From: a virus
Length of the DNA stretch: 64,000 bases
Strand: one strand, 5' to 3'
Virus record (IMG/VR): IMGVR_UViG_3300042471_000228
Coordinates: 1 to 64,000 of that record
Shown piece after piece: positions 1 through 64,000 of this stretch. The position numbers and the translations under genes were made by a program. How positions within the stretch are numbered: position 1 is the first letter of the stretch; each line of letters opens with the position of its first letter. The notes beneath the pieces were generated by a model. It was not told where the DNA came from, did no database searches, and saw nothing but the letters and a program-made list of their open reading frames with translations.

Positions 1-382
1 TGATGAATTAAAACATACTATTCTTAGTACTCCAGTAGCTCCACAAGAAGCATTTCCTGTAAACATCCCGGAGACAGATCCTAATCAAATAAACATCTTT
101 GATGTTATTTCAGAAGAAGAGGAGTTACATGTAGATATGACTAATGATTTATTGATTCCAGACTTTGATAATGTAGAAAATACAGGTTCAGATTTTGACA
201 TTGATAAAGAACCTGTAAATGAACCTGTAATTTTTGACTTTGAAGAAGAAGAAATTCCATTAGATACAGCACCTGTACCTGATGCATTCTATGAAGATGA
301 AGAAAAAGAAGAAAATTCCTTGTCTCAAGCTGAAGAATTCTTTAACTTTGATGGTGATATCCTAGATTTACCAGAATTGTAA
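1..382 (+). CDS. C-terminal part of a highly acidic hypothetical protein (5' truncated by window)
   Basis: The frame of the 137..382 ORF is open back to base 2 (DELKHTILSTPVAPQEAFPVNIPETDPNQINIFDVISEEEELHVD-MTND...), so the gene starts upstream of the window; very D/E-rich tail. Confidence 0.75.
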   Translation, partial: DELKHTILSTPVAPQEAFPVNIPETDPNQINIFDVISEEEELHVDMTNDLLIPDFDNVENTGSDFDIDKEPVNEPVIFDFEEEEIPLDTAPVPDAFYEDEEKEENSLSQAEEFFNFDGDILDLPEL

Positions 383-388
383 AACACG

Positions 389-427
389 AACCCGGGGGGT
401 ATGACTCTTGCATGCCCCCTCTGGGTT
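389..427 (+). terminator. GC-rich stem-loop downstream of first ORF (terminator or RNA-stability hairpin)
   Basis: acccggggggtatg...catgccccctctgggtt forms an imperfect hairpin in an AT-rich intergenic gap; weak U-tract. Confidence 0.45.
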
Positions 428-440
428 CTAACTTAATGTT

Positions 441-971
441 ATGAACAGAATAGAATTTAATAACTTAGTAGATAAGCGCAAAGAACTTATTGAATCTGTA
501 TTAAAAAAGAAAGGTGGCGAGTATGCCAACGAAGCAAATGTTTTTCACAACTTTGAAGAAGGTTCTAAAATGTCTTTCCATAGCAACCGTGAAATGGTAG
601 CATGGGAATACATGATTAAACATCTCCAGTCTATTAAGGATATGATCAGTACTAACACACCGTACTCTGAACACATGATTCGTGAGAAGTTTGGTGATGC
701 TATCAACTATCTTATCTTGATAGAAGCTATGATGCTAGATTCTAATGGTCTACACAATAGATTTTGTGATGCTGTTAAAGAAACTAAAGCAAAAGCTGAA
801 AAGAAGATGGAAGACCTCCGCACTCCTGGACATCTTAGAGGAATGGATCAACTAGGTTTACCTAGAATAACTGCTGATAATCCTCTGACTAAAGCAAATG
901 ATCCGCTAAATAAAATGAAGTTTCAACAACTACCACCTAACTACGATGAGTGGTATTATTCTAGTTACTAA
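441..971 (+). CDS. Nucleotide-modification-associated / all-alpha NTP pyrophosphatase-like protein (DUF1599/Nmad1-like)
   Basis: KKGGEYA..NVFHNF and EKFGDAINYLILIEA patterns resemble this phage family; adjacent to MazG-like gene. Confidence 0.5.
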   Translation: MNRIEFNNLVDKRKELIESVLKKKGGEYANEANVFHNFEEGSKMSFHSNREMVAWEYMIKHLQSIKDMISTNTPYSEHMIREKFGDAINYLILIEAMMLDSNGLHNRFCDAVKETKAKAEKKMEDLRTPGHLRGMDQLGLPRITADNPLTKANDPLNKMKFQQLPPNYDEWYYSSY

Positions 972-972
972 T

Positions 973-1362
973 ATGCAAGACATAATTAATGCTGTAAAGC
1001 AATTTCATGATGTATTCGGACAACACTATGCATCAGAACCAAGTTTAATTAAAGAGAAAGAATACCAACTAAGACATGATCTACAAGCTGAAGAACTATT
1101 TGAATACCTTATGGCATGTCGTGATAACGATTTGGTGGGTATCGCTGATGCTCTTGGTGATCAGTTATATATACTTGTGGGCACCATTCTTAAACACGGT
1201 TTGCAAGACAAGATCGTGGAAGTATTCGAAGAGATACAGAGATCGAACATGAGTAAGTTAGGTGAAGACGGACTACCTATCCTGAGAGAGGATGGAAAAA
1301 TTTTGAAAGGACCTCAATATTCTAAACCTGACATTAAATCTATCCTAGAACAAAAAAAGTAA
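973..1362 (+). CDS. MazG-like / PRA-PH family nucleoside triphosphate pyrophosphohydrolase
   Basis: EELFE..DLVGIADALGDQLY acidic metal-binding helices and SNMSK...REDGKILKG C-terminal signature; start placed at ATG 973 (track ORF starts 946). Confidence 0.85.
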   Translation: MQDIINAVKQFHDVFGQHYASEPSLIKEKEYQLRHDLQAEELFEYLMACRDNDLVGIADALGDQLYILVGTILKHGLQDKIVEVFEEIQRSNMSKLGEDGLPILREDGKILKGPQYSKPDIKSILEQKK

Positions 1363-1438
1363 ACCGTTAAGTTTACTTTTAAGATGATATAGTAAGACTA
1401 TTAGTTTACCGGATTAATTATTCGGTAAACTTTCTTAC
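1355..1438. terminator. Two hairpins at the junction of convergent transcription units
   Basis: Perfect IR aaaagtaaac-cgttaa-gtttactttt (1355-1380) and agtaaga..gtttaccg..cggtaaac..tcttact (1391-1438). Confidence 0.55.
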
Positions 1439-2100
1439 TTTTTTAAAGTCCATCCTGTTTTAGTCATAGTTATTCTTCCCATTTTAATATGATTAAAAGT
1501 AGAAGCTGTTAATCCTGTATATCTTGCCATATCTGTACAAGAAAGATTTTGAGTTTCTTCTGTTTTAATATTTATCCAAGTTAAAGCATTCTTTTTATTT
1601 TTTGAATCTTTCATCTTTTGTCGAGATTCATCTGAATGTTTATAACCTTTAGGATGAATGTATCCTTTACTTTTTTTAGTAATCCAGGCTTTATTAGATC
1701 TGTTCTTTCTTTCCTCTTCAGTTTGGTTTTCTAAAGGATGTTTATTATTGGAATAATAGTTTTTTAAAGAGTTTGATATTTTAATCTTAGTCTCTTCACA
1801 ATGAATACCACCATTACCACCTTCTGTTAAATTATAACCTAATGGTGATATTGTTTCTAAAAGTTTAATGTAATGTTTTTCTTTTTCCCAACATTGTTCA
1901 ATTGAATTACAATATTCTAAAATTTCCCAAGAAAAAGATTCCGCTCCATACTTACGAAGCGCGTTTTTAAAAAGATAGAAATAATCAGTTTTTGACTTAG
2001 ACTTTCTTATATGATTTTGTTTTCTTTCTTCTAAGGTTAATGTTGTATAACCAACATATTTTTTCTGATTGACTTTATTAGTAGCTACGTATATAATCAT
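1435..2100 (-). CDS. GIY-YIG homing endonuclease with NUMOD3-type repeats (free-standing)
   Basis: IIY..N..YVG.T..R..H N-terminus, E(K) and GYN.T.GG motifs, HCEETKIKIS and HSDESRQKM NUMOD3 motifs, C-terminal HTH-like segment. Confidence 0.9.
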   Translation of the reverse strand: MIIYVATNKVNQKKYVGYTTLTLEERKQNHIRKSKSKTDYFYLFKNALRKYGAESFSWEILEYCNSIEQCWEKEKHYIKLLETISPLGYNLTEGGNGGIHCEETKIKISNSLKNYYSNNKHPLENQTEEERKNRSNKAWITKKSKGYIHPKGYKHSDESRQKMKDSKNKKNALTWINIKTEETQNLSCTDMARYTGLTASTFNHIKMGRITMTKTGWTLKK

Positions 2101-2155
2101 AATTGTTGTATACTTACAATATACAACAAATTACTCATAATTACAAAAAGTCTTA

Positions 2156-2302
2156 TCAAGGTCTACCTTGTGATCTATAACGCTTAACGTAGTTCTTACT
2201 TGTTTTTAGTTTACTTGTTTTTTTCTTAGCTACAATCCCCGGGCGCTTCTTACGTGCGCCTGCGGGTGCGTAGTTATTCTTCGCGGTGTTTACTTTCGCC
2301 AT
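2156..2302 (-). CDS. Small basic protein, 48 aa (not in ORF track)
   Basis: MAKVNTAKNNYAPAGARKKRPGIVAKKKTSKLKTSKNYVKRYRSQGRP*; translated by hand; fills the gap in the operon. Confidence 0.7.
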   Translation of the reverse strand: MAKVNTAKNNYAPAGARKKRPGIVAKKKTSKLKTSKNYVKRYRSQGRP

Positions 2303-2403
2303 AGGTTTGGATTCTTAGGTTGTTTAGGTTTTTGTGTGCGAGCTTCTTTGATAATACTATCAAGTTTATTATTCTCGGGTTTGAAAGATGGCTTCTTTTC
2401 CAT
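2290..2403 (-). CDS. Small basic protein, 37 aa (not in ORF track)
   Basis: MEKKPSFKPENNKLDSIIKEARTQKPKQPKNPNLWRK*; ATG overlaps upstream stop (TAATG). Confidence 0.55.
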   Translation of the reverse strand: MEKKPSFKPENNKLDSIIKEARTQKPKQPKNPNLWRK

Positions 2404-2630
2404 TATTTTCTTTTCTTAACAGATCCACCTTTTTTAGCCACACTCATAGAACTAGATGGAGGCATACCTAGTTTCTGTTTCTTTGATTCATTTTCTTTTT
2501 TTGCTTTTTCTAGTGCAGCTTTATTTACAGCATCCACGTTTGATTGCTGTGAAGATTTTGTAGCTGAATTTGTAGATGAACTTTTCTTAGATGTTTGTCC
2601 ACCATTTTGACATTTTTTCATTTTCTTCAT
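2403..2630 (-). CDS. Small Lys-rich protein with xxGG motifs
   Basis: MKKMKKCQNGG...AKKGGSVKKRK; termini resemble 63201..63389. Confidence 0.75.
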   Translation of the reverse strand: MKKMKKCQNGGQTSKKSSSTNSATKSSQQSNVDAVNKAALEKAKKENESKKQKLGMPPSSSMSVAKKGGSVKKRK

Positions 2631-2642
2631 ATACTAATATAA

Positions 2643-2798
2643 TCAAGATCCGCAATATAAACAACCATCATCTTCATTATCATGCCAGTCACCATGTTCT
2701 TCCATGATTTTTTTAACCTCTTCATTGATTTGTTCTTGAGTCCAATCAGGATTCATAGCACGTATCTGTGCTCTTAAAAAATAAAAATTACTGTCCAT
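2643..2798 (-). CDS. 51-aa acidic protein ending in CxxCGS (not in ORF track)
   Basis: MDSNFYFLRAQIRAMNPDWTQEQINEEVKKIMEEHGDWHDNEDDGCLYCGS*; TAATG coupling to upstream gene. Confidence 0.7.
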   Translation of the reverse strand: MDSNFYFLRAQIRAMNPDWTQEQINEEVKKIMEEHGDWHDNEDDGCLYCGS

Positions 2799-3259
2799 TA
2801 GTTTGTTACGATTAGCAAAGTACCCAGTATTAAGGTACTACAAGCTAACCCAAACGTCCAATTCTTAATGGTATTATTTTTAGTTTTTAACACTTCATGA
2901 TCGATAACCAGCTTATTATACTCTTCTATGAGACCATTATACTTTTTACCCAGTTCTTTTTGATCACCTATACAATTATTATACTTAGATGTTAATAACT
3001 TGATCTCTAAATTCTTATCAACAATTCTTTTTTCGAAATCTAGGATTATACTATCTCTTAGAGATACACCTTTAGAATAATAACGTAGATCTACCAATGC
3101 TGTAAGTACAGCACGTTCTTCAACAGGAGTAAGAAATACCCCTGACTGTCCGTTAATTACTAATCTTTGGGGAGTAAATTGACCAGAGACTGTCAAGCTG
3201 CTCATTAGAAGCACGCTTAATAATATCAATGTCTTGGTTGCGCTGATCATTGTTTGCAT
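2798..3259 (-). CDS. Signal peptide + coiled-coil + C-terminal TM protein, spanin-like candidate
   Basis: Hydrophobic leader ending VSG|Q, heptad region, C-terminal WTFGLACSTLILGTLLIV; overlaps upstream gene; in lysis cluster. Confidence 0.55.
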   Translation of the reverse strand: MQTMISATKTLILLSVLLMSSLTVSGQFTPQRLVINGQSGVFLTPVEERAVLTALVDLRYYSKGVSLRDSIILDFEKRIVDKNLEIKLLTSKYNNCIGDQKELGKKYNGLIEEYNKLVIDHEVLKTKNNTIKNWTFGLACSTLILGTLLIVTN

Positions 3260-3527
3260 TATCTAGATCTTTTAAATGTTTAATATGAATTACGCGTAGA
3301 CTATCTACATGTGCTAGACTATCGTGTAGGATTTTCATCTCGAGAGAATCTTGTGTTAGACTATCTAGTGAGATCTTTTCTTTCAGTTGGTTAGTGTGTA
3401 TCTCTAAAGTTCTAACTCTAGACATCTCATAGACAAATAGAGTAGCTATAATACAGATTATTGCAACTATTAGAATGTCCTTAATTAGTCGATTCGGATT
3501 CTCCCTCATTGTTTTCTTCATTACCAT
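3153..3527 (-). CDS. N-terminal TM + coiled-coil protein, i-spanin-like candidate
   Basis: ILIVAIICIIATLFVY TM followed by helical region; lysis cluster context. Confidence 0.5.
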   Translation of the reverse strand: MVMKKTMRENPNRLIKDILIVAIICIIATLFVYEMSRVRTLEIHTNQLKEKISLDSLTQDSLEMKILHDSLAHVDSLRVIHIKHLKDLDNANNDQRNQDIDIIKRASNEQLDSLWSIYSPKISN

Positions 3528-3753
3528 GTTTCTTATTAATCCATTTATCTACTGATGCAATACCAAAGCATGCTACTGTAAGTAGTTTAAAAGAATCAAA
3601 GATAAATTCATTTACTAGTAGAGGCTTATTCAAGATACCTGTGATTATATCTACGATAGCAAATATAATCATTACTATAAACGCACCAAACCCAATAACT
3701 GCTTTTTCATTTAAAGAGTTATTGTCATCAAACATTGTCCAAAACTTTTTCAT
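3481..3753 (-). CDS. Two-TM membrane protein, holin candidate
   Basis: Two hydrophobic helices and charged C-tail; near endolysin. Confidence 0.55.
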   Translation of the reverse strand: MKKFWTMFDDNNSLNEKAVIGFGAFIVMIIFAIVDIITGILNKPLLVNEFIFDSFKLLTVACFGIASVDKWINKKHGNEENNEGESESTN

Positions 3754-4430
3754 TTTTTATATTGTGTTTTATATTTCCAAACTTTCTTTTCTTCTAGTTT
3801 AAGATGAGGTAAGTATTCTATGTTCATTTCATTTCTAAATCTCCACACTGCTTTCTCATCTAATCCATATGCTTTAATAAAGTCTTGATATTTTTTATAG
3901 TCCCGTGGTAACATCTTAGCCATCATGATACCAAAATCATGAGTTGTCATATAGTAATGTGACAAATCCATAAGATACACATTAGTGTTATCTGGATAGC
4001 TTGTGTAAATCAACGTAGGACCAAGCGCCCATTTCCATAGACTATCTTGTAAAGATGAGAACTGTGTATTAATACTGTCTTTATCTGTCTCAATATAAAC
4101 TACTTTCTCGTTGTACTTAGTAATGGTATCAACCTGAGTCTTGATTACTATTTCTTGTTTTAGAATAGTATCCGTTTGAGTTTTGATAATTACTTTTTGC
4201 TTAGTAATAGTATCTTGCTGTGTCTTAACAGTAGTCTTTAACGCATTAAGTTCAGCTTCCATCTCCTTATATTTCTTATTTATAAGGTCAGCTTGATCAG
4301 TAGTCATTACTACTATCCTAGTAACACCATCCTCATCAACTGTGGTATATGGATAATTCTTATTTGATTGGGACAATAAGTTCCCAAGAGTCAATAGGAT
4401 GAGAATTACGAGCAGAGTCAGCTTTTTCAT
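3750..4430 (-). CDS. Secreted coiled-coil protein with 14-aa repeats (lysis accessory candidate)
   Basis: MKKLTLLVILILLTLGNLLS|Q signal peptide; three Q.DTI.K repeats; start placed at 4430 (track 4436). Confidence 0.6.
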   Translation of the reverse strand: MKKLTLLVILILLTLGNLLSQSNKNYPYTTVDEDGVTRIVVMTTDQADLINKKYKEMEAELNALKTTVKTQQDTITKQKVIIKTQTDTILKQEIVIKTQVDTITKYNEKVVYIETDKDSINTQFSSLQDSLWKWALGPTLIYTSYPDNTNVYLMDLSHYYMTTHDFGIMMAKMLPRDYKKYQDFIKAYGLDEKAVWRFRNEMNIEYLPHLKLEEKKVWKYKTQYKK

Positions 4431-4650
4431 ATGCATCTACAGTTGTTTCTAAAACTTCAACCTTCTGAGTTAGTTGGTGATTCTCATTAGTTAGCGCTTG
4501 ATTTTGTTTTGTTAATGTTGTATTCTTTTCTTCTAATGTTACATTCTCTTCTACTACTACTACATGTCCGTTACCTGCCATACCAATGCTTAGAACTACT
4601 AAGCTTACTAAGGCGATTAGAACTCCGTATAGTAAAAGATTCTTCTTCAC
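4360..4650 (-). CDS. N-terminal TM + coiled-coil protein, i-spanin-like candidate
   Basis: TM 5-25 then heptads LEEKNTTLTKQNQALTNENHQL; overlaps downstream gene by ~70 bp. Confidence 0.55.
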   Translation of the reverse strand: MKKNLLLYGVLIALVSLVVLSIGMAGNGHVVVVEENVTLEEKNTTLTKQNQALTNENHQLTQKVEVLETTVDAYEKADSARNSHPIDSWELIVPIK

Positions 4651-4925
4651 TTCTTACTAAGTAATATAATCTCACGTAAATCTCTGAGAGCTTGCGTGTT
4701 ATTGTCTAAAGCACTTTGTATCTTTCCAGTATCTGTTTTAATATAGTCATTAAGTTCTTTCTGCAAATCATCAACTTTCTTTTTCAAAGAATCTTCAGAT
4801 GCTATTTGACGCTTCAACATAAACCATAATACAGCTCCTAAACCTAGTACAATAACTCCAAGAGCTCCATACTGAGTTAGTGTTTCAAATACACCAAAAG
4901 ATGGTGCTGCTTGTAGTAATGTCAT
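4647..4925 (-). CDS. Single-TM holin-like protein (BhlA/UviB-like)
   Basis: FETLTQYGALGVIVLGLGAVLWFMLKR + coiled-coil tail; next to endolysin. Confidence 0.6.
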   Translation of the reverse strand: MTLLQAAPSFGVFETLTQYGALGVIVLGLGAVLWFMLKRQIASEDSLKKKVDDLQKELNDYIKTDTGKIQSALDNNTQALRDLREIILLSKK

Positions 4926-5098
4926 TTATCTTTTTCTTCTAGTTTACGACGTAGACGATCTTGTTCATCCATATTTCTTTTAATAAAGAACCATGCTAAT
5001 GCACCAAGTGCTAATGCTGCTAAACCTAAAGCACCATAGTTTGCTAACTGTTCAAATATTCCAAAACTAGGAACAGCTTGTTCTTGTAAGAGTACCAT
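4922..5098 (-). CDS. 58-aa single-TM holin-like paralogue (not in ORF track)
   Basis: MVLLQEQAVPSFGIFEQLANYGALGLAALALGALAWFFIKRNMDEQDRLRRKLEEKDK*; clear paralogue of 4647..4925; ATGA overlap. Confidence 0.75.
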   Translation of the reverse strand: MVLLQEQAVPSFGIFEQLANYGALGLAALALGALAWFFIKRNMDEQDRLRRKLEEKDK

Positions 5099-5099
5099 A

Positions 5100-5645
5100 T
5101 TAGAATTCTTTCAAAAGTGTATATGTAAACTTCTTGAACCCTGACTTTTTACACTTACTTAGTAACTCTGCAAATTGTTTTGGGTCGTTAAGAACTTGAC
5201 ATCCTGCAGACCATTTATCAATAAGTTTAGATACCATAGTAGGATTAGCACGGTGAATGTTGATACCAAAGATACCAGTCTCAGTTACTGAAGATTCTTC
5301 AGCTACGTCATTCTTGTTACCGTCTCTGAATACAGTTACAGGAGCACATTGTGTTAATGCTTCGTACTTACCTTGGTGCATACCAATCTGCCAACAGTCG
5401 TCCCATTGACCAGGTTTAAGTAACGCTGCACCTTTTGCATTCAACAAATTCTGCAACCAGTGAGTACCGGGGTTAGTAGTACAAGTGTACCAAGTAATAT
5501 TATCTTTTTCTATTACTGCAATAAGATCATCAAACTGATTCTTAAGATTAGCATTAGATCTGATACCTACAAGATGAAATGTAGGGAAATCATAACCGTG
5601 TTTTTTGAACTCTGCTTTAAGTTCGTCTATTGTATACTTTTTCAT
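5100..5645 (-). CDS. Endolysin candidate, YkuD/L,D-transpeptidase-like His-Cys peptidase
   Basis: GINIHRA-x-WSAGCQV catalytic-type motif, FDD and TTNPG motifs; flanked by holin-like genes. Confidence 0.7.
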   Translation of the reverse strand: MKKYTIDELKAEFKKHGYDFPTFHLVGIRSNANLKNQFDDLIAVIEKDNITWYTCTTNPGTHWLQNLLNAKGAALLKPGQWDDCWQIGMHQGKYEALTQCAPVTVFRDGNKNDVAEESSVTETGIFGINIHRANPTMVSKLIDKWSAGCQVLNDPKQFAELLSKCKKSGFKKFTYTLLKEF

Positions 5646-5646
5646 G

Positions 5647-6141
5647 TTATAATAAATTAGGATAAACTCTAAATTCTAACCAAACAACTGTATTATATAT
5701 ACTATATAAAGGATTAGTAAATACTACTTGATACTGAGGAACTGTTTGAAAGCTAGAAGGTTCTATAGTACCAGATGCACCAGTTCCACTAAAACTTGTT
5801 AGAAGTGTGACATTTGTAAAATCTGCAATACTGACGTTATTTTTAAGTACAGTAATACTTGTAGTATAAGTGTCAGTACCAAAATCATAAACATTTGTTT
5901 TAAGAATGTTAAAGTCATTAAAATCTCCTTCTGCTAAATCACTATAAAAGACTTCATATGTTGCATAATTAGTATCTTCTGGATCTGATGTAATTTTCAA
6001 AATATAAGAGTAATACTCTTTTGTAGGAGTCTGATTTGACAGTTGATCATACAAAGCATTGACGTGACCATACCTAGCAACTTGAGAATCGCTAGGTTTA
6101 GAGAAGTACTTCTTAAAGTTGAATATGTCTATGAAAGCCAT
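5647..6141 (-). CDS. Putative virion decoration/fibre protein
   Basis: Shares 31-aa N-terminus with 6143..6541; beta-rich C-terminus. Confidence 0.55.
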   Translation of the reverse strand: MAFIDIFNFKKYFSKPSDSQVARYGHVNALYDQLSNQTPTKEYYSYILKITSDPEDTNYATYEVFYSDLAEGDFNDFNILKTNVYDFGTDTYTTSITVLKNNVSIADFTNVTLLTSFSGTGASGTIEPSSFQTVPQYQVVFTNPLYSIYNTVVWLEFRVYPNLL

Positions 6142-6142
6142 C

Positions 6143-6541
6143 TTAGTTGATAATTAAATAGTTAAGAACTACATCTTCAGCGTCAATAGAATCATCATTA
6201 TGTAATACAATATGGACATCACCTGTTCCTGCAGATCTTGTTGTAGCAACTAATGCAGCATCATTTGAAGAACCAATTGTCAATAAAATAACTGAGCTTG
6301 GTAATATTTCTGTACTTGCTAAGTTGAAAGAAGCTCCACCCATATCAATATCACCTAAAAAAGTAATCACTCCAGCTTTTGTAGTTACAGTCAAATCTCC
6401 CTCAGTAATATCAAAATCATAAGAACCTACTGTAATCTTTAAATTTGTGTATAAAGCATTCACGTGTCCGTAACGTGCTACTTGTGAGTCACTTGGTTTA
6501 GCAAAGTATTTCTTGAAGTTAAAGATGTCGATAAAAGCCAT
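6143..6541 (-). CDS. Putative virion decoration/fibre protein
   Basis: Shares 31-aa N-terminus with 5647..6141; different beta-rich C-terminus. Confidence 0.55.
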   Translation of the reverse strand: MAFIDIFNFKKYFAKPSDSQVARYGHVNALYTNLKITVGSYDFDITEGDLTVTTKAGVITFLGDIDMGGASFNLASTEILPSSVILLTIGSSNDAALVATTRSAGTGDVHIVLHNDDSIDAEDVVLNYLIIN

Positions 6542-6559
6542 GATGTTTATTCTTAATAG

Positions 6560-6582
6560 TTTACATATATAATATACAAAAG
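6560..6582 (-). promoter_or_regulatory. Putative phage promoter motif (TTTGTATATTATATA)
   Basis: Similar motif recurs in most minus-strand intergenic gaps (see findings). Confidence 0.5.
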
Positions 6583-6589
6583 ATTTACA

Positions 6590-9500
6590 TCATTTGAAAC
6601 GATTTTGTGCACTTTCAAAGTTTTTAAGTGCGTTAACCGGATCAATGATTTTACCTGATAATCCCACAGATTTTAACAAGTAGTTAAGAGTTTTGTATTC
6701 TCCTTCTTGTTGCCACTCATATGGTCCAACTGCACGTTTGTATCGTGCACTAGGATCTTGTAACAATAACTGAGTGATTGCTTGTAAGGTTTTACCCATA
6801 TTAACAACCGTACTACTAACTGCTACAGAATCTAGCTTTAACATGTTGATATAATCATCATATCCAAACATAGGTGTCATAGCTTCAAGCTCGTTCATGG
6901 TTGTTTTACCCAGGAACAACGCTTGATTCTCTAACCAACCAGATGCATTAAACTCAAATGCAGAGTCTGCTACAAGGAATCCGGGTAATGGACCAGAATT
7001 CTCTCTGAGTTTAGCAAAACGATCTTCATCGTCATCATCGTAATCAAACAATAGACCTATTAAACCTGCACCTAATAGTATGATACCCATCTCGGTCATC
7101 ACCTTTTTAGCTGCTGCTATTTCCCTAGGAGTCATATATTTAAAGTCTGCACCTAGTGTAGTAATACCGCGTCTTAGTGTGTCAAGTGCTTGAACATAGT
7201 AACCAATAGTCATGTCATTTGCTTGTACATCCCAACGTGCTCCTGGATTTTTCCAGTTACCACGGAATCCCCATCTTGACATGAACTGACGAGTAAACCA
7301 CGTCTTCATATAAGCTACCATTCTATATAGAAGGTATCTATTTGCCATAGGTTGATCCATCTTTGAGAGTGATCCGTTCAAGTTTTTGTTAGCAGCTTGA
7401 ACTTTATTACGTACCTCTAAGAATTTCTTACCACCTACGTCCCAAGATTTGTCAATACCTTCTTTAAGAGTTAGTTGACCGTCTTTGATTTCCCAAGCGT
7501 CTATGTACGCTATCTCTCTAGATACACCATTGATAGTCTGATTAACCTTTTGGTGATTCATCATTCCACCAAATAACTGTAGTACCGAGTTTAGCTGTGT
7601 CCAAGATCTAAAGTTTGTAAACCATTGCATGTTAGCAACGTCACGTGTTAATGTGCGAGTAGCGCTTTCAGAAAACTTGCGTCCAGCATCTTTATCAAAA
7701 CGTGTTGCTTCAGGATCAAACATCTCTACTAACTGAACATTAAGTGACTTCGGTCCGAACTTATATATTTCAAATGATATCTGACTTGTTGCAAATTGTG
7801 CCCAATATGCACCTTTAGAAAGACTTGTTAGATCTAAATTATCACCACCAGCTGCAGCTATAACTGACTGGAACTGAGCGTTGAACGCGTTCTTCAATGC
7901 TGATGCTGCATCAAATGCAAAGAATGCAAACGATGACATCTTCATCAAGTTACCTGCGAGTTTGTTTGCCCATGCTAGATTTTCAGTAACACCGACTAGT
8001 TGTTTACCTTCTAGCTCCCGTTCAATCATAGCATTGATTACTTGTGACCTAACAGAACGTCCTTTACGTGTAGCAAAATTTGTAATACCTCTTGTCAAGT
8101 AGTCTTGTTTGTTAGCCGTCAACATATCTTTGATACCACCGACTTCATCATTAACTACTTTTTGGATTGCTCTTACATTAGGATTAATCTCAATAAGTTT
8201 CTTCTGACGCTCTGCTGATAACATATATCTCATCATACCCATGATGGTATCTTCAGATGTTTCTTCGATACTCAAGTCCGCTCTACCCATAATAGGGATA
8301 CCTGATACTTGAGAGTCAAACATATCAAGTGTTACATATGTTACCTGGTTTTCTGCATTATATCCTTCTTCATAATCATCCGCAGCTTTTGTAAATGATG
8401 CTTTGAAGTTTTTAATCATTGATGTTACTTTATCTTTAGCTTCACCAGATACTATTGATTCATAGTTATCTTTTCTAAATCTAGGTAAATAAACACCAAG
8501 TCTTGCATTCTTATTAAGACCTTCTTGATTCTGCTGATGATATAGATGTAAATTATTCAATAGATCAAACTGAGTTCTATTAGTTGTTTTTAATCTATAG
8601 TACTCATCATTTCTATACTTACTATCTGGTTTTGGTAACCATCTTCCTTGCTCATCGACTGTAGCTAGACTAACGTCTCCCATTTCAAGCGCTTCTTGGA
8701 ATGTAACACGTTTTGTTCTGTACTCATCTTTAAGCTGACGTCTCCAAAACTTGTTAGTTGGGACACCTGGAATTTGTTCTATTACGTTTCCTGCATCATC
8801 ATATAGATCTGTCTTCTCGTAGTACTCCTCACTATTAGGTCTTGTTACACTCCAAGCACTTGATCTCTTGTAAGATGTTTTTTCACTACCCTTGTTAGGA
8901 CCATACTCATATACAAAAGTTCTCTTTTGGTGATTTGCTGAGAACCATTTTTCAAACTCAGGACTCTCCGCAAATAGACTCTCTAGAAAAGGTATATCAT
9001 CTAATAGAGTATTTATGTTAGTACTATCAAATTCTCCTACACCCATTCTATTTCTCAAAGTACTTGGTTTGATACCAGTTCCGTCTGCTGCTGTTTTGAT
9101 AAATGAATTTACTTTAGTAATATACTGCTTAGTTGCAGTTCTACTTCTCAAAGCATTCAATTTCAAAAGTATATCAGAGACTGCTTCTTTAATTGTAGGA
9201 TCTCCTTCAGCACTTCCCATTGCATCTGTAATCTCATCATAGTATGCAGTATCGTCTGGATTAAGATCACGGAACTCATTGTAAAGTTCTGTGTACTGCT
9301 CCATGTCCATACTAAGAGGATCAAACTTTGATTCAACATACTCAGTTGCTTTTCTTGCAAACTCTTTTCTGAATTCTTCTTGTTCTTCAGTGATTCCTGT
9401 GTATGCTGCTAGTGATGCTCTTGCTGATGCAATTTTTTGATCAAGTTCTAAGATACGATCAAGTTTAGCTTCGCTCATAATCAACGCATCTGGTTGACCA

Positions 9501-12500
9501 TCTTCATCACGGAATGCACTCATTTGATCATTAAGTTCCTTAAACAATTCATCAAGATCCATTTGAGAAACCATATCTACAGGCATAGATCCTTTTAGAA
9601 CTTTTAATTGTTCAATAAGATCTTGAACGTCTTGCCAGAACTGAGGTTTAATTTTAACCTTTGTGTTGTTCTCAATCCACTCATTTCTCTTTTCATCAAA
9701 CTCTTTACCAGTGATACCTTGTACTCTAAGTTGTTCTTCATAAGATCTTAGTGATCCTTGGAACATACCTTTGATAGGAACCCACTCATAGAATTCTCTT
9801 GATGCTTCTCTGTGCTCGAGCAATCTTTTTGTAATCTCATAATCATCTGTACCCGGTTGTTTCAATGTACCATCGGGATATGAGTATGCATATAACTCAG
9901 CATATTCTTGCCAGTGTAAATCTCTCTCAGCTTGAAACTCACTGTCATACAAATCTGTTTTTTGTTTGATTGTAGCATCTAAGTTTCTAAGTTTGTTTAG
10001 AATATTCTGTCTAGCAATGTATGCTTTCTTACCAATTTCATCTTTTGTAAACAAAGCTTCTGATGCAAATACTCTAGAGTCATAATCGTTATAGAACTGT
10101 TCGTGTAATAACTTATTCAACTCTGCACGTAGTGCATCTGTTTCAGTGCTATCACCAGTCTCTACACGTTTCTTTTCTGCTTCTCGTATTTGATCTTGTA
10201 GTTTTCCGATCTCTGCTCTCCATCCTTTTAAGTGATGCAAGAACGCATGCCTTTCTCTTTCTACATAGTTACCTTCAGAATCATAGATAGGTTCTTTCTC
10301 TTTATAGGTAACCATCTTATGTAGAGCTTCGTAATCTTTTAATCCAAGTCCTGCATTTCGGAGCATTGGTTCAAGACTCATCAAAATACTATTCTGTCTT
10401 TGTTGTGCTTTAACTAGTACTTCACTAATATTATCGTTGATATATTTAGCTAAACCAAATACAACAGGATCCTGGATATTCATAAATGACTCTAACCATG
10501 CACTAATAGCATGTGTGTCACCACGTTGTCCAGATAACCACTCTCTAAGATCACCCTCATTCAAAGAAGCTTGTTTGTATTCTTCTTTATATCTATTTAG
10601 TAATCTTTCAGGTGCTCCTTTCTTCTCAAGTTCAGCAATAATCTTTTCGTAGTAGTCTTTTACTTTTGCTGTAAGAGGTTGTAGTGTTTCTTTCAACAAC
10701 GTAATCGATCCTTCAAAGCTCATCTGAACATCTAATTTCTTAGCAGTATTCAATAAGCTTTCTATGTTTCCTATTACGTCTACAACTGGACCAGTTACAA
10801 CATCCTCTCTAGTCATCTCACCTTTGATCCTTTCTATAATCTTAGACCAGTCTTCTACTAATTGATTATAATAGTAAAACTTCTTTACGTTCTCTGGACT
10901 ACTTTCTTCTTTCAACAGTTCTTTCATATGAAGCACCATCTTGGAGCTCATATACTTTATTCTATATAGAGAATTTACAAGAGCGGTTGCTCTCTGTGTT
11001 TCGTACTCTAGTCTTTGCGCAGCGTCTAGCATTCCATCCTCAAGTTCTTTTTGATACTGACTTAGGTTGCTAATAATACTTTTGTAATCAGACTCATCGT
11101 ATCCAGACTTAAGAATTTCTGCCATCTCTTTAAGATTGCGATTCTTTACAAGTCTATCTATGTGCTCTCTTGATATACGTGTTAGATCAGAGATCATTGA
11201 CTTGATTGCAATAGCTCCCGAGTCTGTGTTTCCGATATTCAAGAATGTATCTATCTCTTCTTTGACACGTCTCTCTTCCGCAATTACATCATCCTGACTT
11301 ACGGCTTCTATATCAAACGCAATTTGATCTGCGGATAATAACATCTTACTAAGATCATCTATTGTAGTATCTACATCTAGATTAGATACTTCTACTCTCT
11401 TACCAAAGTATTTTCTAAATGCTTGTTTAATTGCATATAGGATTCTACCAACTAAAGATTTGAACGCTTTGTTTTCTGTTGCCTCTAGTGCTCCTGTCAT
11501 TTTAAGTTTTGCAGCGCGAGTCAATGCTCTTACGATTGCTTCTTCTTTAAACAACGGATCTTCTTTACCATAGAGTTTCTCAGTTGTATCTAATACTTTT
11601 TGACCTTCTGCTGAAAGACTCAAGTCATTAAATAACTTCTCAAATAGTTCAGGGTTCTCTTGTTGGATTGCTCTAACAAACGGGTGACTAAATTCGTGAA
11701 TAGCTGTTTCTAGATTCAACTGTTCAGCTACTAAATATACTTTACCACCTACATAAAAACCTGCTTGATCGGTAAATGGTTTACCTGCATTCTCTAATAT
11801 TGTTCTAGCTTCATCAGCAGTTACAAACTCATATGGAACACTAAGTCTACTAGATAACTGTTGCACCATAGCTTGAACAAGACCATTTGCTTTTCTTACA
11901 TCTGTCTCTATAGGTGTGAGTTCTATCTTACTGGAATATGTACTAAGACCAGGTGTAGTCTCAATCATATCTGCGATCATATCATCTAAAGGTTGCTCTT
12001 GAGTAGTTTCAGAAGTTGAAACATCCTCCATAGCATAGTCTATAGATGATTCATAGTTAACGTGTCTAAATCCTGCATATCCAAAATTATAATTATCTTG
12101 TGATTGCATGTAGGGTATAAATGCTTTCCAATCAATGAAGTCTTTATCTCGACCCATCTTTATTTTAGCAAGCATAATTTCTTTCCATAACTTAAAATAG
12201 TTATCATGCTCTTCTTGGAAAGGAGTAAGTCGTATAAAGAAATCTACTTGATAACCTGTACCTTTTATATATTCTCCTTTTTCATGAAAAACTATTTTGG
12301 TACCTTTTTGCTTAACCGGTTTTTTAGTTACAGGATCTTTTGCGTAGTAATTATATTCTTCTTCATGTGTACCACTTGAGTCATAGAATTCTCCGTCTAT
12401 TACACCCTGTACGGTGATTGATTCAAAGTTAGTATGTTCTTTTCCATAGAAACCATTTGTCATTCTAAATGACGGAAAGTTTTCTTCAAACTGTCTAAAC

Positions 12501-13612
12501 CAAGTAAACTGAGCTACATGGTTCATTGTATTCTTTGCAACTTGTGATAGACCTTTTAGTCCAGCAACATCTTCTCTCTCTACATATGCTGGGACAATCA
12601 TATTGATCTTATCTAGTATATGCATGTTTCTAGCATTACTGCTTTCTTCATACGGTACTACAAAATCTATATCATGTAAAGTTTCTTCTGCATTTCTAAA
12701 TACAGTTCCTGCTCTTCTTAAAGCTAATGATCCTGTCAAAACTAAACCTAATGATTTAGAAACATCCACAATGCTTTTTGCTTTCTCATCAGATTCAATT
12801 GTATCTTTATAATACTTTCTAATCTGATCATCTGCTAAACCGTAATCATAATACTCATAGTTTTGAGTAAGTACTTCATCAGCAATTGCTAAACCTAAAT
12901 TCTCAAGATCCGCTCTGCGTTCTTCATTTCCAATACCAAAATTGATATTCAACCAGTTCTTTATTGCTCTTATGAATTTTTCCCAAAGAGTAAAATCTTC
13001 ACTTGTCCATTTAGTATCAAGATTCTTTTTAAAGTCTGTAGGATTCTTGTAGTAAGATAATAGATTCTCCTTTAAGAAATCTATAATAACACGATCTTTT
13101 ACATTGTCTTTTCTTTCTGCATCATTAAACTTAGCTTTACCCAATCGTTTATTAAGTATAGCTCTATGGAAAGAACTTCTTTCTTTATACTTACTCCACT
13201 TACTAACTAGATATCTTAATTCTGATTTAATTTTATTGTTCTGTTTACCTAGCATCATATATGCAAAGTATGCTACTTCAGGAAGAATAGATTCTCCTTC
13301 ATTATATACAATTCTTTTGGTAATTAAATCAGATGCTGTAAAGGCATCAATACCCAAGTCGTCTTTTATAGATTGGTATTCTTCAACACTTATATTAAAG
13401 TCTTTTAGGAAACCTTCCACTAAGATCTTTTCTAAATCCGCTATCTTACTGTTTACAACAGGTTTAGATTTTAGAAAGTTCTTTTCTGCTAAAACTACTT
13501 TAGGGTCACGAATGGTTTCTCCGTTCTCAATATAATCTCTGTAAGCTTCAAATTCACCTACAGCTTTAACTAATTTGTTCCATTCTGGTCCCCCTGGACA
13601 TGCGTTTATCAT
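6590..13612 (-). CDS. Giant ejection/polyvalent protein (2340 aa) with nucleotidyltransferase-like and zincin domains
   Basis: LTGSLAL...DIDF and GRDKD.ID motifs; HEFSH...EE; long helical remainder; adjacent to vRNAP as in crAss-like triplets. Confidence 0.75.
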   Translation of the reverse strand: MINACPGGPEWNKLVKAVGEFEAYRDYIENGETIRDPKVVLAEKNFLKSKPVVNSKIADLEKILVEGFLKDFNISVEEYQSIKDDLGIDAFTASDLITKRIVYNEGESILPEVAYFAYMMLGKQNNKIKSELRYLVSKWSKYKERSSFHRAILNKRLGKAKFNDAERKDNVKDRVIIDFLKENLLSYYKNPTDFKKNLDTKWTSEDFTLWEKFIRAIKNWLNINFGIGNEERRADLENLGLAIADEVLTQNYEYYDYGLADDQIRKYYKDTIESDEKAKSIVDVSKSLGLVLTGSLALRRAGTVFRNAEETLHDIDFVVPYEESSNARNMHILDKINMIVPAYVEREDVAGLKGLSQVAKNTMNHVAQFTWFRQFEENFPSFRMTNGFYGKEHTNFESITVQGVIDGEFYDSSGTHEEEYNYYAKDPVTKKPVKQKGTKIVFHEKGEYIKGTGYQVDFFIRLTPFQEEHDNYFKLWKEIMLAKIKMGRDKDFIDWKAFIPYMQSQDNYNFGYAGFRHVNYESSIDYAMEDVSTSETTQEQPLDDMIADMIETTPGLSTYSSKIELTPIETDVRKANGLVQAMVQQLSSRLSVPYEFVTADEARTILENAGKPFTDQAGFYVGGKVYLVAEQLNLETAIHEFSHPFVRAIQQENPELFEKLFNDLSLSAEGQKVLDTTEKLYGKEDPLFKEEAIVRALTRAAKLKMTGALEATENKAFKSLVGRILYAIKQAFRKYFGKRVEVSNLDVDTTIDDLSKMLLSADQIAFDIEAVSQDDVIAEERRVKEEIDTFLNIGNTDSGAIAIKSMISDLTRISREHIDRLVKNRNLKEMAEILKSGYDESDYKSIISNLSQYQKELEDGMLDAAQRLEYETQRATALVNSLYRIKYMSSKMVLHMKELLKEESSPENVKKFYYYNQLVEDWSKIIERIKGEMTREDVVTGPVVDVIGNIESLLNTAKKLDVQMSFEGSITLLKETLQPLTAKVKDYYEKIIAELEKKGAPERLLNRYKEEYKQASLNEGDLREWLSGQRGDTHAISAWLESFMNIQDPVVFGLAKYINDNISEVLVKAQQRQNSILMSLEPMLRNAGLGLKDYEALHKMVTYKEKEPIYDSEGNYVERERHAFLHHLKGWRAEIGKLQDQIREAEKKRVETGDSTETDALRAELNKLLHEQFYNDYDSRVFASEALFTKDEIGKKAYIARQNILNKLRNLDATIKQKTDLYDSEFQAERDLHWQEYAELYAYSYPDGTLKQPGTDDYEITKRLLEHREASREFYEWVPIKGMFQGSLRSYEEQLRVQGITGKEFDEKRNEWIENNTKVKIKPQFWQDVQDLIEQLKVLKGSMPVDMVSQMDLDELFKELNDQMSAFRDEDGQPDALIMSEAKLDRILELDQKIASARASLAAYTGITEEQEEFRKEFARKATEYVESKFDPLSMDMEQYTELYNEFRDLNPDDTAYYDEITDAMGSAEGDPTIKEAVSDILLKLNALRSRTATKQYITKVNSFIKTAADGTGIKPSTLRNRMGVGEFDSTNINTLLDDIPFLESLFAESPEFEKWFSANHQKRTFVYEYGPNKGSEKTSYKRSSAWSVTRPNSEEYYEKTDLYDDAGNVIEQIPGVPTNKFWRRQLKDEYRTKRVTFQEALEMGDVSLATVDEQGRWLPKPDSKYRNDEYYRLKTTNRTQFDLLNNLHLYHQQNQEGLNKNARLGVYLPRFRKDNYESIVSGEAKDKVTSMIKNFKASFTKAADDYEEGYNAENQVTYVTLDMFDSQVSGIPIMGRADLSIEETSEDTIMGMMRYMLSAERQKKLIEINPNVRAIQKVVNDEVGGIKDMLTANKQDYLTRGITNFATRKGRSVRSQVINAMIERELEGKQLVGVTENLAWANKLAGNLMKMSSFAFFAFDAASALKNAFNAQFQSVIAAAGGDNLDLTSLSKGAYWAQFATSQISFEIYKFGPKSLNVQLVEMFDPEATRFDKDAGRKFSESATRTLTRDVANMQWFTNFRSWTQLNSVLQLFGGMMNHQKVNQTINGVSREIAYIDAWEIKDGQLTLKEGIDKSWDVGGKKFLEVRNKVQAANKNLNGSLSKMDQPMANRYLLYRMVAYMKTWFTRQFMSRWGFRGNWKNPGARWDVQANDMTIGYYVQALDTLRRGITTLGADFKYMTPREIAAAKKVMTEMGIILLGAGLIGLLFDYDDDDEDRFAKLRENSGPLPGFLVADSAFEFNASGWLENQALFLGKTTMNELEAMTPMFGYDDYINMLKLDSVAVSSTVVNMGKTLQAITQLLLQDPSARYKRAVGPYEWQQEGEYKTLNYLLKSVGLSGKIIDPVNALKNFESAQNRFK

Positions 13613-16600
13613 TATGAAATACCTTTACATTTATTAATATAATCACTAACTTCTTTGTCTGTTTTGCGCTGGATATCTTTTGACTTATAGTATTCTTGTA
13701 TGAATTCTAATCCAGTACCCATTCCTCCAAGTTCTTCTGTATTAAAGTTCTTTGTTATCAATTCAAACTTAGGATTTCTGTATCCGAAGTTCTCAAGAAG
13801 TTGTCTAGACAAATATAAGTACAAGTCTGTATTCCTCTCAGCATTTTCTCTTAAAGAAATACTACCCATGTTATTTCTATAGAACCCTAATAACTTAGCA
13901 CCTATACCATTTGATGGAAATACAACTGTCTTACCACTTTCTTTTAAAGCAACTAGTTCTTTAATATACTGATCTATGAGATCTTTAGCTACCGCATTTC
14001 CTTTAGGATTTGGTAGAGAACCATCTTTCTTCACTACAGGTATTGCGAAACTGTTTCCAGTAGCTAATCCTGCACGGAATGCTTGTTGATCTATCTGAGT
14101 AGGTGTTGTTGGTCTATCTCCTACAATAACATTACCTTCTGAGTCTAGTTTAACAGTAGGATATACATCTTCGAATACATATACTGCTTCAGGATTAGCA
14201 TCGAACATAGCTTGTACTGTCTCAGGAGTAACTTTGTATTCTGTTTTAGTATAGATTTGTTCGTCTCTTCCTGTAAAACTCTTAGAAGTTTCAAACATGC
14301 TTTCGTTATACTGATATACAGCTTCTATCTCACCAGTGTCTTCGTTAAGAAATACACTACTAGTCTTTACTTTAGACTGAGATACTACTATAGGTATAGT
14401 ACTCTTTGCAACTGTTGGGGCAGCCGCTGCATAGTTTGTATATACAAACCTTCCACGAGTTCTATAACTTCTAATAAACTTCTCACTAAAGTCAGAAAGT
14501 TCTTTTTCAATATCAGATCCATCCGCAATCTTCTTTACATCAGATGCCATATATGCTGCAAGATCTTTGTTATCAAAGATTGACATCATATATAGATTAG
14601 ATAGTTTATTGTTTCCTGCTTGCAAATACGCTATGGTTTTCATCTTAGCAAAGAAGTTACTTATATACAAGTTCTCTTCGTCATTCTTTACTTTTTGAAC
14701 AGCAGGATTCGCTAAGTCATTCATCTGATTCTTATACGATGTAAGAATAGTTCCATCAGAATTACGATCATTTAGTTTAAAGAAGCGCATGGTTCCGCTA
14801 GATGCTACACCAATGATATCAAGAACCGGATATGATTTTGCAAGATCAGGATGTGACTCTAGAATATCAGTAAACTTAGCAGTAGCATTTATAATACCGT
14901 TTCCTACAGTATAACTAGCATCAAATAGAGCTCCGTCTATATACAAATTCTCGAGAGCTTTGTTTCTAATAAACTCTTCATAGCGAGCTGGTATATCTGT
15001 ATTTAATTGTCTCTGAGTCAAGAACTTAATAAACTCAAAATTACTTGTTATAGTCTCATAAGGTATTGCTGCGCGTAAGTATTCTCTTTCAAGAACAAAC
15101 TTATAATACATAGGTATTTGTTTGTCTTTAGATAATCTTGAGAATGTAGACTCTGGGAGTTTCGCTAGCTTTACTTGACCACCGTATCCATCTTTAGAGA
15201 ACGCACGTGACTTAAAGTCTTTTATAATCTGTGCTTTATCTACTAAGAACTCTCCTGTTTCTGGATCTAAAAATGCTCCGTACTTTAAGAAAGCTTGTTC
15301 TTTAATAGGTACTGTGTCATTAAGTTCTATAGATCTATACGTGTCTTTGCTAGAATCAAATGTATATAACTTATTTTGGAACAAGTATAATATGAAGTCG
15401 TCATTGAATTCTTTAGCAAAGTCTTCTATCTCCTCTGGATCTAAAGACTGATCTGATATAACAGCATCTAATGTATTATTTAATTGAGTGTTTGCTCTTA
15501 CTGGAAGTGCTGTTGCAATAGCTGCTCTTAGCAAGTCAGTAGTTCTGAAACTCTTTAGTACTGTTTTATCAAGAAGTCTTTCGATAACATCTTTTGAAAA
15601 CGCACCGTCTAAAATTTTATACAAACCTCTTTCTTGTTTCTGTGCATCAAAGTAACTAGTGTTCTTTAATGTATCAAAACGAATTGCCATCTTCAACTCA
15701 GTAAGTTTGCTCGCCATATAGATTATCTCTACAAAGTGCGCAAACTGTTGTTCGTTAAAAGCTGCATTAGATTTCTTTAGATTTTCTTTTAGATTCTCAA
15801 ATGTAAATATTGGTTCTCTATCAACATCTTGTTCAAAATCTAAGAAGCTATTTCTTAGATTAACCAACATCTGAGGAGTATTGATAAACGTATTAGGATC
15901 TCCTTCTTTGTTTACAGGAAACACACCGGGCATTTCTTTATCTAAGATAACTTGTATGATAGCTTGTCTCTTCGCAAAGTTTGTATTAGATAATTCTATC
16001 TCAGGATTCAATACAGAATAAGGACTAGAGTATTCTCTGAAGTATCTCAAATACTCTCTTACGTATGGTTGTGCTAACATCAATGCTGCTACTTTTACAG
16101 GAACACCTGCGAGCATCATAAATTCAAACTCTGGTTCTAATTGCTTAATAGCATTGATAGAATACACCCAGTCTTTCTTAGCAACGTCCAAGTATCCGTT
16201 CATCAATTCTGATACAACGTCTCTTACGTACTTATCAAGATCCGCATCTTTGAAGCTAGAGAAATCTATTTCTTTTTGACCATTAATTATTTTAGAGTTA
16301 TGTGGTACTAATAGTTCTTGAGTTAGAGTATACGTAACTGGTTTTCTCTTTACAAGTTTAGTCTCTTCTCTTACAGGACTCATTGTGGTTCCTGAAAGTG
16401 TAGCTAAAGCATGGAAAGTATTACCAGTTGCTAACATACCAACACCTTGCTTACCATTATTAAGTGCAGAAGCTTTGACAATGTTATAACGGTTTTCGAA
16501 GATCTTAGTTGGAGACATCTTCTTACCATTTAACGGATTAGTCTTAGTAGACTTACTATTGTATTCTCTGTTATATGGATCTAAAGCATCAACAATACTC

Positions 16601-19600
16601 TTATCATCAATTACTGGATCTTCTGTATAGATATTAGTACCATTAGGTCTAACAAGGTTGATATAGTTATCAGGTCTGCTGAGAATGTTTTTCATAGAAT
16701 CCATTACATCCTGTTGGAATGCTTTAGGATTGTATGAGTTTTGCTCTCTGTTTAACTCTCTAAGTTTTTGTTTGAGCGGTGCTATCTCGTTTATATACTG
16801 ATCAAACTCACCTTTTCTAGTCTCGAGTATGTCTTTCTCTAGTTGATCATATATTTCATCAATTTGTTCTTTAGCACTATTAATACGACTATAATACTTC
16901 TCACTAGCTCCACCTACATAATAGTTGTTAGTCCATTGAGACAAGAAATCTTTATAAGCATCTACCTGTTCTTGTTCAAGTTTTGTAATCTCTTCTTGAA
17001 ACTCGGGCTTCAGATACTGTTTGATATACTTCTTACGTAATTCCTTAATCTCTTTTAAGGTCTCTGCTTTCTGCTCAAGAATTGTGTTAAGAAGTTTTTT
17101 AGTTGCTTTTGGTTTCTCAATCTCAATAACACCTTCGTTATCTACGATACCGGGAACCATTGTAATTAACTTATCGATATCAAAGTCACCACCTGATTTA
17201 GCTACAATCTCTAAAGGTAGGATCATAATATTACCTGCTATCTCTGGTAAGAACTCAAACACTTCCATGAACTCCATAGAGTTAGGACCTTGAGTTGGGA
17301 TACGTGCTCCTATAAGAGTAACCATCTTACGATGATCTCCTTTATCTAACCACGTATCTTCTTTAAGCATTGCGTTCAAGCGATCAAGTGTTCCGATAGC
17401 TTTTCCGTCTAAGTGTTCTAGTTTCAAAAGATTCTTAAACTTACCGTGCAAGCTTATCTTAATCTTCATTGCAGAAGCGCTCTTTTTATCACCATTAAAT
17501 TTATAGAATGGTAATCCATCAGAACCGTATTTGATCAAATCATCTACAGTAGGTTTAGAGAACTTCTCAAATCCTACACCTGAACCTTGAATATATTGCT
17601 CTCCGTATACAGGTTGTTCATTAATTCTTTTGTTTACAATAGAACTAATAATCTTTTCAATCTTACCGGGATCAGATGACAGATCCAATGGATATACAAA
17701 TTTACCATCATCACCTATAGTAATGAAATCTATATCTTGTTCTGCTAGATCTTGTGCTGTTAAACTATTTTGAATATACTCAACAAACTTCTGTAGATTA
17801 ATAGAAGGTTCTCCTTTACGTCTTGATTTAGGATCGTTGTAACCAAGTTCCATTTTCAATTCGTTCTCGGCAACTTTCTGCATCTTATCTATATTAGATA
17901 AATAAGATTTTACCAACGGACTGTCTTCAGTCAAACCAATAGTAATCAGTTTACGAATCTGTGTTGGGAATTTGATTTTCTCCTTAAACTTATCCTTTGT
18001 AACCAACTGTTCTTTAAGATAGTTTACGAAAATAAAATTCTTTGTAAAGTTAAACTCATCACTTTCCCATTTAGGAGAAAGATCATCTGTATAGAATCCG
18101 TCAAGTTCTTTCTCAGAACCTAGAGATGCTACTTTAGAACCAGAGTGAGTTACCGCATATGCTAATCCTTGAGATATAAGTTTATTATGTAATGACTCTA
18201 AACGTGTTTGTTTAATCACACTAGGAATAAGTGGAATCAAAGAGTATTTATGAAACGCATTAGCTGCAAAGTTCTGTAATCTAATTGGTCCAGAGTACTG
18301 TAGTTTCTTTACAGGCATAAATGCTTTTAGTGCTACAGCATCATCCACTTGTTCTCCATTAAGAATCTTATTGTATAGTTCTTCTTTATATGGTGACCAG
18401 TTATTAAAACGTAACTCAAGTGCTCTATACGCATCGAATGTAATCCATGATTGTGCATCTGCAACTTTCATGTTCTTATACTCATTGAAATCACTCTCAG
18501 CTAAACCTGCTTTCTTAGCAGCTGCAATCATCTCATTTAAGTATACAGATGTTACTCTAGGATCTTCTACTACAGCAACTGGTATAATAGTAGATTGACT
18601 TGCCATTGTATTTGTTGGCTCAGGATATCCTGAATTCTTAAACCATGGTGACTCGTGATATCTACCTTTGTTTTTTTCAATGAAAGTATTCATTGATCTA
18701 TCTGTTCTACCAATTCTACCAGTAGCAAAGAAACCGGGAATACGCTTCATGTGTTCTTCTTTGTCGTGGAAGAACAAAGCAGGATCTCCGTAAGTTAAAG
18801 TACCTAACTCAATCCTGTGTATAAAACTGTTGTATGTAAATGCTTCGGATGTTACTTTCAATAATGTATCATTATTTGAGTTTGTCATACCAAGTCTACT
18901 CTTTACAACATCAAAGAAACCAGTAGCTTTAGTAACACCATAGTTTTTTAACTGAGTATAATCTTCTAAAGCTAACTTATCAAAGTAGTCATTCAGATCT
19001 TTAATAATTCTTTCTTGTAGTTCAGGTCTCTCAACTAATAAAGCTTGAAACTCTTCTACAGTATTTACGTCAAGTCCTTTTAAGGTTTCTTTTAGATCAT
19101 TTTTAAGGATGTCATCAAATATTACAAACTCAGAACCCGCGCTTTGATATGTTATCTGCTTACCAGGAGAACCCCCGGTAAGAATAATGTCACTAGCATT
19201 TTCTCCAACAGCATTCTTTGTATTTACTTTCTTGATTCTCTCAAGTTCTGATGCTACGTATCCAAGTAAGATTTTATTAGCTTGTTCTCTTCCTGCGTTT
19301 CCTGAGAAATTTTTAGGATTAACATAGTAAAGAGTCTTACCTGCAACAGCTCTAACAATATACGCAGATGTTTTATCAGCATGTCTAAATGCTTCTGATG
19401 CACCGTGTAATATATTTAACATGTAATCTCTAAGATATGCAGTCTGCTCATCGGATGCAGATGACTTCATACCTTTTATGATACCAACTATTTCGTTATC
19501 GATAACATCAACAGCTTGTGTTCCTAATAGAGACTCTACTGACAATTCTATTTTCTGACCATCTGCTGTATTTTTATATCCTAAGTTATTACCAAATAAT

Positions 19601-22600
19601 AACTTAAATAATCTAGATGTCTTTACAAATGGATTTCTATCAGTGCTGTAGTGCTCTGTCTCGGGATTATTTATTAACTCTGCAAAAGTGTTTGCGTTAT
19701 TAATATAGTGTATCTGATTACCTGCAGTACTAGGATTGTTCATCTCAGACTGAGGATCACCATTTACGTTAGTAAACATGTAACCAGCATTGAATCCTGA
19801 GAACTTACTTTCTAGTTCTAATAATCTACTCCATAGTTTATTTTGATCATAGAATAGATGATTGGGATTTTCTGGAGATAAACCTACAACTTGTTTCTTA
19901 GTTGCAACTTTGCTAACAACTAAAGCATCAAACATATCACGTAACAAACCTTTGTTAAGCTCGTTAACAATACGAAGGTTATCTGTAATATCAATACCCA
20001 ATGACTGTAAGAACTTCAGAGGTTGTGCGCGAACTGTCTGAATATCAGGAAAGTCTTCGTACAGCTTAGCAAGATCTAGAACATATTCATTAGTCTTTCT
20101 ATCTTTAGTGATGTAGTCTGATTGAACACGTCCTGTTTGGAAACGTTGGTTCAACATTCTTCCGAATGCTTTATCTGCAGAGTCTGATTCTCCTACAACA
20201 ACTCGTACTCCATCAAATGAATCTTCTTCAGTAATCGCTGAATGTTTTTGTACAGTTACTTGTACTCCAGATTGTTTATCTAATCTAGCAGCAAAGAAGA
20301 ATTCACCCCAAAGTCTTTGAGTAATAAAGTTATTTGCTGAATCAGGATTACCTAGTTTAGATACTAATTGCTTTAAGAATTCAAACTTATAGTTTGTTTT
20401 ACCATTCTTAGTTTTAGTATTTGAAGATAGTATAAGATTGTCATACATCTCTTCAGGTGTAAGAGTATTGTTAGTACTAGATATGATTACTGCAAATGCT
20501 GTATCAAAAGGTACAGTTTGCCTAAATCCTAAATCATTATATACAAATCCATCAGCTGTCTTTTCAAATAATGAGTTTAGTATAAATACCATACTATCAC
20601 CCATTCTATCTTTTGCAGAAAACTCAGTACCACTTCCAGCAAACATACCTTCTCTATCCGCCATCAAATCAGGATCTATATCAGATTGACCAGCTACAGT
20701 CATATCTTCATCCATGATTTTAGCATCTAGTTTGATATCAAAGAATCCAGTTCTTTCATTATAGTACTTTAAGAATCCTTGATTAGGTTTATCTACATCA
20801 AATTGACTAGTCACCCACTCTAAGGTTTGTATTGATCTCTCAAGTTTTTCTTTCTCAAATCCTACAGCGTTATCACTCTTTAGTTTTAACTCAGTAATTT
20901 TATTAATGAATTTTAATTTTGCTTCTGTTAGAATAGCATTCTTAATCTTCTCATCAGAGAATACACCTAGTGTAAATTTATTAGTTCCTGTTTTAGCATT
21001 GAACTCATCAATTGTACTAGATATAGCATCTGTCAATCCATCGACTGCCATTAGTGATGCTGTTACATTCAAAGTCTTAATGGGACTAGTGCTATCAGCT
21101 AATGCTGGTATACCGCTATTAAGTCTATTAAACTGAATGTTAGATTGATCGAAACTATAGTTCGTTAAGTCACCTGCTCTAAGTTTTTGGAATACTTCTC
21201 CAATACGCATACCAGGTGTTAACTGGTCTTCTGGTGTAGAGAATCCAAATAATGCTTTAATAGCATCTAGTATAATTCTAAATATAGACTTCTGCTTTGC
21301 TGTCTTCGGTGTATACTTACCTAATGAGAACTCTCTGAACTTTTCAGCAAGATGTTCTTCTGCGTATAATATATGCTCTGGTTTATTAAAATCTAAATCA
21401 GAACTCTTCATGGTTTTCCAACCATTGTCATAATACGATATAGTTTCACCAAGAGACTTGAGGTCATTATATAAATCTAATTTCTGTTTACCAGTTAAGA
21501 ACAACTGTGTAAACCCGTGCCATGCTTCATGGTAAAGATCTGAGTAATCAGATCCTTGGAACAAAGTAATTCCTGCTCTTGTCCATGTAGCTCTAACATC
21601 ACCATTACTATTAGCAATGTTAAACATTGTAGTATAAGGTATGACCTCAGATAGTTTCTTTCTAACCACTTTACCTGTAGAGTCAGTAAAACTAATCTCA
21701 GTGTTTTCAAACCAAGTCTTAGCTTCAGCAACTTGTGTAGGTGTTGCTACTATATCAAAACCAGTCATGTCTCTTCTTTCAAGAAGATTACTTAATTCTG
21801 ATATATCTGTGTCAGTTAATCCTTCTAACTTAACTGTCTTGTTTTTTTGTTTCTCTTCTTGTTCTTTTTTAAATGCAGCTATCTCAGCATCTGTCATTTT
21901 TTTAGAAGCGATGATTGAACTCTCGATAGGTATAGTGAATCCTATGTAAGCATTTTCTTCTCTGATCTCTCCTTTGACCACTTTAACGCCAGACGTTGCG
22001 TTCTTAAAAACCCAATCTTTATAAGGACTCTGTTCTATAGATATATCTAATCCTTCTTTTGTAGGAGTTAACTTAAAATCATAGATATTACCATCTATGT
22101 TTTTAGCACTATAATAAAGTTTATTTTTGTAGGTAACGGTTTCATTATTACCAACTGTGTCTTTAATCTCTCTAGTTAAGAAATCTACAATCTGTTTCTT
22201 AGCTACTTCTTTATCCGCACTTACTGGCTCTCCATTAATACGTACAGTGTTTGTAGCAAGATCATAAGTAAAGTTCTTGCCGATATCTAGTTTTATATAC
22301 TGAGATATAATCTGACCTTTTGACTTAGGAGATAGTAATTCATTTTCATAGAATACATCATTAAGTAATAAGTCAGCAGTTCTTTCAGCAAGATCTGTAG
22401 GAAGCTCATTCATTACAAAAGGAACAGGTTCTGATACACCTGGATACATGAAAGCAGTCTTTACCTCACCTTTTGCTTCAGTAGAAGTTATAATAATGGG
22501 ATCGAATGCAGACGCATCCATTAATTCTGATAGAGGTTTTTTATTATTAAACTCTCTATACAAGAACCCATGAGTCGCGTAGTTAAAGTTTAATTTCAAT

Positions 22601-23640
22601 CTTTTTTTGAAATTACCCTTTGTAGTTAGATACTCCATCATTGTATATAGAGTATCGTACTCGTTGTTTATTTGATCACGTAATGCTTCTTCTGTAATAG
22701 TAATACCTTGTCTTTGTTTACTTTTAATAATAGAACCTAGTGGTTGAATCTTACTATTCTTAATACTTTCGTTTATATCAAATATGCGCTTACCATTCTC
22801 GACAGTAAAACTTGGTATAGTTCTTAAAGGAAAATAAATTATATCTCCTGTGTCATCAGTTAGATTATAATCATTATCAAAGTATACAAGCTCTCCTTCA
22901 GGATTAGTAAATACAATATACATTTGCTTAGATATTCTAAGCTTGATATTTTCTTTGTCTCTCTCATATGGGTATAGTTTATCTTGTGGTAAACTGTATC
23001 CCGGAGTAAGCATGATTTGAATTTTCTGACCTCTGTAGAAGATAGTACCATCTTCATCGGGTAACATCTGTGTGTTAAGTAACTTTATAAAGTTATAATA
23101 CCAACGTAGGTCACGCTCTTCTCTTACTTCTTCCCCTGATGTAGTTAATACGTTGTCGGGTACTTGTACGAATCCTCCTTCAGATGCAATATCATTTACT
23201 GTATCTTTTATTCTAGGTTGAATAGAAACAACACTATTTACTTCTTTAACAGTGTCTTGTACTTTAGGTGTTAGAGTACTTCTGTAATCGTTTAAGTACT
23301 TAGTTACATTATCTATGGACTTATTAAAAGATATAATAACATCTTCTAGTGATCCTGGATCTAGTAACTTCTTCTCTCTTAAGGGTACGCGGATGCTTTC
23401 ATAAACACTCTTAGCTAATTCAATAGAACTAGGAGTAAGTCTAGCAACAGCTAATGCTTTTTGTTGGTCTCCAGTTTTCTCTAGCACCTCATTAAAGATA
23501 CCATTTATAAACTTTGGTAGGTCGACAACAGAATTCTTCTCAATTTTTTGAGCAAGCATTCCTGCTACTTTTCTATCAATTTTTGAGATATCTTCTTTAG
23601 ATAAACTCCATTCCCCTGAAGGATCACAAATTATACTCAT
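13612..23640 (-). CDS. Virion-packaged single-chain two-barrel RNA polymerase (crAss-like), with zincin domain
   Basis: GARIPTQG (17290-17304 core) and GGDFDIDKL (DFDID 17173-17187), matching phi14:2 gp66-type active site; ADAQSW; HEAWH at 21517-21531. Confidence 0.88.
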   Translation of the reverse strand: MSIICDPSGEWSLSKEDISKIDRKVAGMLAQKIEKNSVVDLPKFINGIFNEVLEKTGDQQKALAVARLTPSSIELAKSVYESIRVPLREKKLLDPGSLEDVIISFNKSIDNVTKYLNDYRSTLTPKVQDTVKEVNSVVSIQPRIKDTVNDIASEGGFVQVPDNVLTTSGEEVREERDLRWYYNFIKLLNTQMLPDEDGTIFYRGQKIQIMLTPGYSLPQDKLYPYERDKENIKLRISKQMYIVFTNPEGELVYFDNDYNLTDDTGDIIYFPLRTIPSFTVENGKRIFDINESIKNSKIQPLGSIIKSKQRQGITITEEALRDQINNEYDTLYTMMEYLTTKGNFKKRLKLNFNYATHGFLYREFNNKKPLSELMDASAFDPIIITSTEAKGEVKTAFMYPGVSEPVPFVMNELPTDLAERTADLLLNDVFYENELLSPKSKGQIISQYIKLDIGKNFTYDLATNTVRINGEPVSADKEVAKKQIVDFLTREIKDTVGNNETVTYKNKLYYSAKNIDGNIYDFKLTPTKEGLDISIEQSPYKDWVFKNATSGVKVVKGEIREENAYIGFTIPIESSIIASKKMTDAEIAAFKKEQEEKQKNKTVKLEGLTDTDISELSNLLERRDMTGFDIVATPTQVAEAKTWFENTEISFTDSTGKVVRKKLSEVIPYTTMFNIANSNGDVRATWTRAGITLFQGSDYSDLYHEAWHGFTQLFLTGKQKLDLYNDLKSLGETISYYDNGWKTMKSSDLDFNKPEHILYAEEHLAEKFREFSLGKYTPKTAKQKSIFRIILDAIKALFGFSTPEDQLTPGMRIGEVFQKLRAGDLTNYSFDQSNIQFNRLNSGIPALADSTSPIKTLNVTASLMAVDGLTDAISSTIDEFNAKTGTNKFTLGVFSDEKIKNAILTEAKLKFINKITELKLKSDNAVGFEKEKLERSIQTLEWVTSQFDVDKPNQGFLKYYNERTGFFDIKLDAKIMDEDMTVAGQSDIDPDLMADREGMFAGSGTEFSAKDRMGDSMVFILNSLFEKTADGFVYNDLGFRQTVPFDTAFAVIISSTNNTLTPEEMYDNLILSSNTKTKNGKTNYKFEFLKQLVSKLGNPDSANNFITQRLWGEFFFAARLDKQSGVQVTVQKHSAITEEDSFDGVRVVVGESDSADKAFGRMLNQRFQTGRVQSDYITKDRKTNEYVLDLAKLYEDFPDIQTVRAQPLKFLQSLGIDITDNLRIVNELNKGLLRDMFDALVVSKVATKKQVVGLSPENPNHLFYDQNKLWSRLLELESKFSGFNAGYMFTNVNGDPQSEMNNPSTAGNQIHYINNANTFAELINNPETEHYSTDRNPFVKTSRLFKLLFGNNLGYKNTADGQKIELSVESLLGTQAVDVIDNEIVGIIKGMKSSASDEQTAYLRDYMLNILHGASEAFRHADKTSAYIVRAVAGKTLYYVNPKNFSGNAGREQANKILLGYVASELERIKKVNTKNAVGENASDIILTGGSPGKQITYQSAGSEFVIFDDILKNDLKETLKGLDVNTVEEFQALLVERPELQERIIKDLNDYFDKLALEDYTQLKNYGVTKATGFFDVVKSRLGMTNSNNDTLLKVTSEAFTYNSFIHRIELGTLTYGDPALFFHDKEEHMKRIPGFFATGRIGRTDRSMNTFIEKNKGRYHESPWFKNSGYPEPTNTMASQSTIIPVAVVEDPRVTSVYLNEMIAAAKKAGLAESDFNEYKNMKVADAQSWITFDAYRALELRFNNWSPYKEELYNKILNGEQVDDAVALKAFMPVKKLQYSGPIRLQNFAANAFHKYSLIPLIPSVIKQTRLESLHNKLISQGLAYAVTHSGSKVASLGSEKELDGFYTDDLSPKWESDEFNFTKNFIFVNYLKEQLVTKDKFKEKIKFPTQIRKLITIGLTEDSPLVKSYLSNIDKMQKVAENELKMELGYNDPKSRRKGEPSINLQKFVEYIQNSLTAQDLAEQDIDFITIGDDGKFVYPLDLSSDPGKIEKIISSIVNKRINEQPVYGEQYIQGSGVGFEKFSKPTVDDLIKYGSDGLPFYKFNGDKKSASAMKIKISLHGKFKNLLKLEHLDGKAIGTLDRLNAMLKEDTWLDKGDHRKMVTLIGARIPTQGPNSMEFMEVFEFLPEIAGNIMILPLEIVAKSGGDFDIDKLITMVPGIVDNEGVIEIEKPKATKKLLNTILEQKAETLKEIKELRKKYIKQYLKPEFQEEITKLEQEQVDAYKDFLSQWTNNYYVGGASEKYYSRINSAKEQIDEIYDQLEKDILETRKGEFDQYINEIAPLKQKLRELNREQNSYNPKAFQQDVMDSMKNILSRPDNYINLVRPNGTNIYTEDPVIDDKSIVDALDPYNREYNSKSTKTNPLNGKKMSPTKIFENRYNIVKASALNNGKQGVGMLATGNTFHALATLSGTTMSPVREETKLVKRKPVTYTLTQELLVPHNSKIINGQKEIDFSSFKDADLDKYVRDVVSELMNGYLDVAKKDWVYSINAIKQLEPEFEFMMLAGVPVKVAALMLAQPYVREYLRYFREYSSPYSVLNPEIELSNTNFAKRQAIIQVILDKEMPGVFPVNKEGDPNTFINTPQMLVNLRNSFLDFEQDVDREPIFTFENLKENLKKSNAAFNEQQFAHFVEIIYMASKLTELKMAIRFDTLKNTSYFDAQKQERGLYKILDGAFSKDVIERLLDKTVLKSFRTTDLLRAAIATALPVRANTQLNNTLDAVISDQSLDPEEIEDFAKEFNDDFILYLFQNKLYTFDSSKDTYRSIELNDTVPIKEQAFLKYGAFLDPETGEFLVDKAQIIKDFKSRAFSKDGYGGQVKLAKLPESTFSRLSKDKQIPMYYKFVLEREYLRAAIPYETITSNFEFIKFLTQRQLNTDIPARYEEFIRNKALENLYIDGALFDASYTVGNGIINATAKFTDILESHPDLAKSYPVLDIIGVASSGTMRFFKLNDRNSDGTILTSYKNQMNDLANPAVQKVKNDEENLYISNFFAKMKTIAYLQAGNNKLSNLYMMSIFDNKDLAAYMASDVKKIADGSDIEKELSDFSEKFIRSYRTRGRFVYTNYAAAAPTVAKSTIPIVVSQSKVKTSSVFLNEDTGEIEAVYQYNESMFETSKSFTGRDEQIYTKTEYKVTPETVQAMFDANPEAVYVFEDVYPTVKLDSEGNVIVGDRPTTPTQIDQQAFRAGLATGNSFAIPVVKKDGSLPNPKGNAVAKDLIDQYIKELVALKESGKTVVFPSNGIGAKLLGFYRNNMGSISLRENAERNTDLYLYLSRQLLENFGYRNPKFELITKNFNTEELGGMGTGLEFIQEYYKSKDIQRKTDKEVSDYINKCKGIS

Positions 23641-23652
23641 TTTTACTTTCCT

Positions 23653-26600
23653 TTAACAACTGAATAAATCCTCGTCATTAGTTTTCTGCTCGTCCTTATT
23701 GAAAGGATCGAATCCTTCTAAGCTTTCCTTTCTCTCGTTAACTGATTGATCTGCAGCATTTTGTCCGGAATTAGACTGTTGTTTAGTAGTAGTATCTGAC
23801 TTATCAACTTTTGTTTCCTCTATCATACCGAGAACTTTTTCATTAACATCTCTCTCTGCTAATTTAAGACTTTTTGCTTTAGATCCCAAACCTGCATAAG
23901 ACAAATCATCAACATCTACAAACAATCCACCTTGAGCACCTTTGTTATATTCGTCAGTGACGTCTTTTATCTCTAGCTTGTTATCCTGAGTCTCTCCAAT
24001 AACCAGACCTATTCTCTCCTCATTCTTCTTATTCAAGAATCTTATTAGAGTATTCTCTCCTTTATTTACTAAGTCTTTAATAGATAGCTGCTTATTAATT
24101 TGTTCTCTCTTTTGATTTCGTAAAGCAATGTATTGATCTAGTGGTAAGTTTTGTTCTTCTAGTAACTCATCAAGTACACCAGTTCTCTCTAAAGTATTGA
24201 GCATCAGCATAGTAGTATTAAAGTCTTCTTTATTATTAACACCATTTAGTAATGCTCTTATGTCTTTTAGTTTCTTTGGAATCTGTGATTTAGGACCTCC
24301 TGTAATAATACTTTCAGAAGAATCTGTCATTACACGTTTCTTAGTTCCAACAAATAGTCTTTCTTTATCAGCAATACCGGTTCTTCCAGTAGGAGTTACC
24401 GGAGCAGTAACTGTGAATGAAGACATACCATTTAGGATTGCTAAGTCTATTCTACCATATGGTAAGATAGAGGGTGAATCAAAAACCACAGTCTTATTTG
24501 TACCAGACACCAGTGTGTTAGCTTTAGATAATGCTACTGGATATATCATACTAGATATACTAGAATCCCCGTCTCTCTCAAGTGTAGCTAACTTATATAG
24601 GAAGTTACCCTTACCTGTAATGTTATCAGGGGTAACTCCGTTTTTATTTATAAAATCTAGCAACGCTTTTGCGGAAGAACCAATCTTACCTTTGTCTTGT
24701 GCTAATGTTTCTAAGCGCGCTTTAACAGCATTGATATCTAATTCTAGAATAGCTTCCTGTATTAGATCAGAACCAAGAATAAGATCTTCGGAGTGAGTAG
24801 ACATGTTACCTACTGTATAAGCATCTGGAGTAATATAGATTACTTTTCCTTGTAATGACTTAGCAATAGATTTGTTATCGTATGTTTTAGTGGGTTCTTC
24901 TTTACCACCTTCTAAAGCATCTAGTTCTGCATAAGCTTTACTATCTTTTCTACCAGCTTCTTCAAGAGCTTGCATAGCTTGCTCTCTAGTCATTGTACCT
25001 TTTTTAACAGCATCTATATATTCTGCATCATATTTAGCATTAATTTCTTTTTCTACTTCTTCTTTTGTTTCTTCCCTTATAGTTTCAGTATCTCTATATA
25101 TTCCAGAAGGTTTACCATTACTATCTATAATTTCACTACCTGCTACATTATACGTACTAACATATCCTCTACCAGCATCAAAATTAAGACTTGTTTGAGT
25201 TATCCATCTTAAACTAGAGCTTCTTCTTTTTTCTATATCAGCTTTCTTAGCTTCTATATCAGCTTTAGCATCTGTAGAAACAGTAGGTTGCTGAGTAGTC
25301 AATTGTTCATTTAATGTTTCTAATTTTGATAAAACTTCCTGACCCAATCTATATGGAAATCCTGTAGCATTATTTAATACAACATTAAATATATCATTTA
25401 CTTCTTGATTATTATAAGTAGACTCAATGACACTTCTGATCTCATCTATTATCTTAGTGTAATTTTCTGTACCAATAGCATCTTTAAGATTACCTAAATC
25501 AATACCTTGGTTTATATACTTTTGTCTTATTTGCTCAATAGCTACTCCAGCTTTGTAAAATGCTCCACTTAAAGCTTGAATAAAATAGTCAGTGCTAAGC
25601 ATAACTCCTTGACCTCCTGTAAACAAATAATCAGCAGCTATCATTCCATAAGGAGATATTTTAGCATCTGTACCAGTTTGAGTACCAGCAGGTGCTGCTT
25701 TCTTTTTAATAATCTCATTAATCTCAGAAGTTTTACCATTAAATATTGCAGTCTCTCTTTGTGAAAGAGTTTCTCGTTTCATTACTTTATCTGCAATAGA
25801 ATCAAGAATATCTTGAGGAACAATGTTATTATCAACAAAGTTATTATAAATGTCATCTGCAATTATATCCGTAACTGTAGGCGCACCTTGTTTCTTAATA
25901 GGATTCTCTGGATATGTAGTAACTGTTTGAGTTACAGCAGGAATATTAAGATCATATATAGTCTTTGAATTATCTACAGCAATAGAATAACCACCTACTC
26001 TAATTACATTCTGTCCTTGCTCGTTTTCTGTAATGCTTAGAATCTCTCTTTCTAATTGAGCTTGTGACATAACACCACTCTTAGCAGTGCTTGTAATAAT
26101 CGGGAATATATTAATACTATCTACTTCTAATCCTGTATTCTGACGAAGTAATTCTTTATAAGCAAGCTGTTGTGCTCTATCATCTATTACATAGAATATC
26201 TGAGCTTTAACATCATTGCCTTCACTTATTGATTTTTTCTCAACTGGGAAGTTATTTAGAATCTCATCCAACTTATCTTCTATCATAGCTCGCTCTGCAG
26301 GATCAGTATAACTATCGATAGTTCTCTTAATATAATAATCGTTTTCTTTAAGCTTTGTAGCAAAGTCTGTAAAGTTAGCACCTAGTGCTTTAGACATCTT
26401 ATTATATACATCATACGCTAGTCTTCTATTTGTATAGGAAGACTTCATATCAATAATGAATACTTTACCAGCTTTATTGTAAGCAAGGATATCCATCTCA
26501 CCTGCAGTAGGTATGTTTCCTAGCATTCCCGAAATGATTGGGAAATCCGGAATAACTTTAAGACCTTTTTTATTAAGTTCTCTTTGAACATTTCTTACAA

Positions 26601-29600
26601 TATCAAAAAGATCTTCAAGCATTGCATCGTTAAAGTTTACATAAGCATTCCTGGGTTTCTTCTGTACTTCTGTATAGTATTTCTTAAACTCCTCAAATGA
26701 TTGTATATCTCCTAATAGATACTTCTTATAGAGAGCATCAATTATATTTCCTCTAGCTGCTGCAACATTATTTACGCTAGACTTATTTTCTTTAACAACA
26801 GTACTAACACGTTCTCTTTCTGTTGCGGGAATCGGATTACCATTCTCATCGTACTGCACATATTGTTTACCATCTTCTGTAAGAGCTAAGTTTAATACTG
26901 CTGCTTTTTCTTTAGCAGTATTCATTTGAACATCTATATCTCCCCAATCTTGTTGATTAAGGTTAGGTACAAATCCTTTAGCTATTTCGTCACGTCTGTT
27001 GTAAAGATCATCTATCTCAGTATCTGACAAAGCATTTATCTCTTCTATAGTATATCCTATAGATGTTAGAGTGTTTCTTTTAATAGCAGCTGTGACCATA
27101 GGTGATCCGCCACCTTGAGTACCAGCAGCTTGTTGTCTAATTTTATCCGCTTTATGTTTTCTAGTTATCTCTAGTGCTCTGGAATCAGAAATCATCCAGC
27201 TATCGAAGTTCATTCTAGACGCATCCTCTGGAGTCATACCAGCAATAATAGCATCATACTTCTCTCGAAGTTTTGCCATCAGTTCAGCATCTTGTTTGTC
27301 TACATCAATAGGAGATTGTGTTGGACCAGGTGATGGTGTCTGTGGTGTACCTGCAGGTTTTGTTCCTGTAGTAGGTTGTGATAACTTATTAAGTGTCACA
27401 GCCATTGCTTCTCTATAGAGAGAGGTATTAAAACCTAAGATGTTCTTTAGAAGATCGTTTAAGATATCTAAGAACTTAGACCACATTGTAGTAGCTTCTG
27501 CTGTAAGATCTGTTTGCTCACCAGTGTATTCCATACCAGCTAAGTGCTCTTGGAAATCACCGTTAGTCAACAACTCACCTAAGAAAGCTCTATCATTAGC
27601 TAAAGCGTATTTGAATAATAGTTTTTCAGTATCGTTAGATCCATTAACTGCAAGTGTTCTTAACTCAGATATCTTAGTCGCAAACGTGGTGTCAGATAAA
27701 CTATCTGTAATAACTTTCTGCATTATAGCATTTAGAATAGAGTATTCTAATGGTACAGAAACCTTAGCTCCGTAATCTGAAGAACTATAACGAGCATCTA
27801 CTATGATTCCATTCTGTGTATCATATGTGCTGTTCATATAGTGATTAGATCGGAAAGTAACTACTTCAGTCTTATCAGTTAATGTGATAAGTTTTCTAGC
27901 TAATTCTTTCTGAGCTTGTGTTGCAAACTTATTATTAATAATTGCGTTTAGGAGAGTATCAAGTTTAACTTGAGATTCGTTTCTTCCTTTATCAAATCCA
28001 TATTCAGCAGCTAAGTCAGAGAGTGTTCTCTTGTCTCCAGCTTCGAATTGAGGAACCAATTGACCAATTTCTTTATCTGTACCTTTAACGGTTCCAGCAA
28101 GTCTTACTCCAACATCTTGTCTAGTAGGTTTGAATAATCTTTGTCCTGTACGCTCAAAGAAGATCTCATCATATTGATCAATAAGATCTAATATCTCATC
28201 ATACTTTTGAGCTTCTTTTCTAGGATCAATCTCATACCCGGTATCTGCATTGATAAACTTAGTAGGAACTATATCATTATTAAGATATGCTTCAGCTTCT
28301 TCTTCACTAACAAAAACATTATACTTACTCAGTAAGTCATTTAAGAAATCATTTGTAGCATATCTCTTCTGATATTCTACAGCCATCTTCTTTGCTTCTT
28401 CAGCTTTAACACGATCTGCTTCTGATGCTGCTGTAGCTAATCTTTCGACAGACTGTGCGAATAACTCTGGATTATAAAGTATGTTTATTGCGTTAGCAAT
28501 GTTTGCTTTGTCAGCATCTAATCTCCAGTAATCTTTATACTTCTGAAATAACTCGTCTATTGTTTTATCAAAAATACCAGTTGCTGCACCTGTAGCACCG
28601 CTAGTACCAATAGTAGTAAGATGCTTTTTGAATGCATCATATAGTAACTTTTCAGCTTCATCAGCACGTTCTATATTGTCTTGCTTCTCTTGGTCTGTTA
28701 AGTTCTGACCATTTAATAATTTATATGCAGTAACAGCATTCTGTACAGATACAGATAGTGTCTGTAATGTATTTCTTTTTGCAGTTAACTGATTTCTTCT
28801 TCTTACAAGTTCTGGTTCGGTAGCTCCTTTTAGATTATCAATTTCTTGTTTTAATAATTCTAATTCTGATTCCATTCCTAGGTTATCAGTAGCACCCATT
28901 AGAATGTTACCACCTCGACCGACACTGAATAAGTTTGCAATATCTCCATATAGCGGATCTAAACCAACAGAACCCATCATAGTTTTGATATCATCCTGTA
29001 TAGATACCATTCTGTTACCTACACGATTGTAACTAAAATCATTATACGCAACTAGATCTCTAGCTTCTTCAAAACCTAACCAGTTAAAGAAGTCTGCTTT
29101 TGCATCATAAGGATTTGCAATCTTCTCTACTTCAGTAAGATGTTTATCTACATCATCTATTCTATTAAGTACAGATTGAATTCTTTCTCCTACTGTTTTC
29201 TTATCAACAGGATTAGCACCGGGTTTTTCATTGAATGCTTCAGCTAACTCATCATTAGATAATTCTGATAAACCTTGTAATTGCTCTTTGAATAAGTCTA
29301 GTGTTCCGCTCTTTCTTAAAGTTTTAATATGAGTGAAAAGAGAATCATCATTTGTATCAATAGCAGTTTTAGTATCATTGTTTAACGCTGCATCTTCAAA
29401 TACATCCGCTAGATCTTTTTGTTCCTTTACGTTTCTGTAAAGTTTAGAGAAGTATTCTTTTTTATTCTTAGTTAGATCATTAAGTGCTGTAACTACTTTA
29501 CTATCCCAATCTTTAAACTCATTTAGTTTTTTAGTATATGGATTCTCTTTACCTGCATTTTTAGGATCTGCTGTAAATGCTTTCTCTTGACGTTTAAGAT

Positions 29601-31152
29601 TAAGCATTTGTGTATACTGTCCGGTTTTTGTTACTGCTAAATTTACAGCTTGTATCGGACCCGCCATCAAGAAACCTGATAAGAATACTTCTAAACCTTG
29701 ACCACTCATTTGTGATTTAAGTCCGTGTTCCAAAGATTCTTTCATAAAACCTTGATGCGCACGAGAAGGATCATTATAAGTACCTATGTAATACTTCTTC
29801 ATTGCTTCAGCTACACCTTCTTGATACACTTCTTGTGTACCTTCCATGACGTTAGCTGACATATATCTTATACCATTCTTAGGAAGATTCTTTACAGATT
29901 GTTTTAAAAACTCTTTGTTTGCAAGTCTTCCTATACCATACAATACTTCATATGGATTCTTTCCACTCTTTAACCAATCAGCATTTTTAATTATACTACC
30001 ACGAACAGACTTAGAAGCAGCATGTTCTACTTGCGCCATACCGGGAATACCTTTAAGTAATCTGTTGAGTACAACTTTATTACTTGCATAGATACCTGCC
30101 ATGTTAGCGTAACTTGTAGAGTATCCTGCTTTTAATGCTTGATCATATATCTTCTTAGATTCTTGATCATTAGGATCTCTACCTTCTTTTGCTCTAAATT
30201 CTTTTATTAGATCATTAGCAACTTCATTCTGTACAAATCCTCCTTCGAGTTTTGCTTCAGATGATACTAAGTTAATCTCACGTAAGTCTCTATAGAATGA
30301 TCCAAAAGATTTATACGCTTTTGCAAAATCATCCATTTTATCCCAACCCATTGCAGCTCTCTCACTTTTTCTGAAAAGATCTGCTGTATTTTGAAATGGT
30401 AATATAACACGTGATACTTTACCTACAGCATCCCATGTTTTTCTTGCTTCGTTTATATTAGAACCTGTTCTAAATACATCTGATAATCTATCAAATGCTT
30501 TACCAAGTCTTAATATATTTTTTGTAGTACCTGCTGCAGCAACACCTGCTCCTACACCAGTCGCTGCTAAACCAGCAAAGACTGCTTCTTCTGCAATAAT
30601 AGATCCTATAACACCTGCAGTATATGCTGAGTTTACACCAAAGTTTACTGCTTTAGCACCGAAACCTTCTCTTGAAGATGAACCGATATTCATATATCTT
30701 TCCATCTCAATTGCATTATCTACATCAGGTCTTCCTGAAAGAAGATCATCCCAGTTACCAAATGTTCCACTAGCTGCTAATCCTACAAGACGTGGGAACT
30801 GTTTAGAAGCTCTTAGAGTATCATCCCATAGACTAGACTTTTCATTATATATAGTTTCGTTATCTCTGAATGGAGAAAATCCTAATTGTTTAAACTTAGG
30901 ATGCGCATAATATCTATCAAAGTTTTGTCCGTTTACATCTGAGTTAAAAGTATACGGTTTATCATATTTTAAAACATCTGCTTTAGGAGCTTCAGTAAGA
31001 AACTTATTCATGTCAGCCATCGCTCGCTCGCGAGCTTCTGCTGCAGTTTTTGGTGCAGGTTGTGGATTTGGTCCTGTTAATGCGTTACCTACATTTTTTC
31101 TAATATCAACATTAAAAGGCTTACCACTTGGTAAATTATATATTCTACTCAT
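23653..31152 (-). CDS. Giant ejection/polyvalent protein (2499 aa) with PD-(D/E)xK nuclease domain
   Basis: N-terminal hydrophobic Gly/Ala helices and EGTQEVYQ motif; RGNIID...GEMDIL...IIDMKS...QQLAY RecB-like motifs. Confidence 0.72.
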   Translation of the reverse strand: MSRIYNLPSGKPFNVDIRKNVGNALTGPNPQPAPKTAAEARERAMADMNKFLTEAPKADVLKYDKPYTFNSDVNGQNFDRYYAHPKFKQLGFSPFRDNETIYNEKSSLWDDTLRASKQFPRLVGLAASGTFGNWDDLLSGRPDVDNAIEMERYMNIGSSSREGFGAKAVNFGVNSAYTAGVIGSIIAEEAVFAGLAATGVGAGVAAAGTTKNILRLGKAFDRLSDVFRTGSNINEARKTWDAVGKVSRVILPFQNTADLFRKSERAAMGWDKMDDFAKAYKSFGSFYRDLREINLVSSEAKLEGGFVQNEVANDLIKEFRAKEGRDPNDQESKKIYDQALKAGYSTSYANMAGIYASNKVVLNRLLKGIPGMAQVEHAASKSVRGSIIKNADWLKSGKNPYEVLYGIGRLANKEFLKQSVKNLPKNGIRYMSANVMEGTQEVYQEGVAEAMKKYYIGTYNDPSRAHQGFMKESLEHGLKSQMSGQGLEVFLSGFLMAGPIQAVNLAVTKTGQYTQMLNLKRQEKAFTADPKNAGKENPYTKKLNEFKDWDSKVVTALNDLTKNKKEYFSKLYRNVKEQKDLADVFEDAALNNDTKTAIDTNDDSLFTHIKTLRKSGTLDLFKEQLQGLSELSNDELAEAFNEKPGANPVDKKTVGERIQSVLNRIDDVDKHLTEVEKIANPYDAKADFFNWLGFEEARDLVAYNDFSYNRVGNRMVSIQDDIKTMMGSVGLDPLYGDIANLFSVGRGGNILMGATDNLGMESELELLKQEIDNLKGATEPELVRRRNQLTAKRNTLQTLSVSVQNAVTAYKLLNGQNLTDQEKQDNIERADEAEKLLYDAFKKHLTTIGTSGATGAATGIFDKTIDELFQKYKDYWRLDADKANIANAINILYNPELFAQSVERLATAASEADRVKAEEAKKMAVEYQKRYATNDFLNDLLSKYNVFVSEEEAEAYLNNDIVPTKFINADTGYEIDPRKEAQKYDEILDLIDQYDEIFFERTGQRLFKPTRQDVGVRLAGTVKGTDKEIGQLVPQFEAGDKRTLSDLAAEYGFDKGRNESQVKLDTLLNAIINNKFATQAQKELARKLITLTDKTEVVTFRSNHYMNSTYDTQNGIIVDARYSSSDYGAKVSVPLEYSILNAIMQKVITDSLSDTTFATKISELRTLAVNGSNDTEKLLFKYALANDRAFLGELLTNGDFQEHLAGMEYTGEQTDLTAEATTMWSKFLDILNDLLKNILGFNTSLYREAMAVTLNKLSQPTTGTKPAGTPQTPSPGPTQSPIDVDKQDAELMAKLREKYDAIIAGMTPEDASRMNFDSWMISDSRALEITRKHKADKIRQQAAGTQGGGSPMVTAAIKRNTLTSIGYTIEEINALSDTEIDDLYNRRDEIAKGFVPNLNQQDWGDIDVQMNTAKEKAAVLNLALTEDGKQYVQYDENGNPIPATERERVSTVVKENKSSVNNVAAARGNIIDALYKKYLLGDIQSFEEFKKYYTEVQKKPRNAYVNFNDAMLEDLFDIVRNVQRELNKKGLKVIPDFPIISGMLGNIPTAGEMDILAYNKAGKVFIIDMKSSYTNRRLAYDVYNKMSKALGANFTDFATKLKENDYYIKRTIDSYTDPAERAMIEDKLDEILNNFPVEKKSISEGNDVKAQIFYVIDDRAQQLAYKELLRQNTGLEVDSINIFPIITSTAKSGVMSQAQLEREILSITENEQGQNVIRVGGYSIAVDNSKTIYDLNIPAVTQTVTTYPENPIKKQGAPTVTDIIADDIYNNFVDNNIVPQDILDSIADKVMKRETLSQRETAIFNGKTSEINEIIKKKAAPAGTQTGTDAKISPYGMIAADYLFTGGQGVMLSTDYFIQALSGAFYKAGVAIEQIRQKYINQGIDLGNLKDAIGTENYTKIIDEIRSVIESTYNNQEVNDIFNVVLNNATGFPYRLGQEVLSKLETLNEQLTTQQPTVSTDAKADIEAKKADIEKRRSSSLRWITQTSLNFDAGRGYVSTYNVAGSEIIDSNGKPSGIYRDTETIREETKEEVEKEINAKYDAEYIDAVKKGTMTREQAMQALEEAGRKDSKAYAELDALEGGKEEPTKTYDNKSIAKSLQGKVIYITPDAYTVGNMSTHSEDLILGSDLIQEAILELDINAVKARLETLAQDKGKIGSSAKALLDFINKNGVTPDNITGKGNFLYKLATLERDGDSSISSMIYPVALSKANTLVSGTNKTVVFDSPSILPYGRIDLAILNGMSSFTVTAPVTPTGRTGIADKERLFVGTKKRVMTDSSESIITGGPKSQIPKKLKDIRALLNGVNNKEDFNTTMLMLNTLERTGVLDELLEEQNLPLDQYIALRNQKREQINKQLSIKDLVNKGENTLIRFLNKKNEERIGLVIGETQDNKLEIKDVTDEYNKGAQGGLFVDVDDLSYAGLGSKAKSLKLAERDVNEKVLGMIEETKVDKSDTTTKQQSNSGQNAADQSVNERKESLEGFDPFNKDEQKTNDEDLFSC

Positions 31153-34100
31153 TTGTTTGTTCCTGTGATGGTGTTCTCAATAAATCAAAGTTTTGCTTGT
31201 ATCTAGATGCAAGCTCAAGATTAATCTTTTCATACATATCATTTACATCAAAGTCACCGTAGTCACCCATTACTAATTCTTCTAATTGACCAGTTTCAGG
31301 ATTCATATACTTACGTGTTAATGTAAAGGATTTAGTACCGCTAACTGGATCTTTTACAATAGAACCGGTTCCACCAAATTCATTGTAAGCATTTACGTCA
31401 ACTCTTCCATTATTATGTAGTAAGAACTCTTGAGGTGTTGGTTCTGTCGATGTAAAGAAAGTTGAACTTACTTTATCTCTATCAAGTAATAGAGAGACTT
31501 TATTATCTCCTGATTCTGCAAGACCTGCTGTAATACCGGGATTGTTCTCACTACCATCATATTTGTTTATGAAGTCTTGATCAATCTCAAATGTTACAGC
31601 TACTTTGTTAGGATTATTTTGTGTAATACCAACTCTTGTAATATCAAACAATGGACGTTTACTATCTTTAGTTTTCCATTTTGTTGACAAAGATTCTTTT
31701 AAAAGATTTGAAATAATAGATTGTGCTTGTGTAGAGTTGTTAACCTCATCTTCTCCGGTTATGTTTGTAGCATCTCCTAATGTAAACAAAGCACCTTTCA
31801 TAGTAGGATTACTTAATGCAGGAGCAATATCTTTCAAGTATAGATCTTTTACAACAGCTCTAAGTGGTCCAGGTTGAGCAGGATCAAAAGAGAATCTGCG
31901 ATTGTTTCTTCCAACAAGACCACCACCTTCACCAACAGTATTTACACCAATACCTAATCCGGGAACTTCACCTCTATCATAAACACGATTGTATCTTTCC
32001 ATTGCTGTCTCATATACATCGGCAGCGTCATCCATAACAATATCCATAACAAATGTTGCTGCAGGATTCATCATAGGATTATCAATTGTGTTTCTATATT
32101 TTCTAGAATATTCATTGATAAATTCCCGCTCACTTCTTCTATGACCAGTCTCATCAATTAATAATTCAGTACCATCATTACCATATAATCCAACAAGTCT
32201 TTGACGAATTGCTAAATCATCTTTACGTGCTTTCTTAAATGCAGATTGACGCATCTGATCAGCTGTCTGAATTCTTTGATTAATTTCAGTAGATCTTGAC
32301 TTAAATGTTTGCTTTCCTCTGAAAAGACCATTACCTTCAGTTGCAATAAAACTATCTAGTCGCTTATTAATATTCTGAATGTTATAAGGACTATTAGGAT
32401 TACTAGCATCTACGTGACCTTTAACATTTACTATTCTACCAGAATCATCAACATAACCACCTTGTGTTACTGTAGGAGGTACTGTTTCTTCATCATCTGA
32501 TAGATAGTTATATAAACCTGCTCCAACAGCAGTTACTCCTGCTGCTACTAACAATCCCCAACCTACTGGGTTCCATGCATTTACTGTACCTGCTGCTGCT
32601 AATGGTACAGCTGCACTTGCGGCAGCTACACCAGCGGTACCTGCTGCTACTGCGATACCTCCTGCAGCTACTCCTGGTGTAAGAGCATCAGTACCTCTTT
32701 GAGCTTGTGTTGTAGGTGTTGATACAACTTGTGCTTTACCAAATATTTCTTCTTTCTGTCTCTTAGCACTTGCAACTTGTTCTTTAGAATATGCACCTGG
32801 GTTATTAATAATGCTATCAAGTTCAGAAAGTACAAATGTCATCTTCTCTTGAACAGCCATATCATAATCACCCATCTTCGCTTTCACTTGTTGTTGTGCT
32901 ATTGCAGCAGCACCACCTTCAGGAATACCTGTTCCACCTGGTCCAGGTTCAACAGGAATACCTTGTTCATTAAAGTCAAGTGTTGATTCACTACCAGGTA
33001 GTCCACCATTCTCTAATGTATATTCAAATAATTTTAATTCTTTTTGTTTATCGAATTTAAGCATCTCCATCTCATAATCGATAGCTGCTTTGTATTCGAT
33101 CTCTTCCATTTTTAAACCATGATCAAATGATGCTAGAGCATATTTATCTTCGGTTATCTCTTCTTCCATTGTAAGATTAGCATACTGTGATGCATAATCA
33201 AACATTTCAGATGTCAATAAACTCTGTGCTTTTGCAGAGTCAACTCTATAACGCATTGACTCAATATCTAAATTCTGAGCATTCTCAGTTTCATTGAGTG
33301 CTTGTGTAGAAGCATTTGCTACACTATTAGCAGATTCTTCTTGACTATTTAGATTGTTTAAATAATCTAAGAAGTTTTGATCTGCTACATCATTAACGGG
33401 AACGTCGTTTATACTTTTCTCTGCAACTTTATTAGAATCGCTAATAGAAGTTTTAACAGACTCAGCGTCTTTTAATAACTTCTTCTGTTGTTCATTAATC
33501 TTAGCGAGTGCATCATTTAGATATATTCTCTCAGCTTCTTCATCAGAACCATAAACACTAGCGTTACCTGTAATAAAATCTTTTCTATCTAAGTAAGCTT
33601 GTGTTTTATACATCTCTATAGCCTGTGGATTATTCAGAGTTCTATTCATGAATGTCTGAGTCAAGTCTTCAACAATACCAGGACCATTCTTAACAGTTAC
33701 TCTATATTTACCATCAGGAGTTAGAGTTACCTCAGTTCTTTCAAAACCCATTTCTTTTGCAAACGCCATTACGTCTTCGTAAACATTTACATAAGGTGTA
33801 TATGTAGGATTCTGAAATGATAGAGATTGATCAGCTGTAGCTTTTACAAAATCTTCAGCTTGATAATTTAATGCGCGAACACCACCATCCCACCATTTTC
33901 CTCCACACTTTTTAGGATCTGTACAATTTTTAAGTGCTTCAGCACGAGATTGTTGATTTCTCCAATTCTTAGTATAAGAAATATCTTTTTGAATATACTT
34001 ATCATCTATGATAGGTTGAAATACTTTTTGAGCAGCAGATACATTTTGTTCTTTAGATAGATCTAACCCCGCTACCTTTTTTATTTCATTATCAATTTGT

Positions 34101-34306
34101 GTAAAGAACTGATCTCTTCGTTCTATATTATCAGAACGAAGCATTTCTGAGTTTAGTAATGTCCCATAGATGTTACTTAATTTTTCATAACCTGCTTTAT
34201 ACTGAGCTTCTTTTGTTTGAAGAGCATTAGTATAAAAATTAAAGTCGGGTTTAAAAGGTTGTAACCTAGGTATATAATCTGTTATTCCTTGTATATAGGT
34301 AGCCAT
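31145..34306 (-). CDS. Cargo/ejection protein with long hydrophobic segment (1053 aa)
   Basis: ~55-residue Gly/Ala hydrophobic hairpin containing WNPVGWG; position between cargo genes and RNAP triplet. Confidence 0.6.
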   Translation of the reverse strand: MATYIQGITDYIPRLQPFKPDFNFYTNALQTKEAQYKAGYEKLSNIYGTLLNSEMLRSDNIERRDQFFTQIDNEIKKVAGLDLSKEQNVSAAQKVFQPIIDDKYIQKDISYTKNWRNQQSRAEALKNCTDPKKCGGKWWDGGVRALNYQAEDFVKATADQSLSFQNPTYTPYVNVYEDVMAFAKEMGFERTEVTLTPDGKYRVTVKNGPGIVEDLTQTFMNRTLNNPQAIEMYKTQAYLDRKDFITGNASVYGSDEEAERIYLNDALAKINEQQKKLLKDAESVKTSISDSNKVAEKSINDVPVNDVADQNFLDYLNNLNSQEESANSVANASTQALNETENAQNLDIESMRYRVDSAKAQSLLTSEMFDYASQYANLTMEEEITEDKYALASFDHGLKMEEIEYKAAIDYEMEMLKFDKQKELKLFEYTLENGGLPGSESTLDFNEQGIPVEPGPGGTGIPEGGAAAIAQQQVKAKMGDYDMAVQEKMTFVLSELDSIINNPGAYSKEQVASAKRQKEEIFGKAQVVSTPTTQAQRGTDALTPGVAAGGIAVAAGTAGVAAASAAVPLAAAGTVNAWNPVGWGLLVAAGVTAVGAGLYNYLSDDEETVPPTVTQGGYVDDSGRIVNVKGHVDASNPNSPYNIQNINKRLDSFIATEGNGLFRGKQTFKSRSTEINQRIQTADQMRQSAFKKARKDDLAIRQRLVGLYGNDGTELLIDETGHRRSEREFINEYSRKYRNTIDNPMMNPAATFVMDIVMDDAADVYETAMERYNRVYDRGEVPGLGIGVNTVGEGGGLVGRNNRRFSFDPAQPGPLRAVVKDLYLKDIAPALSNPTMKGALFTLGDATNITGEDEVNNSTQAQSIISNLLKESLSTKWKTKDSKRPLFDITRVGITQNNPNKVAVTFEIDQDFINKYDGSENNPGITAGLAESGDNKVSLLLDRDKVSSTFFTSTEPTPQEFLLHNNGRVDVNAYNEFGGTGSIVKDPVSGTKSFTLTRKYMNPETGQLEELVMGDYGDFDVNDMYEKINLELASRYKQNFDLLRTPSQEQTNE

Positions 34307-34332
34307 AATTCTTTGTAAATATACTAAATAGT

Positions 34333-36951
34333 TTAACCTTGATCATAATAACCACCATATCCAGCTCCTGTTTGCACAGGATACATTGATGCTAATGATT
34401 TCATATAGTCATCTGCGTAATTGGATTGAGTATTATCTGACATTAATTTCAAGAGTGTTTCATCATCTTCTTCTGGAAAACGATTTCTCAATAATGCAAA
34501 AGCATCCGCTTTCTGTTGACTATAAGGATTACTTGGATTTAGTTCATCACCTCCTGTAAATTCTACAAAACCACCAGAAGAAGGATCTGTCATATAGTGA
34601 TTACCATACACTTCGTTTAGTGCTTGTCCTTGTGCTCTATTAGTAATGGCATTAATTAGAGATTCTCTAATTCCTTGTCTTGCTTGAGCATTAGCATTAT
34701 CAAACTGTTGATTAGCAATAATAGTTTTATCATAGTAATCTTGCGCAGATGCTGCGTTTGCCATTCCAGTTTGATTGAATATATTTGCTTTTGTCAACTC
34801 AAACTGATTTGCCGCACCTACATTTATATTGTTGTATCTACCTAGTGTATCAGCAGTAGCTTTAGCAGCATTACCTTGAATCTGAGAAGCGCGTGCGTTG
34901 TATGCTTGTGCAGGTGCATATGCTCCAGCACCTTGAGTAGCAATATTTGCTTGCTCAGATATTGCAGCAAGTTCTCTAGTGGGATCGTAAAAAGTTGGTT
35001 CTGGTATATACGGTGCTAACTTAGGTGTCCACGGCATGTATTTCTTTACACGCATTAAATCACCAAAAGCACCTGCTGTAGCAATAGCATCTTGTAACCA
35101 CCATTCAGCACCAGGTCTTTCACGTCTTTGAGTTACATCAAGTTCATTTGTTGGTATTTCTCCTGGTCCTTCTGTTTCATCAACTTCAACATCTTGCATC
35201 TCAGGATCAATAGTGTATGCATCTAAATGATCTAGACCAATTTTTGCATCATCAGCACTTCTATAAATTTTACCTTCTGCACCTTTAAATGTTCTTTCAT
35301 TTCTTGCCGTCAATCCATCTTTAGGATCTGTTACAAACTCTTTAGTATATAGTTTAGATGGATCGTTTACTTTATCTCCTAGTTTCTTTACATCATAACC
35401 ATACAAACTAAGCATACCTTTACGATTTTGAATCTTAGACGAATCATCTAAATTTTCATAATCATCAAAAGTACCATTAGGATTAGTAGCTTGCCAGTAT
35501 CTGAATTCTAACATATCAGGATCAGCAAATCCATAGAAACCATCATCTCTTTTCTTTCCTTTTCCTTTTGGTACATTAGCTTCAGTTGCATTTTCATATT
35601 GAGATTGTGAAGCAATTTTAAATCCAGGAGCACCAAGATCTTTTAATCCTGTGCCTTTATTGTAAGATGATACTTTTGTAATAAAGTCTTTATCTTTTAA
35701 AGACATTGCATCTTTTGCTCCTGCATAGATGATCCAACCATCATTTGTTTTTTTAGCAAATCCTTTTTTATCTAGATCTTCTAAAAGAGCATTTGCTGCT
35801 TTTACATCCTCTTCAATAGATCCGTACTGAGGTTTATAATTCTCAGCACCTGAGAAAGACTGTCTTGTAGGAGTATTCTTATAGCCTATTTTAGTTACTT
35901 GTCTAAGTTTACCATTAGCATCTCTAAAGTAGTCACCAGCTTTTAAACTAGGATCACCTTGTTTTTTTACCTTAGACTCATCAATTTTTGCTTTAGATGG
36001 TTTACTCTGACTTACAGTTTTCTGAGTAGTCTTATTTGTTGTAGTGTTCATTACTGTACCAGGCTTAATAAAATCATTTGGTACACTAACACTTTGCGGC
36101 ATTGCAACACCTCTTCCGTCTACATAATACGCTCTACCTTGTGGATCAACATTTAAGTATATACCACTAGTAGGATCGAACTGTTGCTGTTGTCTTAGTC
36201 TATCTAATCTCCTTTGCAAACGATTCTGTCTTCTTACATTCATACCAAACTGTGCTTCCGGCATAGTTTCTTCATCTACAAATTCTTGTTCAGAAGGATT
36301 CTCCATTTCATACATGTCATCATCCAGCATCTCTTCCTGACCAGTCTCTTCAGTTCTTAATGGTAGCATATCCTTAGGATCAATCTGATTTACCATCATA
36401 TATGGAAGTGCTACAGTAGGAATACCATCTGGGAATCCTTTCATAGATTCTTGATATGCAGCAAGCTTTGCTAACTTAATATTGTAGTTAGAAATCATCT
36501 GCTCAGCAGTTTCCTTGCTACGCTTATCTAAATCAGGATCAGCAAGAATCTCACGATACTTATTGATATCATATTTCTTAGCAATAGCTGCAGGAGTTTT
36601 AGATTTAGTTTCTCCAAACTCTGCAAGAATCTCAGGATCCTTTATAATCATTGCACGAGTGTCACTAAAAATAAAACTCTCATCTGGTACATTTAAGGGT
36701 ACACCTCCTTGAGCATGTCTTTTACCTGATATATTAAAATGTGCAGGTAGACCACCAACTTTAGTTAGTACTGTTTCACCACCTTCAGCTTCTATAGTAG
36801 CTTGCTTTCTAGGTGCAGCTGTCAAGTTTTTTCTAACCTTCATAGGTTCTTGACTCATACCATTAGGTATGTACATTGGAGCTAGTTGATTGTAACTAAC
36901 TCCTCCGTCTTTTTTCTGAGGTATGCTTTTTATTTTTACTCTTCTAACCAT
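34333..36951 (-). CDS. Cargo protein (crAss cargo-protein-1-like, 872 aa)
   Basis: IEAEGGETV...GKRHAQGGV...FIFSD N-terminal domain; Q/N/A-rich helical C-terminus. Confidence 0.6.
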   Translation of the reverse strand: MVRRVKIKSIPQKKDGGVSYNQLAPMYIPNGMSQEPMKVRKNLTAAPRKQATIEAEGGETVLTKVGGLPAHFNISGKRHAQGGVPLNVPDESFIFSDTRAMIIKDPEILAEFGETKSKTPAAIAKKYDINKYREILADPDLDKRSKETAEQMISNYNIKLAKLAAYQESMKGFPDGIPTVALPYMMVNQIDPKDMLPLRTEETGQEEMLDDDMYEMENPSEQEFVDEETMPEAQFGMNVRRQNRLQRRLDRLRQQQQFDPTSGIYLNVDPQGRAYYVDGRGVAMPQSVSVPNDFIKPGTVMNTTTNKTTQKTVSQSKPSKAKIDESKVKKQGDPSLKAGDYFRDANGKLRQVTKIGYKNTPTRQSFSGAENYKPQYGSIEEDVKAANALLEDLDKKGFAKKTNDGWIIYAGAKDAMSLKDKDFITKVSSYNKGTGLKDLGAPGFKIASQSQYENATEANVPKGKGKKRDDGFYGFADPDMLEFRYWQATNPNGTFDDYENLDDSSKIQNRKGMLSLYGYDVKKLGDKVNDPSKLYTKEFVTDPKDGLTARNERTFKGAEGKIYRSADDAKIGLDHLDAYTIDPEMQDVEVDETEGPGEIPTNELDVTQRRERPGAEWWLQDAIATAGAFGDLMRVKKYMPWTPKLAPYIPEPTFYDPTRELAAISEQANIATQGAGAYAPAQAYNARASQIQGNAAKATADTLGRYNNINVGAANQFELTKANIFNQTGMANAASAQDYYDKTIIANQQFDNANAQARQGIRESLINAITNRAQGQALNEVYGNHYMTDPSSGGFVEFTGGDELNPSNPYSQQKADAFALLRNRFPEEDDETLLKLMSDNTQSNYADDYMKSLASMYPVQTGAGYGGYYDQG

Positions 36952-36957
36952 AATTAA

Positions 36958-39417
36958 TTAGTCTAAGTATTCAACTTGTCCACCCATGTTAATGATCTCC
37001 TGAATCTCTTCGTCACTCAAATAATATTCTCCACCTTTCTTATAGGATCCTCCATATCTAGCATATGGTGATGTAAAGTTATATCCGGGAAATTGTACAG
37101 GTACTTGTTGATCAAGTCTAAAGTATCCTTGATCATTATAATCACCTCTGTCCTTTTTTGTATTTTTTGTATATACCTGATCGGCAGACATTTTATTATA
37201 CACTTCCTTTTTCTTCTTTTCATTACCCATATTCTGAGTAAAACCTTCTATAAGATTTAAACCTGCCAACATTGTTGGTGCTTCGTATGGATTATAACTT
37301 CCCAATTTTTGTCTTACTCTTGTACGACTCTTTAGTTCAAGATCTTCATTTGCTCCTTCAGGCGCTTCTTCGTAAATAGTATTACCTGCGTAATCTTCAC
37401 GTTCTGTAGTATCGTATCCATCCATACTATAACCAGCTGTTCCAAATGGATCTTCTTCTTCTTCTTCATATTCAGAACCCATTTGATACTGAATGAGACC
37501 ACCATATTCTTTTATGTATTCAGGTCTCATATATTGAGAGAAAGTTTCTGCTTCAGATGGTCCCATCATTCCAGGTGCAGGTCGCCAATTACCTATTCTA
37601 TTATAGCGATTCTCTAATCTGTCTAGTTTATTGGATTCTCGTCTAGTTAAACCTTGTCCGTATTGCTCTCCTAAATTACCTTCACGTTGATACAACTCAT
37701 CTATTCTAGAACCTAAATTACGTCTTCTATTCTGGAAAGATTGATTACGCAGTTCAGAATATGCATTGTTATAACCTCTTGGATCATACACAGATTTCAT
37801 AGGAATCTGTTCTTTCTGAGATTTCATTTCTCCGACAGACATAGGATTTCCTCTCTCTGTATAATTAATATCACGATTATTTCGTGCAGCTCTATTAAAG
37901 ATAGAACCTCTTTCACCAGTAGATTCTGCAGATTCTGCAGATTGAGATCCTGCGGTATTACCTAATGCATTTCCTGAAGGACCATATGTATCAAAATAAA
38001 AGTCTATAGACTTAGCTCTGTTACCAGGTAATAGAGCACGTCTCTTATTGATACTCATACGAGATAAGAAAGTTCTGTATTCAGCTGGTGTCATTCCTGC
38101 TGCAGCAGCTTCTTTCTTTTCTTGTTCACTTCCTGCTGCGGGTGCTCCTGCATTTGTAGAAGTTCCTTCTTTAGTTCCTTCTTTTCTTGCTGCTGCTTCC
38201 TCTTCTTTCTTCTTAGCAATATCATCTATAGTTTTTTCTACAATAGATTCTTTTTTAGAATCATCTTCTGTTTTTAAAGTAGTAGGACCTTTTGATTGCA
38301 ATTTAACAGGGGAATCCGTAAAAATAGGATCAATTATACTAGCATCAATTTCTTGAGGTGCAGCATTAGGATCTATGGGAACAGGTAGATATTCTTCTTC
38401 TTCTCCTTCAGGAATTAGTGAGATATTACGCATTTTATTTCGAAAATCTAATTGAGATTGAATATCAGTAGGATTTTCTGGAATGTATTCGTTATCCGGA
38501 TATGGTGATAAAGAATTTCTATTTATTTCATATTGTGAACGTACTTCAATAGGTGTTCCTGCTCCAGGTACATTTTCTGAAAGAATGTTTTGATTATATG
38601 ATGGATTCTGAGTAGTAAGACCTAATGATGGAATACTTGGAACATAGTTAACTATATTAGGATTAACTCCTTGTGCAGCATTAGGATCTATAGGAATAGG
38701 TAAATATTCTTCTTCTCCTTCAGGAAGTAGTGAGATACCAGAACGTAATATAGGAGGATTCATATGATCAAACGGTAGTGTTGCTTGATCTCTAAAATTA
38801 CGACCCATCTGTGCAATAGGCATCTGTTTAGTCTTTATCTTTTTAACGTACACATCATCAGGTGTACCCGCCCATTCTTCAGCAAGTGTTAAGAAATTAT
38901 CTTGAAGTTTTCCTATATTAGCATTATTACTATATGCATCCATCCAAGCATTTGCTTTTGTGAAATCAGGTTGAGGACCAGCAAATCCACCGTATTGGAA
39001 CATATTAGTCAATTCATTCTCGTACTCAGAAGCTTCGTTCATTAACTCTTCTTCCATAGTAGACATAGCTTTTTCTTTGACCTTTCTCAAGAAATCAGCT
39101 ACTCTTGTTGACTTTTGAGAACCCATGTCCATGGAAGATCCACCATCCTGCATCTTTCCATAATGCTGCATGTACTGCATATTCATCTTCTGAATATCAT
39201 TCATTGCTCCACCATCCTGAAAAACAAAAGGTGTTTTAGGAGTAGGTGCACCATAGTTAAAGAACTGGTTCATAGTAGGTGCTTGTGGAAATGCTTCACC
39301 ACCGGTTTTTCTAATCCGTGGTGCAAAACGTGATGGGTTACTATACATAAGGAAATCTCTTAATTCTATTGCAAGAGGATTGTTTTTTTTATTATTACGA
39401 GAGTTTCGTCTTTTCAT
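36958..39417 (-). CDS. Low-complexity cargo/internal virion protein with many xxGG motifs (819 aa)
   Basis: FQDGG, MQDGG, FQYGG, KEYGG, ARYGG, YKKGG; P/E-rich, probably disordered. Confidence 0.6.
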   Translation of the reverse strand: MKRRNSRNNKKNNPLAIELRDFLMYSNPSRFAPRIRKTGGEAFPQAPTMNQFFNYGAPTPKTPFVFQDGGAMNDIQKMNMQYMQHYGKMQDGGSSMDMGSQKSTRVADFLRKVKEKAMSTMEEELMNEASEYENELTNMFQYGGFAGPQPDFTKANAWMDAYSNNANIGKLQDNFLTLAEEWAGTPDDVYVKKIKTKQMPIAQMGRNFRDQATLPFDHMNPPILRSGISLLPEGEEEYLPIPIDPNAAQGVNPNIVNYVPSIPSLGLTTQNPSYNQNILSENVPGAGTPIEVRSQYEINRNSLSPYPDNEYIPENPTDIQSQLDFRNKMRNISLIPEGEEEEYLPVPIDPNAAPQEIDASIIDPIFTDSPVKLQSKGPTTLKTEDDSKKESIVEKTIDDIAKKKEEEAAARKEGTKEGTSTNAGAPAAGSEQEKKEAAAAGMTPAEYRTFLSRMSINKRRALLPGNRAKSIDFYFDTYGPSGNALGNTAGSQSAESAESTGERGSIFNRAARNNRDINYTERGNPMSVGEMKSQKEQIPMKSVYDPRGYNNAYSELRNQSFQNRRRNLGSRIDELYQREGNLGEQYGQGLTRRESNKLDRLENRYNRIGNWRPAPGMMGPSEAETFSQYMRPEYIKEYGGLIQYQMGSEYEEEEEDPFGTAGYSMDGYDTTEREDYAGNTIYEEAPEGANEDLELKSRTRVRQKLGSYNPYEAPTMLAGLNLIEGFTQNMGNEKKKKEVYNKMSADQVYTKNTKKDRGDYNDQGYFRLDQQVPVQFPGYNFTSPYARYGGSYKKGGEYYLSDEEIQEIINMGGQVEYLD
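38358..38737 (-). repeat. Intragenic direct repeat (~65 bp) encoding ISL[LI]PEGEEE(E)YLP[IV]PIDPNAA
   Basis: Copies at ~38358-38425 and ~38674-38737. Confidence 0.85.
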
Positions 39418-39454
39418 CTGGCTAATATAGTGATTATATACAAGATACTAAAAT

Positions 39455-42400
39455 TTACTGAGTATTCCTAGGAAGACTCTTGATCTTTACTTTTCTAACA
39501 GAACCTCCATTGTTTTTAAAATAAAAGTCTCTACCATCAGGATTTGATATACCATCAGGTAGCATGTTTTTAGCTGAGGCTTTATATAGAATTTCTTTTT
39601 TAACTTTATTAGGTATAGGTAATAACCCAATTGTTGTACCAGTAGCATTATTAAGTATGTCTTCTAATGCTTCTCTTCCTTTATATTTTAATGGTCTATC
39701 ATCATTAAATATTGTACCTAGTTCATGTCCTACTCCCATGATGTTTGCACCTAACCAACCTAGTGCTGGAGAAACAATTGGTATATTACCTGTTTTATTT
39801 GCTATAGCTTGTTGAGTATACATTCCAGCTAAAGGATGTCTAAAATTATCTACTGGATCTTCTCCAGGTTCTAATCCTTCTGCTGCTTCACGAGCTGCTT
39901 TACCCATAGGATCTCCTAATGATTTATTTAATCTATCTTCAAATGACATACGTCTACTGCGAATCTTTAGAGGTTTTTCACTATGAGTAGAATCCCAAGT
40001 ATTATCTTGAGGATCATATATCATAGAAAACTTTTGTAATTCAGTAACAGGAATAATATTACCATTTGAATCTAGATATCTAGCATAAGATTTAAAATTA
40101 GGATCTAGATAAATACTTTGTCCAGTAGGTGTTTTATATTCCTTACCTTTAGTAGATCCACCTTCTTGTTTAACAGGTATTGAATCAAGTATCTTTTTTG
40201 TAAATGCGTTTCTGCTAACCATATCCTTACCTTTAGAGGTTCTCTTATATTCCTTTAGCATTTTCTGATGCGCTACTTCTTTTTCCTTAGGAGTTTTTGC
40301 ATTACTATACTCATCTATAGCTGAAGTAAACTTTGTAAAGTCCTTTATTACACCATTGTAAGTATAATCTACTATTAGATCTTTTAGCGTGTCAGGTACT
40401 TTATCAAAAGCATTTTTTCCATGTCTGTTGTTGTAAACTCTTTCAGCAGTAATTAGATGGTTTGCTAGATCTTTATTAAATAATTCTTCAGCTTGTTTTT
40501 CTGTTATACCTTTAGAGTATGTTCCCTTTCGTACTTCTTCATCAGTCAACTTATGTCCGTAAGCAATAGTTTTATTACCACCTTCTTTTGAAGCATGTGG
40601 TAACCACTTTTGAGAATTCTTATTAAATCCTTCTCTAATACCGTTCTCCTCTATTTTTAATGCCTTTATGTATTCTTCTGTTGGAGTATACTTTTTACGA
40701 AGTTGTTTAGGTGTACTAGGAACAGTTGTAGCATTAGCAGCAAATGGTTGGAAGTTTTCTCCCCATTGATAATTACCTATATCTCTAACTGCTCCAATAG
40801 TTTTAGGAACTAATGGATTTGAAGCAGTCTCTAACAATTTTGCTTGCTTTGCAACTTTATTTGCTGCTTTAGTAGCATTAGCTAATTTAGCAGTTTGTTG
40901 TGCTGCACGTAACCATTTAGCAGCACCTGCTGTAGCAATATTTAATCCATCTAATGCAGCTCCTGATAAATCTCCTTCATATAAATTTTTACCTAATCCT
41001 ATTGCAGATGCTCCCATTCCTATATATCCTGGTACAAAAGATGCCGCATCTAATGTTAAATCAAATGCATCAGACGTATCTGTTGATGGTTTGGTATTTC
41101 TTTTCCAATTTGCATTTTTATATTCATCAACGGTATTCCATCCCATAGCTTTCGCACGTCTCTCTAATTCTTTTTGATCAACTTGACCTTTAGATTGATA
41201 CTTTACTAAACCCCCGTCTTTGAATTCGTACTTACCCAAATAGATACCTTCTACTGCACCACCTTTTTTCATTGTTTGTTTATCATACACGGTAACTAGA
41301 TCTTCATATTTGAATCTATCATTTCCTGCAGCTTTAGCTTGACTCCTTCTATTGTTTATATAGTTATCATAGGAACCAGCATCTACTAGATCTTTTGCAA
41401 TCTTTCCTACAGACTGATTGTATGCAATACCAGAAAGTTTTGCTAATTGATCCGCTGTCAGATTGATACCTTTATTATTAGATATCTCTTTTAAGAATAG
41501 ATAGTCTTTTGCAATTTTATAGAAAGTTGGTAAAGCTGCCTTCTCAGGTTTATCTAACTCATAATCAGACTTTATCAGTTTTTTCCTTAACTCTTCATTT
41601 AGATTAGTTTCATCTTTAAGTTTTGTTAAACCCATTGACTTCTCTCTATCCGAAAGGAATGTATCCTGTAATGTTTTTTCAAATGCATTAACTTGTTCAG
41701 AACTTTTACCAGCATATGTTTCAAGTGTAGGTATTGCTCTTGATACACGCATCAATTTATCAAACTCATTCTCAGATATTGGAATATCTTTTAACAAAGC
41801 TTTTTTGTTATTCTCAATTGTCTTCAAGAATTTGTAAGTAGTCTTTCCAGAAATACTTTCAGCTAATCCATCAAATTCATTTCTTGCTAGTGCTCCTTTA
41901 GGATTAAACTTACCATATTCAGTTTGATAATAGTTAACACCTTGTTCAGGAATACCGGATCCATCAGCTAGTGCACCTTCATAATAGTTAGGTCTAGTGA
42001 TACCAGATATCATTGAAACTTTGTTCTTTCCATTACCTTTAACCTTTCCTTCTAAGAAGTTAGTTAAAGGATCTTTTTCAACTTTACCGTGTACGTTGTG
42101 CTCAACAAATAGTTTACCTTGGTCATCTGCTTTTACTACACCAACGTGTGTTGTAAATAATCTATTATTTAATGACTTAGTTTGATTGTAAGCTTCTTCT
42201 GTATAGTTAGATCCTTCATAGAATATATTAACAACGTCACCTGGTTTTACTTTACTATCCCAAGTAACACCTCCACCTATAATATCTTTTAGATAAGATG
42301 CTTGATTCTGTAAGTTAGATTTTATAAATGATGCAATCTGATCTTTATTTTTTAAATCAGGAACCTGATCTCTTTCTGGTAAACCTGCAAATACTAATTT

Positions 42401-45400
42401 ACCACCTTTACTTTGAATGTTATCTGATATGTGCCATGCAGAACCACTTAAACCTAGATTCTCACGCGCTTCAAATCCAGCAGCATCTTCGTCACAAATA
42501 GTTCCATTAACATACTGAGCACACATTCCAAATGGTGTCTTAGAATCAGGGTTTAATTTAAACTTAAACGCAACTCTAGGATTAAACTCAGTTATATCAT
42601 CCGTGTTAAACTTGGTACCTTTGAAATAACCTTTACTATTTAGACTCTTTTCAAAATCTCTTATAGCTTGGTTTGAAGCACTGATATTAGCAGAACCATC
42701 TTCTTGAATAAATGTATTAAGATCTAATGGCGTCTGTATACCAAGTGTGGTTTTAGAATCATTTTGATTTTTAAAATCCTTTATAGCTTTTTTGGTAACG
42801 TCATCTAGAACACCTTCTTTATAAGGTTTATTATGTTCATTGTATTTCTCAACAGCTTCTCTTGTTTTTTTACCAAATATTCCATCAATACCATCTTTGT
42901 TAGGACCGTATTTACCTAACATATCCATGAGTCCGTTACTAGCTAGGAACTTCTGAAGCTCAATAACTTCTTCTTTAGATTTATAATTTTTAGGATCAAT
43001 CTCTTTAGACTCAAATACACCAGCGTTTTTAAAATTATTCTGTATGCTTTTAATATCATCTTCAGAATAGTCAGACTCATTCATGAATCTTAGTTTATAG
43101 TCTGCAGATTTTTTATAGTCCTTTACTAGATTCTCTTTGTTATTATATAGAGGTTCTGTGGAACTGAACTTTGGAGAAGTTTCATATTGCTTAATTTCTT
43201 TTTGAATTGCCGCTTCTTCTTGTGCAGTTTTTAATGCTGGAAACTTATCTTGAAAATAAGCATCCATGTTTTTCAAATCTACTTGTGGTTTCTGTAGAGC
43301 GATCCTTTCTTGTGGTATACCTAAAGCTTTTTCAAATCTATCTTTTTGAATAGCTTGTGCGTATTTCTCAGAACCACCGTCTACCATTTTCACAAGACCT
43401 CCATCTCTAAACTCATACTTACCTAGATAGATACCACCATCTCTCATTCCTTCCGGTTCTTGAGATCTATTATATAATTGTGAACCTACATATCCTGCAC
43501 CTATAGCAGGTACTGCAGCTGGTAACATTTTAATAAGTCTTCTCTTTTCTTCTAAAGATGTTTCTGGTTTAAAGTGTTTATTAAGATTTCCTGTTTCAAT
43601 TAAGTAATCTGTAAAATCATCTCTATCTTGTTTAATAACATCAATAGCTTGTTGCATAGATAAACCATCTCTTTTCATGAGCTCTGATGCTAGATTTGCT
43701 CTAGCTCCTGATAACTCAGCGTGTAATTCAGTAGGAGCAGACGCCCACGTTCGATACGTCTTAGGAGCATTTGGTTGAACCATTGCTCTATTAAAATCTG
43801 CAGCAATAGGATTATTTGCATGACTTGTAAAATACTCATACTGAGGATCATAACTTTCTAAAGTTGATTCCCACTTTCCTATCTTTTGAGCATCGTGTGC
43901 TATTTCATGAGCATTTGTGTGTCTTATTTTGTTAGGATCAATTAATCGATTTTGATTAACATCAACTAATACATCCTTAGTTTTTGTTTTAAAAGGATTT
44001 GATAAACTCCGAGGTAACTTCTCTTTTGCTAAGTGAGTTGTTAATACAGGACGACCCTGAGTACCTAGTGTAATTGTACTATGCTGAGTTCTTACACCAC
44101 CTATATTATCAATATTTCCTTTTAAAAATAGCTTGTCATATTCTGGTAAGTTTTGAAAACTAGGATCATTCTCATCAAAGTATACTAGTTTATTTTTTTT
44201 ATCATTTGGCAGAACAGTTTCTAATTTATCAACATCTCTATCAGCATTTGCTCTTTTTAAATCTAATACTTTTCTTTCAAACTCAGGATCATAAATAGAA
44301 GTGCTATTTTTTAATTCATTTACTTTATTTAGATCTACATCATGAGAAGTAACCCAGTCACTTTCAAGTTTTCTACGATCATCCTGTAGTTTAAAAAACT
44401 CATCGGATAAACTTTCAAATCTTTCAAAGTTATTAGGATCTTTTAATTGCTCACTTATACTCTCTAATTGGTTATCTATATTATCAATATTCGCAGAAAA
44501 CTCTGAGTCAGCTTTTGATCTTGCTTTTGAAATTTCATCAAGTTGTGGTTTTACCCTAGTGTTGTAATCATCTAATCCAGCTTGATTATATGTCCATTTT
44601 TTTTGAAATTCAGTAGCATCATCAAAAGCTTTTTGTTGGTCAACTCTTGTAAAGTTTTCTGAATAACCCGATTCAGGTACTCTATCTATACTTACTCTTT
44701 TACGTTCTAAATCCTGTAGACCTTCTAACTCTATGTCATCTACACTTCTACCAATATTATTTTCTTTAAAGAATTCATCTATAGTATAATTGTCATATGT
44801 TTTAGGAGGTATGCTTTTTGAAACTTTTTTTGCAAACGATCCAAATGGTAAAAATCCTGCAGTGTTTAATCCTAGTTCTCCAGCACCACCCCAAGTAGTA
44901 TATGTTTCTTTTTCACCTAAATCTCTACCAACTCTTCCTACATCCATTAATACAGATGCTGGATTGAACGCTCCTATTACATCACTCATAGGAGATGATG
45001 TAGGATAGTTACCACTTAGGTTACCTTGTGGTACATAACCTCTTTGCATTAAAGATCCTACTGCATCAAGAGGTTGATCCATTGCGTAAATAAACTGATT
45101 CTTTAATCTCTCAGTACCATCTGTAGCAGGTTTTATTTCTCCTTGATCTAATAGTTGTTGCTTGATTTGTTCTTTCTTTTCTTCCTCAGCAATCTTCTTT
45201 TTAGTAGCTGCAGCTTTAACTTTCTTTGCGGGAGTCATACCATCCCTTTCATCTCTTTTAGCCTCTTCTACTCTAGGATTAGTTACATAAGTATTATCTT
45301 GAACAGCTGTTTGAGGTCTCAGACCTTCCATCATATATTCATCAAAACTAACTTGTCCTTTCTTCTGATACTTTACTAAACCACCATCTTTGAATTCGTA

Positions 45401-46231
45401 GTCTCCCATATAGATACCACCTCCTTGCTGTTTTTTAATAGTACCTTTTTCTCTTTCGTAATCTATCTCTTCTTGTTCTGCTGGTTTGTTTTGCCATCTT
45501 TTAAGATCTTTATCGTAATAGTAAGTTCCTTTCTTTAATTGACCGGACTTCTGTGTATAGTTAGGATCATAAGAATCAAGAGTTCTATTCTTACTAATAC
45601 TTAAATTAACTGGTTGCAATTTAGTTTCTGATACTGGTAACTTAGTAATCGGTCTAGGTTCTACTCTTTCTAAAGGTGGTTCAAATACAACAGGTCGAGT
45701 TGGTTTTTTATATTGCGGATATAGTGTATTAATATCACCCATAGTGGGTTTATTACCATTAGCAAAAAAATTACCAGGATCTAAATAATAAGGTTTATTT
45801 CTTGGGGTTCTTATTTCCTCACCAAGTTCTCTAGCTCTTTGAGCAACTAAATCATGTGATACAATATTCCAATTTTCTCTTCTAGCATCTTCTAAAAGAC
45901 CAGGCTCATTAAAAGCGTTATATAAACTTAAACTATCAGCATATGCTTGATTAGCTATTTTAAATTCTTTAGGATCTGATATAACACGTGGCACTTGTCT
46001 ACCTTTTTGATATTTACCTAATGGTACTTCAGTAACATACTTACCAGGAAATTCATATTCTCCACCGGGCATCATCATCTGTTGATTACCAAGATCATCA
46101 ATACCAAGTATTGGGAACTTAACATCCTTCATAGTAATCCTGTTACTAGGAATGATGTTCATGTCATTAAATCTATCAGGACTATCTGGTAAATAACCCG
46201 TGTTCGTAATTTTTACTTTACGCTTATTCAT
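39455..46231 (-). CDS. Modular virion cargo polyprotein (2258 aa): zincin, PG-binding, CHAP-like, SLT-like, pre-toxin-TG-like, lysozyme and C-terminal toxin-like domains
   Basis: HEIAH (43895-43909); LQKFL..DGIFGKKT; CAQYV..HVG; LET..SMGL..AYN; LDAASFVPG; EENG..TIAYGHKL; DNFRH..HE..EDILNN. Confidence 0.72.
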   Translation of the reverse strand: MNKRKVKITNTGYLPDSPDRFNDMNIIPSNRITMKDVKFPILGIDDLGNQQMMMPGGEYEFPGKYVTEVPLGKYQKGRQVPRVISDPKEFKIANQAYADSLSLYNAFNEPGLLEDARRENWNIVSHDLVAQRARELGEEIRTPRNKPYYLDPGNFFANGNKPTMGDINTLYPQYKKPTRPVVFEPPLERVEPRPITKLPVSETKLQPVNLSISKNRTLDSYDPNYTQKSGQLKKGTYYYDKDLKRWQNKPAEQEEIDYEREKGTIKKQQGGGIYMGDYEFKDGGLVKYQKKGQVSFDEYMMEGLRPQTAVQDNTYVTNPRVEEAKRDERDGMTPAKKVKAAATKKKIAEEEKKEQIKQQLLDQGEIKPATDGTERLKNQFIYAMDQPLDAVGSLMQRGYVPQGNLSGNYPTSSPMSDVIGAFNPASVLMDVGRVGRDLGEKETYTTWGGAGELGLNTAGFLPFGSFAKKVSKSIPPKTYDNYTIDEFFKENNIGRSVDDIELEGLQDLERKRVSIDRVPESGYSENFTRVDQQKAFDDATEFQKKWTYNQAGLDDYNTRVKPQLDEISKARSKADSEFSANIDNIDNQLESISEQLKDPNNFERFESLSDEFFKLQDDRRKLESDWVTSHDVDLNKVNELKNSTSIYDPEFERKVLDLKRANADRDVDKLETVLPNDKKNKLVYFDENDPSFQNLPEYDKLFLKGNIDNIGGVRTQHSTITLGTQGRPVLTTHLAKEKLPRSLSNPFKTKTKDVLVDVNQNRLIDPNKIRHTNAHEIAHDAQKIGKWESTLESYDPQYEYFTSHANNPIAADFNRAMVQPNAPKTYRTWASAPTELHAELSGARANLASELMKRDGLSMQQAIDVIKQDRDDFTDYLIETGNLNKHFKPETSLEEKRRLIKMLPAAVPAIGAGYVGSQLYNRSQEPEGMRDGGIYLGKYEFRDGGLVKMVDGGSEKYAQAIQKDRFEKALGIPQERIALQKPQVDLKNMDAYFQDKFPALKTAQEEAAIQKEIKQYETSPKFSSTEPLYNNKENLVKDYKKSADYKLRFMNESDYSEDDIKSIQNNFKNAGVFESKEIDPKNYKSKEEVIELQKFLASNGLMDMLGKYGPNKDGIDGIFGKKTREAVEKYNEHNKPYKEGVLDDVTKKAIKDFKNQNDSKTTLGIQTPLDLNTFIQEDGSANISASNQAIRDFEKSLNSKGYFKGTKFNTDDITEFNPRVAFKFKLNPDSKTPFGMCAQYVNGTICDEDAAGFEARENLGLSGSAWHISDNIQSKGGKLVFAGLPERDQVPDLKNKDQIASFIKSNLQNQASYLKDIIGGGVTWDSKVKPGDVVNIFYEGSNYTEEAYNQTKSLNNRLFTTHVGVVKADDQGKLFVEHNVHGKVEKDPLTNFLEGKVKGNGKNKVSMISGITRPNYYEGALADGSGIPEQGVNYYQTEYGKFNPKGALARNEFDGLAESISGKTTYKFLKTIENNKKALLKDIPISENEFDKLMRVSRAIPTLETYAGKSSEQVNAFEKTLQDTFLSDREKSMGLTKLKDETNLNEELRKKLIKSDYELDKPEKAALPTFYKIAKDYLFLKEISNNKGINLTADQLAKLSGIAYNQSVGKIAKDLVDAGSYDNYINNRRSQAKAAGNDRFKYEDLVTVYDKQTMKKGGAVEGIYLGKYEFKDGGLVKYQSKGQVDQKELERRAKAMGWNTVDEYKNANWKRNTKPSTDTSDAFDLTLDAASFVPGYIGMGASAIGLGKNLYEGDLSGAALDGLNIATAGAAKWLRAAQQTAKLANATKAANKVAKQAKLLETASNPLVPKTIGAVRDIGNYQWGENFQPFAANATTVPSTPKQLRKKYTPTEEYIKALKIEENGIREGFNKNSQKWLPHASKEGGNKTIAYGHKLTDEEVRKGTYSKGITEKQAEELFNKDLANHLITAERVYNNRHGKNAFDKVPDTLKDLIVDYTYNGVIKDFTKFTSAIDEYSNAKTPKEKEVAHQKMLKEYKRTSKGKDMVSRNAFTKKILDSIPVKQEGGSTKGKEYKTPTGQSIYLDPNFKSYARYLDSNGNIIPVTELQKFSMIYDPQDNTWDSTHSEKPLKIRSRRMSFEDRLNKSLGDPMGKAAREAAEGLEPGEDPVDNFRHPLAGMYTQQAIANKTGNIPIVSPALGWLGANIMGVGHELGTIFNDDRPLKYKGREALEDILNNATGTTIGLLPIPNKVKKEILYKASAKNMLPDGISNPDGRDFYFKNNGGSVRKVKIKSLPRNTQ
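41181..45418 (-). repeat. Three dispersed linker repeats encoding GIY[ML]G[DK]YEF[KR]DGGLVK
   Basis: Copies at 41181-41248, ~43388-43435 and 45351-45418; first and third match at 57/68 nt by manual count. Confidence 0.9.
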
Positions 46232-49200
46232 TATCTAGGAGAATATTGATTTTTAACATTGGTGATCTTAAACAACATTTTAACAGGTCCTGATACACTT
46301 CTAGATAAAAGGACATGTGTAGTATAGTGTCTAAATTTCTTTCTTTCAAAAGATGCCTTTTGATAATCTAAGTTATTAATATTTAAGTCTCTTTTGTAAC
46401 CGTTTAGTTCAGTGTTCCAAATTGGTTGTTGTACGTTCGGATATGTGAACTCTCCACGGTCACGAGTGATATCCCAGAACTGATTGAAGCGATACTTCTG
46501 TTCTTCTTTACTAAAGATGATATCAATACTTGTGGGATTAATCTTAGGATATTGTAGAGCAGCAATAGGATTACCTTTAGGATTTAGATTTAGATTTAAT
46601 ACCCCGGATACTTGTTCGGTGTTATGTACAATAGCATGATCAAAGTTAAAGTCAAGCACATGATACATATCTATACCATCAATATCGTAAGTATAACATT
46701 CTAAGTCATACTCTAAAGATTTAAGAGTGTTTACAGTTTGTCCAGTAGCAGCTATAAATTCAATCTCAAAAGGATAACTTATTCCGTAATATCTACAGAA
46801 CTCATAATCATTATCATTATGTTTCCATATACCACCAGCTTGAGACTGTAAGGTCTTGGTGGTAATAAAATAGTTCTTACTTGATATAGTTAGTTCTGGA
46901 TGCCAGTCATGGAAAGAGATCCACATTTTATTTTTAGGATCATAACTTATTGTCCAACTACAATCTTCAAAGTAATCAGGATCTCCTAATGTGACTTGAA
47001 TTGAGTCATTTATTAAGAACTTATTATAGCCGTATTGAGGTGCGTATTGAAACGATCCTGCAAAATCTCTACGTCTCCTAAAATCACGTTTAGAGAAGTA
47101 TAGTATCTGATTAGTATTATCAAATACTGATTGACAACCAATACCTACTACAGGATTATCTGTTAAGTAGTAATTAGGAAAATCTTTTATCAACTGATAA
47201 GGTAAATATTTGTTGAACCACCAACGCATTGCTGCAGCTGATATTTCTTCAATACCATTACCTGTTACAGCAAATACTTTTCCTTGAGACTGACTTAAAT
47301 AATAAACTCCTGCTGGTGTATTTGTCACAGACAATCTATTCTGACAAGATCCATGTTGAAACTCTGCATCAGCATTTGTAAGATACTGTAATGGTTGTGA
47401 GAATAATCCACCATCACCAATTGTAATCTTAGTTCCTGTATCTGTTTGTAAAGTATCTACACCTAAGAACTGTGCTGGAGATTGTGTTTCAAACAAAAGC
47501 AAAGCTCCATTTTTAGAAATCTGTTTTACACTTATAGGTTTTGATGTAAAGTCTTTATAGTTGTTAGGTAAGAAAACTCTCCAATAATCTTTTACCGCTT
47601 CGTCTTGCTGTGGTAAAGAATAGATTACTCTATTAGGATAATATGTAAAACATGTTTCTGCTACACTTGGATTATAGTATGTAGGCTGCATGTTTCCCCA
47701 CGATATAAAATTATTGAATATCTTAGATACACTTAATGATATATCATACTTAAAATAATTACCAGATTTAATGTGATCGATATCAAATAACTCTCTTAAA
47801 TTAGTATATGCATATGGATCATAGTGTCTTTCTGAAGGATCTTCTCCCCAGTCTCTTAAATCAATATTGATTTCAGACTCCACAAACAAATCAATAACAC
47901 CTGACTGGAATAAATAGAAATAGGCATTCTTTTTTAAGAACCTCAATCTATTTGCACTTTTCATATTATTAACAGCACTTCCGTCAATAGCATCACTAGC
48001 ACTATTTATAAAATCTAGCAATCCTGAAAAAATACCAGGATCTTCTTCGCTTGATGCATTTATATAAGAACTTACTGTTAGCTGTTCATCCAAATCCAGA
48101 TTAAACATGTTAGTTGGTAAACCTTCTAACATCTGACCAAAGTTTCCATCAACTGCTTTATTCAAAGCAGTATTTAAAAAACTAGTTATATCAAATTTTG
48201 TAAAGTCTGCCCAGAATCTAGGATTAGAAACCATTGTTCTAAGACGATAGTCAAACTCGGTACCATCGGGTTGATTAGATAACCAATCGTAAAAATAAAA
48301 GAATGTATTCTTTTCTGTATATCTACCTATATAAACATCTCCTCCAAAAACTAGTGAACTTTCAGCAATTACAGGAACTGTATATATATTACTTATATTC
48401 AGTAAAGGTTTATATGGAAATCTACAACGTGTTGTTAACTGCTTAACAGATGTTAATTGACCATACTGATTTCTAAAAGCTAACTTTAATGCACCATAAT
48501 ACATATAAGAGTTGGAATAGAAAGGTCTGCTAATACCTTCATCTGTTATATTAGCAGCTGTAACACGATCACTTAATATTTTTAAACTATCATCTGTACC
48601 ACTAGGATCATTTAGATTACCTATTAAATCCAGAGCAACAAATCTACCTCTATACAAATTATTAATTGTCTTATCTCCAATACTCTGTAATTGATTATCT
48701 ATATATCCAGCATCCTTTATAAATCTTCGGGAGTTGGTAGCAATATCTACATTACCTTTAGATGAATAATGAAAGTATCCATGTGATGTATAAGCTTGAG
48801 CATACTGAGTGTAGCTCATAATATTTAATAATATATTAAATACAGATTGAGCACCTTCTGCAAAGTAATTTAAATAAGTAACTACACCAACTGCGCCTCG
48901 TAATAAAGTAGGTAAATAGTTTTGATCACTAGGTTCTATAGTAATTTCTCTAGTGGATCCTTCACCGGTTACGCCTGGTGTAAGAAGTGCAGCGTCACCA
49001 ACCGCATTAGCAATAAGATATGTTGTTACTGCAGGATTGACACCTGTTACCGCTTCTGTAAATATTCTAGTAAAACCAGGAAACCTGCTCTCTAATGCTG
49101 ATTCATCTAATGCTGCTAAAGCAGGAGCAGGATTTGCTGGAAGAGCTCCAACAAGATTGGAAGTCCTACCTGACTTTAATACACGAGTATGTTTACCGTG

Positions 49201-51429
49201 CACACTCTTTCCTGCTAAACCTAAACCTATTACAGCTGATATAAAGAATACTAGGTTGGTTGGTAACTTCTCTAACGGGTGACCGTCTACAGGTGCAAAA
49301 GTTCCTTTGATATTTTGATACCTACCTAATTGTTTATATAGATGTAATTCGTTTGCTGATAGAAAAGGATTTTTAAATTGAGTATCTGGTGAATGAAAAC
49401 TTAAAAAACTTTGACTATAATCTGTTAGAAAGTTAGATGGATTGTTCCAAGCACCATCACTACCTGTTGTATACTGAGATGGGTTACCTGAATAGAACGG
49501 AAGTTTAGTTAACGACTTATCAGCACCTCTAAAGTTATAAGGATAGTTTTGATAGTAAATTGTTTCATTATCTACGTTTTTATACGAACGCATATTTTTA
49601 ACAACACCCTTTGCAATAATAGATCTATTACCATCACGAGAACTTCTTAGAATTTCATATGCAACAATACCGGGAATTGGATTACCATCGTTATCAAGAG
49701 GTGTATATATATTTTTAAAACGTACTCCTAATATTCTAATTGCACGCGCAGTGTTTTTAATTTCATATGAAGATGCGTTTAAAACAGGATTTCTTGTTAT
49801 ACCCAATCCTTCTGTTCCTTGTAAATTAGTTGGTGAATAATCTAATATTTCACCAGGCATCTTATGATGACGAATAGGTTTACCACATAAGTCATGATTA
49901 GGATTTCCTGAATTTGACCAAGTATGATAAGAGGAATTCCATACTTCTGGTTTAGTATCAGGATACTTTTCCGTAGATTCCCAATAACCCATCTTACCAG
50001 TAGCTATTGTTTTAAAAGGAATCACTTGCTCAGTGTCTTGTAAGTTTACATCTAAAGATGTTACATATGCAGTATTAACACTTCTCCAAAAAGGATCTGT
50101 AGTTAAATTTGTTAGATTATTAAATACAGAAGCTTGATGGGCGACGTCATTAGAACTTCCGGGAGATAATATTTCATATTCAGTTCCGTGATTATCAATT
50201 TCTCTACCCACTTCTTTTGCTCTACCAGGAATATGATAAGAACTACTGTAGTCACCTGTATTATAAACGAATCTAATCCAGAATGCATATTGTTCATCAC
50301 GCATATAACCGGTAACATTTCCACCTTTTCTATAATAATCAATAGGTGCTTCTATCATTACCCATTCTGTTTCAATTTTATTAGCAATAGGTTGATAATT
50401 AAAATCAAAACGTCCTGTAGGAGAAGTTCTTAACATGTAAGGACCATTAACAAAAATACCTTCTGACTTCTCAATTACTTGAGATCGTATTGGAATTTGC
50501 TCAATAGGTATTGTAGGTAAACTTTCATTTATATAATCGATGGCAATTTCTACATCTCCCTTTGTACTATATAGACCGATCCTCTTAGCACTAGTTTGTT
50601 GATTTATAGTTCTTACTATAACTAATTCAAACTCATCAAATGTTTTAGAATCTAATCCACGGATTGTTAACTCTAAAGATCCTGATGCATTAGCATGAGA
50701 AAATAAAGGTTGTACTATACTAGGTGAGTAATATTCTGTAACCTTCTGTCCATTTACGGAATATGCAATAACTGCATAATAAGATCCATTAAGTAGTGTA
50801 CCAGAAGATGCTCCTTTCCTAATCTCAATACAAGGTGTTGAAATTAATCTAGCGAGTCTTATTTCCTCACAGTCTAGTGTATATGGTGTACTTGGTTGAC
50901 AATCAACACAATCTGGATCAGAGTTAACATCTTCACAAATATATGGTACACCAGGCCATGGTTGTTCGAACGGTCCTAATCTAACATCACCTATGTTAAG
51001 AGTTCTATCAGGATTAACACCATCAGACCAATAAACCTGAAAAGTACAGTCAAAGTTCTCTTTAGATGTTCCTATAATAAGATTCGACTTTTTAAAATTC
51101 AAACAAGAGTCATTGACTACTTTAGTATATAGACAGTTACCTTCTGTAAATATTCCTATTTCTGAATTAAGATCGTTTGTTGAAAAGATTAAAAAGTGAT
51201 CACTTGTAATTCTAATTTGACCTATAATCGTATAGGGTGCTAATGCACATAGTTTATTACCTTGTTCGTTACCTATTATCCCTTGATCACCACCTACCGT
51301 AAAGTTTGTTGCGTTACGTGCATGTGACCATGTACCTTCTGGATAGAAGATATCATCATAGTCTTTGATCAGACCTTTATTAAAAATTTCTGATTCTTGA
51401 CTGATGGATGAATCTTTAGACTTTGCCAT
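46231..51429 (-). CDS. Tail stabilisation / muzzle-type protein (crAss-like, 1732 aa)
   Basis: Size, beta-propeller-like composition, GYMRDE.YAF.I and WTISYD...WISFHDW motifs; follows ring proteins. Confidence 0.7.
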   Translation of the reverse strand: MAKSKDSSISQESEIFNKGLIKDYDDIFYPEGTWSHARNATNFTVGGDQGIIGNEQGNKLCALAPYTIIGQIRITSDHFLIFSTNDLNSEIGIFTEGNCLYTKVVNDSCLNFKKSNLIIGTSKENFDCTFQVYWSDGVNPDRTLNIGDVRLGPFEQPWPGVPYICEDVNSDPDCVDCQPSTPYTLDCEEIRLARLISTPCIEIRKGASSGTLLNGSYYAVIAYSVNGQKVTEYYSPSIVQPLFSHANASGSLELTIRGLDSKTFDEFELVIVRTINQQTSAKRIGLYSTKGDVEIAIDYINESLPTIPIEQIPIRSQVIEKSEGIFVNGPYMLRTSPTGRFDFNYQPIANKIETEWVMIEAPIDYYRKGGNVTGYMRDEQYAFWIRFVYNTGDYSSSYHIPGRAKEVGREIDNHGTEYEILSPGSSNDVAHQASVFNNLTNLTTDPFWRSVNTAYVTSLDVNLQDTEQVIPFKTIATGKMGYWESTEKYPDTKPEVWNSSYHTWSNSGNPNHDLCGKPIRHHKMPGEILDYSPTNLQGTEGLGITRNPVLNASSYEIKNTARAIRILGVRFKNIYTPLDNDGNPIPGIVAYEILRSSRDGNRSIIAKGVVKNMRSYKNVDNETIYYQNYPYNFRGADKSLTKLPFYSGNPSQYTTGSDGAWNNPSNFLTDYSQSFLSFHSPDTQFKNPFLSANELHLYKQLGRYQNIKGTFAPVDGHPLEKLPTNLVFFISAVIGLGLAGKSVHGKHTRVLKSGRTSNLVGALPANPAPALAALDESALESRFPGFTRIFTEAVTGVNPAVTTYLIANAVGDAALLTPGVTGEGSTREITIEPSDQNYLPTLLRGAVGVVTYLNYFAEGAQSVFNILLNIMSYTQYAQAYTSHGYFHYSSKGNVDIATNSRRFIKDAGYIDNQLQSIGDKTINNLYRGRFVALDLIGNLNDPSGTDDSLKILSDRVTAANITDEGISRPFYSNSYMYYGALKLAFRNQYGQLTSVKQLTTRCRFPYKPLLNISNIYTVPVIAESSLVFGGDVYIGRYTEKNTFFYFYDWLSNQPDGTEFDYRLRTMVSNPRFWADFTKFDITSFLNTALNKAVDGNFGQMLEGLPTNMFNLDLDEQLTVSSYINASSEEDPGIFSGLLDFINSASDAIDGSAVNNMKSANRLRFLKKNAYFYLFQSGVIDLFVESEINIDLRDWGEDPSERHYDPYAYTNLRELFDIDHIKSGNYFKYDISLSVSKIFNNFISWGNMQPTYYNPSVAETCFTYYPNRVIYSLPQQDEAVKDYWRVFLPNNYKDFTSKPISVKQISKNGALLLFETQSPAQFLGVDTLQTDTGTKITIGDGGLFSQPLQYLTNADAEFQHGSCQNRLSVTNTPAGVYYLSQSQGKVFAVTGNGIEEISAAAMRWWFNKYLPYQLIKDFPNYYLTDNPVVGIGCQSVFDNTNQILYFSKRDFRRRRDFAGSFQYAPQYGYNKFLINDSIQVTLGDPDYFEDCSWTISYDPKNKMWISFHDWHPELTISSKNYFITTKTLQSQAGGIWKHNDNDYEFCRYYGISYPFEIEFIAATGQTVNTLKSLEYDLECYTYDIDGIDMYHVLDFNFDHAIVHNTEQVSGVLNLNLNPKGNPIAALQYPKINPTSIDIIFSKEEQKYRFNQFWDITRDRGEFTYPNVQQPIWNTELNGYKRDLNINNLDYQKASFERKKFRHYTTHVLLSRSVSGPVKMLFKITNVKNQYSPR

Positions 51430-51431
51430 GT

Positions 51432-52337
51432 TTAGACAGCGTTATTTATATTAAACTGAGTAGGGTGAGAATATGATTTGAACATGTCATAGTACTTAGA
51501 GTACATTGCTTTTCTATTCATCGCCCATACTTTTTGCATTTCGGAGAAGTTCGGTGTATTCACAATACTTAATGCATTGTTTCTTGCTGCACGAAGTTCC
51601 GCATTAACCAACTGAAATTGATTACTGACTGTAGGATTACCATCCATAAGCATATTCTCTAATATACGTTTCTTAAGAGCATACTCATAGAATTCATTTA
51701 TCATCGGATGATCCACAACTAGCAAGTTACCATCATCGTCTTCCATATTACCTTGGTAGTTAATATATAAGTTTCCGGTTTCAATATTCGTAAATATAAA
51801 ACCATCTTTGATATAACCTTCATCTTTTCCTTTATAATTAAGATCTGCACAATCACAATTGATCATGTATGAATTCTTAAATCTTAAAGGTGTTAGCATA
51901 TCGTAAGTGCGAGTTTCTGTCCCTATTACTTGAATCAAACTATATGTAGTACCACATTGAGTTAGACAAGTTGATTCTGGAGGAAGTGTTGTTCCTGAAC
52001 AAAGATTTGATTCAACCCAAGGTTTATAACTAGGCACTACTTCTTGAATATTAGTACCTTGTGGTACTTGTGTAGTAATACTATATGATCCGCAGATTAA
52101 TGCAAAGTTCATTACGTGAAAGTTCTCAGGAAGTCTTGCTCGATAGTGTTCAATCTCAAGGACTTTCTCCATGGTCTTTTCTACACGCAATCCTAGATCA
52201 TAATTAACCTTCATGGCAATCTTAATAAGTTGCGCAGGTTCAATAGCACCATCTGTAGCAATACTTCTTAGATCCGTTCTAACGTCTTCTAATAAAGATT
52301 CAAATGTTCTATATTTGAGAGTGTAATTGTAGTTCAT
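51432..52337 (-). CDS. Tail ring/tubular protein
   Basis: YI.TN..TG.L.I.Y.G..DDDG..LV.D pattern of crAss-like ring proteins; synteny. Confidence 0.6.
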   Translation of the reverse strand: MNYNYTLKYRTFESLLEDVRTDLRSIATDGAIEPAQLIKIAMKVNYDLGLRVEKTMEKVLEIEHYRARLPENFHVMNFALICGSYSITTQVPQGTNIQEVVPSYKPWVESNLCSGTTLPPESTCLTQCGTTYSLIQVIGTETRTYDMLTPLRFKNSYMINCDCADLNYKGKDEGYIKDGFIFTNIETGNLYINYQGNMEDDDGNLLVVDHPMINEFYEYALKKRILENMLMDGNPTVSNQFQLVNAELRAARNNALSIVNTPNFSEMQKVWAMNRKAMYSKYYDMFKSYSHPTQFNINNAV

Positions 52338-52339
52338 AA

Positions 52340-53005
52340 TTATCTAAGTAAGCTTTGTTTATCAGCTGGTGCAGGATCTGTATTTATCTGCATGCTTCTC
52401 ATGAAGTCATTTATAACCTGTTGTTCTATTTGTGCAAATAAATCACCTGGAATATTTAAGTATTGTGATTGAACAGATTGACACTCATTATCACAAGTTA
52501 ATCCGGAAATCGATCCTTCAAATATTCCATCTATCTGAGCACTGTCCCATTCTACATTAGGAATGAATAAGTACCCATCTAATAACCAGTAATACTTTTT
52601 CTTATTATATTTGAATCCAGATGTTTTTTGTAATGACGTGTATAACTGAGGAGTGGTTCTAAATACTTCAACTGATCCATCTATTGATGCGACAGTTCTT
52701 AGTAATGGACCATTAGATCCTTCTAATATAGAGGGCAGCTTTTCTTTTGACCTTTTAATTTTAACACCAGACTGAACCTCACAACAAGCGGCAACTTTAT
52801 CCACCTCAATAAGATCAATGCAAGGTATTCTTTTATATAAAGAATTAAACTTTGCTTGCGATGTTTGTCCATCTTGACGTTTGATAAACATCTTAGCATA
52901 CTTAAGTATGTTACTGTAAATCAAACGGTCTGTGATAAAAGAATCAGCATCAACAGCTTTGATTCCATTACGTACTCGTGATATTGCTTCAGCGATTGTA
53001 TTCAT
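52340..53005 (-). CDS. Tail ring protein
   Basis: CIDL..VD..C, RS.EKLP, YYWL.DGYLF; synteny with IHF-like and muzzle genes. Confidence 0.55.
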   Translation of the reverse strand: MNTIAEAISRVRNGIKAVDADSFITDRLIYSNILKYAKMFIKRQDGQTSQAKFNSLYKRIPCIDLIEVDKVAACCEVQSGVKIKRSKEKLPSILEGSNGPLLRTVASIDGSVEVFRTTPQLYTSLQKTSGFKYNKKKYYWLLDGYLFIPNVEWDSAQIDGIFEGSISGLTCDNECQSVQSQYLNIPGDLFAQIEQQVINDFMRSMQINTDPAPADKQSLLR

Positions 53006-53568
53006 TATTCAAATTCATTATAGTCTTCAGAGACATTTGTTTTCTTTCTAGTTTTTTGTTTATGGTAGTTAGATATATAATCCTTACCATTAACCTCTAC
53101 ATACATTTTCCAGTTCTCTGGAAATACCTTAGCGACCAATCGCTTAAACTCACGAGCTGGTTTAAATATCCACAAAGTACTATCTTCTATTCTATACTTT
53201 ACATTAGTGTTAGTATAGAATATCTTACCCAATTGACCATCGGTTGTCCAGTTCTTGTGCATTACTTTTACACCGTACTTAATAGACTTTCCAAAGTCAA
53301 TGTTTTCTTTCTGAACTAAGTGACAACTTCCTATAAACACTCTACCAATACCTTGTGATAGATCTACTCCTTCTCTCGTATTTATAATAGCATCAACGAC
53401 TTTCTCTTTGTTAAAGTTGCGGATGATCTTTGTTATCTCACTCTTCTTATACTTTTTAAACTCAGGATACTTTTCATAGAGTGTCTTGAAAAATGTTTCA
53501 TCATGCACCATCTTTCTGGGTACTCTATATCGAGGTTTATTAAGATTAGGTTTTCTAAAGTTCTCCAT
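53005..53568 (-). CDS. HU/IHF-like DNA-binding protein
   Basis: Basic; II...GV.L..GIG.V and F.PAR.FKR motifs; crAss-like tail modules carry IHF-like genes here. Confidence 0.6.
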   Translation of the reverse strand: MENFRKPNLNKPRYRVPRKMVHDETFFKTLYEKYPEFKKYKKSEITKIIRNFNKEKVVDAIINTREGVDLSQGIGRVFIGSCHLVQKENIDFGKSIKYGVKVMHKNWTTDGQLGKIFYTNTNVKYRIEDSTLWIFKPAREFKRLVAKVFPENWKMYVEVNGKDYISNYHKQKTRKKTNVSEDYNEFE

Positions 53569-53571
53569 AGT

Positions 53572-53592
53572 CCTTATTATAATTTACAAAAT
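53572..53592 (-). promoter_or_regulatory. Putative phage promoter motif (TTTGTAAATTATAATA)
   Basis: Lies between a terminator and the HU/IHF-like start. Confidence 0.5.
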
Positions 53593-53636
53593 TTATTCGA
53601 GGTTTGAAAGATACAACGCATTTAAGTGATATCCAA

Positions 53637-53670
53637 AACGAAAAACCCCAGTTTCCCGGGGTTCTTCTTT
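53637..53670 (-). terminator. Rho-independent terminator
   Basis: Minus strand: gaaccccgg-gaaa-ctggggtt followed by tttcgtttt, just downstream of 53704..54252. Confidence 0.75.
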
Positions 53671-53703
53671 GGTAGTCACGCTAAACCAACAAACGTAGAC
53701 TAT

Positions 53704-54252
53704 TTATAAATTAGTTGTAAATGATATAACTGCAGTAATACTAAATTGAATATCGCAGTTAGTAGTAAGTCGAGCGTAATAAGTTGTTCCAGCGGTTAAA
53801 TTCTGAACTGTAATTGAGTTATTGGTTATGTTTGAAATAGTACTGATTTCATCAAATGTTGGTGTAGTACTAATTTCCAATGTATATGTATCACCTAATT
53901 CTATTGTATTAGTCCAGCTAAATACAACAGCTGTAGTACCTAGGTAACTTAAATGTAAGTCTGTAGGACATGGACAAACAGCGTCCCAAGATGTTAAAGA
54001 CAGCATCTGATATACTTGTTCTAAAGTAGTATTAGGAGTAATCTCTAAACCTGTAAATCCAAGACCATTTATAGCATTGAAAATAGTATAGTTAGGTCTG
54101 TGTTTAACACACGTATCTAAAATAGTCTCACTACAAGGACTAGGATCTGGAAACAATGGATCTGGTGGACACTGTGGTACAAATGGTACTACCACCGGAG
54201 TGTCTTTACAACCACAAGTGTTGTTTGATGTATTACATTTAGTGCAAGCCAT
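53704..54252 (-). CDS. Cys-rich protein with C-terminal fibronectin type III domain
   Basis: FSW..Y.LE...NLTAGTTYYARL FN3 signature; CxxC/CxC N-terminus. Confidence 0.7.
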   Translation of the reverse strand: MACTKCNTSNNTCGCKDTPVVVPFVPQCPPDPLFPDPSPCSETILDTCVKHRPNYTIFNAINGLGFTGLEITPNTTLEQVYQMLSLTSWDAVCPCPTDLHLSYLGTTAVVFSWTNTIELGDTYTLEISTTPTFDEISTISNITNNSITVQNLTAGTTYYARLTTNCDIQFSITAVISFTTNL

Positions 54253-54267
54253 GATTATCTTTAGTTA

Positions 54268-55776
54268 TTATAAAGTTGTTATTGGTATAAATGCTCCGTA
54301 TCTTACGTATGTTCCGATTTGAGTACCAATTCTTATGTTATAATTTGTACTAGAAGCTAAACCTAAGAATTGACCAAGTGTCTCTAAAGCAGACTGAGGA
54401 TTTACAATAGATATTGCAGAACCAACAGGTGTAGTTGCTGTAGAATCATATAACTGAACATGGAATGTTTTAGATAATGATGGAGCACCTGGATCTGTAA
54501 AACTGAACGCTATATCATTTGCTGCAGGAATCAATGTCAAAGTTGGAATCATAGCTGCATTTTCAAAGAATACAGATATTGTTGACGTACAAGCTATTGA
54601 ACTACTTCCTGTTTCAATACAGTATGTAAGAATAACATTGTAGTCTGTCCATTGTGTAACAGATGATGTACTAAGATTAAGTGAAATAGGTGTAGCATTA
54701 ATAGTTGAAATAATACTTGGTGTAGTATTATACATGTTGTTATACATGTCTTTTACTGTAAGTACTGTACCAGTTGTGCAGTCCGTAGATGTAGATGGAA
54801 TACTACCTAACAAAGGAATTGTCAATGTAGGTGCTGCATATATTAATGATCCGAAGTATATATCAACAGTGTTACATACTAATGAATCATTACAGCATGT
54901 ATTTAAAATATTATCTACAGCGGATCTAAGATCACAAACTGTTAACCATAGATTGTTAATAGCATCTGCTGCAGATGCATACTGACCACCAGCAACCCAA
55001 CCGGAAATATTAGACATGATCCCGTTTCCGTATAATGTAGGAGAACTATCTAGATTACTACACTGTTTTTGAATAGCTGAATAAACTTTTGAAGGATCTC
55101 CTACAGCACTTTTCAATTGACAAAATTGTTGCTCTAGTGTTTGGCAAAATATAGTTACTTGAACTACATTTCCTGGGAAAAGACAATTTGATAAAGCACT
55201 TGGAATTACAGGTGCATAGTTATTAATCCAGTTTTCAACTGATAATAAACGAGCACCCTGATTAGCAACTGTAGATTGAAGTGCAGAAAACTGAGTCGAT
55301 AAAGTACAAACTTTTGTTCCTATTGCAGCAGCATAGTCTGCAATATTCATGGTTGTTATATTATTTCCAAAGTTGTCTGTGTATTGAAAACATTGTGCTA
55401 CTGTTATAACACAATCTGGACAGTTACCAGTAGCTTGAACATTAGTTGTTAAATTAGTACTTGTTGGAGGTGTAGTTACTACAGTTTGATTACAACAATT
55501 ATTAAGTTCACATAGCTTGTCAATCAAAAATTGAACAAGTTGTTGAAAGTTATCAGGTTTAGGACAAACTGGTTCAAAGCATGTTAAGTCATAATTTAAT
55601 ATGTCAGTTTGTTCTAAAACTGTACACAATTCCAAAGCAAGCTTATAAGTAACATCACTTACAGTATCACCTTTCTGAAGATTGATACACGCGATATCTG
55701 GTCCTTGCCAAGTAACACAGTTACTTGATATAGGATTGCAGTTCTGCTGATTATTTGAAGGTTTTACAGGAGTCAT
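54268..55776 (-). CDS. Cys-rich fibre/spike-like structural protein with C-terminal FN3-like domain
   Basis: CV.WQGPDI.C N-terminus, short coiled-coils, GLASSTNYNIRI FN3-like end. Confidence 0.6.
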   Translation of the reverse strand: MTPVKPSNNQQNCNPISSNCVTWQGPDIACINLQKGDTVSDVTYKLALELCTVLEQTDILNYDLTCFEPVCPKPDNFQQLVQFLIDKLCELNNCCNQTVVTTPPTSTNLTTNVQATGNCPDCVITVAQCFQYTDNFGNNITTMNIADYAAAIGTKVCTLSTQFSALQSTVANQGARLLSVENWINNYAPVIPSALSNCLFPGNVVQVTIFCQTLEQQFCQLKSAVGDPSKVYSAIQKQCSNLDSSPTLYGNGIMSNISGWVAGGQYASAADAINNLWLTVCDLRSAVDNILNTCCNDSLVCNTVDIYFGSLIYAAPTLTIPLLGSIPSTSTDCTTGTVLTVKDMYNNMYNTTPSIISTINATPISLNLSTSSVTQWTDYNVILTYCIETGSSSIACTSTISVFFENAAMIPTLTLIPAANDIAFSFTDPGAPSLSKTFHVQLYDSTATTPVGSAISIVNPQSALETLGQFLGLASSTNYNIRIGTQIGTYVRYGAFIPITTL

Positions 55777-55826
55777 CTTATATATAATTTAAGTATTTTT
55801 AAACGTCTTTCAAAATTTAATTGGGT

Positions 55827-56357
55827 TTATGTACCAGATGGTGTAGGTGTAGGTAACGGTGTTCCGGTTGGTTCTATACATACTTCAGGTTCTGGTGCAG
55901 GATCTGGTATGATACACGCAGAAGCATCATATAACTTTGCAAGATCTATTTCTCTTTTCTTAATAGTTATCTTGTTAAGATCAATATTATCACATCCAGA
56001 TTCAATACCATGTTTAAGAGACTTGAACAATTCCCAATAAGCATTTGCAAACTTAACATTAGTATCTATCTCGCACTGATCTTCTATAGTTTGTGTGAAG
56101 TTTTCAAAATACTCTGGTAAAACCTTAGGAATGTTTTCAATTACAATATTCAAACATTCAAGACAATTATCAAAAGTTTCTGTAACTACTACAGGTTCTA
56201 AAGGTTCGATTATCTCAAAAGGATTAGGATCAATTGTAAAACAAGAGTCCTGACCAGTGATTTTAATTGTCTTACCTATATAGAACTGAATAGGTTCAGG
56301 TGCTTGTAGAGTAGATTGAAAATTCTTGCAGTCTATTAAGTTATATCCGTTTGCCAT
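55827..56357 (-). CDS. Cys-containing structural protein
   Basis: Y.L.DC...FDNCLEC module similar to the C-terminal modules of 56364..59570; Pro-rich tail. Confidence 0.55.
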   Translation of the reverse strand: MANGYNLIDCKNFQSTLQAPEPIQFYIGKTIKITGQDSCFTIDPNPFEIIEPLEPVVVTETFDNCLECLNIVIENIPKVLPEYFENFTQTIEDQCEIDTNVKFANAYWELFKSLKHGIESGCDNIDLNKITIKKREIDLAKLYDASACIIPDPAPEPEVCIEPTGTPLPTPTPSGT

Positions 56358-56363
56358 TTTTTA

Positions 56364-59300
56364 CTAGTTATAGTCAATACAACATTGACAGTCATCAAAA
56401 ATTTGTTTAATAGTTACCTCCATTATATCTCCTGATGTAGCTACTTCCGCAGCAGTCCAACATAAACCTGGTAACTCATTTAATTCAATAGATTTACTCA
56501 ATGCTGCAGGTTCTGCAAAAACTTCATTATCTGTATACAAGAAGATTGTAGGATCATCGCATCTTGAGAGTTTGTATAAGAATCCCGCACATGTTACACA
56601 ATCTGCAAAAACATCCATTACAATAACATCTGAGAAATTTAAAGGATCACAATAGTCTTCAGTAGTACTTTGGAAAATAAAACATCCTTCAACAGGAAGT
56701 CCATCTACTTGAATTTTTGCAACTTGTCCTGGAACTAAATCATTAGTTGTACAATATAATGGAGTTTCAAATGTTGTGTCATCACAAGCATAAACTTTTG
56801 TTATACAAGGACTTATATCTAAGACAGATTGACAATTACAGCGAACATTGTCACCATCTTGTACAGGTGTGCAATCTCCACAATCTACAGGAATAATTGC
56901 TGTACATAGATTAGATGCAATTGCAGGTGCCATTATATCAGCTGCATTATCGAAAGTCTCTATGTAAAAATCAGGATTTCCATCAACTCTAAGACTAGTC
57001 ATTGGAATCCAAGATGGATCAATATCTGCGGGATCACAATCCCATATACCAAGGGGATTAAATCTTCCACTAGTGTCCCCCACACAGTTAGTAGTACTAC
57101 TGGTTAAAGTGATATTATTATATGCTATAGGTAATACTGCCCAAGATCCTACAACACTACTAAAAAGATTATAATCTAATGGATTATTACAGTATTTATA
57201 CAGGAGTCGTCCAAAAGGTATACCTTCTGCTTGACCTGTTAATCCAAGATTACCTAAGTTTCCTCCAACTATAGGATTAGGTGGTTCATAACCAGATACT
57301 ACATAATAATCTGCATTTGTTGGATCTTCTGAAGGTGGAAATATATGAGTCATCTGATCTACGAATCCTAAAATTAGTGCTCTATGTGTCAAGTAAGATT
57401 CAACTCCAAAAGCATTACCTGGATTCTGAGTTGGTGTAAGTAACTGCTGAAATGTATAAGCGGGTCCTCCATTAGGAAGTGATGATAAAAATCCTGCAGT
57501 AATAGATACACCATCCAATGTTTTAATATCATGTGCAACTTCCATTGCAGTTTTAAATGTCATACATCGATCACAATCTGTTAAAGTGGAGGAAATTCTT
57601 CCACAAGGTGTATTGTAATCATGATACATAGGATAGGTTCTTGTTGGTGTATCTACTTCATATATAATACCTGAAGGAACTACTGTAGCATTACTTGCAA
57701 AAACACTACCTCTTAAAGTAGATAGATTACTTGCATTAAAATAAGGTGCAGCTGTAACTTTAATTGTAGTACCATCAACAACTTCTAATATAACACCTTC
57801 ATTATCTATATTAAATTTGTATTGAGGAGGCATTCCAGAAAGCAACTTTATAGTCATACCTGCTTCAAGACCTGCTGTAGTATTTAAGGTTAACGTAGCA
57901 TATTCAGGATAAGATTGTGCAACATTACCCAATAGTATATTGGCAGCTGTATTTGTACTATCTGCTGTAGTAGTGTATTGAACTTTTGTACCATCTGTAA
58001 TAGTTATTAGATTTTCAAATGGAACAGAACCTTGTGCATGTTCTACACCATTCGGCCAACCATCAGTTAATATTACCATCTTTTTAATACTATTAGGATT
58101 GTAATAATTAGTATTAAATAAAAGATTCCTAGCAGCTGCTAAACCTATTGCAGTATTTGTTCCTCCTGGAGATGAAGCTACAAAAGTATTTATGTGATCA
58201 ATGCAGCCTTGTAAGTCAGATGTTGGTGTTAATTGACTTACTAAATATGTACTAAATGTAATAGCAGCTATCCTAAGTTTGTTTTGATTTATTAAATCTA
58301 CTATAGCAGCTTGATAAAAGAACCCAGAATTAGGATCTGTAAAAAAGTTTTTTAAACCAGCAATTTCTGTTCCATTAACTGAAGGACCTACGTCAATAGC
58401 AAACACAAGATCAATAGATGGACAATCGCATTCTCCTTCACAAATACACTGCTCTTCATCTGGATCATATGTAAATCCAGCAGGACAGACTAGATCTCCA
58501 ACACTTGTACCAATACATTGATTACTATAAATATCTTGAATATATTGAGGAGGGCATTGATCGCATTGATACCATTCTGTTTTAAAATCTAAAATTTGAT
58601 TTCCTGTATTTAGTAAATACTGTGATGTTAAAGCACCATCAAAACTTATATATAGATCTAATCCTTGTGTAAAATACAAACCTGGATAAACAGATGTCTC
58701 ATCATCAAATCCAATCAGTTTATTTACTGGATTTGTTGTATTACCAGTAGGTACTTGAATAACAGACCAAGTGGATCCTAAATCTTCGGATACTATAATT
58801 TCACCAGGCACATTGTTTATACAAAATAACTTACCTTTAGAAAAAGTAAGTGCTATAGGAAAATTTAATATAAACTGTGAAGGAAACGTATATACAGGAT
58901 TGAATACAGCGCCATCATTAGTTGATTTAAATATTCCAGTTCGTGTAACAGTTACAATTGCATCGTTAACAAAATCCGCAAATAAGTTTTGAACTATCGT
59001 TCCACTTACAGGTGCAGATATTGCATTAGGTAAAAGTTCCCATGTTATACCACCATCTAAAGTTTTAAATAATTGAGGAATAGCTGTTGAAGAACTTAGA
59101 CAAATGTAACCAGATGAAATACTATTAAAAGAAAGAGCTATTTTACTAATCGTAGCTCCTATAAAATACAGAGTAGATAGATCTACTAATAAATCAAATG
59201 TTAGTCCTGAATCAGTAGATAGAAAAATATAATTAGTATCATAGATTAGTATCCTCTCAGAACTAAGATACAAGACACCTGATCCGTTATTTGGATTTAA

Positions 59301-59570
59301 GTTTATAGTAGAACTATACGTAAACCAATCTCCTATAGGAGTATTAAAAGTAAGACCATAATCATTTGATACAGCAATCTGTGTAGTATTTGTAGCCGGA
59401 TCAGTTCCTGCAAAAATAACATTGTTACCATTATTAGGATCTATTCCAATAACAACACTATATCCTGAGAATGCACCAGTTAATGCTGAAGATTCTGTAA
59501 AAGATAAACCATCTAAACTATAATTACATGATCCTGTATCTTTTAAATGATAATAGCTTTTAATTCCCAT
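56364..59570 (-). CDS. Receptor-binding/adhesin-like protein: Asp-box beta-propeller + VWA + Cys-rich modules
   Basis: SNDYGLTF, STDSGLTF, TLDGGITW, STNDGAVF, SEDLGSTW; DLVFAIDVGPS..GGTNT..GL..VILTDG. Confidence 0.75.
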   Translation of the reverse strand: MGIKSYYHLKDTGSCNYSLDGLSFTESSALTGAFSGYSVVIGIDPNNGNNVIFAGTDPATNTTQIAVSNDYGLTFNTPIGDWFTYSSTINLNPNNGSGVLYLSSERILIYDTNYIFLSTDSGLTFDLLVDLSTLYFIGATISKIALSFNSISSGYICLSSSTAIPQLFKTLDGGITWELLPNAISAPVSGTIVQNLFADFVNDAIVTVTRTGIFKSTNDGAVFNPVYTFPSQFILNFPIALTFSKGKLFCINNVPGEIIVSEDLGSTWSVIQVPTGNTTNPVNKLIGFDDETSVYPGLYFTQGLDLYISFDGALTSQYLLNTGNQILDFKTEWYQCDQCPPQYIQDIYSNQCIGTSVGDLVCPAGFTYDPDEEQCICEGECDCPSIDLVFAIDVGPSVNGTEIAGLKNFFTDPNSGFFYQAAIVDLINQNKLRIAAITFSTYLVSQLTPTSDLQGCIDHINTFVASSPGGTNTAIGLAAARNLLFNTNYYNPNSIKKMVILTDGWPNGVEHAQGSVPFENLITITDGTKVQYTTTADSTNTAANILLGNVAQSYPEYATLTLNTTAGLEAGMTIKLLSGMPPQYKFNIDNEGVILEVVDGTTIKVTAAPYFNASNLSTLRGSVFASNATVVPSGIIYEVDTPTRTYPMYHDYNTPCGRISSTLTDCDRCMTFKTAMEVAHDIKTLDGVSITAGFLSSLPNGGPAYTFQQLLTPTQNPGNAFGVESYLTHRALILGFVDQMTHIFPPSEDPTNADYYVVSGYEPPNPIVGGNLGNLGLTGQAEGIPFGRLLYKYCNNPLDYNLFSSVVGSWAVLPIAYNNITLTSSTTNCVGDTSGRFNPLGIWDCDPADIDPSWIPMTSLRVDGNPDFYIETFDNAADIMAPAIASNLCTAIIPVDCGDCTPVQDGDNVRCNCQSVLDISPCITKVYACDDTTFETPLYCTTNDLVPGQVAKIQVDGLPVEGCFIFQSTTEDYCDPLNFSDVIVMDVFADCVTCAGFLYKLSRCDDPTIFLYTDNEVFAEPAALSKSIELNELPGLCWTAAEVATSGDIMEVTIKQIFDDCQCCIDYN

Positions 59571-59571
59571 T

Positions 59572-59712
59572 TTACTTTTTTTGTGTTGTAGGATTTAATA
59601 GTTTACTCTTCATGCTATTAATACACTTAGAACATCCTACTTTTCCGTCTGGTGTTACTCTTTTTTGACATCCGCAACTCATTGTTGCTTTACAATTTGG
59701 ACAAGTACTCAT
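59572..59712 (-). CDS. 46-aa Cys-rich protein (not in ORF track)
   Basis: MSTCPNCKATMSCGCQKRVTPDGKVGCSKCINSMKSKLLNPTTQKK*; six Cys (CxxC, CxC, CxxC). Confidence 0.75.
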   Translation of the reverse strand: MSTCPNCKATMSCGCQKRVTPDGKVGCSKCINSMKSKLLNPTTQKK

Positions 59713-59732
59713 ATTTGTTGGTTTTTAAAGGG

Positions 59733-60290
59733 TTAACATGTTTCACATCCGCAGTTACAACTAAGCTTAGTCAATCTAGACATTACGTAGTTATAGATGT
59801 CCATTCCTTGTTTAGGATTGTGGCAATACTCTACTTTTGCTTTTGCTGCTTCTAACATAGTTTGTAGCAAATTTAGTTCACGCATCTTATCTTTCAAAGG
59901 TTGAATAGGTTCACAGTTAGGAACATCTAAACAACAGAGTATAGTTTGAATCTTAGCTAGTGCTGCAGTAATACGTAAATGATTGTATTCTACATATACG
60001 TATTCATTAGGAGCTACGCTGTATTTAATAGCATATATACCGTCGGGAATACTATTACGAACAGTTGTGCAGTTTGTTGTTTGTAAATCCAAGTCACAAG
60101 CTGTAAGACTCAAATTGAATCCGGAACTTGTTGGATAGTAAGCAACAGCGTTTGTGTATCCTGGTGCAAGAACTTCAAGAGTTAATGATCCAGGAGTCAT
60201 ACTAGGATCGTATGTACTAGTGTCTACCACTCTGAGAATACAAGTATTCAAAGTGTTAGGCATATCTAAAGATAAAAGATGTTTTGCCAT
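59733..60290 (-). CDS. Structural protein, tail hub/collar-like
   Basis: D.S.Y and IPDGIY.IKYSV motifs, helical C-terminus ending CxCxCxxC; leads the fibre operon. Confidence 0.5.
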   Translation of the reverse strand: MAKHLLSLDMPNTLNTCILRVVDTSTYDPSMTPGSLTLEVLAPGYTNAVAYYPTSSGFNLSLTACDLDLQTTNCTTVRNSIPDGIYAIKYSVAPNEYVYVEYNHLRITAALAKIQTILCCLDVPNCEPIQPLKDKMRELNLLQTMLEAAKAKVEYCHNPKQGMDIYNYVMSRLTKLSCNCGCETC

Positions 60291-60310
60291 ATACTATTAA
60301 ATTACAAAAT
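60291..60310 (-). promoter_or_regulatory. Putative phage promoter motif (TTTGTAATTTAATAGTA)
   Basis: Lies between a terminator and the 185-aa gene start. Confidence 0.5.
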
Positions 60311-60329
60311 TAATCACAATAAATGAAAT

Positions 60330-60364
60330 AAAAAAGGGTGAGATTTGATTCCCACCCTTTTTTT
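60330..60364 (-). terminator. Rho-independent terminator (potentially bidirectional)
   Basis: aaaaaagggtg...caccctttttt inverted repeat downstream of the 540-aa gene. Confidence 0.8.
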
Positions 60365-60380
60365 ATAGTCAGTAAATAGA

Positions 60381-62003
60381 TTAAGGAATAATAGGAGCTG
60401 CTACGTTAAATGGAGCATAAGTACAACCATCAGCACAGTTAATAGGTACTAAACGATTACTACTAAATGTAGCAATGCAACCTGAATTAGCATTGTTTAA
60501 CCAATCTTCCATAAATCCTTCAAATGTTGCTAAACTTGATTCAACTGCGTCAACAACAAATTCTAAGTAATTACCTGCAACTACTGTTTCAGCATTACCG
60601 ATAGTAATTTCATACATACCTTCGTATAAACCAGAAGTATTAGGAGTTGGTGCAATAGCAGTTACGTTAGAACCACTATCAGTACCATCAATATACATAG
60701 ACTGTCCAATAACAATACCAGAAGTATTCCATACATATACAGTTGTAGATGCGCTATCTGCAGCAGCATACTTAGAAACTCTTGGTACCAAGATCTCTAA
60801 CAAATATTGATCGTTATCAAAAGTACCACTTGGGTTATTAAAACGAGGAACATTATGTTGGATATAGTAACGAGTATAAGTACTAGTACGAGAGATAGCA
60901 TCTTTAACATCATCACCATTAGTGATTTCACGAATACGCAAATCAGTTCCAGTATAGAAAGGTTGTTGCATGTAAGCTTCAGTCATGATCAAATCACGAA
61001 TAGCAGATTCACCGAATCCAGTACCTTGATTACCAGCACAAACATTAGCTACACAAATTCCACCAAATGCACAAGGATCGCCATTCAAATCTACTTCAGA
61101 AGCATATACTTTAACTGGCTCCAAGAAAGCAATGATAGAATCACTAGGATAGAAAGTACAATCGTTGAAACGAGTATCAACATAAGCACCAGTGATAATC
61201 AAACCAGCACGACCAAGACCTGGAGTAACAGTACCACCTGAAACAGTATCATAGTTTACAACAGCAGGAAGAGGATCAGTACCGTTAATATAATTCTCTA
61301 ATTGCTCCAAGTTTGCTTTAGAATTAGTACCATCTGTACCAGCAAGTTCTTGCCATGCTGCAGTTGCAGGATCTGTACTATAAGTAATACGAACTTGAAT
61401 GAATGGAGCAATCAAAGGAGAATTCAACAACTGATAAGCCCATTGTACATAAACAATCAAAGGATTAACTGGTGCTCCGATTCCATCAACACCTTCAGCA
61501 CAACATCCTGTATAAGCAGCTGCTGTATAATAAGTGTTACGAGTCAAGAAACGCAATACAGGAGAACCTTTGATATCAACACGCAAGTTGTAAGTGCTGT
61601 TACACAAGAACTCACGGTTAACAACAGTTCCTGAATTAAGATTGCAATCATAGGTTTCAGAATTACTTCCTACAGTAATTTGCATCTGCTGCAAAGGACA
61701 AGGATTAACCTTATAGAATGCAGAAACATACTTAGGATTAATAGTCTTAGACTTTACAGATTCAGAATAACCACCTGCAAAAGGACCGATTTTATCGTTT
61801 TCTAAGTGAATTGATGCTGACGCTAATACAAGTGGACACTTCAATGCAGAACTTGTATCTACATCTGCAGGTACTTCCCAAGTTTTAGGGTCAACAAAAG
61901 CAAACTGACCAGCAGCCAATTCACTAGTTTTTGTTCCTGAGGAACTAACAAAACCATTCGTTCCTACGAAAGTTTTGTTAAAGGCATGATTAAAATAACT
62001 CAT
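60381..62003 (-). CDS. Abundant structural protein, probable capsid auxiliary/decoration protein (540 aa)
   Basis: Beta-rich; own upstream AT-rich motif and terminator; strong CGT bias; synteny near head genes. Confidence 0.55.
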   Translation of the reverse strand: MSYFNHAFNKTFVGTNGFVSSSGTKTSELAAGQFAFVDPKTWEVPADVDTSSALKCPLVLASASIHLENDKIGPFAGGYSESVKSKTINPKYVSAFYKVNPCPLQQMQITVGSNSETYDCNLNSGTVVNREFLCNSTYNLRVDIKGSPVLRFLTRNTYYTAAAYTGCCAEGVDGIGAPVNPLIVYVQWAYQLLNSPLIAPFIQVRITYSTDPATAAWQELAGTDGTNSKANLEQLENYINGTDPLPAVVNYDTVSGGTVTPGLGRAGLIITGAYVDTRFNDCTFYPSDSIIAFLEPVKVYASEVDLNGDPCAFGGICVANVCAGNQGTGFGESAIRDLIMTEAYMQQPFYTGTDLRIREITNGDDVKDAISRTSTYTRYYIQHNVPRFNNPSGTFDNDQYLLEILVPRVSKYAAADSASTTVYVWNTSGIVIGQSMYIDGTDSGSNVTAIAPTPNTSGLYEGMYEITIGNAETVVAGNYLEFVVDAVESSLATFEGFMEDWLNNANSGCIATFSSNRLVPINCADGCTYAPFNVAAPIIP

Positions 62004-62062
62004 AGTTTTTTGTTTTTATAAATATATAAGTAATATAAGAAAGCTTTCTAAACTTTCCAAAT

Positions 62063-62488
62063 TTATTTCAAGAAAATTAACTTGTATTTAGTACTGTTAA
62101 TCAATGACTTAATCTCATCGATTGTGTTTATGATCTCTGAATGTTCACACATATCCTGAACCTTATTGCACATGTCATAAAGACCACGAAGATAAGTAAC
62201 ACATTCTTCCGGAGTACTACATTTTGCTAGTTCAGCTGATGTAGGAAATTCTAGTAACTTCTCACTAAGACCTTGCCATTGTTCAGCAAGACTATCAGCA
62301 AAGTCACCAACTTCATCATAAAATGCACCCATTGTCATGTGTGCTGAATAACTTGTTGTTTTTAAATGTGCGATATGAATTTTAGTTACTCCATTTAGTA
62401 ACTCAAATGTAAGAGCTGTGATAGCTCCCGTCATTTGTTTCATTGCATTTCCGGTAGCTCCACCACCTTCAATTTTCAATTGTCTCAT
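62063..62488 (-). CDS. Ferritin/Dps-like four-helix protein (DUF5856-like)
   Basis: HIAH..T.SYSAH...FYD...D.LAE.WQG and DEI..LI..TKYKL signature. Confidence 0.75.
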   Translation of the reverse strand: MRQLKIEGGGATGNAMKQMTGAITALTFELLNGVTKIHIAHLKTTSYSAHMTMGAFYDEVGDFADSLAEQWQGLSEKLLEFPTSAELAKCSTPEECVTYLRGLYDMCNKVQDMCEHSEIINTIDEIKSLINSTKYKLIFLK

Positions 62489-62490
62489 TA

Positions 62491-63198
62491 TTAACTATTT
62501 TCTTGTACTGATTGTTGGGATACTTGATATTGAGTCATGTATTCAATATCTCCGGAAAGAATGTTAACCGCAGCATCTACTAGAATCTCAGCAATATCAT
62601 CTTTAAATTCACAAAGTACATCTGTTGTAGACTGGGTTGTTGTATAAGGATCTACACATCCATTTAATTCCACAAAAGTAGGAAGTCTATAATACATGAG
62701 TTTAACCTCATGCATTTCAAAATCATTGTTTGTATAGATACGAACTTTGTTACCTACTAGGGTACAGAAGGTTTCTCCCCATTCAAAACTAGGTTTTTTT
62801 AACTCGTCTGATAGGAGTAATGGAACATTCTCTTCCTCTGCAAGGTATGTAATAGTCATTGCCATAGGATTGTCACAACAACCTTTATTAGCATGACCAT
62901 TAATACGTTTAAAGAATAAGTAATCTGCAGGAAGATCATCAGACTCCATATAAAGATCTTTCTTTTTTAGAGTTACGTTCTTTTCCTTTAGTAATCTTTG
63001 CAAGTCATCAATGCGCATTTTAGTTTGCTCATCACCAGTTTTGGTGATATTTACACCTTGTACTTGACGACGTATCCACTCTACTTGAGCTTTATTAAAT
63101 GCTTCAACGATCTGCCAACATTGTAGATTGTCATAATCCTGACTATCTAACTTGTTCAGACGTTGTTTAATTTTTAACTGTAGAGTAGTGTTATTCAT
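62491..63198 (-). CDS. Head-tail adaptor / ring protein
   Basis: LNKLDS..FNKAQ..R.DDL..L, LPADY, Y.R.P and EI.VD.AV pattern typical of crAss-like ring proteins. Confidence 0.6.
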   Translation of the reverse strand: MNNTTLQLKIKQRLNKLDSQDYDNLQCWQIVEAFNKAQVEWIRRQVQGVNITKTGDEQTKMRIDDLQRLLKEKNVTLKKKDLYMESDDLPADYLFFKRINGHANKGCCDNPMAMTITYLAEEENVPLLLSDELKKPSFEWGETFCTLVGNKVRIYTNNDFEMHEVKLMYYRLPTFVELNGCVDPYTTTQSTTDVLCEFKDDIAEILVDAAVNILSGDIEYMTQYQVSQQSVQENS

Positions 63199-63200
63199 GA

Positions 63201-63389
63201 TTACTTACGTTTTTTTACAGCTCCTCCTTTCTTCATAGAGGACTTCTTTGCACCGACAATTCTATCAGCTGCTGTAGGTTTAGGATTATTATCCACACCT
63301 GCTTTTACTGAAAGCATTCCGAAAGATGTAGACCCACCAGATTTCATTTTCTTCATGGATCCACCACATTGCATACATTTCTTTTTCAT
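63201..63389 (-). CDS. Small Lys-rich protein with xxGG motifs
   Basis: MQCGG, MKSGG, MKKGGAVKKRK. Confidence 0.75.
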   Translation of the reverse strand: MKKKCMQCGGSMKKMKSGGSTSFGMLSVKAGVDNNPKPTAADRIVGAKKSSMKKGGAVKKRK

Positions 63390-63391
63390 AA

Positions 63392-63535
63392 TTATTTATT
63401 TTTTGCGATTCGTTTTAAAGTTTTAGCAAGTGCTTTCCTCTTAGGAGTACACGTAGGTTTAGTCATTGGAGTACAATAACCCTTGTGTTCTGGGTTGATT
63501 GCTTTTTGAATCCATTTTTTATCTTTCTTCGCCAT
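63392..63535 (-). CDS. Small basic protein, 47 aa (not in ORF track)
   Basis: MAKKDKKWIQKAINPEHKGYCTPMTKPTCTPKRKALAKTLKRIAKNK*. Confidence 0.75.
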   Translation of the reverse strand: MAKKDKKWIQKAINPEHKGYCTPMTKPTCTPKRKALAKTLKRIAKNK

Positions 63536-63541
63536 AGTGTT

Positions 63542-63793
63542 TTAACACTTCCATTTACGGAGTGACTTATTAATTCTGCTGTTAGGATCATTAGCTGTCT
63601 TAGATGAGGTATTCTTCTTCTTCATACCTTCCATTCTAGCACAGAATGATCTCTTTCTAGGACCACCTTCTGGTTGTGGTGCTTTTAAATCTGAACCAGG
63701 ATTCTGTCTTTCATAAGACTTTCTTCCTTTTTCATTAAGACCACCAGAAGGTGACTTACCAGCTTTACGAGTCCATGCAGCAGATTTCGCCAT
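63542..63793 (-). CDS. Small basic phage protein (DUF6321-like)
   Basis: AWTRK.GK...GGLN.KGR, RSFCARM, SRINKSLRKWKC. Confidence 0.75.
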   Translation of the reverse strand: MAKSAAWTRKAGKSPSGGLNEKGRKSYERQNPGSDLKAPQPEGGPRKRSFCARMEGMKKKNTSSKTANDPNSRINKSLRKWKC

Positions 63794-63939
63794 TACTTCT
63801 TTTTCTTACGCATTAGCATTTTCTCGCGCTTCTCTTCTTTCTTACCCTCAGTCTTTTCATGCTTCATAGCAGCAGACTTAGAAGAATAGCGCTCTTCTGC
63901 TTTAGTACCTTTGTACTCAATGATCTTTTTCTTTTTCAT
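63793..63939 (-). CDS. Small basic protein, 48 aa (not in ORF track)
   Basis: MKKKKIIEYKGTKAEERYSSKSAAMKHEKTEGKKEEKREKMLMRKKKK*; TAATG coupling. Confidence 0.7.
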   Translation of the reverse strand: MKKKKIIEYKGTKAEERYSSKSAAMKHEKTEGKKEEKREKMLMRKKKK

Positions 63940-63940
63940 A

Positions 63941-64000
63941 TTACAATCCTTCTAAAAATTCAGTTGTTAAATCTTCCCATTCTCCAACACTATTATATTT
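63941..64000 (-). CDS. 3' end of an upstream gene (truncated by window)
   Basis: Open frame KYNSVGEWEDLTTEFLEGL* ending 1 nt before the next ATG. Confidence 0.5.
   Translation of the reverse strand, partial: KYNSVGEWEDLTTEFLEGL

Follow-up and report, generated by a model that had tools for sequence, protein, structure and literature searches.

The GG motif and the proteins that carry it

The window, by which we mean the whole stretch of 64,000 nucleotides analysed, belongs to a crAss-like phage. On its minus strand it holds three consecutive cargo-position genes, encoding p2258, p819 and p872, and genes for two small basic proteins, at 2403-2630 and 63201-63389 (Table 1). An earlier note on this DNA had listed Gly-Gly pentapeptides in these five proteins, together with the single-G variants YQKG, AQMG, YQMG and AQFG. 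Every listed pentapeptide is present, and all four variants were found. The second Gly of the motif falls at aa 270, 283, 932, 944, 952, 1657, 1673, 2024 and 2242 of p2258, at aa 39, 69, 92, 143, 639, 789 and 795 of p819 and at aa 16 of p872.

Table 1. Features of the locus. Positions are those of the window, except for the last row.
Feature	Position	Strand	Remark
p2258, modular (polyvalent) cargo-position protein	39455..46231	-	First gene after the muzzle-position gene p1732
N-terminal anchor domain, aa 1-73, followed by single-G YQKG, aa 74-77	46013..46231	-	42-72% identity across alignment A2
Linker copy 1, aa 266-297: KQQGGG IYMGDYEFKDGG LVKYQKKG	45341..45436	-	Three-copy internal repeat; DNA repeat D2 at 45350-45425
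Candidate zincin-like metallopeptidase module, aa 586-925	43457..44476	-	Invariant motifs: HEIAH, aa 775-779 (43895-43909); ELHAE downstream
Linker copy 2, aa 928-956: MRDGG IYLGKYEFRDGG LVKMVDGG	43364..43450	-	Three-copy internal repeat
Linker copy 3, aa 1653-1687: MKKGG AVEGIYLGKYEFKDGG LVKYQSKG	41171..41275	-	Three-copy internal repeat
KQEGG, aa 2020-2024	40160..40174	-	C-terminal edge of the lysozyme module
C-terminal tag KNNGG SVRKVKIKSLPRNTQ, aa 2238-2258	39458..39520	-	GG-plus-header tail common to relatives
p819, second cargo-position protein	36958..39417	-	Motif cluster at aa 35-143; KEYGG/YQMG at aa 635-647
p872, third cargo-position protein	34333..36951	-	Header MVRRVKIKSIPQKKDGG, aa 1-17; folded domain, aa 40-195
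75-aa small basic protein	2403..2630	-	N-terminal KKCQNGG; C-terminal AKKGG SVKKRK
62-aa small basic protein	63201..63389	-	KKCMQCGG and MKSGG; C-terminal MKKGG AVKKRK
Third small basic paralog, 109 aa	genome 64900-65229		Outside the window

In the 75-ORF proteome, [MF][KRQ]xGG occurred 11 times against 1.24 expected from 1000 composition-preserving shuffles, and the broader pattern of the earlier note, [MFYAK][QKR]xGG, 23 times against 5.0 expected from the same shuffles, both patterns having been chosen post hoc, after inspection of the data. Plain GG stayed at the background level (143 versus 135 expected). The proposed enrichment over a composition-matched background was thus confirmed. 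Chance or composition as the source of the motif was ruled out by the shuffle counts for this proteome and for 150 family representatives. For p872 by itself, one motif versus 0.3 expected is not significant.

All 11 occurrences of [MF][KRQ]xGG lie in p2258 (five), p819 (three) and the three small basic proteins (three). The pattern was not found in the giants of 2340, 3342 and 2499 aa at RNA-polymerase positions, in p1053, in p1732 or in the remaining 14,600 aa, and a scan of the proteome revealed no GG motif in capsid, portal, tail or RNA-polymerase-position proteins. With five carriers only, the suggestion of a phage-wide signal was not borne out. Its narrower form, a signal of cargo proteins, holds in so far as the motif is confined to cargo positions after the muzzle-position gene, but the RNA-polymerase-position giants and p1053, which also occupy cargo positions, are without it. 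Since these giants must be packaged and yet have no tags, the tags are not a general loading signal.

Conserved tags at the joints and ends of modules

A profile of the anchor domain (about 75 residues) recovered 4,199 clusters, in which the domain is nearly always N-terminal. Among 150 representatives of this family, [MFY][KRQ]xGG occurred 271 times versus 20 expected, and GG pairs spaced 6-8 residues apart reached 5.3 times expectation. A conservation logo of 331 GG contexts showed M, Y or F at P5 and Q or K at P4; information amounted to 0.42-0.59 bit at P5-P3 versus 0.13-0.32 bit at P1'-P3', a bias to the N-terminal side.

The motif is the core of longer tags. Three types are present in the window, GG-(G)IY[LM]G.YEF[KR]DGG-LVK..GG, GG-x-x-[KR][KR]VKIKSLP... 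and the C-terminal GG-EYYLSDEEIQ..GG.VEYLD, and the predominant one in relatives is GG-WL[DN]x[YF]QxGG. A distance of 4-30 aa separates the final GG from the C-terminus in 98 of 127 proteins (20 expected), and what comes after it is a tail peptide from a small conserved set; sequence comparison shows that at natural C-termini the tags are shortened to GG-plus-tag. The tail of p2258, GG plus header, also ends the homologous protein of relatives L003, L014, L020, L021, L023 and L025 and of many family representatives. L004-L015 have that of p819 (ARYGG SYKKGG EYYLSDEEIQEIINMGG QVEYLD) in their second or third cargo gene, and the motif sites of p819 are retained in its L003 ortholog at 40% identity. 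A search with a degenerate DNA pattern yielded a single comparable group of small basic proteins, in relative G004; the 62-aa protein had no match in five related virus records.

The header that opens p872 stands in an internal position in relatives, after ...AQMGG. Of 62 header peptides, 46 were internal and 16 C-terminal, and the Met was retained in only two, which makes the header a true linker element. These positions do not agree with the T4-type capsid-targeting peptide evoked in the earlier note, and no prohead protease was detected in the ORFs scanned. A DNA pattern for GG-x-x-header retrieved only seven contigs from IMG/VR.

p2258 is built of modules. When four large segments were compared with Pfam at E up to 1, PG_binding_1 (aa 1086-1150) and Phage_lysozyme (about aa 1883-1959) were the only matches, and a PDB sequence search with the protein gave none. 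By BLAST, family members contain its sub-modules rearranged in order and position. With these two domains, an HExxH module and at least five further shuffled modules, p2258 has the several effector domains that characterise polyvalent proteins. The claim that the motifs sit at its domain boundaries was upheld for those at 270/283, 932-952, 1657/1673, 2024 and 2242, but not for the plain GGs at 56, 448, 711, 1276, 1319 and 1884.

The AF2 models agree with this placement: the sites checked are predicted to be flexible or exposed, in low-confidence segments adjoining folded domains, so that in the models the tags lie in flexible segments and outside the folds. At the edge of the lysozyme module, pLDDT falls from 80-94 (aa 1849-2019) to 44 (aa 2020-2029), and BLAST module boundaries near KQEGG lie at 2018-2031. 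For the segment of linker copy 3 pLDDT is about 27-37, and a hairpin, YEFK-DG-GLVK, is predicted there only weakly. In p872, pLDDT is about 30 for aa 1-37 and about 80-89 for aa 40-195.

Tags also coincide with recombination or mosaic boundaries, as shown by genome alignments. The DNA homology of p2258 to L003 stops at the anchor (46001) and restarts at 39516, in the C-terminal tag. Between 43438 and 31000, L002 shares 96.9% DNA identity with this genome, but upstream it is unrelated, which puts a mosaic breakpoint at the upstream edge of linker copy 2. In the family, HSP boundaries are 2.5-3.5-fold enriched within 5 aa of the motif, and fused and split gene arrangements among relatives differ exactly at GG joints.

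The three linker copies of p2258 are only 74-82% identical as DNA, and synonymous codon changes outnumber the others in each pair of copies (8 versus 3, 3 versus 2 and 9 versus 1). This indicates selection on the peptide rather than on DNA identity, and the codon data thereby show the tags to be under purifying selection as peptides. A recent DNA duplication behind the three copies was ruled out, because most of the codon differences are synonymous.

Taken together, the motif is real and kept in relatives. Both in this crAss-like phage and in thousands of related ones, some of the proteins carried in the particle are built of exchangeable modules whose joints and ends bear a short peptide of the form hydrophobic-polar-x-Gly-Gly, but as a code it does not extend to the whole phage.

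HExxH modules in the motif-bearing family

The module that precedes linker copy 2 in p2258 is a candidate zincin-like metallopeptidase. Its HExxH and ELH[AS]E motifs are invariant among homologs at 27-33% identity. It had no match in Pfam, and no curated peptidase model matched it; ESM Atlas pointed to a viral cluster (0.94) and to LPD23 (0.84), as a lead only. HExxH was found 59 times in the 150 family members versus 1.2 expected, an enrichment of about 50-fold which, at the level of sequence, is new in this analysis. The motif is present in about one-third of the family representatives, the p2258-type module in 4 of 150. HExxH is also carried by p2340, p3342, crAss001 gp47 and phi17:2 gp042. 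A Pfam search of 24 long family members returned no peptidase family. The strong enrichment of HExxH in these proteins keeps a processing role in consideration.

The scan of ORFs turned up no annotated protease, and the maturation protease gene that the earlier note had proposed to look for did not emerge. The search covered eight cargo or giant proteins and 20 ORFs at 64-92 kb (Pfam) and 20 others (PHROGs); small ORFs at 1-6.5 kb were left out, and remote homologs could escape it.

What the tags may do

We tentatively favour, at somewhat less than even confidence, the interpretation that the GG motif is the visible core of Gly-Gly-capped tags that serve as a flexible handle for docking or threading. 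The tags would belong to the C1/C2-position cargo proteins, which would be carried in the virion and ejected, and to some small basic proteins consisting of little but tag. They would join and terminate interchangeable modules, each tag offering a short handle that is exposed and that flexible glycines set apart. Such a handle may hold the cargo protein in the portal, the tail or the capsid cargo zone through a putative partner, and may keep it as beads on a string, threadable through the tail; cutting of the tags would not be required. The same handles on every module might then make modules swappable between phages without loss of packaging. In its favour are the enrichment of the motif and its restriction to five proteins, the mostly synonymous differences among the linker copies, the mosaic breakpoints and HSP boundaries at the tags, the counts in the family, the positions of the header peptide, the flexible or exposed sites in the AF2 models, the similar GG pattern of crAss001 gp45 with its portal-bound segment, and the anchor and motifs of phi4:1 gp040, which is annotated as a virion protein. 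The tag sequences are also conserved well beyond the needs of a cleavage site. Against it count the conservation on the N-terminal side of GG, such as a protease site would show, the enrichment of HExxH in the same proteins, the lack of tags in the RNA-polymerase-position giants, the shorter and only putatively homologous peptide of crAss001, and the failure of hhalign and Pfam to link p872 to crAss001 gp45. Conserved tags at module joints would explain how effector modules are swapped freely without loss of packaging, would give a sequence rule for spotting ejected effectors in metagenomes, and would offer a means of loading foreign proteins into such particles.

We considered the possibility that the GG joints are instead processing sites, which zincin-like modules of the cargo proteins themselves would cut inside the head or once ejection has taken place. 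Cutting would free effectors (lysozyme, cell-wall peptidase and other modules) as well as small basic peptides. The biased conservation around GG fits this possibility, as do the tandem GG sites, the bracketing of tags by GG on both sides and the fused and split gene arrangements that differ exactly at joints. So do the abundance of HExxH, the invariance of HEIAH and ELHAE in homologs of p2258, the presence of HExxH in the other carriers named above, and the proposal that polyvalent proteins process themselves by zincins (PMC5512222). Yet residues 425-552 of crAss001 gp45 are resolved as a single segment containing three GG pairs, with no proteolysis reported (PMC10172136), and the virion RNA polymerase of N4 is packaged unprocessed despite its peptidase domain (PMC5512222). 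Moreover, the HExxH modules are limited to a minority of the family, match no Pfam peptidase family and could be effectors on host targets, and a cleavage site alone leaves the long conserved tag sequences unexplained. We regard processing as unlikely, though the strongest competitor. Slightly less likely still is a composite scheme, a self-processing effector polyprotein in which the tags would be cut by embedded zincin-like peptidase modules, either while still in the head or following ejection, with release of phage-specific enzymes and small basic peptides, the same tags having first loaded the uncut string. If true, self-processing would be a maturation and delivery code common to thousands of marine and gut crAss-like phages, unlike all known phage prohead-protease systems, and cutting of the joints by embedded HExxH modules would represent a novel mode of processing for virion polyproteins.

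Passive hinges would account for the low pLDDT at the sites. If the tags were unbound and uncut flexible spacers, their conservation would reflect homology patches for module exchange, in line with the mosaic breakpoints located exactly at linkers (L002, L003), the extensively shuffled module order of the family and the enrichment of HSP boundaries near the motif. This is improbable: the linker copies have diverged as DNA by mostly synonymous differences, simple spacers rarely keep 10-20 specific residues over thousands of lineages, and conserved C-terminal tails and tag-only small proteins are unexpected for spacers. Maturation of the adenovirus or ASFV type, in which a clan-CE cysteine protease would cleave virion precursors phage-wide, behind their GG, is very improbable. 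GG-X with an upstream hydrophobic residue superficially resembles adenain sites, and the basic peptides that follow GG at termini are reminiscent of adenovirus pVIc. However, the register differs, with the hydrophobic residue at P5 and not P4, and the motif is missing from capsid, portal, tail and RNA-polymerase-position proteins. In addition, C5, C48, C57, C63 and C39 peptidases had no match in the ORFs scanned or in 24 long family members, and on these points, as far as the scans reached, the analogy drawn in the earlier note fails. We give the least credence to cross-linking, in which a transglutaminase-like (papain-fold) module would tie the cargo together, using [MFY]QxGG as donor and [MFY]KxGG as acceptor. 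Q and K do alternate at the same motif position, LLQG-type tags are substrates of microbial transglutaminase, and for module 3 of p2258 a resemblance to papain-fold enzymes of the NlpC/P60 or CHAP type was noted (0.82-0.87, a lead only). But R is also found at the Q/K position, and an NlpC/P60 or CHAP module adjoining PG_binding_1 is more simply a cell-wall peptidase.

Comparison with known systems

Adenain, ASFV pS273R and the T4 internal proteins share with the present system short GG-containing or terminal-tag peptides in internal virion proteins. The consensus of the adenain/ASFV type is (M/I/L)-X-G-G-X, cut after the second Gly, with the hydrophobic residue at P4, and the capsid targeting sequence of the T4 type is an N-terminal peptide of about 10 aa that is removed by the prohead protease. 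Here, by contrast, the motif register is different, the scanned ORFs yielded no protease of the clan-CE or gp21 type, and tags are internal and C-terminal as well as N-terminal.

The Cellulophaga phage proteins phi4:1 gp040 and phi17:2 gp041 (Lightbulbvirus) share the anchor, with 39.5% identity over 75 aa, the motifs FQAGG, YQNGG, FQIGG and FQSGG, and a C-terminal KWGG-KKR. They differ in that one protein of 895 aa comprises the anchor and a p872-like domain, and in that these phages have 145 kb genomes and fall outside the Crassvirales classification. The record of phi4:1 gp040 annotates it as a virion structural protein from MS/MS. Both phages are in culture, and MS/MS of virions is cited in the records of each. 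Packaging and delivery of p2258-type proteins with the DNA is putative, by way of this MS/MS record and of synteny with the crAss001 cargo genes.

In crAss001, gp45 is virion-carried and its gene directly follows the muzzle-position gene. The structure of the mature virion resolves its segment 425-552, bound to the portal wing (Bayfield et al. 2023, PMC10172136; cargo protein 1 entries PDB 7QOG, 7QOI, 7QOJ, 7QOL and 8CKB, Pfam PF25725). GGWLNTQGG opens this segment, whose residues 425-436 are AFGGWLNTQGGD, close to the start of PF25725 (crAss_CARG1) at residue 424. With this look-alike standing at the start of a portal-bound segment, it is not removed in crAss001. AYGG (208-210) precedes by four residues the helix 214-245 bound to the tail barrel (PMC10172136). 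gp45 further resembles the cargo proteins described here in its N-terminal basic peptide with TGG, its internal aromatic-GG sites, its C-terminal GG-basic tails and its 21 GG versus 13 expected. It differs in having no N-terminal anchor domain and in that GGWLNTQGG is one residue shorter than the family consensus, so that homology of the look-alike is putative. The structure paper neither describes the motif nor reports processing or proteolysis (PMC10172136), and our literature search on motif strings, proteolysis of crAss cargo and Crassvirales polyproteins found nothing relevant.

Gene order matches that of the crAss001 C1 gene, and BFVD tentatively links the p872 model to crAss-like C1-type proteins. 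Foldseek in BFVD retrieved a phi4:1 structural protein (E 1.5e-6), a putative transmembrane protein of crAss002 (E 2.8e-4) and, at E 0.03-0.1, proteins named 'Cargo protein 1 compact domain'. PF25725 did not match p872 aa 38-200, L006, L014 or phi17:2 gp041 even at E 10 (control crAss001 gp45, E 2e-66), and BLASTP and hhalign of p872, p819 and p1053 against crAss001 gp45 and gp46 gave nothing significant (hhalign p872-gp45, 0.3%). A PDB sequence search with the p872 alignment found no match and Foldseek against PDB with its model none at E <=0.001; a VIA-wide structure search gave nothing clear, its results being dominated by the long helix 640-780.

Polyvalent proteins are giant, multidomain and mosaic proteins delivered together with the DNA, with cell-wall hydrolases, zincin-like peptidases and uncharacterised domains (Iyer, Burroughs, Anand, de Souza and Aravind 2017, PMC5512222). 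These authors proposed that zincin peptidases process polyvalent proteins and cited DdrB of phage P1 as processed before packaging; the N4 virion RNA polymerase has a peptidase domain of the zincin type and is nonetheless packaged unprocessed (PMC5512222). The word 'linker' does not occur in that paper, whereas in the proteins described here the joints are the conserved element, complemented by a dedicated N-terminal anchor and by C-terminal tags.

Distribution of the GG motif

Every GG-ending pentapeptide listed in the earlier note was found in the sequence. With expectations from 1000 shuffles, [MFYAK][QKR]xGG occurred 23 times (5.0 expected) and the stricter [MF][KRQ]xGG 11 times (1.2 expected); plain GG was not enriched (143, 135 expected). 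All 11 strict sites lay in p2258, p819 (proteins are named by their length in residues) and three small basic proteins; the three giants, p1053 and p1732 had no such site, nor did the remaining 14,600 residues. The motif is thus real and restricted to a subset of cargo-position proteins, and not the phage-wide signal that had been proposed.

The record is linear (92.5 kb, GC about 34%, 77% complete by CheckV estimate), the window being its first 64 kb. The 1732-aa muzzle-position gene is followed by p2258, p819, p872, p1053 and the giants of 2499, 3342 and 2340 aa, an order identical to that of crAss001 gp44 to gp50, and we therefore call these proteins "cargo-position"; their packaging is putative. 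The cargo genes adjoining the muzzle-position gene are hypervariable compared with the portal, which is extremely conserved (best 120 homologs 77-96% identical; 6,342 proteins at E ≤1e-20, one of them a Tara Oceans sequence).

Positions of features in the window and the adjoining genome (nucleotides unless marked aa; (-), minus strand)
Feature	Position	Observation
Linkers 1-3 of p2258	aa 266-297, 928-956, 1653-1687	copies of a ~25-residue peptide
HExxH of p2258	aa 775	HEIAH
p819 internal repeat	38358-38404 and 38673-38719 (-)	DNA 91% identical; encodes LLPEGEEEYLPIPIDPNAA twice
3342-aa giant	13612-23640 (-)	HEAWH at aa 704, like HEAFH of crAss001 gp47; GGDFDIDK at aa ~2150
Very small, very basic ORFs (37-83 aa)	2156-2630 and 63201-63939 (-)	two clusters
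83-aa basic protein	63542-63793 (-)	matches C-terminal ~80 residues of at least 8 PHROG families of unknown function, E down to 5e-45
221-aa ORF	1435-2100 (-)	starts MIIYVATNKVNQKKYVGYT
Adjacent paralog pair	4647-4925 / 4922-5098 (-)	short proteins, ~50% identical
Adjacent paralog pair	5647-6141 / 6143-6541 (-)	first 30 residues near-identical, remainders divergent
319-aa head-module protein	63941-64000, onward to genome 64900 (-)	Pfam LCIB_C_CA, E 1e-27
Major capsid protein	genome 66492-68114	Pfam Crass_capsid, E 3e-31
Portal	genome 69480-72230 (L018:6480-9230), outside window	PHROG family match, E 1e-90
Large terminase	genome 72232-74439	PHROG family match, E 1e-56

GG-capped peptides at module joints and protein ends

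The motif sites of p2258 proved to be parts of a longer peptide present in three copies. As DNA, the copies share no more than 74-82% identity, and codon differences in a 16-residue core are mostly synonymous (8 vs 3, 3 vs 2 and 9 vs 1, synonymous first), indicating that selection acts on the peptide itself. A second element, the basic header ..[KR][KR]VKIKS[LI]P.., stands at the start of p872 followed by KKDGG, at the end of p2258 after NNGG, and internally in the p872 homolog of relatives, following ...AQMGG. The third is the C-terminal tail of p819, common to the second/third cargo gene of distant relatives. The small basic proteins consist of little beyond C..CGG or CQNGG at the N-terminus and KKGG-[SA]VKK[RK]K at the C-terminus, and one relative has a comparable cluster.

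Several neighbouring features were also observed. Counterparts of the 2156-2630 cluster occur in relative G004 (L027), among them a 45-aa MAKV...SRPG...YRGQG homolog, and a cargo-position protein of a relative (L013 18897, 418-aa ORF) starts with two tandem header-like peptides (MPRVRIKRLPSNKRKVRIKKYP...). The 83-aa basic protein appears to be a module of wide distribution that many larger phage proteins carry at their ends. The 319-aa protein adjoining the small basic proteins matches a beta-carbonic-anhydrase-like family, which is unexpected in a phage structural region. By eye, the 221-aa ORF looks like a putative GIY-YIG homing endonuclease.

The earlier note had placed the p2258 motifs at domain boundaries, and BLAST against family members bore this out. 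p2258 comprises at least eight sub-modules, whose order differs elsewhere, with edges at motif sites 270/283, 932-952, 1657/1673, 2024 and 2242; two further boundaries carry no motif. At the DNA level, contig L002 matches the window at 96.9% identity between 43438 and 31000 but shows no relation to it upstream of 43438, so that the break coincides with the upstream edge of linker 2. Homology to L003 is lost where the N-terminal domain ends (46001, aa 77), the place at which L003 has the linker, and returns at 39516, at the C-terminal tag. In AF2 models, the lysozyme module of p2258 (pLDDT 80-94) drops to 44 precisely at KQEGG, linker 3 (~27-37) shows a weak hairpin, and the header and KKDGG of p872 (~30) precede a folded domain at aa 40-195. 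It is well supported that these elements are tags, capped by GG, where interchangeable cargo modules join or end.

The anchor-domain family

p2258 opens with a conserved anchor domain of 73 residues, 42-72% identical across relatives, and homology ends at a GG just past it. A profile of this domain retrieved 4,199 clusters at E ≤0.001 among 1.84 billion representatives, almost always with the domain N-terminal; the proteins range from 84 to 3028 aa. Among the best 150 cluster representatives, [MFY][KRQ]xGG occurred 271 times (20 ± 5 expected), successive GG pairs spaced 6-8 residues were 5.3 times as frequent as expected, and 98 of the 127 proteins with at least 300 aa had their last GG 4-30 residues before the C-terminus (20 ± 4 expected). 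Beyond it came one of a small set of conserved tails: WLNKYK, [SA]VKRVKIKSLP.NWKTK, TKKKKQPGFQVLTDANGKYVFVKT, EYYLSDEEIQ type, SFNPNTDEFLGFVD or basic. The same peptides also occurred internally with GG on either side, most commonly WL[DEN]x[YFM]Qx. The header was internal in 46 of 62 cases and C-terminal in 16; a Met was kept in only two, so that it is a linker element rather than a fossil start. Within the family, local-alignment boundaries showed a 2.5-3.5-fold enrichment no more than 5 residues away from a motif. Conservation around GG was higher N-terminally (P5 M/Y/F 0.59 bit, P4 Q/K 0.45, P3 0.42) than at P1'-P3' (0.13-0.32 bit).

Are the tags cut?

We considered the possibility that the joints are processed by embedded zincin modules. 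HExxH is present in p2258, p2340 and p3342, as in crAss001 gp47 and phi17:2 gp042. The p2258 module retains HExxH and a downstream ELH[AS]E in homologs of only 27-33% identity, and the best 150 family representatives hold 59 HExxH (1.2 ± 1.1 expected), spread over several contexts that recur. Iyer et al. 2017 (PMC5512222) put forward zincin-like peptidases as processing enzymes of polyvalent proteins, and also note that the N4 virion RNA polymerase, which has such a domain, is packaged uncut. These modules are therefore just candidate processing peptidases and may equally be effectors; processing by them is the main rival, possible and less probable than an uncut tag. As to a dedicated maturation protease gene, which the earlier note had suggested seeking, the scanned ORFs yielded no annotated protease, and neither did 24 long family members. 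An adenain-like system appears very improbable.

We tentatively favour the reading that the tags would serve as uncut docking or threading handles on cargo proteins, because their conservation extends far past the needs of a cleavage site, because they also form terminal tails and tag-only small proteins, and because the sole solved example, that of crAss001 gp45, shows order in mature virions and was not removed. That the tags act as a passive hinge and recombination seam is unlikely, and cross-linking is about as improbable as an adenain-like system.

Comparison with crAss001 and Cellulophaga phages

Literature searches found no published description of the GG-tag motif; the present analysis adds the linker-mapped DNA breakpoints, the HExxH enrichment, the classes of C-terminal tag and an estimate of how large the anchor family is. 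The GGDFDIDK of the 3342-aa giant (DxDxD) resembles the motif at the catalytic centre of virion RNA polymerases in crAss-like phages. The p872 model matched, in BFVD, phi4:1 gp040 (E 1.5e-6) and C1-type crAss-like proteins (crAss002 at E 2.8e-4; proteins labelled "Cargo protein 1 compact domain" at E 0.03-0.1); sequence methods gave no support for placing p872 in crAss_CARG1.

crAss001 gp45 (cargo protein 1) shows the same GG peptide pattern. GGWLNTQGG opens 425-552, a segment resolved on the portal wing, and AYGG (208-210) lies four residues ahead of the tail-barrel-binding helix 214-245 (PMC10172136). That paper nowhere mentions proteolysis, and its mass-spectrometry peptide ranges begin and end at or beside K/R, so they are uninformative on GG termini. 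The anchor domain is 39.5% identical to its counterparts in Cellulophaga phages phi4:1 and phi17:2. phi17:2 gp041 carries FQAGG, YQNGG, FQIGG and FQSGG and ends in KWGG-KKR, and its near-identical homolog phi4:1 gp040 has an annotation, based on MS/MS, as a virion structural protein. This cultured system, with its virion MS data, makes the question of cut versus uncut tags testable.

Follow-up and report, generated by a model that had tools for sequence, protein, structure and literature searches.

The 2258-aa protein encoded at 39455-46231 on the minus strand of the analysed window (64,000 nt, positions 1 to 64,000 of the virus record IMGVR_UViG_3300042471_000228, which is 92.5 kb long and 77% complete) is likely a virion-packaged, host-delivered 'polyvalent' cargo protein with a carrier-plus-cassettes design, encoded at the place that gp45 takes in crAss001. 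The phage itself is a distant crAss-like phage. As originally predicted, the gene is one uninterrupted frame, and every motif quoted in that prediction was located where it had been placed. In the proposed mechanism, the carrier would consist of a conserved 70-aa leader and a C-terminal tail of ~20 aa, and the cassettes between them would be a zincin candidate, a wall-binding domain, an NlpC/P60-type domain, a lytic transglycosylase, a Gly-rich segment, a GH24 lysozyme and a C-terminal domain. The conserved ends would load the protein into the particle, the protein would exit via the tail ahead of the DNA, and the muralytic modules would breach the peptidoglycan locally so that the genome can enter; contact of the Gly-rich segments with membranes is possible. 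A virion-borne entry role, which had been suggested from the DNA alone, fits the place of the gene in the cargo block and the virion annotation of a relative, gp040 of Cellulophaga phage phi4:1. The features of the protein are listed below.

Table 1. Features of the 2258-aa protein, from N- to C-terminus.
Feature	Residues (aa)	Window position (strand)	Basis
N-terminal leader domain	1-80, core about 12-70	45992..46231 (-)	conserved across relatives
Pro-rich spacer module	81-268	45428..45991 (-)	BLAST blocks
Junction peptide copy 1	269-296	45344..45427 (-)	HMM iE 3e-19; DNA repeat families D1/D2
Module without family	297-528	44648..45343 (-)	common to P0004, P0025, P0026, P0028 (BLAST)
Long helical hairpin / coiled coil	529-643	44303..44647 (-)	AF2 helices
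Zincin-like candidate metallopeptidase	700-900	43532..44134 (-)	HEIAHD 775-780, ELHAEL 835-840
Junction peptide copy 2	930-956	43364..43444 (-)	HMM iE 2.5e-19; recombination breakpoint
Peptidoglycan-binding PG_binding_1	1086-1150	42782..42976 (-)	Pfam
NlpC/P60 (papain-like) candidate wall peptidase or amidase domain	1226-1419	41975..42556 (-)	predicted fold + conserved residues
Lytic transglycosylase / goose-lysozyme-like domain	1452-1657	41261..41878 (-)	predicted fold + conserved residues
Junction peptide copy 3	1659-1688	41168..41257 (-)	HMM iE 6e-20
Gly/Ala-rich weakly hydrophobic module	1689-1840	40712..41167 (-)	hydropathy, BLAST
GH24 phage-type lysozyme	1845-2015	40187..40699 (-)	Pfam Phage_lysozyme
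Conserved mobile C-terminal domain	2090-2235	39527..39964 (-)	alignment of 15 sequences
Conserved C-terminal tail	2236-2258	39458..39526 (-)	junction-like FYFKNNGG, then RKVKIKSLP

The gene order o187, o221, o301, 1732-aa gene, leader gene, variable region, o872, o1053, o2499 was retained in every related locus with enough sequence. The upstream neighbour is the 1732-aa gene, whose TAA stop shares one base with the ATG of the 2258-aa ORF; this neighbour was assigned as the muzzle gene by position, with homology to phi4:1 gp042 in support. The predicted place directly after a muzzle-type gene was found again in all related loci that include upstream sequence (13/13), the leader gene lying immediately 3' of the muzzle-position gene. 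Proteins gp40 and gp43 of crAss001 were matched by o221 and o301, and its RNA-polymerase proteins gp50 and gp49 by o3342 and o2340; the 2258-aa gene sits between the tail genes and these virion RNA-polymerase homologues.

Bacteroides phage crAss001 encodes its cargo protein C1 (gp45) right behind the muzzle gene gp44; gp45-gp50 were detected in its virions, and the cargo protein of this slot, which extends through both capsid and tail, is ejected in the model of Bayfield et al. 2023 (PMC10172136). The present gene resembles gp45 in following the muzzle-position gene directly, ahead of the virion RNA-polymerase proteins, and its product shares with gp45 a basic N-terminus and Gly-rich weakly hydrophobic stretches. 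In contrast, gp45 has 842 aa and the text of that paper mentions no lysozyme or peptidase (PMC10172136), whereas the present protein has 2258 aa with at least three predicted enzymes. Sequence similarity to crAss001 gp45 and gp44 was not detected, gp45 gave no tblastn match at E<=1e-3 and the leader HMM did not match gp45; the equivalence to the gp45 slot is thus positional. A second point of comparison is phi4:1 gp040 (phrog_36695), whose record lists it as a virion protein identified by MS/MS proteomics. It has the same leader (39.5% identity; HMM E 1.7e-10 among four test sequences), but with 895 aa it shares nothing past the leader with the 2258-aa protein, no long junction peptide was seen in it, and one gene (gp041) stands between it and the muzzle homologue gp042, whereas the two genes are directly adjacent in the present phage.

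The compact leader domain of the original prediction was borne out. An alignment of 10 diverged loci contained 25 invariant columns, and on this comparison we regard the leader as a genuine conserved domain; its segment (aa 1-80) closes with a degenerate junction-like stretch. Its profile matched 4057 cluster representatives at E<=1e-3 (2953 at E<=1e-10), among them the N-terminus of phrog_36695 and phi4:1 gp040; almost all matches were N-terminal, and the proteins carrying the leader ranged from 84 to 3028 aa. At the other end, the RKVKIKSLP-type tail closes 14 of 180 proteins examined, independent of the preceding module, and a second tail type, GG..WLNKY, closes 19 others. The 872-aa gene, two genes downstream, also begins with RKVKIKS[LI]P.

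Between the two ends the architecture varied, in line with the predicted interchangeability of the modules: behind the same leader, relatives showed differing orders and combinations and no invariant architecture. The 34 first-found homologues (1328-2736 aa) hold shared blocks in differing orders, and in a comparison of 107 leader proteins the leader is all that 76% of the ordered pairs have in common. Relatives bear ART-PolyVal, SLT, YkuD, LysM and glucosaminidase domains in place of the cassettes of this protein; ART-PolyVal scored above cut-off in the homologues P0022, P0026 and P0035, and in P0026 it stands at the place of the zincin candidate. From these comparisons the leader and the C-terminal tail appear to be kept and everything between them to be exchangeable.

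Three different muralytic chemistries in one ORF had been predicted, and Pfam and fold evidence together support three predicted muralytic activities plus a wall-binding domain. The wall-binding domain (DGIFGKKT at aa 1116) matched PG_binding_1 (PF01471) with 41.6 bits against a gathering cut-off of 23 (E 1.4e-10), in agreement with its original label. The T4/GH24-like lysozyme was likewise recovered: scanned alone, the segment reached 25.8 bits for Phage_lysozyme (PF00959; cut-off 22.3, E 1.5e-5), and with the whole protein scanned 21.9 bits. Its candidate catalytic residues are E1862, E1882 and T1887 (TIAYGH motif), and the EN and TI[GA]YGH motifs are conserved in 13 sequences. Predicted fold and conserved catalytic residues upheld the SLT-like label, as a lytic transglycosylase domain, and speak for a probable NlpC/P60-like domain at the CHAP/NlpC-like label. 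Candidate catalytic residues of the NlpC/P60-like domain are C1237 (in CAQYV, aa 1237), H1362 (in HVGV, aa 1362) and H1378/H1381, the cysteine sitting in a low-confidence loop of the predicted fold; the 2258-aa protein gave no HMM match to PF00877, PF05257 or PF07313 (NlpC/P60 - CHAP). The lytic transglycosylase domain (TLETYAG at aa 1502, SMGL at aa 1532, AYNQ at aa 1603) has a predicted lysozyme-like fold with the candidate catalytic Glu E1504 at the domain start, and it matched Pfam SLT (PF01464) neither by hmmscan nor by own-genome profile search.

Wall-degrading domains beside tail genes could also belong to a fixed tail part (plug, needle or tape-measure-like core) that acts from the particle and is never released, an explanation we consider unlikely. 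It would agree with the tail gene block, the coupled translation directly after the muzzle-position gene, and weak BFVD rows that include tail lysins and tape-measure proteins; the lysozyme segment, besides phrog_4290 (E 8e-10), matched phrog_13211, 'baseplate hub subunit and tail lysozyme'. However, the length range of the leader proteins (about 500 to over 3000 aa) and the many pairs without any other shared block are hard to square with a fitted part, large parts of the 2258-aa protein were predicted to be disordered (AF2), and the equivalent slot in crAss001 holds a cargo protein modelled as ejected (PMC10172136). Still more improbable, in our view very much so, is a late factor for lysis from within, or for killing or excluding bacteria or phages, that has no entry role. 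Endolysins, too, combine muralytic with wall-binding domains, and toxin-type ART domains occur in relatives, but neither a signal peptide nor a transmembrane anchor was found in the 2258-aa protein, no segment of which reached transmembrane-level hydropathy. Its size, its embedding between tail and virion RNA-polymerase genes, the constant tie of the leader to the muzzle-adjacent position and the virion record of the phi4:1 leader protein also speak against such a factor.

For the zincin candidate, AHExxHD and the Glu of a downstream helix motif were conserved in 8/8 aligned sequences (HEIAH at aa 775, TELHAEL at aa 834 in the present protein). The predicted order of helix, four strands, HExxH helix and Glu helix (AF2) matches the description of the zincin core in PMC5512222. 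The model of the segment had a pLDDT of 48.9 and its fold-search matches were dominated by the neighbouring helical hairpin; the segment gave no Pfam or NCBIfam match, PF18818 (MPTase-PolyVal) included. Judged by its motifs, it is probably a zincin protease.

The cassettes are separated by a junction peptide with the core GGIYLGKYEFKDGGLVK, which occurs 38 times across 21 relatives; its F, GG and LV are invariant in 35/35 distinct copies. The DNA of copy 3 is 82% identical to that of copy 1 over 76 nt. Copies 1 and 2 have 15 residues in common but only 6 codons, the junction core being preserved across synonymous change. One related locus (L003) is 98% DNA-identical over the whole 3' part of the gene, beginning at gene nt 2794 (aa 932), and bears no relation to it before that point; its breakpoint coincides exactly with the beginning of junction copy 2. 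By these alignments the junction peptide marks the cassette borders and appears to be the site of recombinational cassette swapping. In the protein, the junction could serve for cleavage or for docking.

The label 'polyprotein', used in the original prediction, implies cleavage. As a refinement of the cargo reading, the junctions may be cleaved by the zincin candidate in cis or by a different protease, and particle or host would then receive four or more separate enzymes; we regard this as possible but rather doubtful. The junctions stand exactly at module borders, are predicted to be unstructured (pLDDT about 27-30, AF2) and are conserved far beyond the needs of a spacer, and the short motif form GG..WLNKY ends proteins of relatives before the stop codon, as expected for the C-terminal end of a module. 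Zincin-domain autoproteolysis has been proposed for polyvalent proteins by Iyer et al. 2017 (PMC5512222), but the N4 virion RNA polymerase, itself the bearer of a zincin of this kind, is packaged without being cut (PMC5512222). Moreover, most of the 21 long-junction proteins lack the zincin block, which is present in only 5 or 6 of them, and no prohead-protease family was matched in the 92.5-kb record at its 77% completeness.

The closest described kind are polyvalent proteins, known from phages and also from conjugative elements; Iyer et al. 2017 (PMC5512222) describe those of phages as having lysozyme, zincin and ART domains, being encoded beside virion genes and being predicted to be delivered with the DNA. 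The cargo protein proposed here likewise joins unrelated activities (lysozyme-type, peptidase, zincin-like) in one chain, is phage-encoded beside virion genes and has a highly mosaic architecture, and its relatives P0022, P0026 and P0035 bear the polyvalent-specific ART-PolyVal domain. Unlike polyvalent proteins, the present family has a fixed leader, a fixed tail and a near-invariant junction peptide that is repeated (the text of Iyer et al. mentions neither linkers nor crAss; PMC5512222), the zincin candidate lacks a Pfam MPTase-PolyVal match, and in the 2258-aa member the payload is mainly wall-degrading modules, not nucleic-acid-directed ones.

Other systems share single aspects of this design. 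The internal/ejection protein gp16 of phage T7 carries a lytic transglycosylase domain, is stored in the capsid, leaves before the DNA and opens the wall; unlike the 2258-aa protein, proteins of this type have a single muralytic domain, a fixed architecture and no leader/junction system. MARTX toxins hold swappable effector cassettes between short linkers in one chain, with demonstrated cleavage, and T4 internal proteins have a short sequence at the N-terminus that targets whatever cargo follows to the head and whose removal has likewise been demonstrated. Both the MARTX toxins and the T4 capsid-targeting leader are analogies to the present protein, with no homology.

The remaining modules lack a family. 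The Pro-rich spacer found no match among Pfam, PHROG and NCBIfam profiles; its last ~100 aa recur before junctions in relatives, and BLAST found blocks q181-299 again, at several places, in the homologues P0005, P0012 and P0030. The module behind junction copy 1 has two weakly hydrophobic Gly-rich stretches (peaks aa 414-432 and 449-467), an AF2 pLDDT <45 over most of its length and only a sub-threshold Exotox-A match (E 0.023). The hairpin that follows (AF2 helices 233-347 of model 2, pLDDT 62-91) gave fold-search matches only to generic helical hairpins. A Gly/Ala-rich hydrophobic stretch follows the zincin candidate at aa 899-917, and a weak LPD23 lead (0.84) was seen in the 2258-aa protein.

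The Gly/Ala-rich module has hydropathy peaks of 1.18 (aa 1729-1747) and 0.64 (aa 1756-1774), under usual transmembrane values, and its block is mobile, standing directly behind the leader in homologue P0002. It contains LDAASFVPG (aa 1727), from which a pre-toxin-TG-like module had been proposed. This identity was not supported: PF14449 gave no HMM match here or in three block-bearing relatives, although some relatives carry the toxin-type ART-PolyVal.

The C-terminal domain (DNFRH at aa 2128, EDILNN at aa 2190) proved real, as predicted, and conserved. DUF6973 was the only lead (language-model search, score 0.87) and was not confirmed by its HMM; profile searches found no PDB relative and no assignable family. 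Among the 15 aligned sequences the domain sits near either protein end, and it has a large number of invariant charged residues: D2125, D2128, R2131, H2132, H2169, E2170, E2187, E2190, D2191 and N2195. The domain is probably enzymatic.

A continuous reading frame on the minus strand, with limits at 46231 and 39455, encodes the 2258-aa protein in 2258 codons, and its ATG start shares one base with the TAA stop of the 1732-aa gene upstream. The source is a 92.5-kb IMG/VR virus record with an estimated completeness of 77%, of which the window covers the first 64 kb. The 1732-aa protein matched phrog_37948 and phrog_15100 and, by tblastn, large structural proteins of the Cellulophaga phages phi4:1 and phi17:2, of Flavobacterium psychrophilum phages and of one gut crAss-like phage. 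In a direct comparison with Bacteroides phage crAss001, gp40 was matched by o221, gp43 by o301, the RNA polymerase gp50 by o3342 (E 2e-11) and gp49 by o2340 (neighbouring ORFs are named by their length in aa), and no similarity to gp44 or gp45 was detected. The gene order in crAss001 is gp43, gp44 (muzzle), gp45 (cargo protein C1), gp46 and the RNA-polymerase proteins, and gp45-gp50 are present in virions (PMC10172136). From the four matches and this order we concluded that the 2258-aa gene lies in the gp45 position; it occupies the gp45 slot of a distant crAss-like phage, an equivalence of position and not of sequence. A muzzle homologue directly preceded the gene that starts with the conserved N-terminal domain, the leader, in 13 of the 13 loci with upstream sequence. 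The variable region, from the leader gene to the next conserved gene, o872, spanned about 3.7-11.7 kb across loci.

Features of the 2258-aa protein and of neighbouring genes, with positions in the protein and in the window
Feature	Position in protein (aa)	Position in window (nt, strand)
2258-aa gene		39455-46231 (-)
Leader	1-80	
Pro-rich segment	81-268	
Junction peptide, three copies of about 25 aa	269-296, 930-956, 1659-1688	
Junction-like degenerate copies	56-80 (leader end), about 2011-2025 (before last domain), C-terminus	
Segment of low-confidence prediction	297-528	
Predicted long helical hairpin	529-643	
Zincin-like segment	700-900	
Three-part segment	957-1658	
Gly/Ala-rich segment	1689-1840	
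Lysozyme segment	1845-2015	
Last conserved domain	2090-2235	
RKVKIKS[LI]P at the end of the protein		39458-39490 (-)
819-aa protein		36958-39417 (-)
872-aa protein		34333-36951 (-)
3342-aa protein, one HExxH	704 (HExxH)	13612-23640 (-)
2340-aa protein, one HExxH	639 (HExxH)	6590-13612 (-)
1068-aa protein		56364-59570 (-)
132-aa ORF		6143-6541 (-)
164-aa ORF		5647-6141 (-)
221-aa homing-endonuclease-like ORF		1435-2100 (-)

All motifs named in the original prediction were present in the translation, each inside the nucleotide range quoted for it, and its coordinates were therefore right. The pieces between the junction copies were examined one at a time. No Pfam or NCBIfam family was found for the leader, which has 25 invariant columns among 10 diverged loci, and family searches with the Pro-rich segment gave no match. 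Downstream of the first junction, a segment whose structure was predicted without confidence is followed by the helical hairpin. The zincin-like segment contains an AHExxHD motif and a conserved Glu in a downstream helix motif, kept in 8 of 8 aligned sequences. Its predicted order of helix, four strands, HExxH helix and Glu helix is that of the zincin core (Iyer et al. 2017, PMC5512222). Family HMMs and fold searches both failed to confirm the zincin label for this segment. The AF2 model of aa 297-955 was poor (pLDDT 48.9), and two fold searches gave generic helical hairpins only.

The model of the three-part segment was acceptable (pLDDT 72.8). A full VIA scan was needed for its division; in this exhaustive structural scan three recognisable parts emerged, one of them PG_binding_1, which was also detected by Pfam (E 1.4e-10), as the predicted peptidoglycan-binding module would have it. 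Foldseek with the 705-aa model against PDB and BFVD gave only matches with E of at least 0.05. The candidate catalytic residues C1237, H1362, H1378/H1381 and E1504 were invariant or nearly so in 19 sequences. The Gly/Ala-rich segment, of weak hydrophobicity, had been labelled pre-toxin-TG-like, and no PT-TG hit was obtained for it. The lysozyme segment, predicted to be T4/GH24-like, exceeded the Pfam Phage_lysozyme cut-off by itself and retains the Glu and TI[GA]YGH motifs. The last domain is conserved, some twelve of its charged residues being invariant, and sits near either end in relatives. DUF6973 was its sole lead, an unconfirmed one (language-model search, score 0.87). A profile of the domain against the PDB returned one irrelevant klebicin row, outside the domain, and where free-standing copies of it were looked for, nothing but contig fragments turned up. 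Single-family HMMs for MPTase-PolyVal, PT-TG, DUF6973, SLT, NLPC_P60, CHAP and AmiA-like proteins gave no candidate in the record.

For the whole gene, megablast against phage records gave no match, and tblastn against phage records gave a lysozyme-level match in two Erwinia phages only; phmmer against PDB sequences and the NCBIfam search gave none. A Pfam scan of ten further ORFs of the window, most of them small and located towards its low-coordinate end, revealed no recognisable endolysin. The observation that several cell-wall hydrolases are stacked in one frame is real, and most of the labels given to them are right.

The 34 homologues found first measured 1328-2736 aa and had the leader at position 1 in common, with the other blocks differing in order and combination. 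At many loci on viral contigs the leader was all that was shared with the 2258-aa protein, at an identity of up to about 70%. Searching 1.84 billion representatives with a leader profile yielded 4057 clusters at E<=1e-3; the leader was N-terminal in almost all of them, in proteins of <100 to 3028 aa. Among 107 leader proteins of at least 700 aa, nothing detectable was shared past the leader in 76% of ordered pairs, and <1% of the pairs shared 70% or more of their length. Other leader proteins bear ART-PolyVal, SLT, YkuD, LysM, glucosaminidase or DUF5872. In the related protein P0026, ART-PolyVal lies in the slot of the zincin-like segment; the same hydrophobic stretch and then the junction follow it. 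The C-terminus is kept whatever module precedes it, with an RKVKIKSLP tail in 14 proteins (including the 2258-aa protein) and a WLNKY tail in 19. Architecture thus varies among the relatives instead of being invariant, which supports the cassette idea. Of the proposed entry-associated toolbox polyprotein the interchangeable modules stood, framed by conserved ends in a variable architecture, and the interpretation is supported in part.

In one sublineage (the related loci L007-L011 and L013) the leader is directly followed (about 70 aa after the leader) by a Cys-containing basic stretch with a Pfam DUF5872 match. This stretch was present in 8 of 27 leader proteins scanned and differs from the first cassette of the window's gene.

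The core of the junction peptide, GG[IM]Y[LM]GxYEF[KR][DN]GGLV[KR], occurred 38 times, in 21 of 180 proteins, and its F, GG and LV were invariant in 35 of 35 distinct copies. Between copies 1 and 2, 15 of 25 residues but only 6 codons are the same, which argues for selection on the peptide and not on DNA alone; DNA-level homogenisation as the sole upkeep of the repeats was ruled out on the same counts. The related locus L003 is 98% identical to the 2258-aa gene from nt 2794 of that gene (aa 932, among the opening residues of junction 2) through to its end, and upstream of this point the two are unrelated. The start of junction 2 is a recombination breakpoint, and further homology blocks begin or end at junctions. 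The peptide, which is predicted to be unstructured, might be a cleavage site, a reading suggested by its conservation and placement and by short forms of the motif that end proteins in relatives. Cutting in cis by the zincin is opposed by the rarity of the zincin block, which no more than 5 or 6 of the 21 proteins with a junction possess. The prohead-protease families S78, S77 and ClpP gave no match in the 77%-complete record, the S77 search being uninformative since its control failed. We consider cleavage at the junction possible, and on balance doubtful.

Polyvalent proteins of phages and plasmids are built from mutually unrelated enzymatic domains, among which lysozymes, zincins and ARTs are frequent; they are encoded beside virion genes, their delivery to the host was predicted and autoprocessing was considered possible (Iyer et al. 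2017, PMC5512222). The 2258-aa protein fits this operational definition, and its relatives bear ART-PolyVal. The combination of a fixed leader, a fixed tail and a junction peptide of near-invariant sequence, set in the cargo slot of a crAss-like phage, is not described there; linkers and crAss are unmentioned in the text of Iyer et al. 2017 (PMC5512222). A full-text literature search for 'crAss-like' with 'polyvalent protein' found no related paper, and crAss001 gp45 shows no sequence kinship with the protein. It is a very large unannotated member of the polyvalent or ejected phage proteins and forms no separate category. T7 gp16, an internal protein bearing a transglycosylase domain, may be seen as a functional analogue, the MARTX toxins with their cassettes and linkers as an architectural one, and the T4 capsid-targeting sequence as an analogue of the leader.

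Indirect support for a virion location comes from Cellulophaga phage phi4:1, whose gp040 has the leader at its N-terminus (identity 39.5%; HMM E 1.7e-10 in a test set of four sequences). The record annotates gp040 as a component of the virion on the basis of MS/MS proteomics. The conserved leader and tail would direct incorporation or ordered exit, and the exit of the protein from the particle would precede that of the DNA, in line with the proposal for crAss001 cargo. The wall-binding domain and the three hydrolases would then open the peptidoglycan locally, and the Gly-rich stretches, which are also found in crAss001 gp45, may contact membranes. That leader, tail and junction act as a general code for loading and release, shared across a very large group of crAss-like phages, by which whatever cassette lies between is packed, extruded and freed by cutting at the junction, seems to us rather unlikely. 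If it were so, the slot would be a recombination-driven natural library of injected effectors, reusable for the delivery of chosen proteins.

Few known viruses are as abundant as the crAss-like phages. To our knowledge, the way in which they cross the envelope of Bacteroidota and the roles of their cargo proteins are largely open. Our results indicate that the post-muzzle slot is hypervariable with conserved ends and holds wall-degrading enzymes in many lineages, which gives at least one cargo protein a concrete, testable role. Both the leader (more than 4000 clusters, absent from Pfam) and the junction peptide are under strong selection and carry no annotation; their partners (portal, tail or protease) could be the target of a direct search. 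New, highly divergent peptidoglycan hydrolases can also be drawn from the cassettes.

The RKVKIKS[LI]P motif that ends the 2258-aa protein also starts, after the Met, the 872-aa protein encoded two genes downstream. Homologues of the latter in related loci start with it as well, and a 448-aa ORF of the related locus L015 (13755-15101) has it at its start as well as its end. The motif may serve as a terminal tag common to cargo proteins. The 819-aa protein has a conserved acidic C-terminal tail (...EEIQEIINMGGQVEYLD). The same ending is found on the variable region's second ORF in almost every related locus, behind a body of 541 to >1400 aa, which suggests a second cargo gene whose ends are conserved and whose middle varies. 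The HExxH motifs of the 3342-aa and 2340-aa giants mark candidate zincin domains of the type fused to N4-like virion RNA polymerases, as reported by Iyer et al. (PMC5512222), and no relation between these regions and the zincin-like module of the 2258-aa protein was detectable. The 1068-aa protein, encoded in the structural block, combines a von Willebrand A domain with BNR/sortilin-like repeats and may serve in receptor binding or head decoration. At the low-coordinate end a GIY-YIG / NUMOD3 homing-endonuclease-like ORF was found. The adjacent 164-aa and 132-aa ORFs are nearly identical over their first approx. 30 residues and then diverge; they may encode alternative small fibre- or tip-like proteins.
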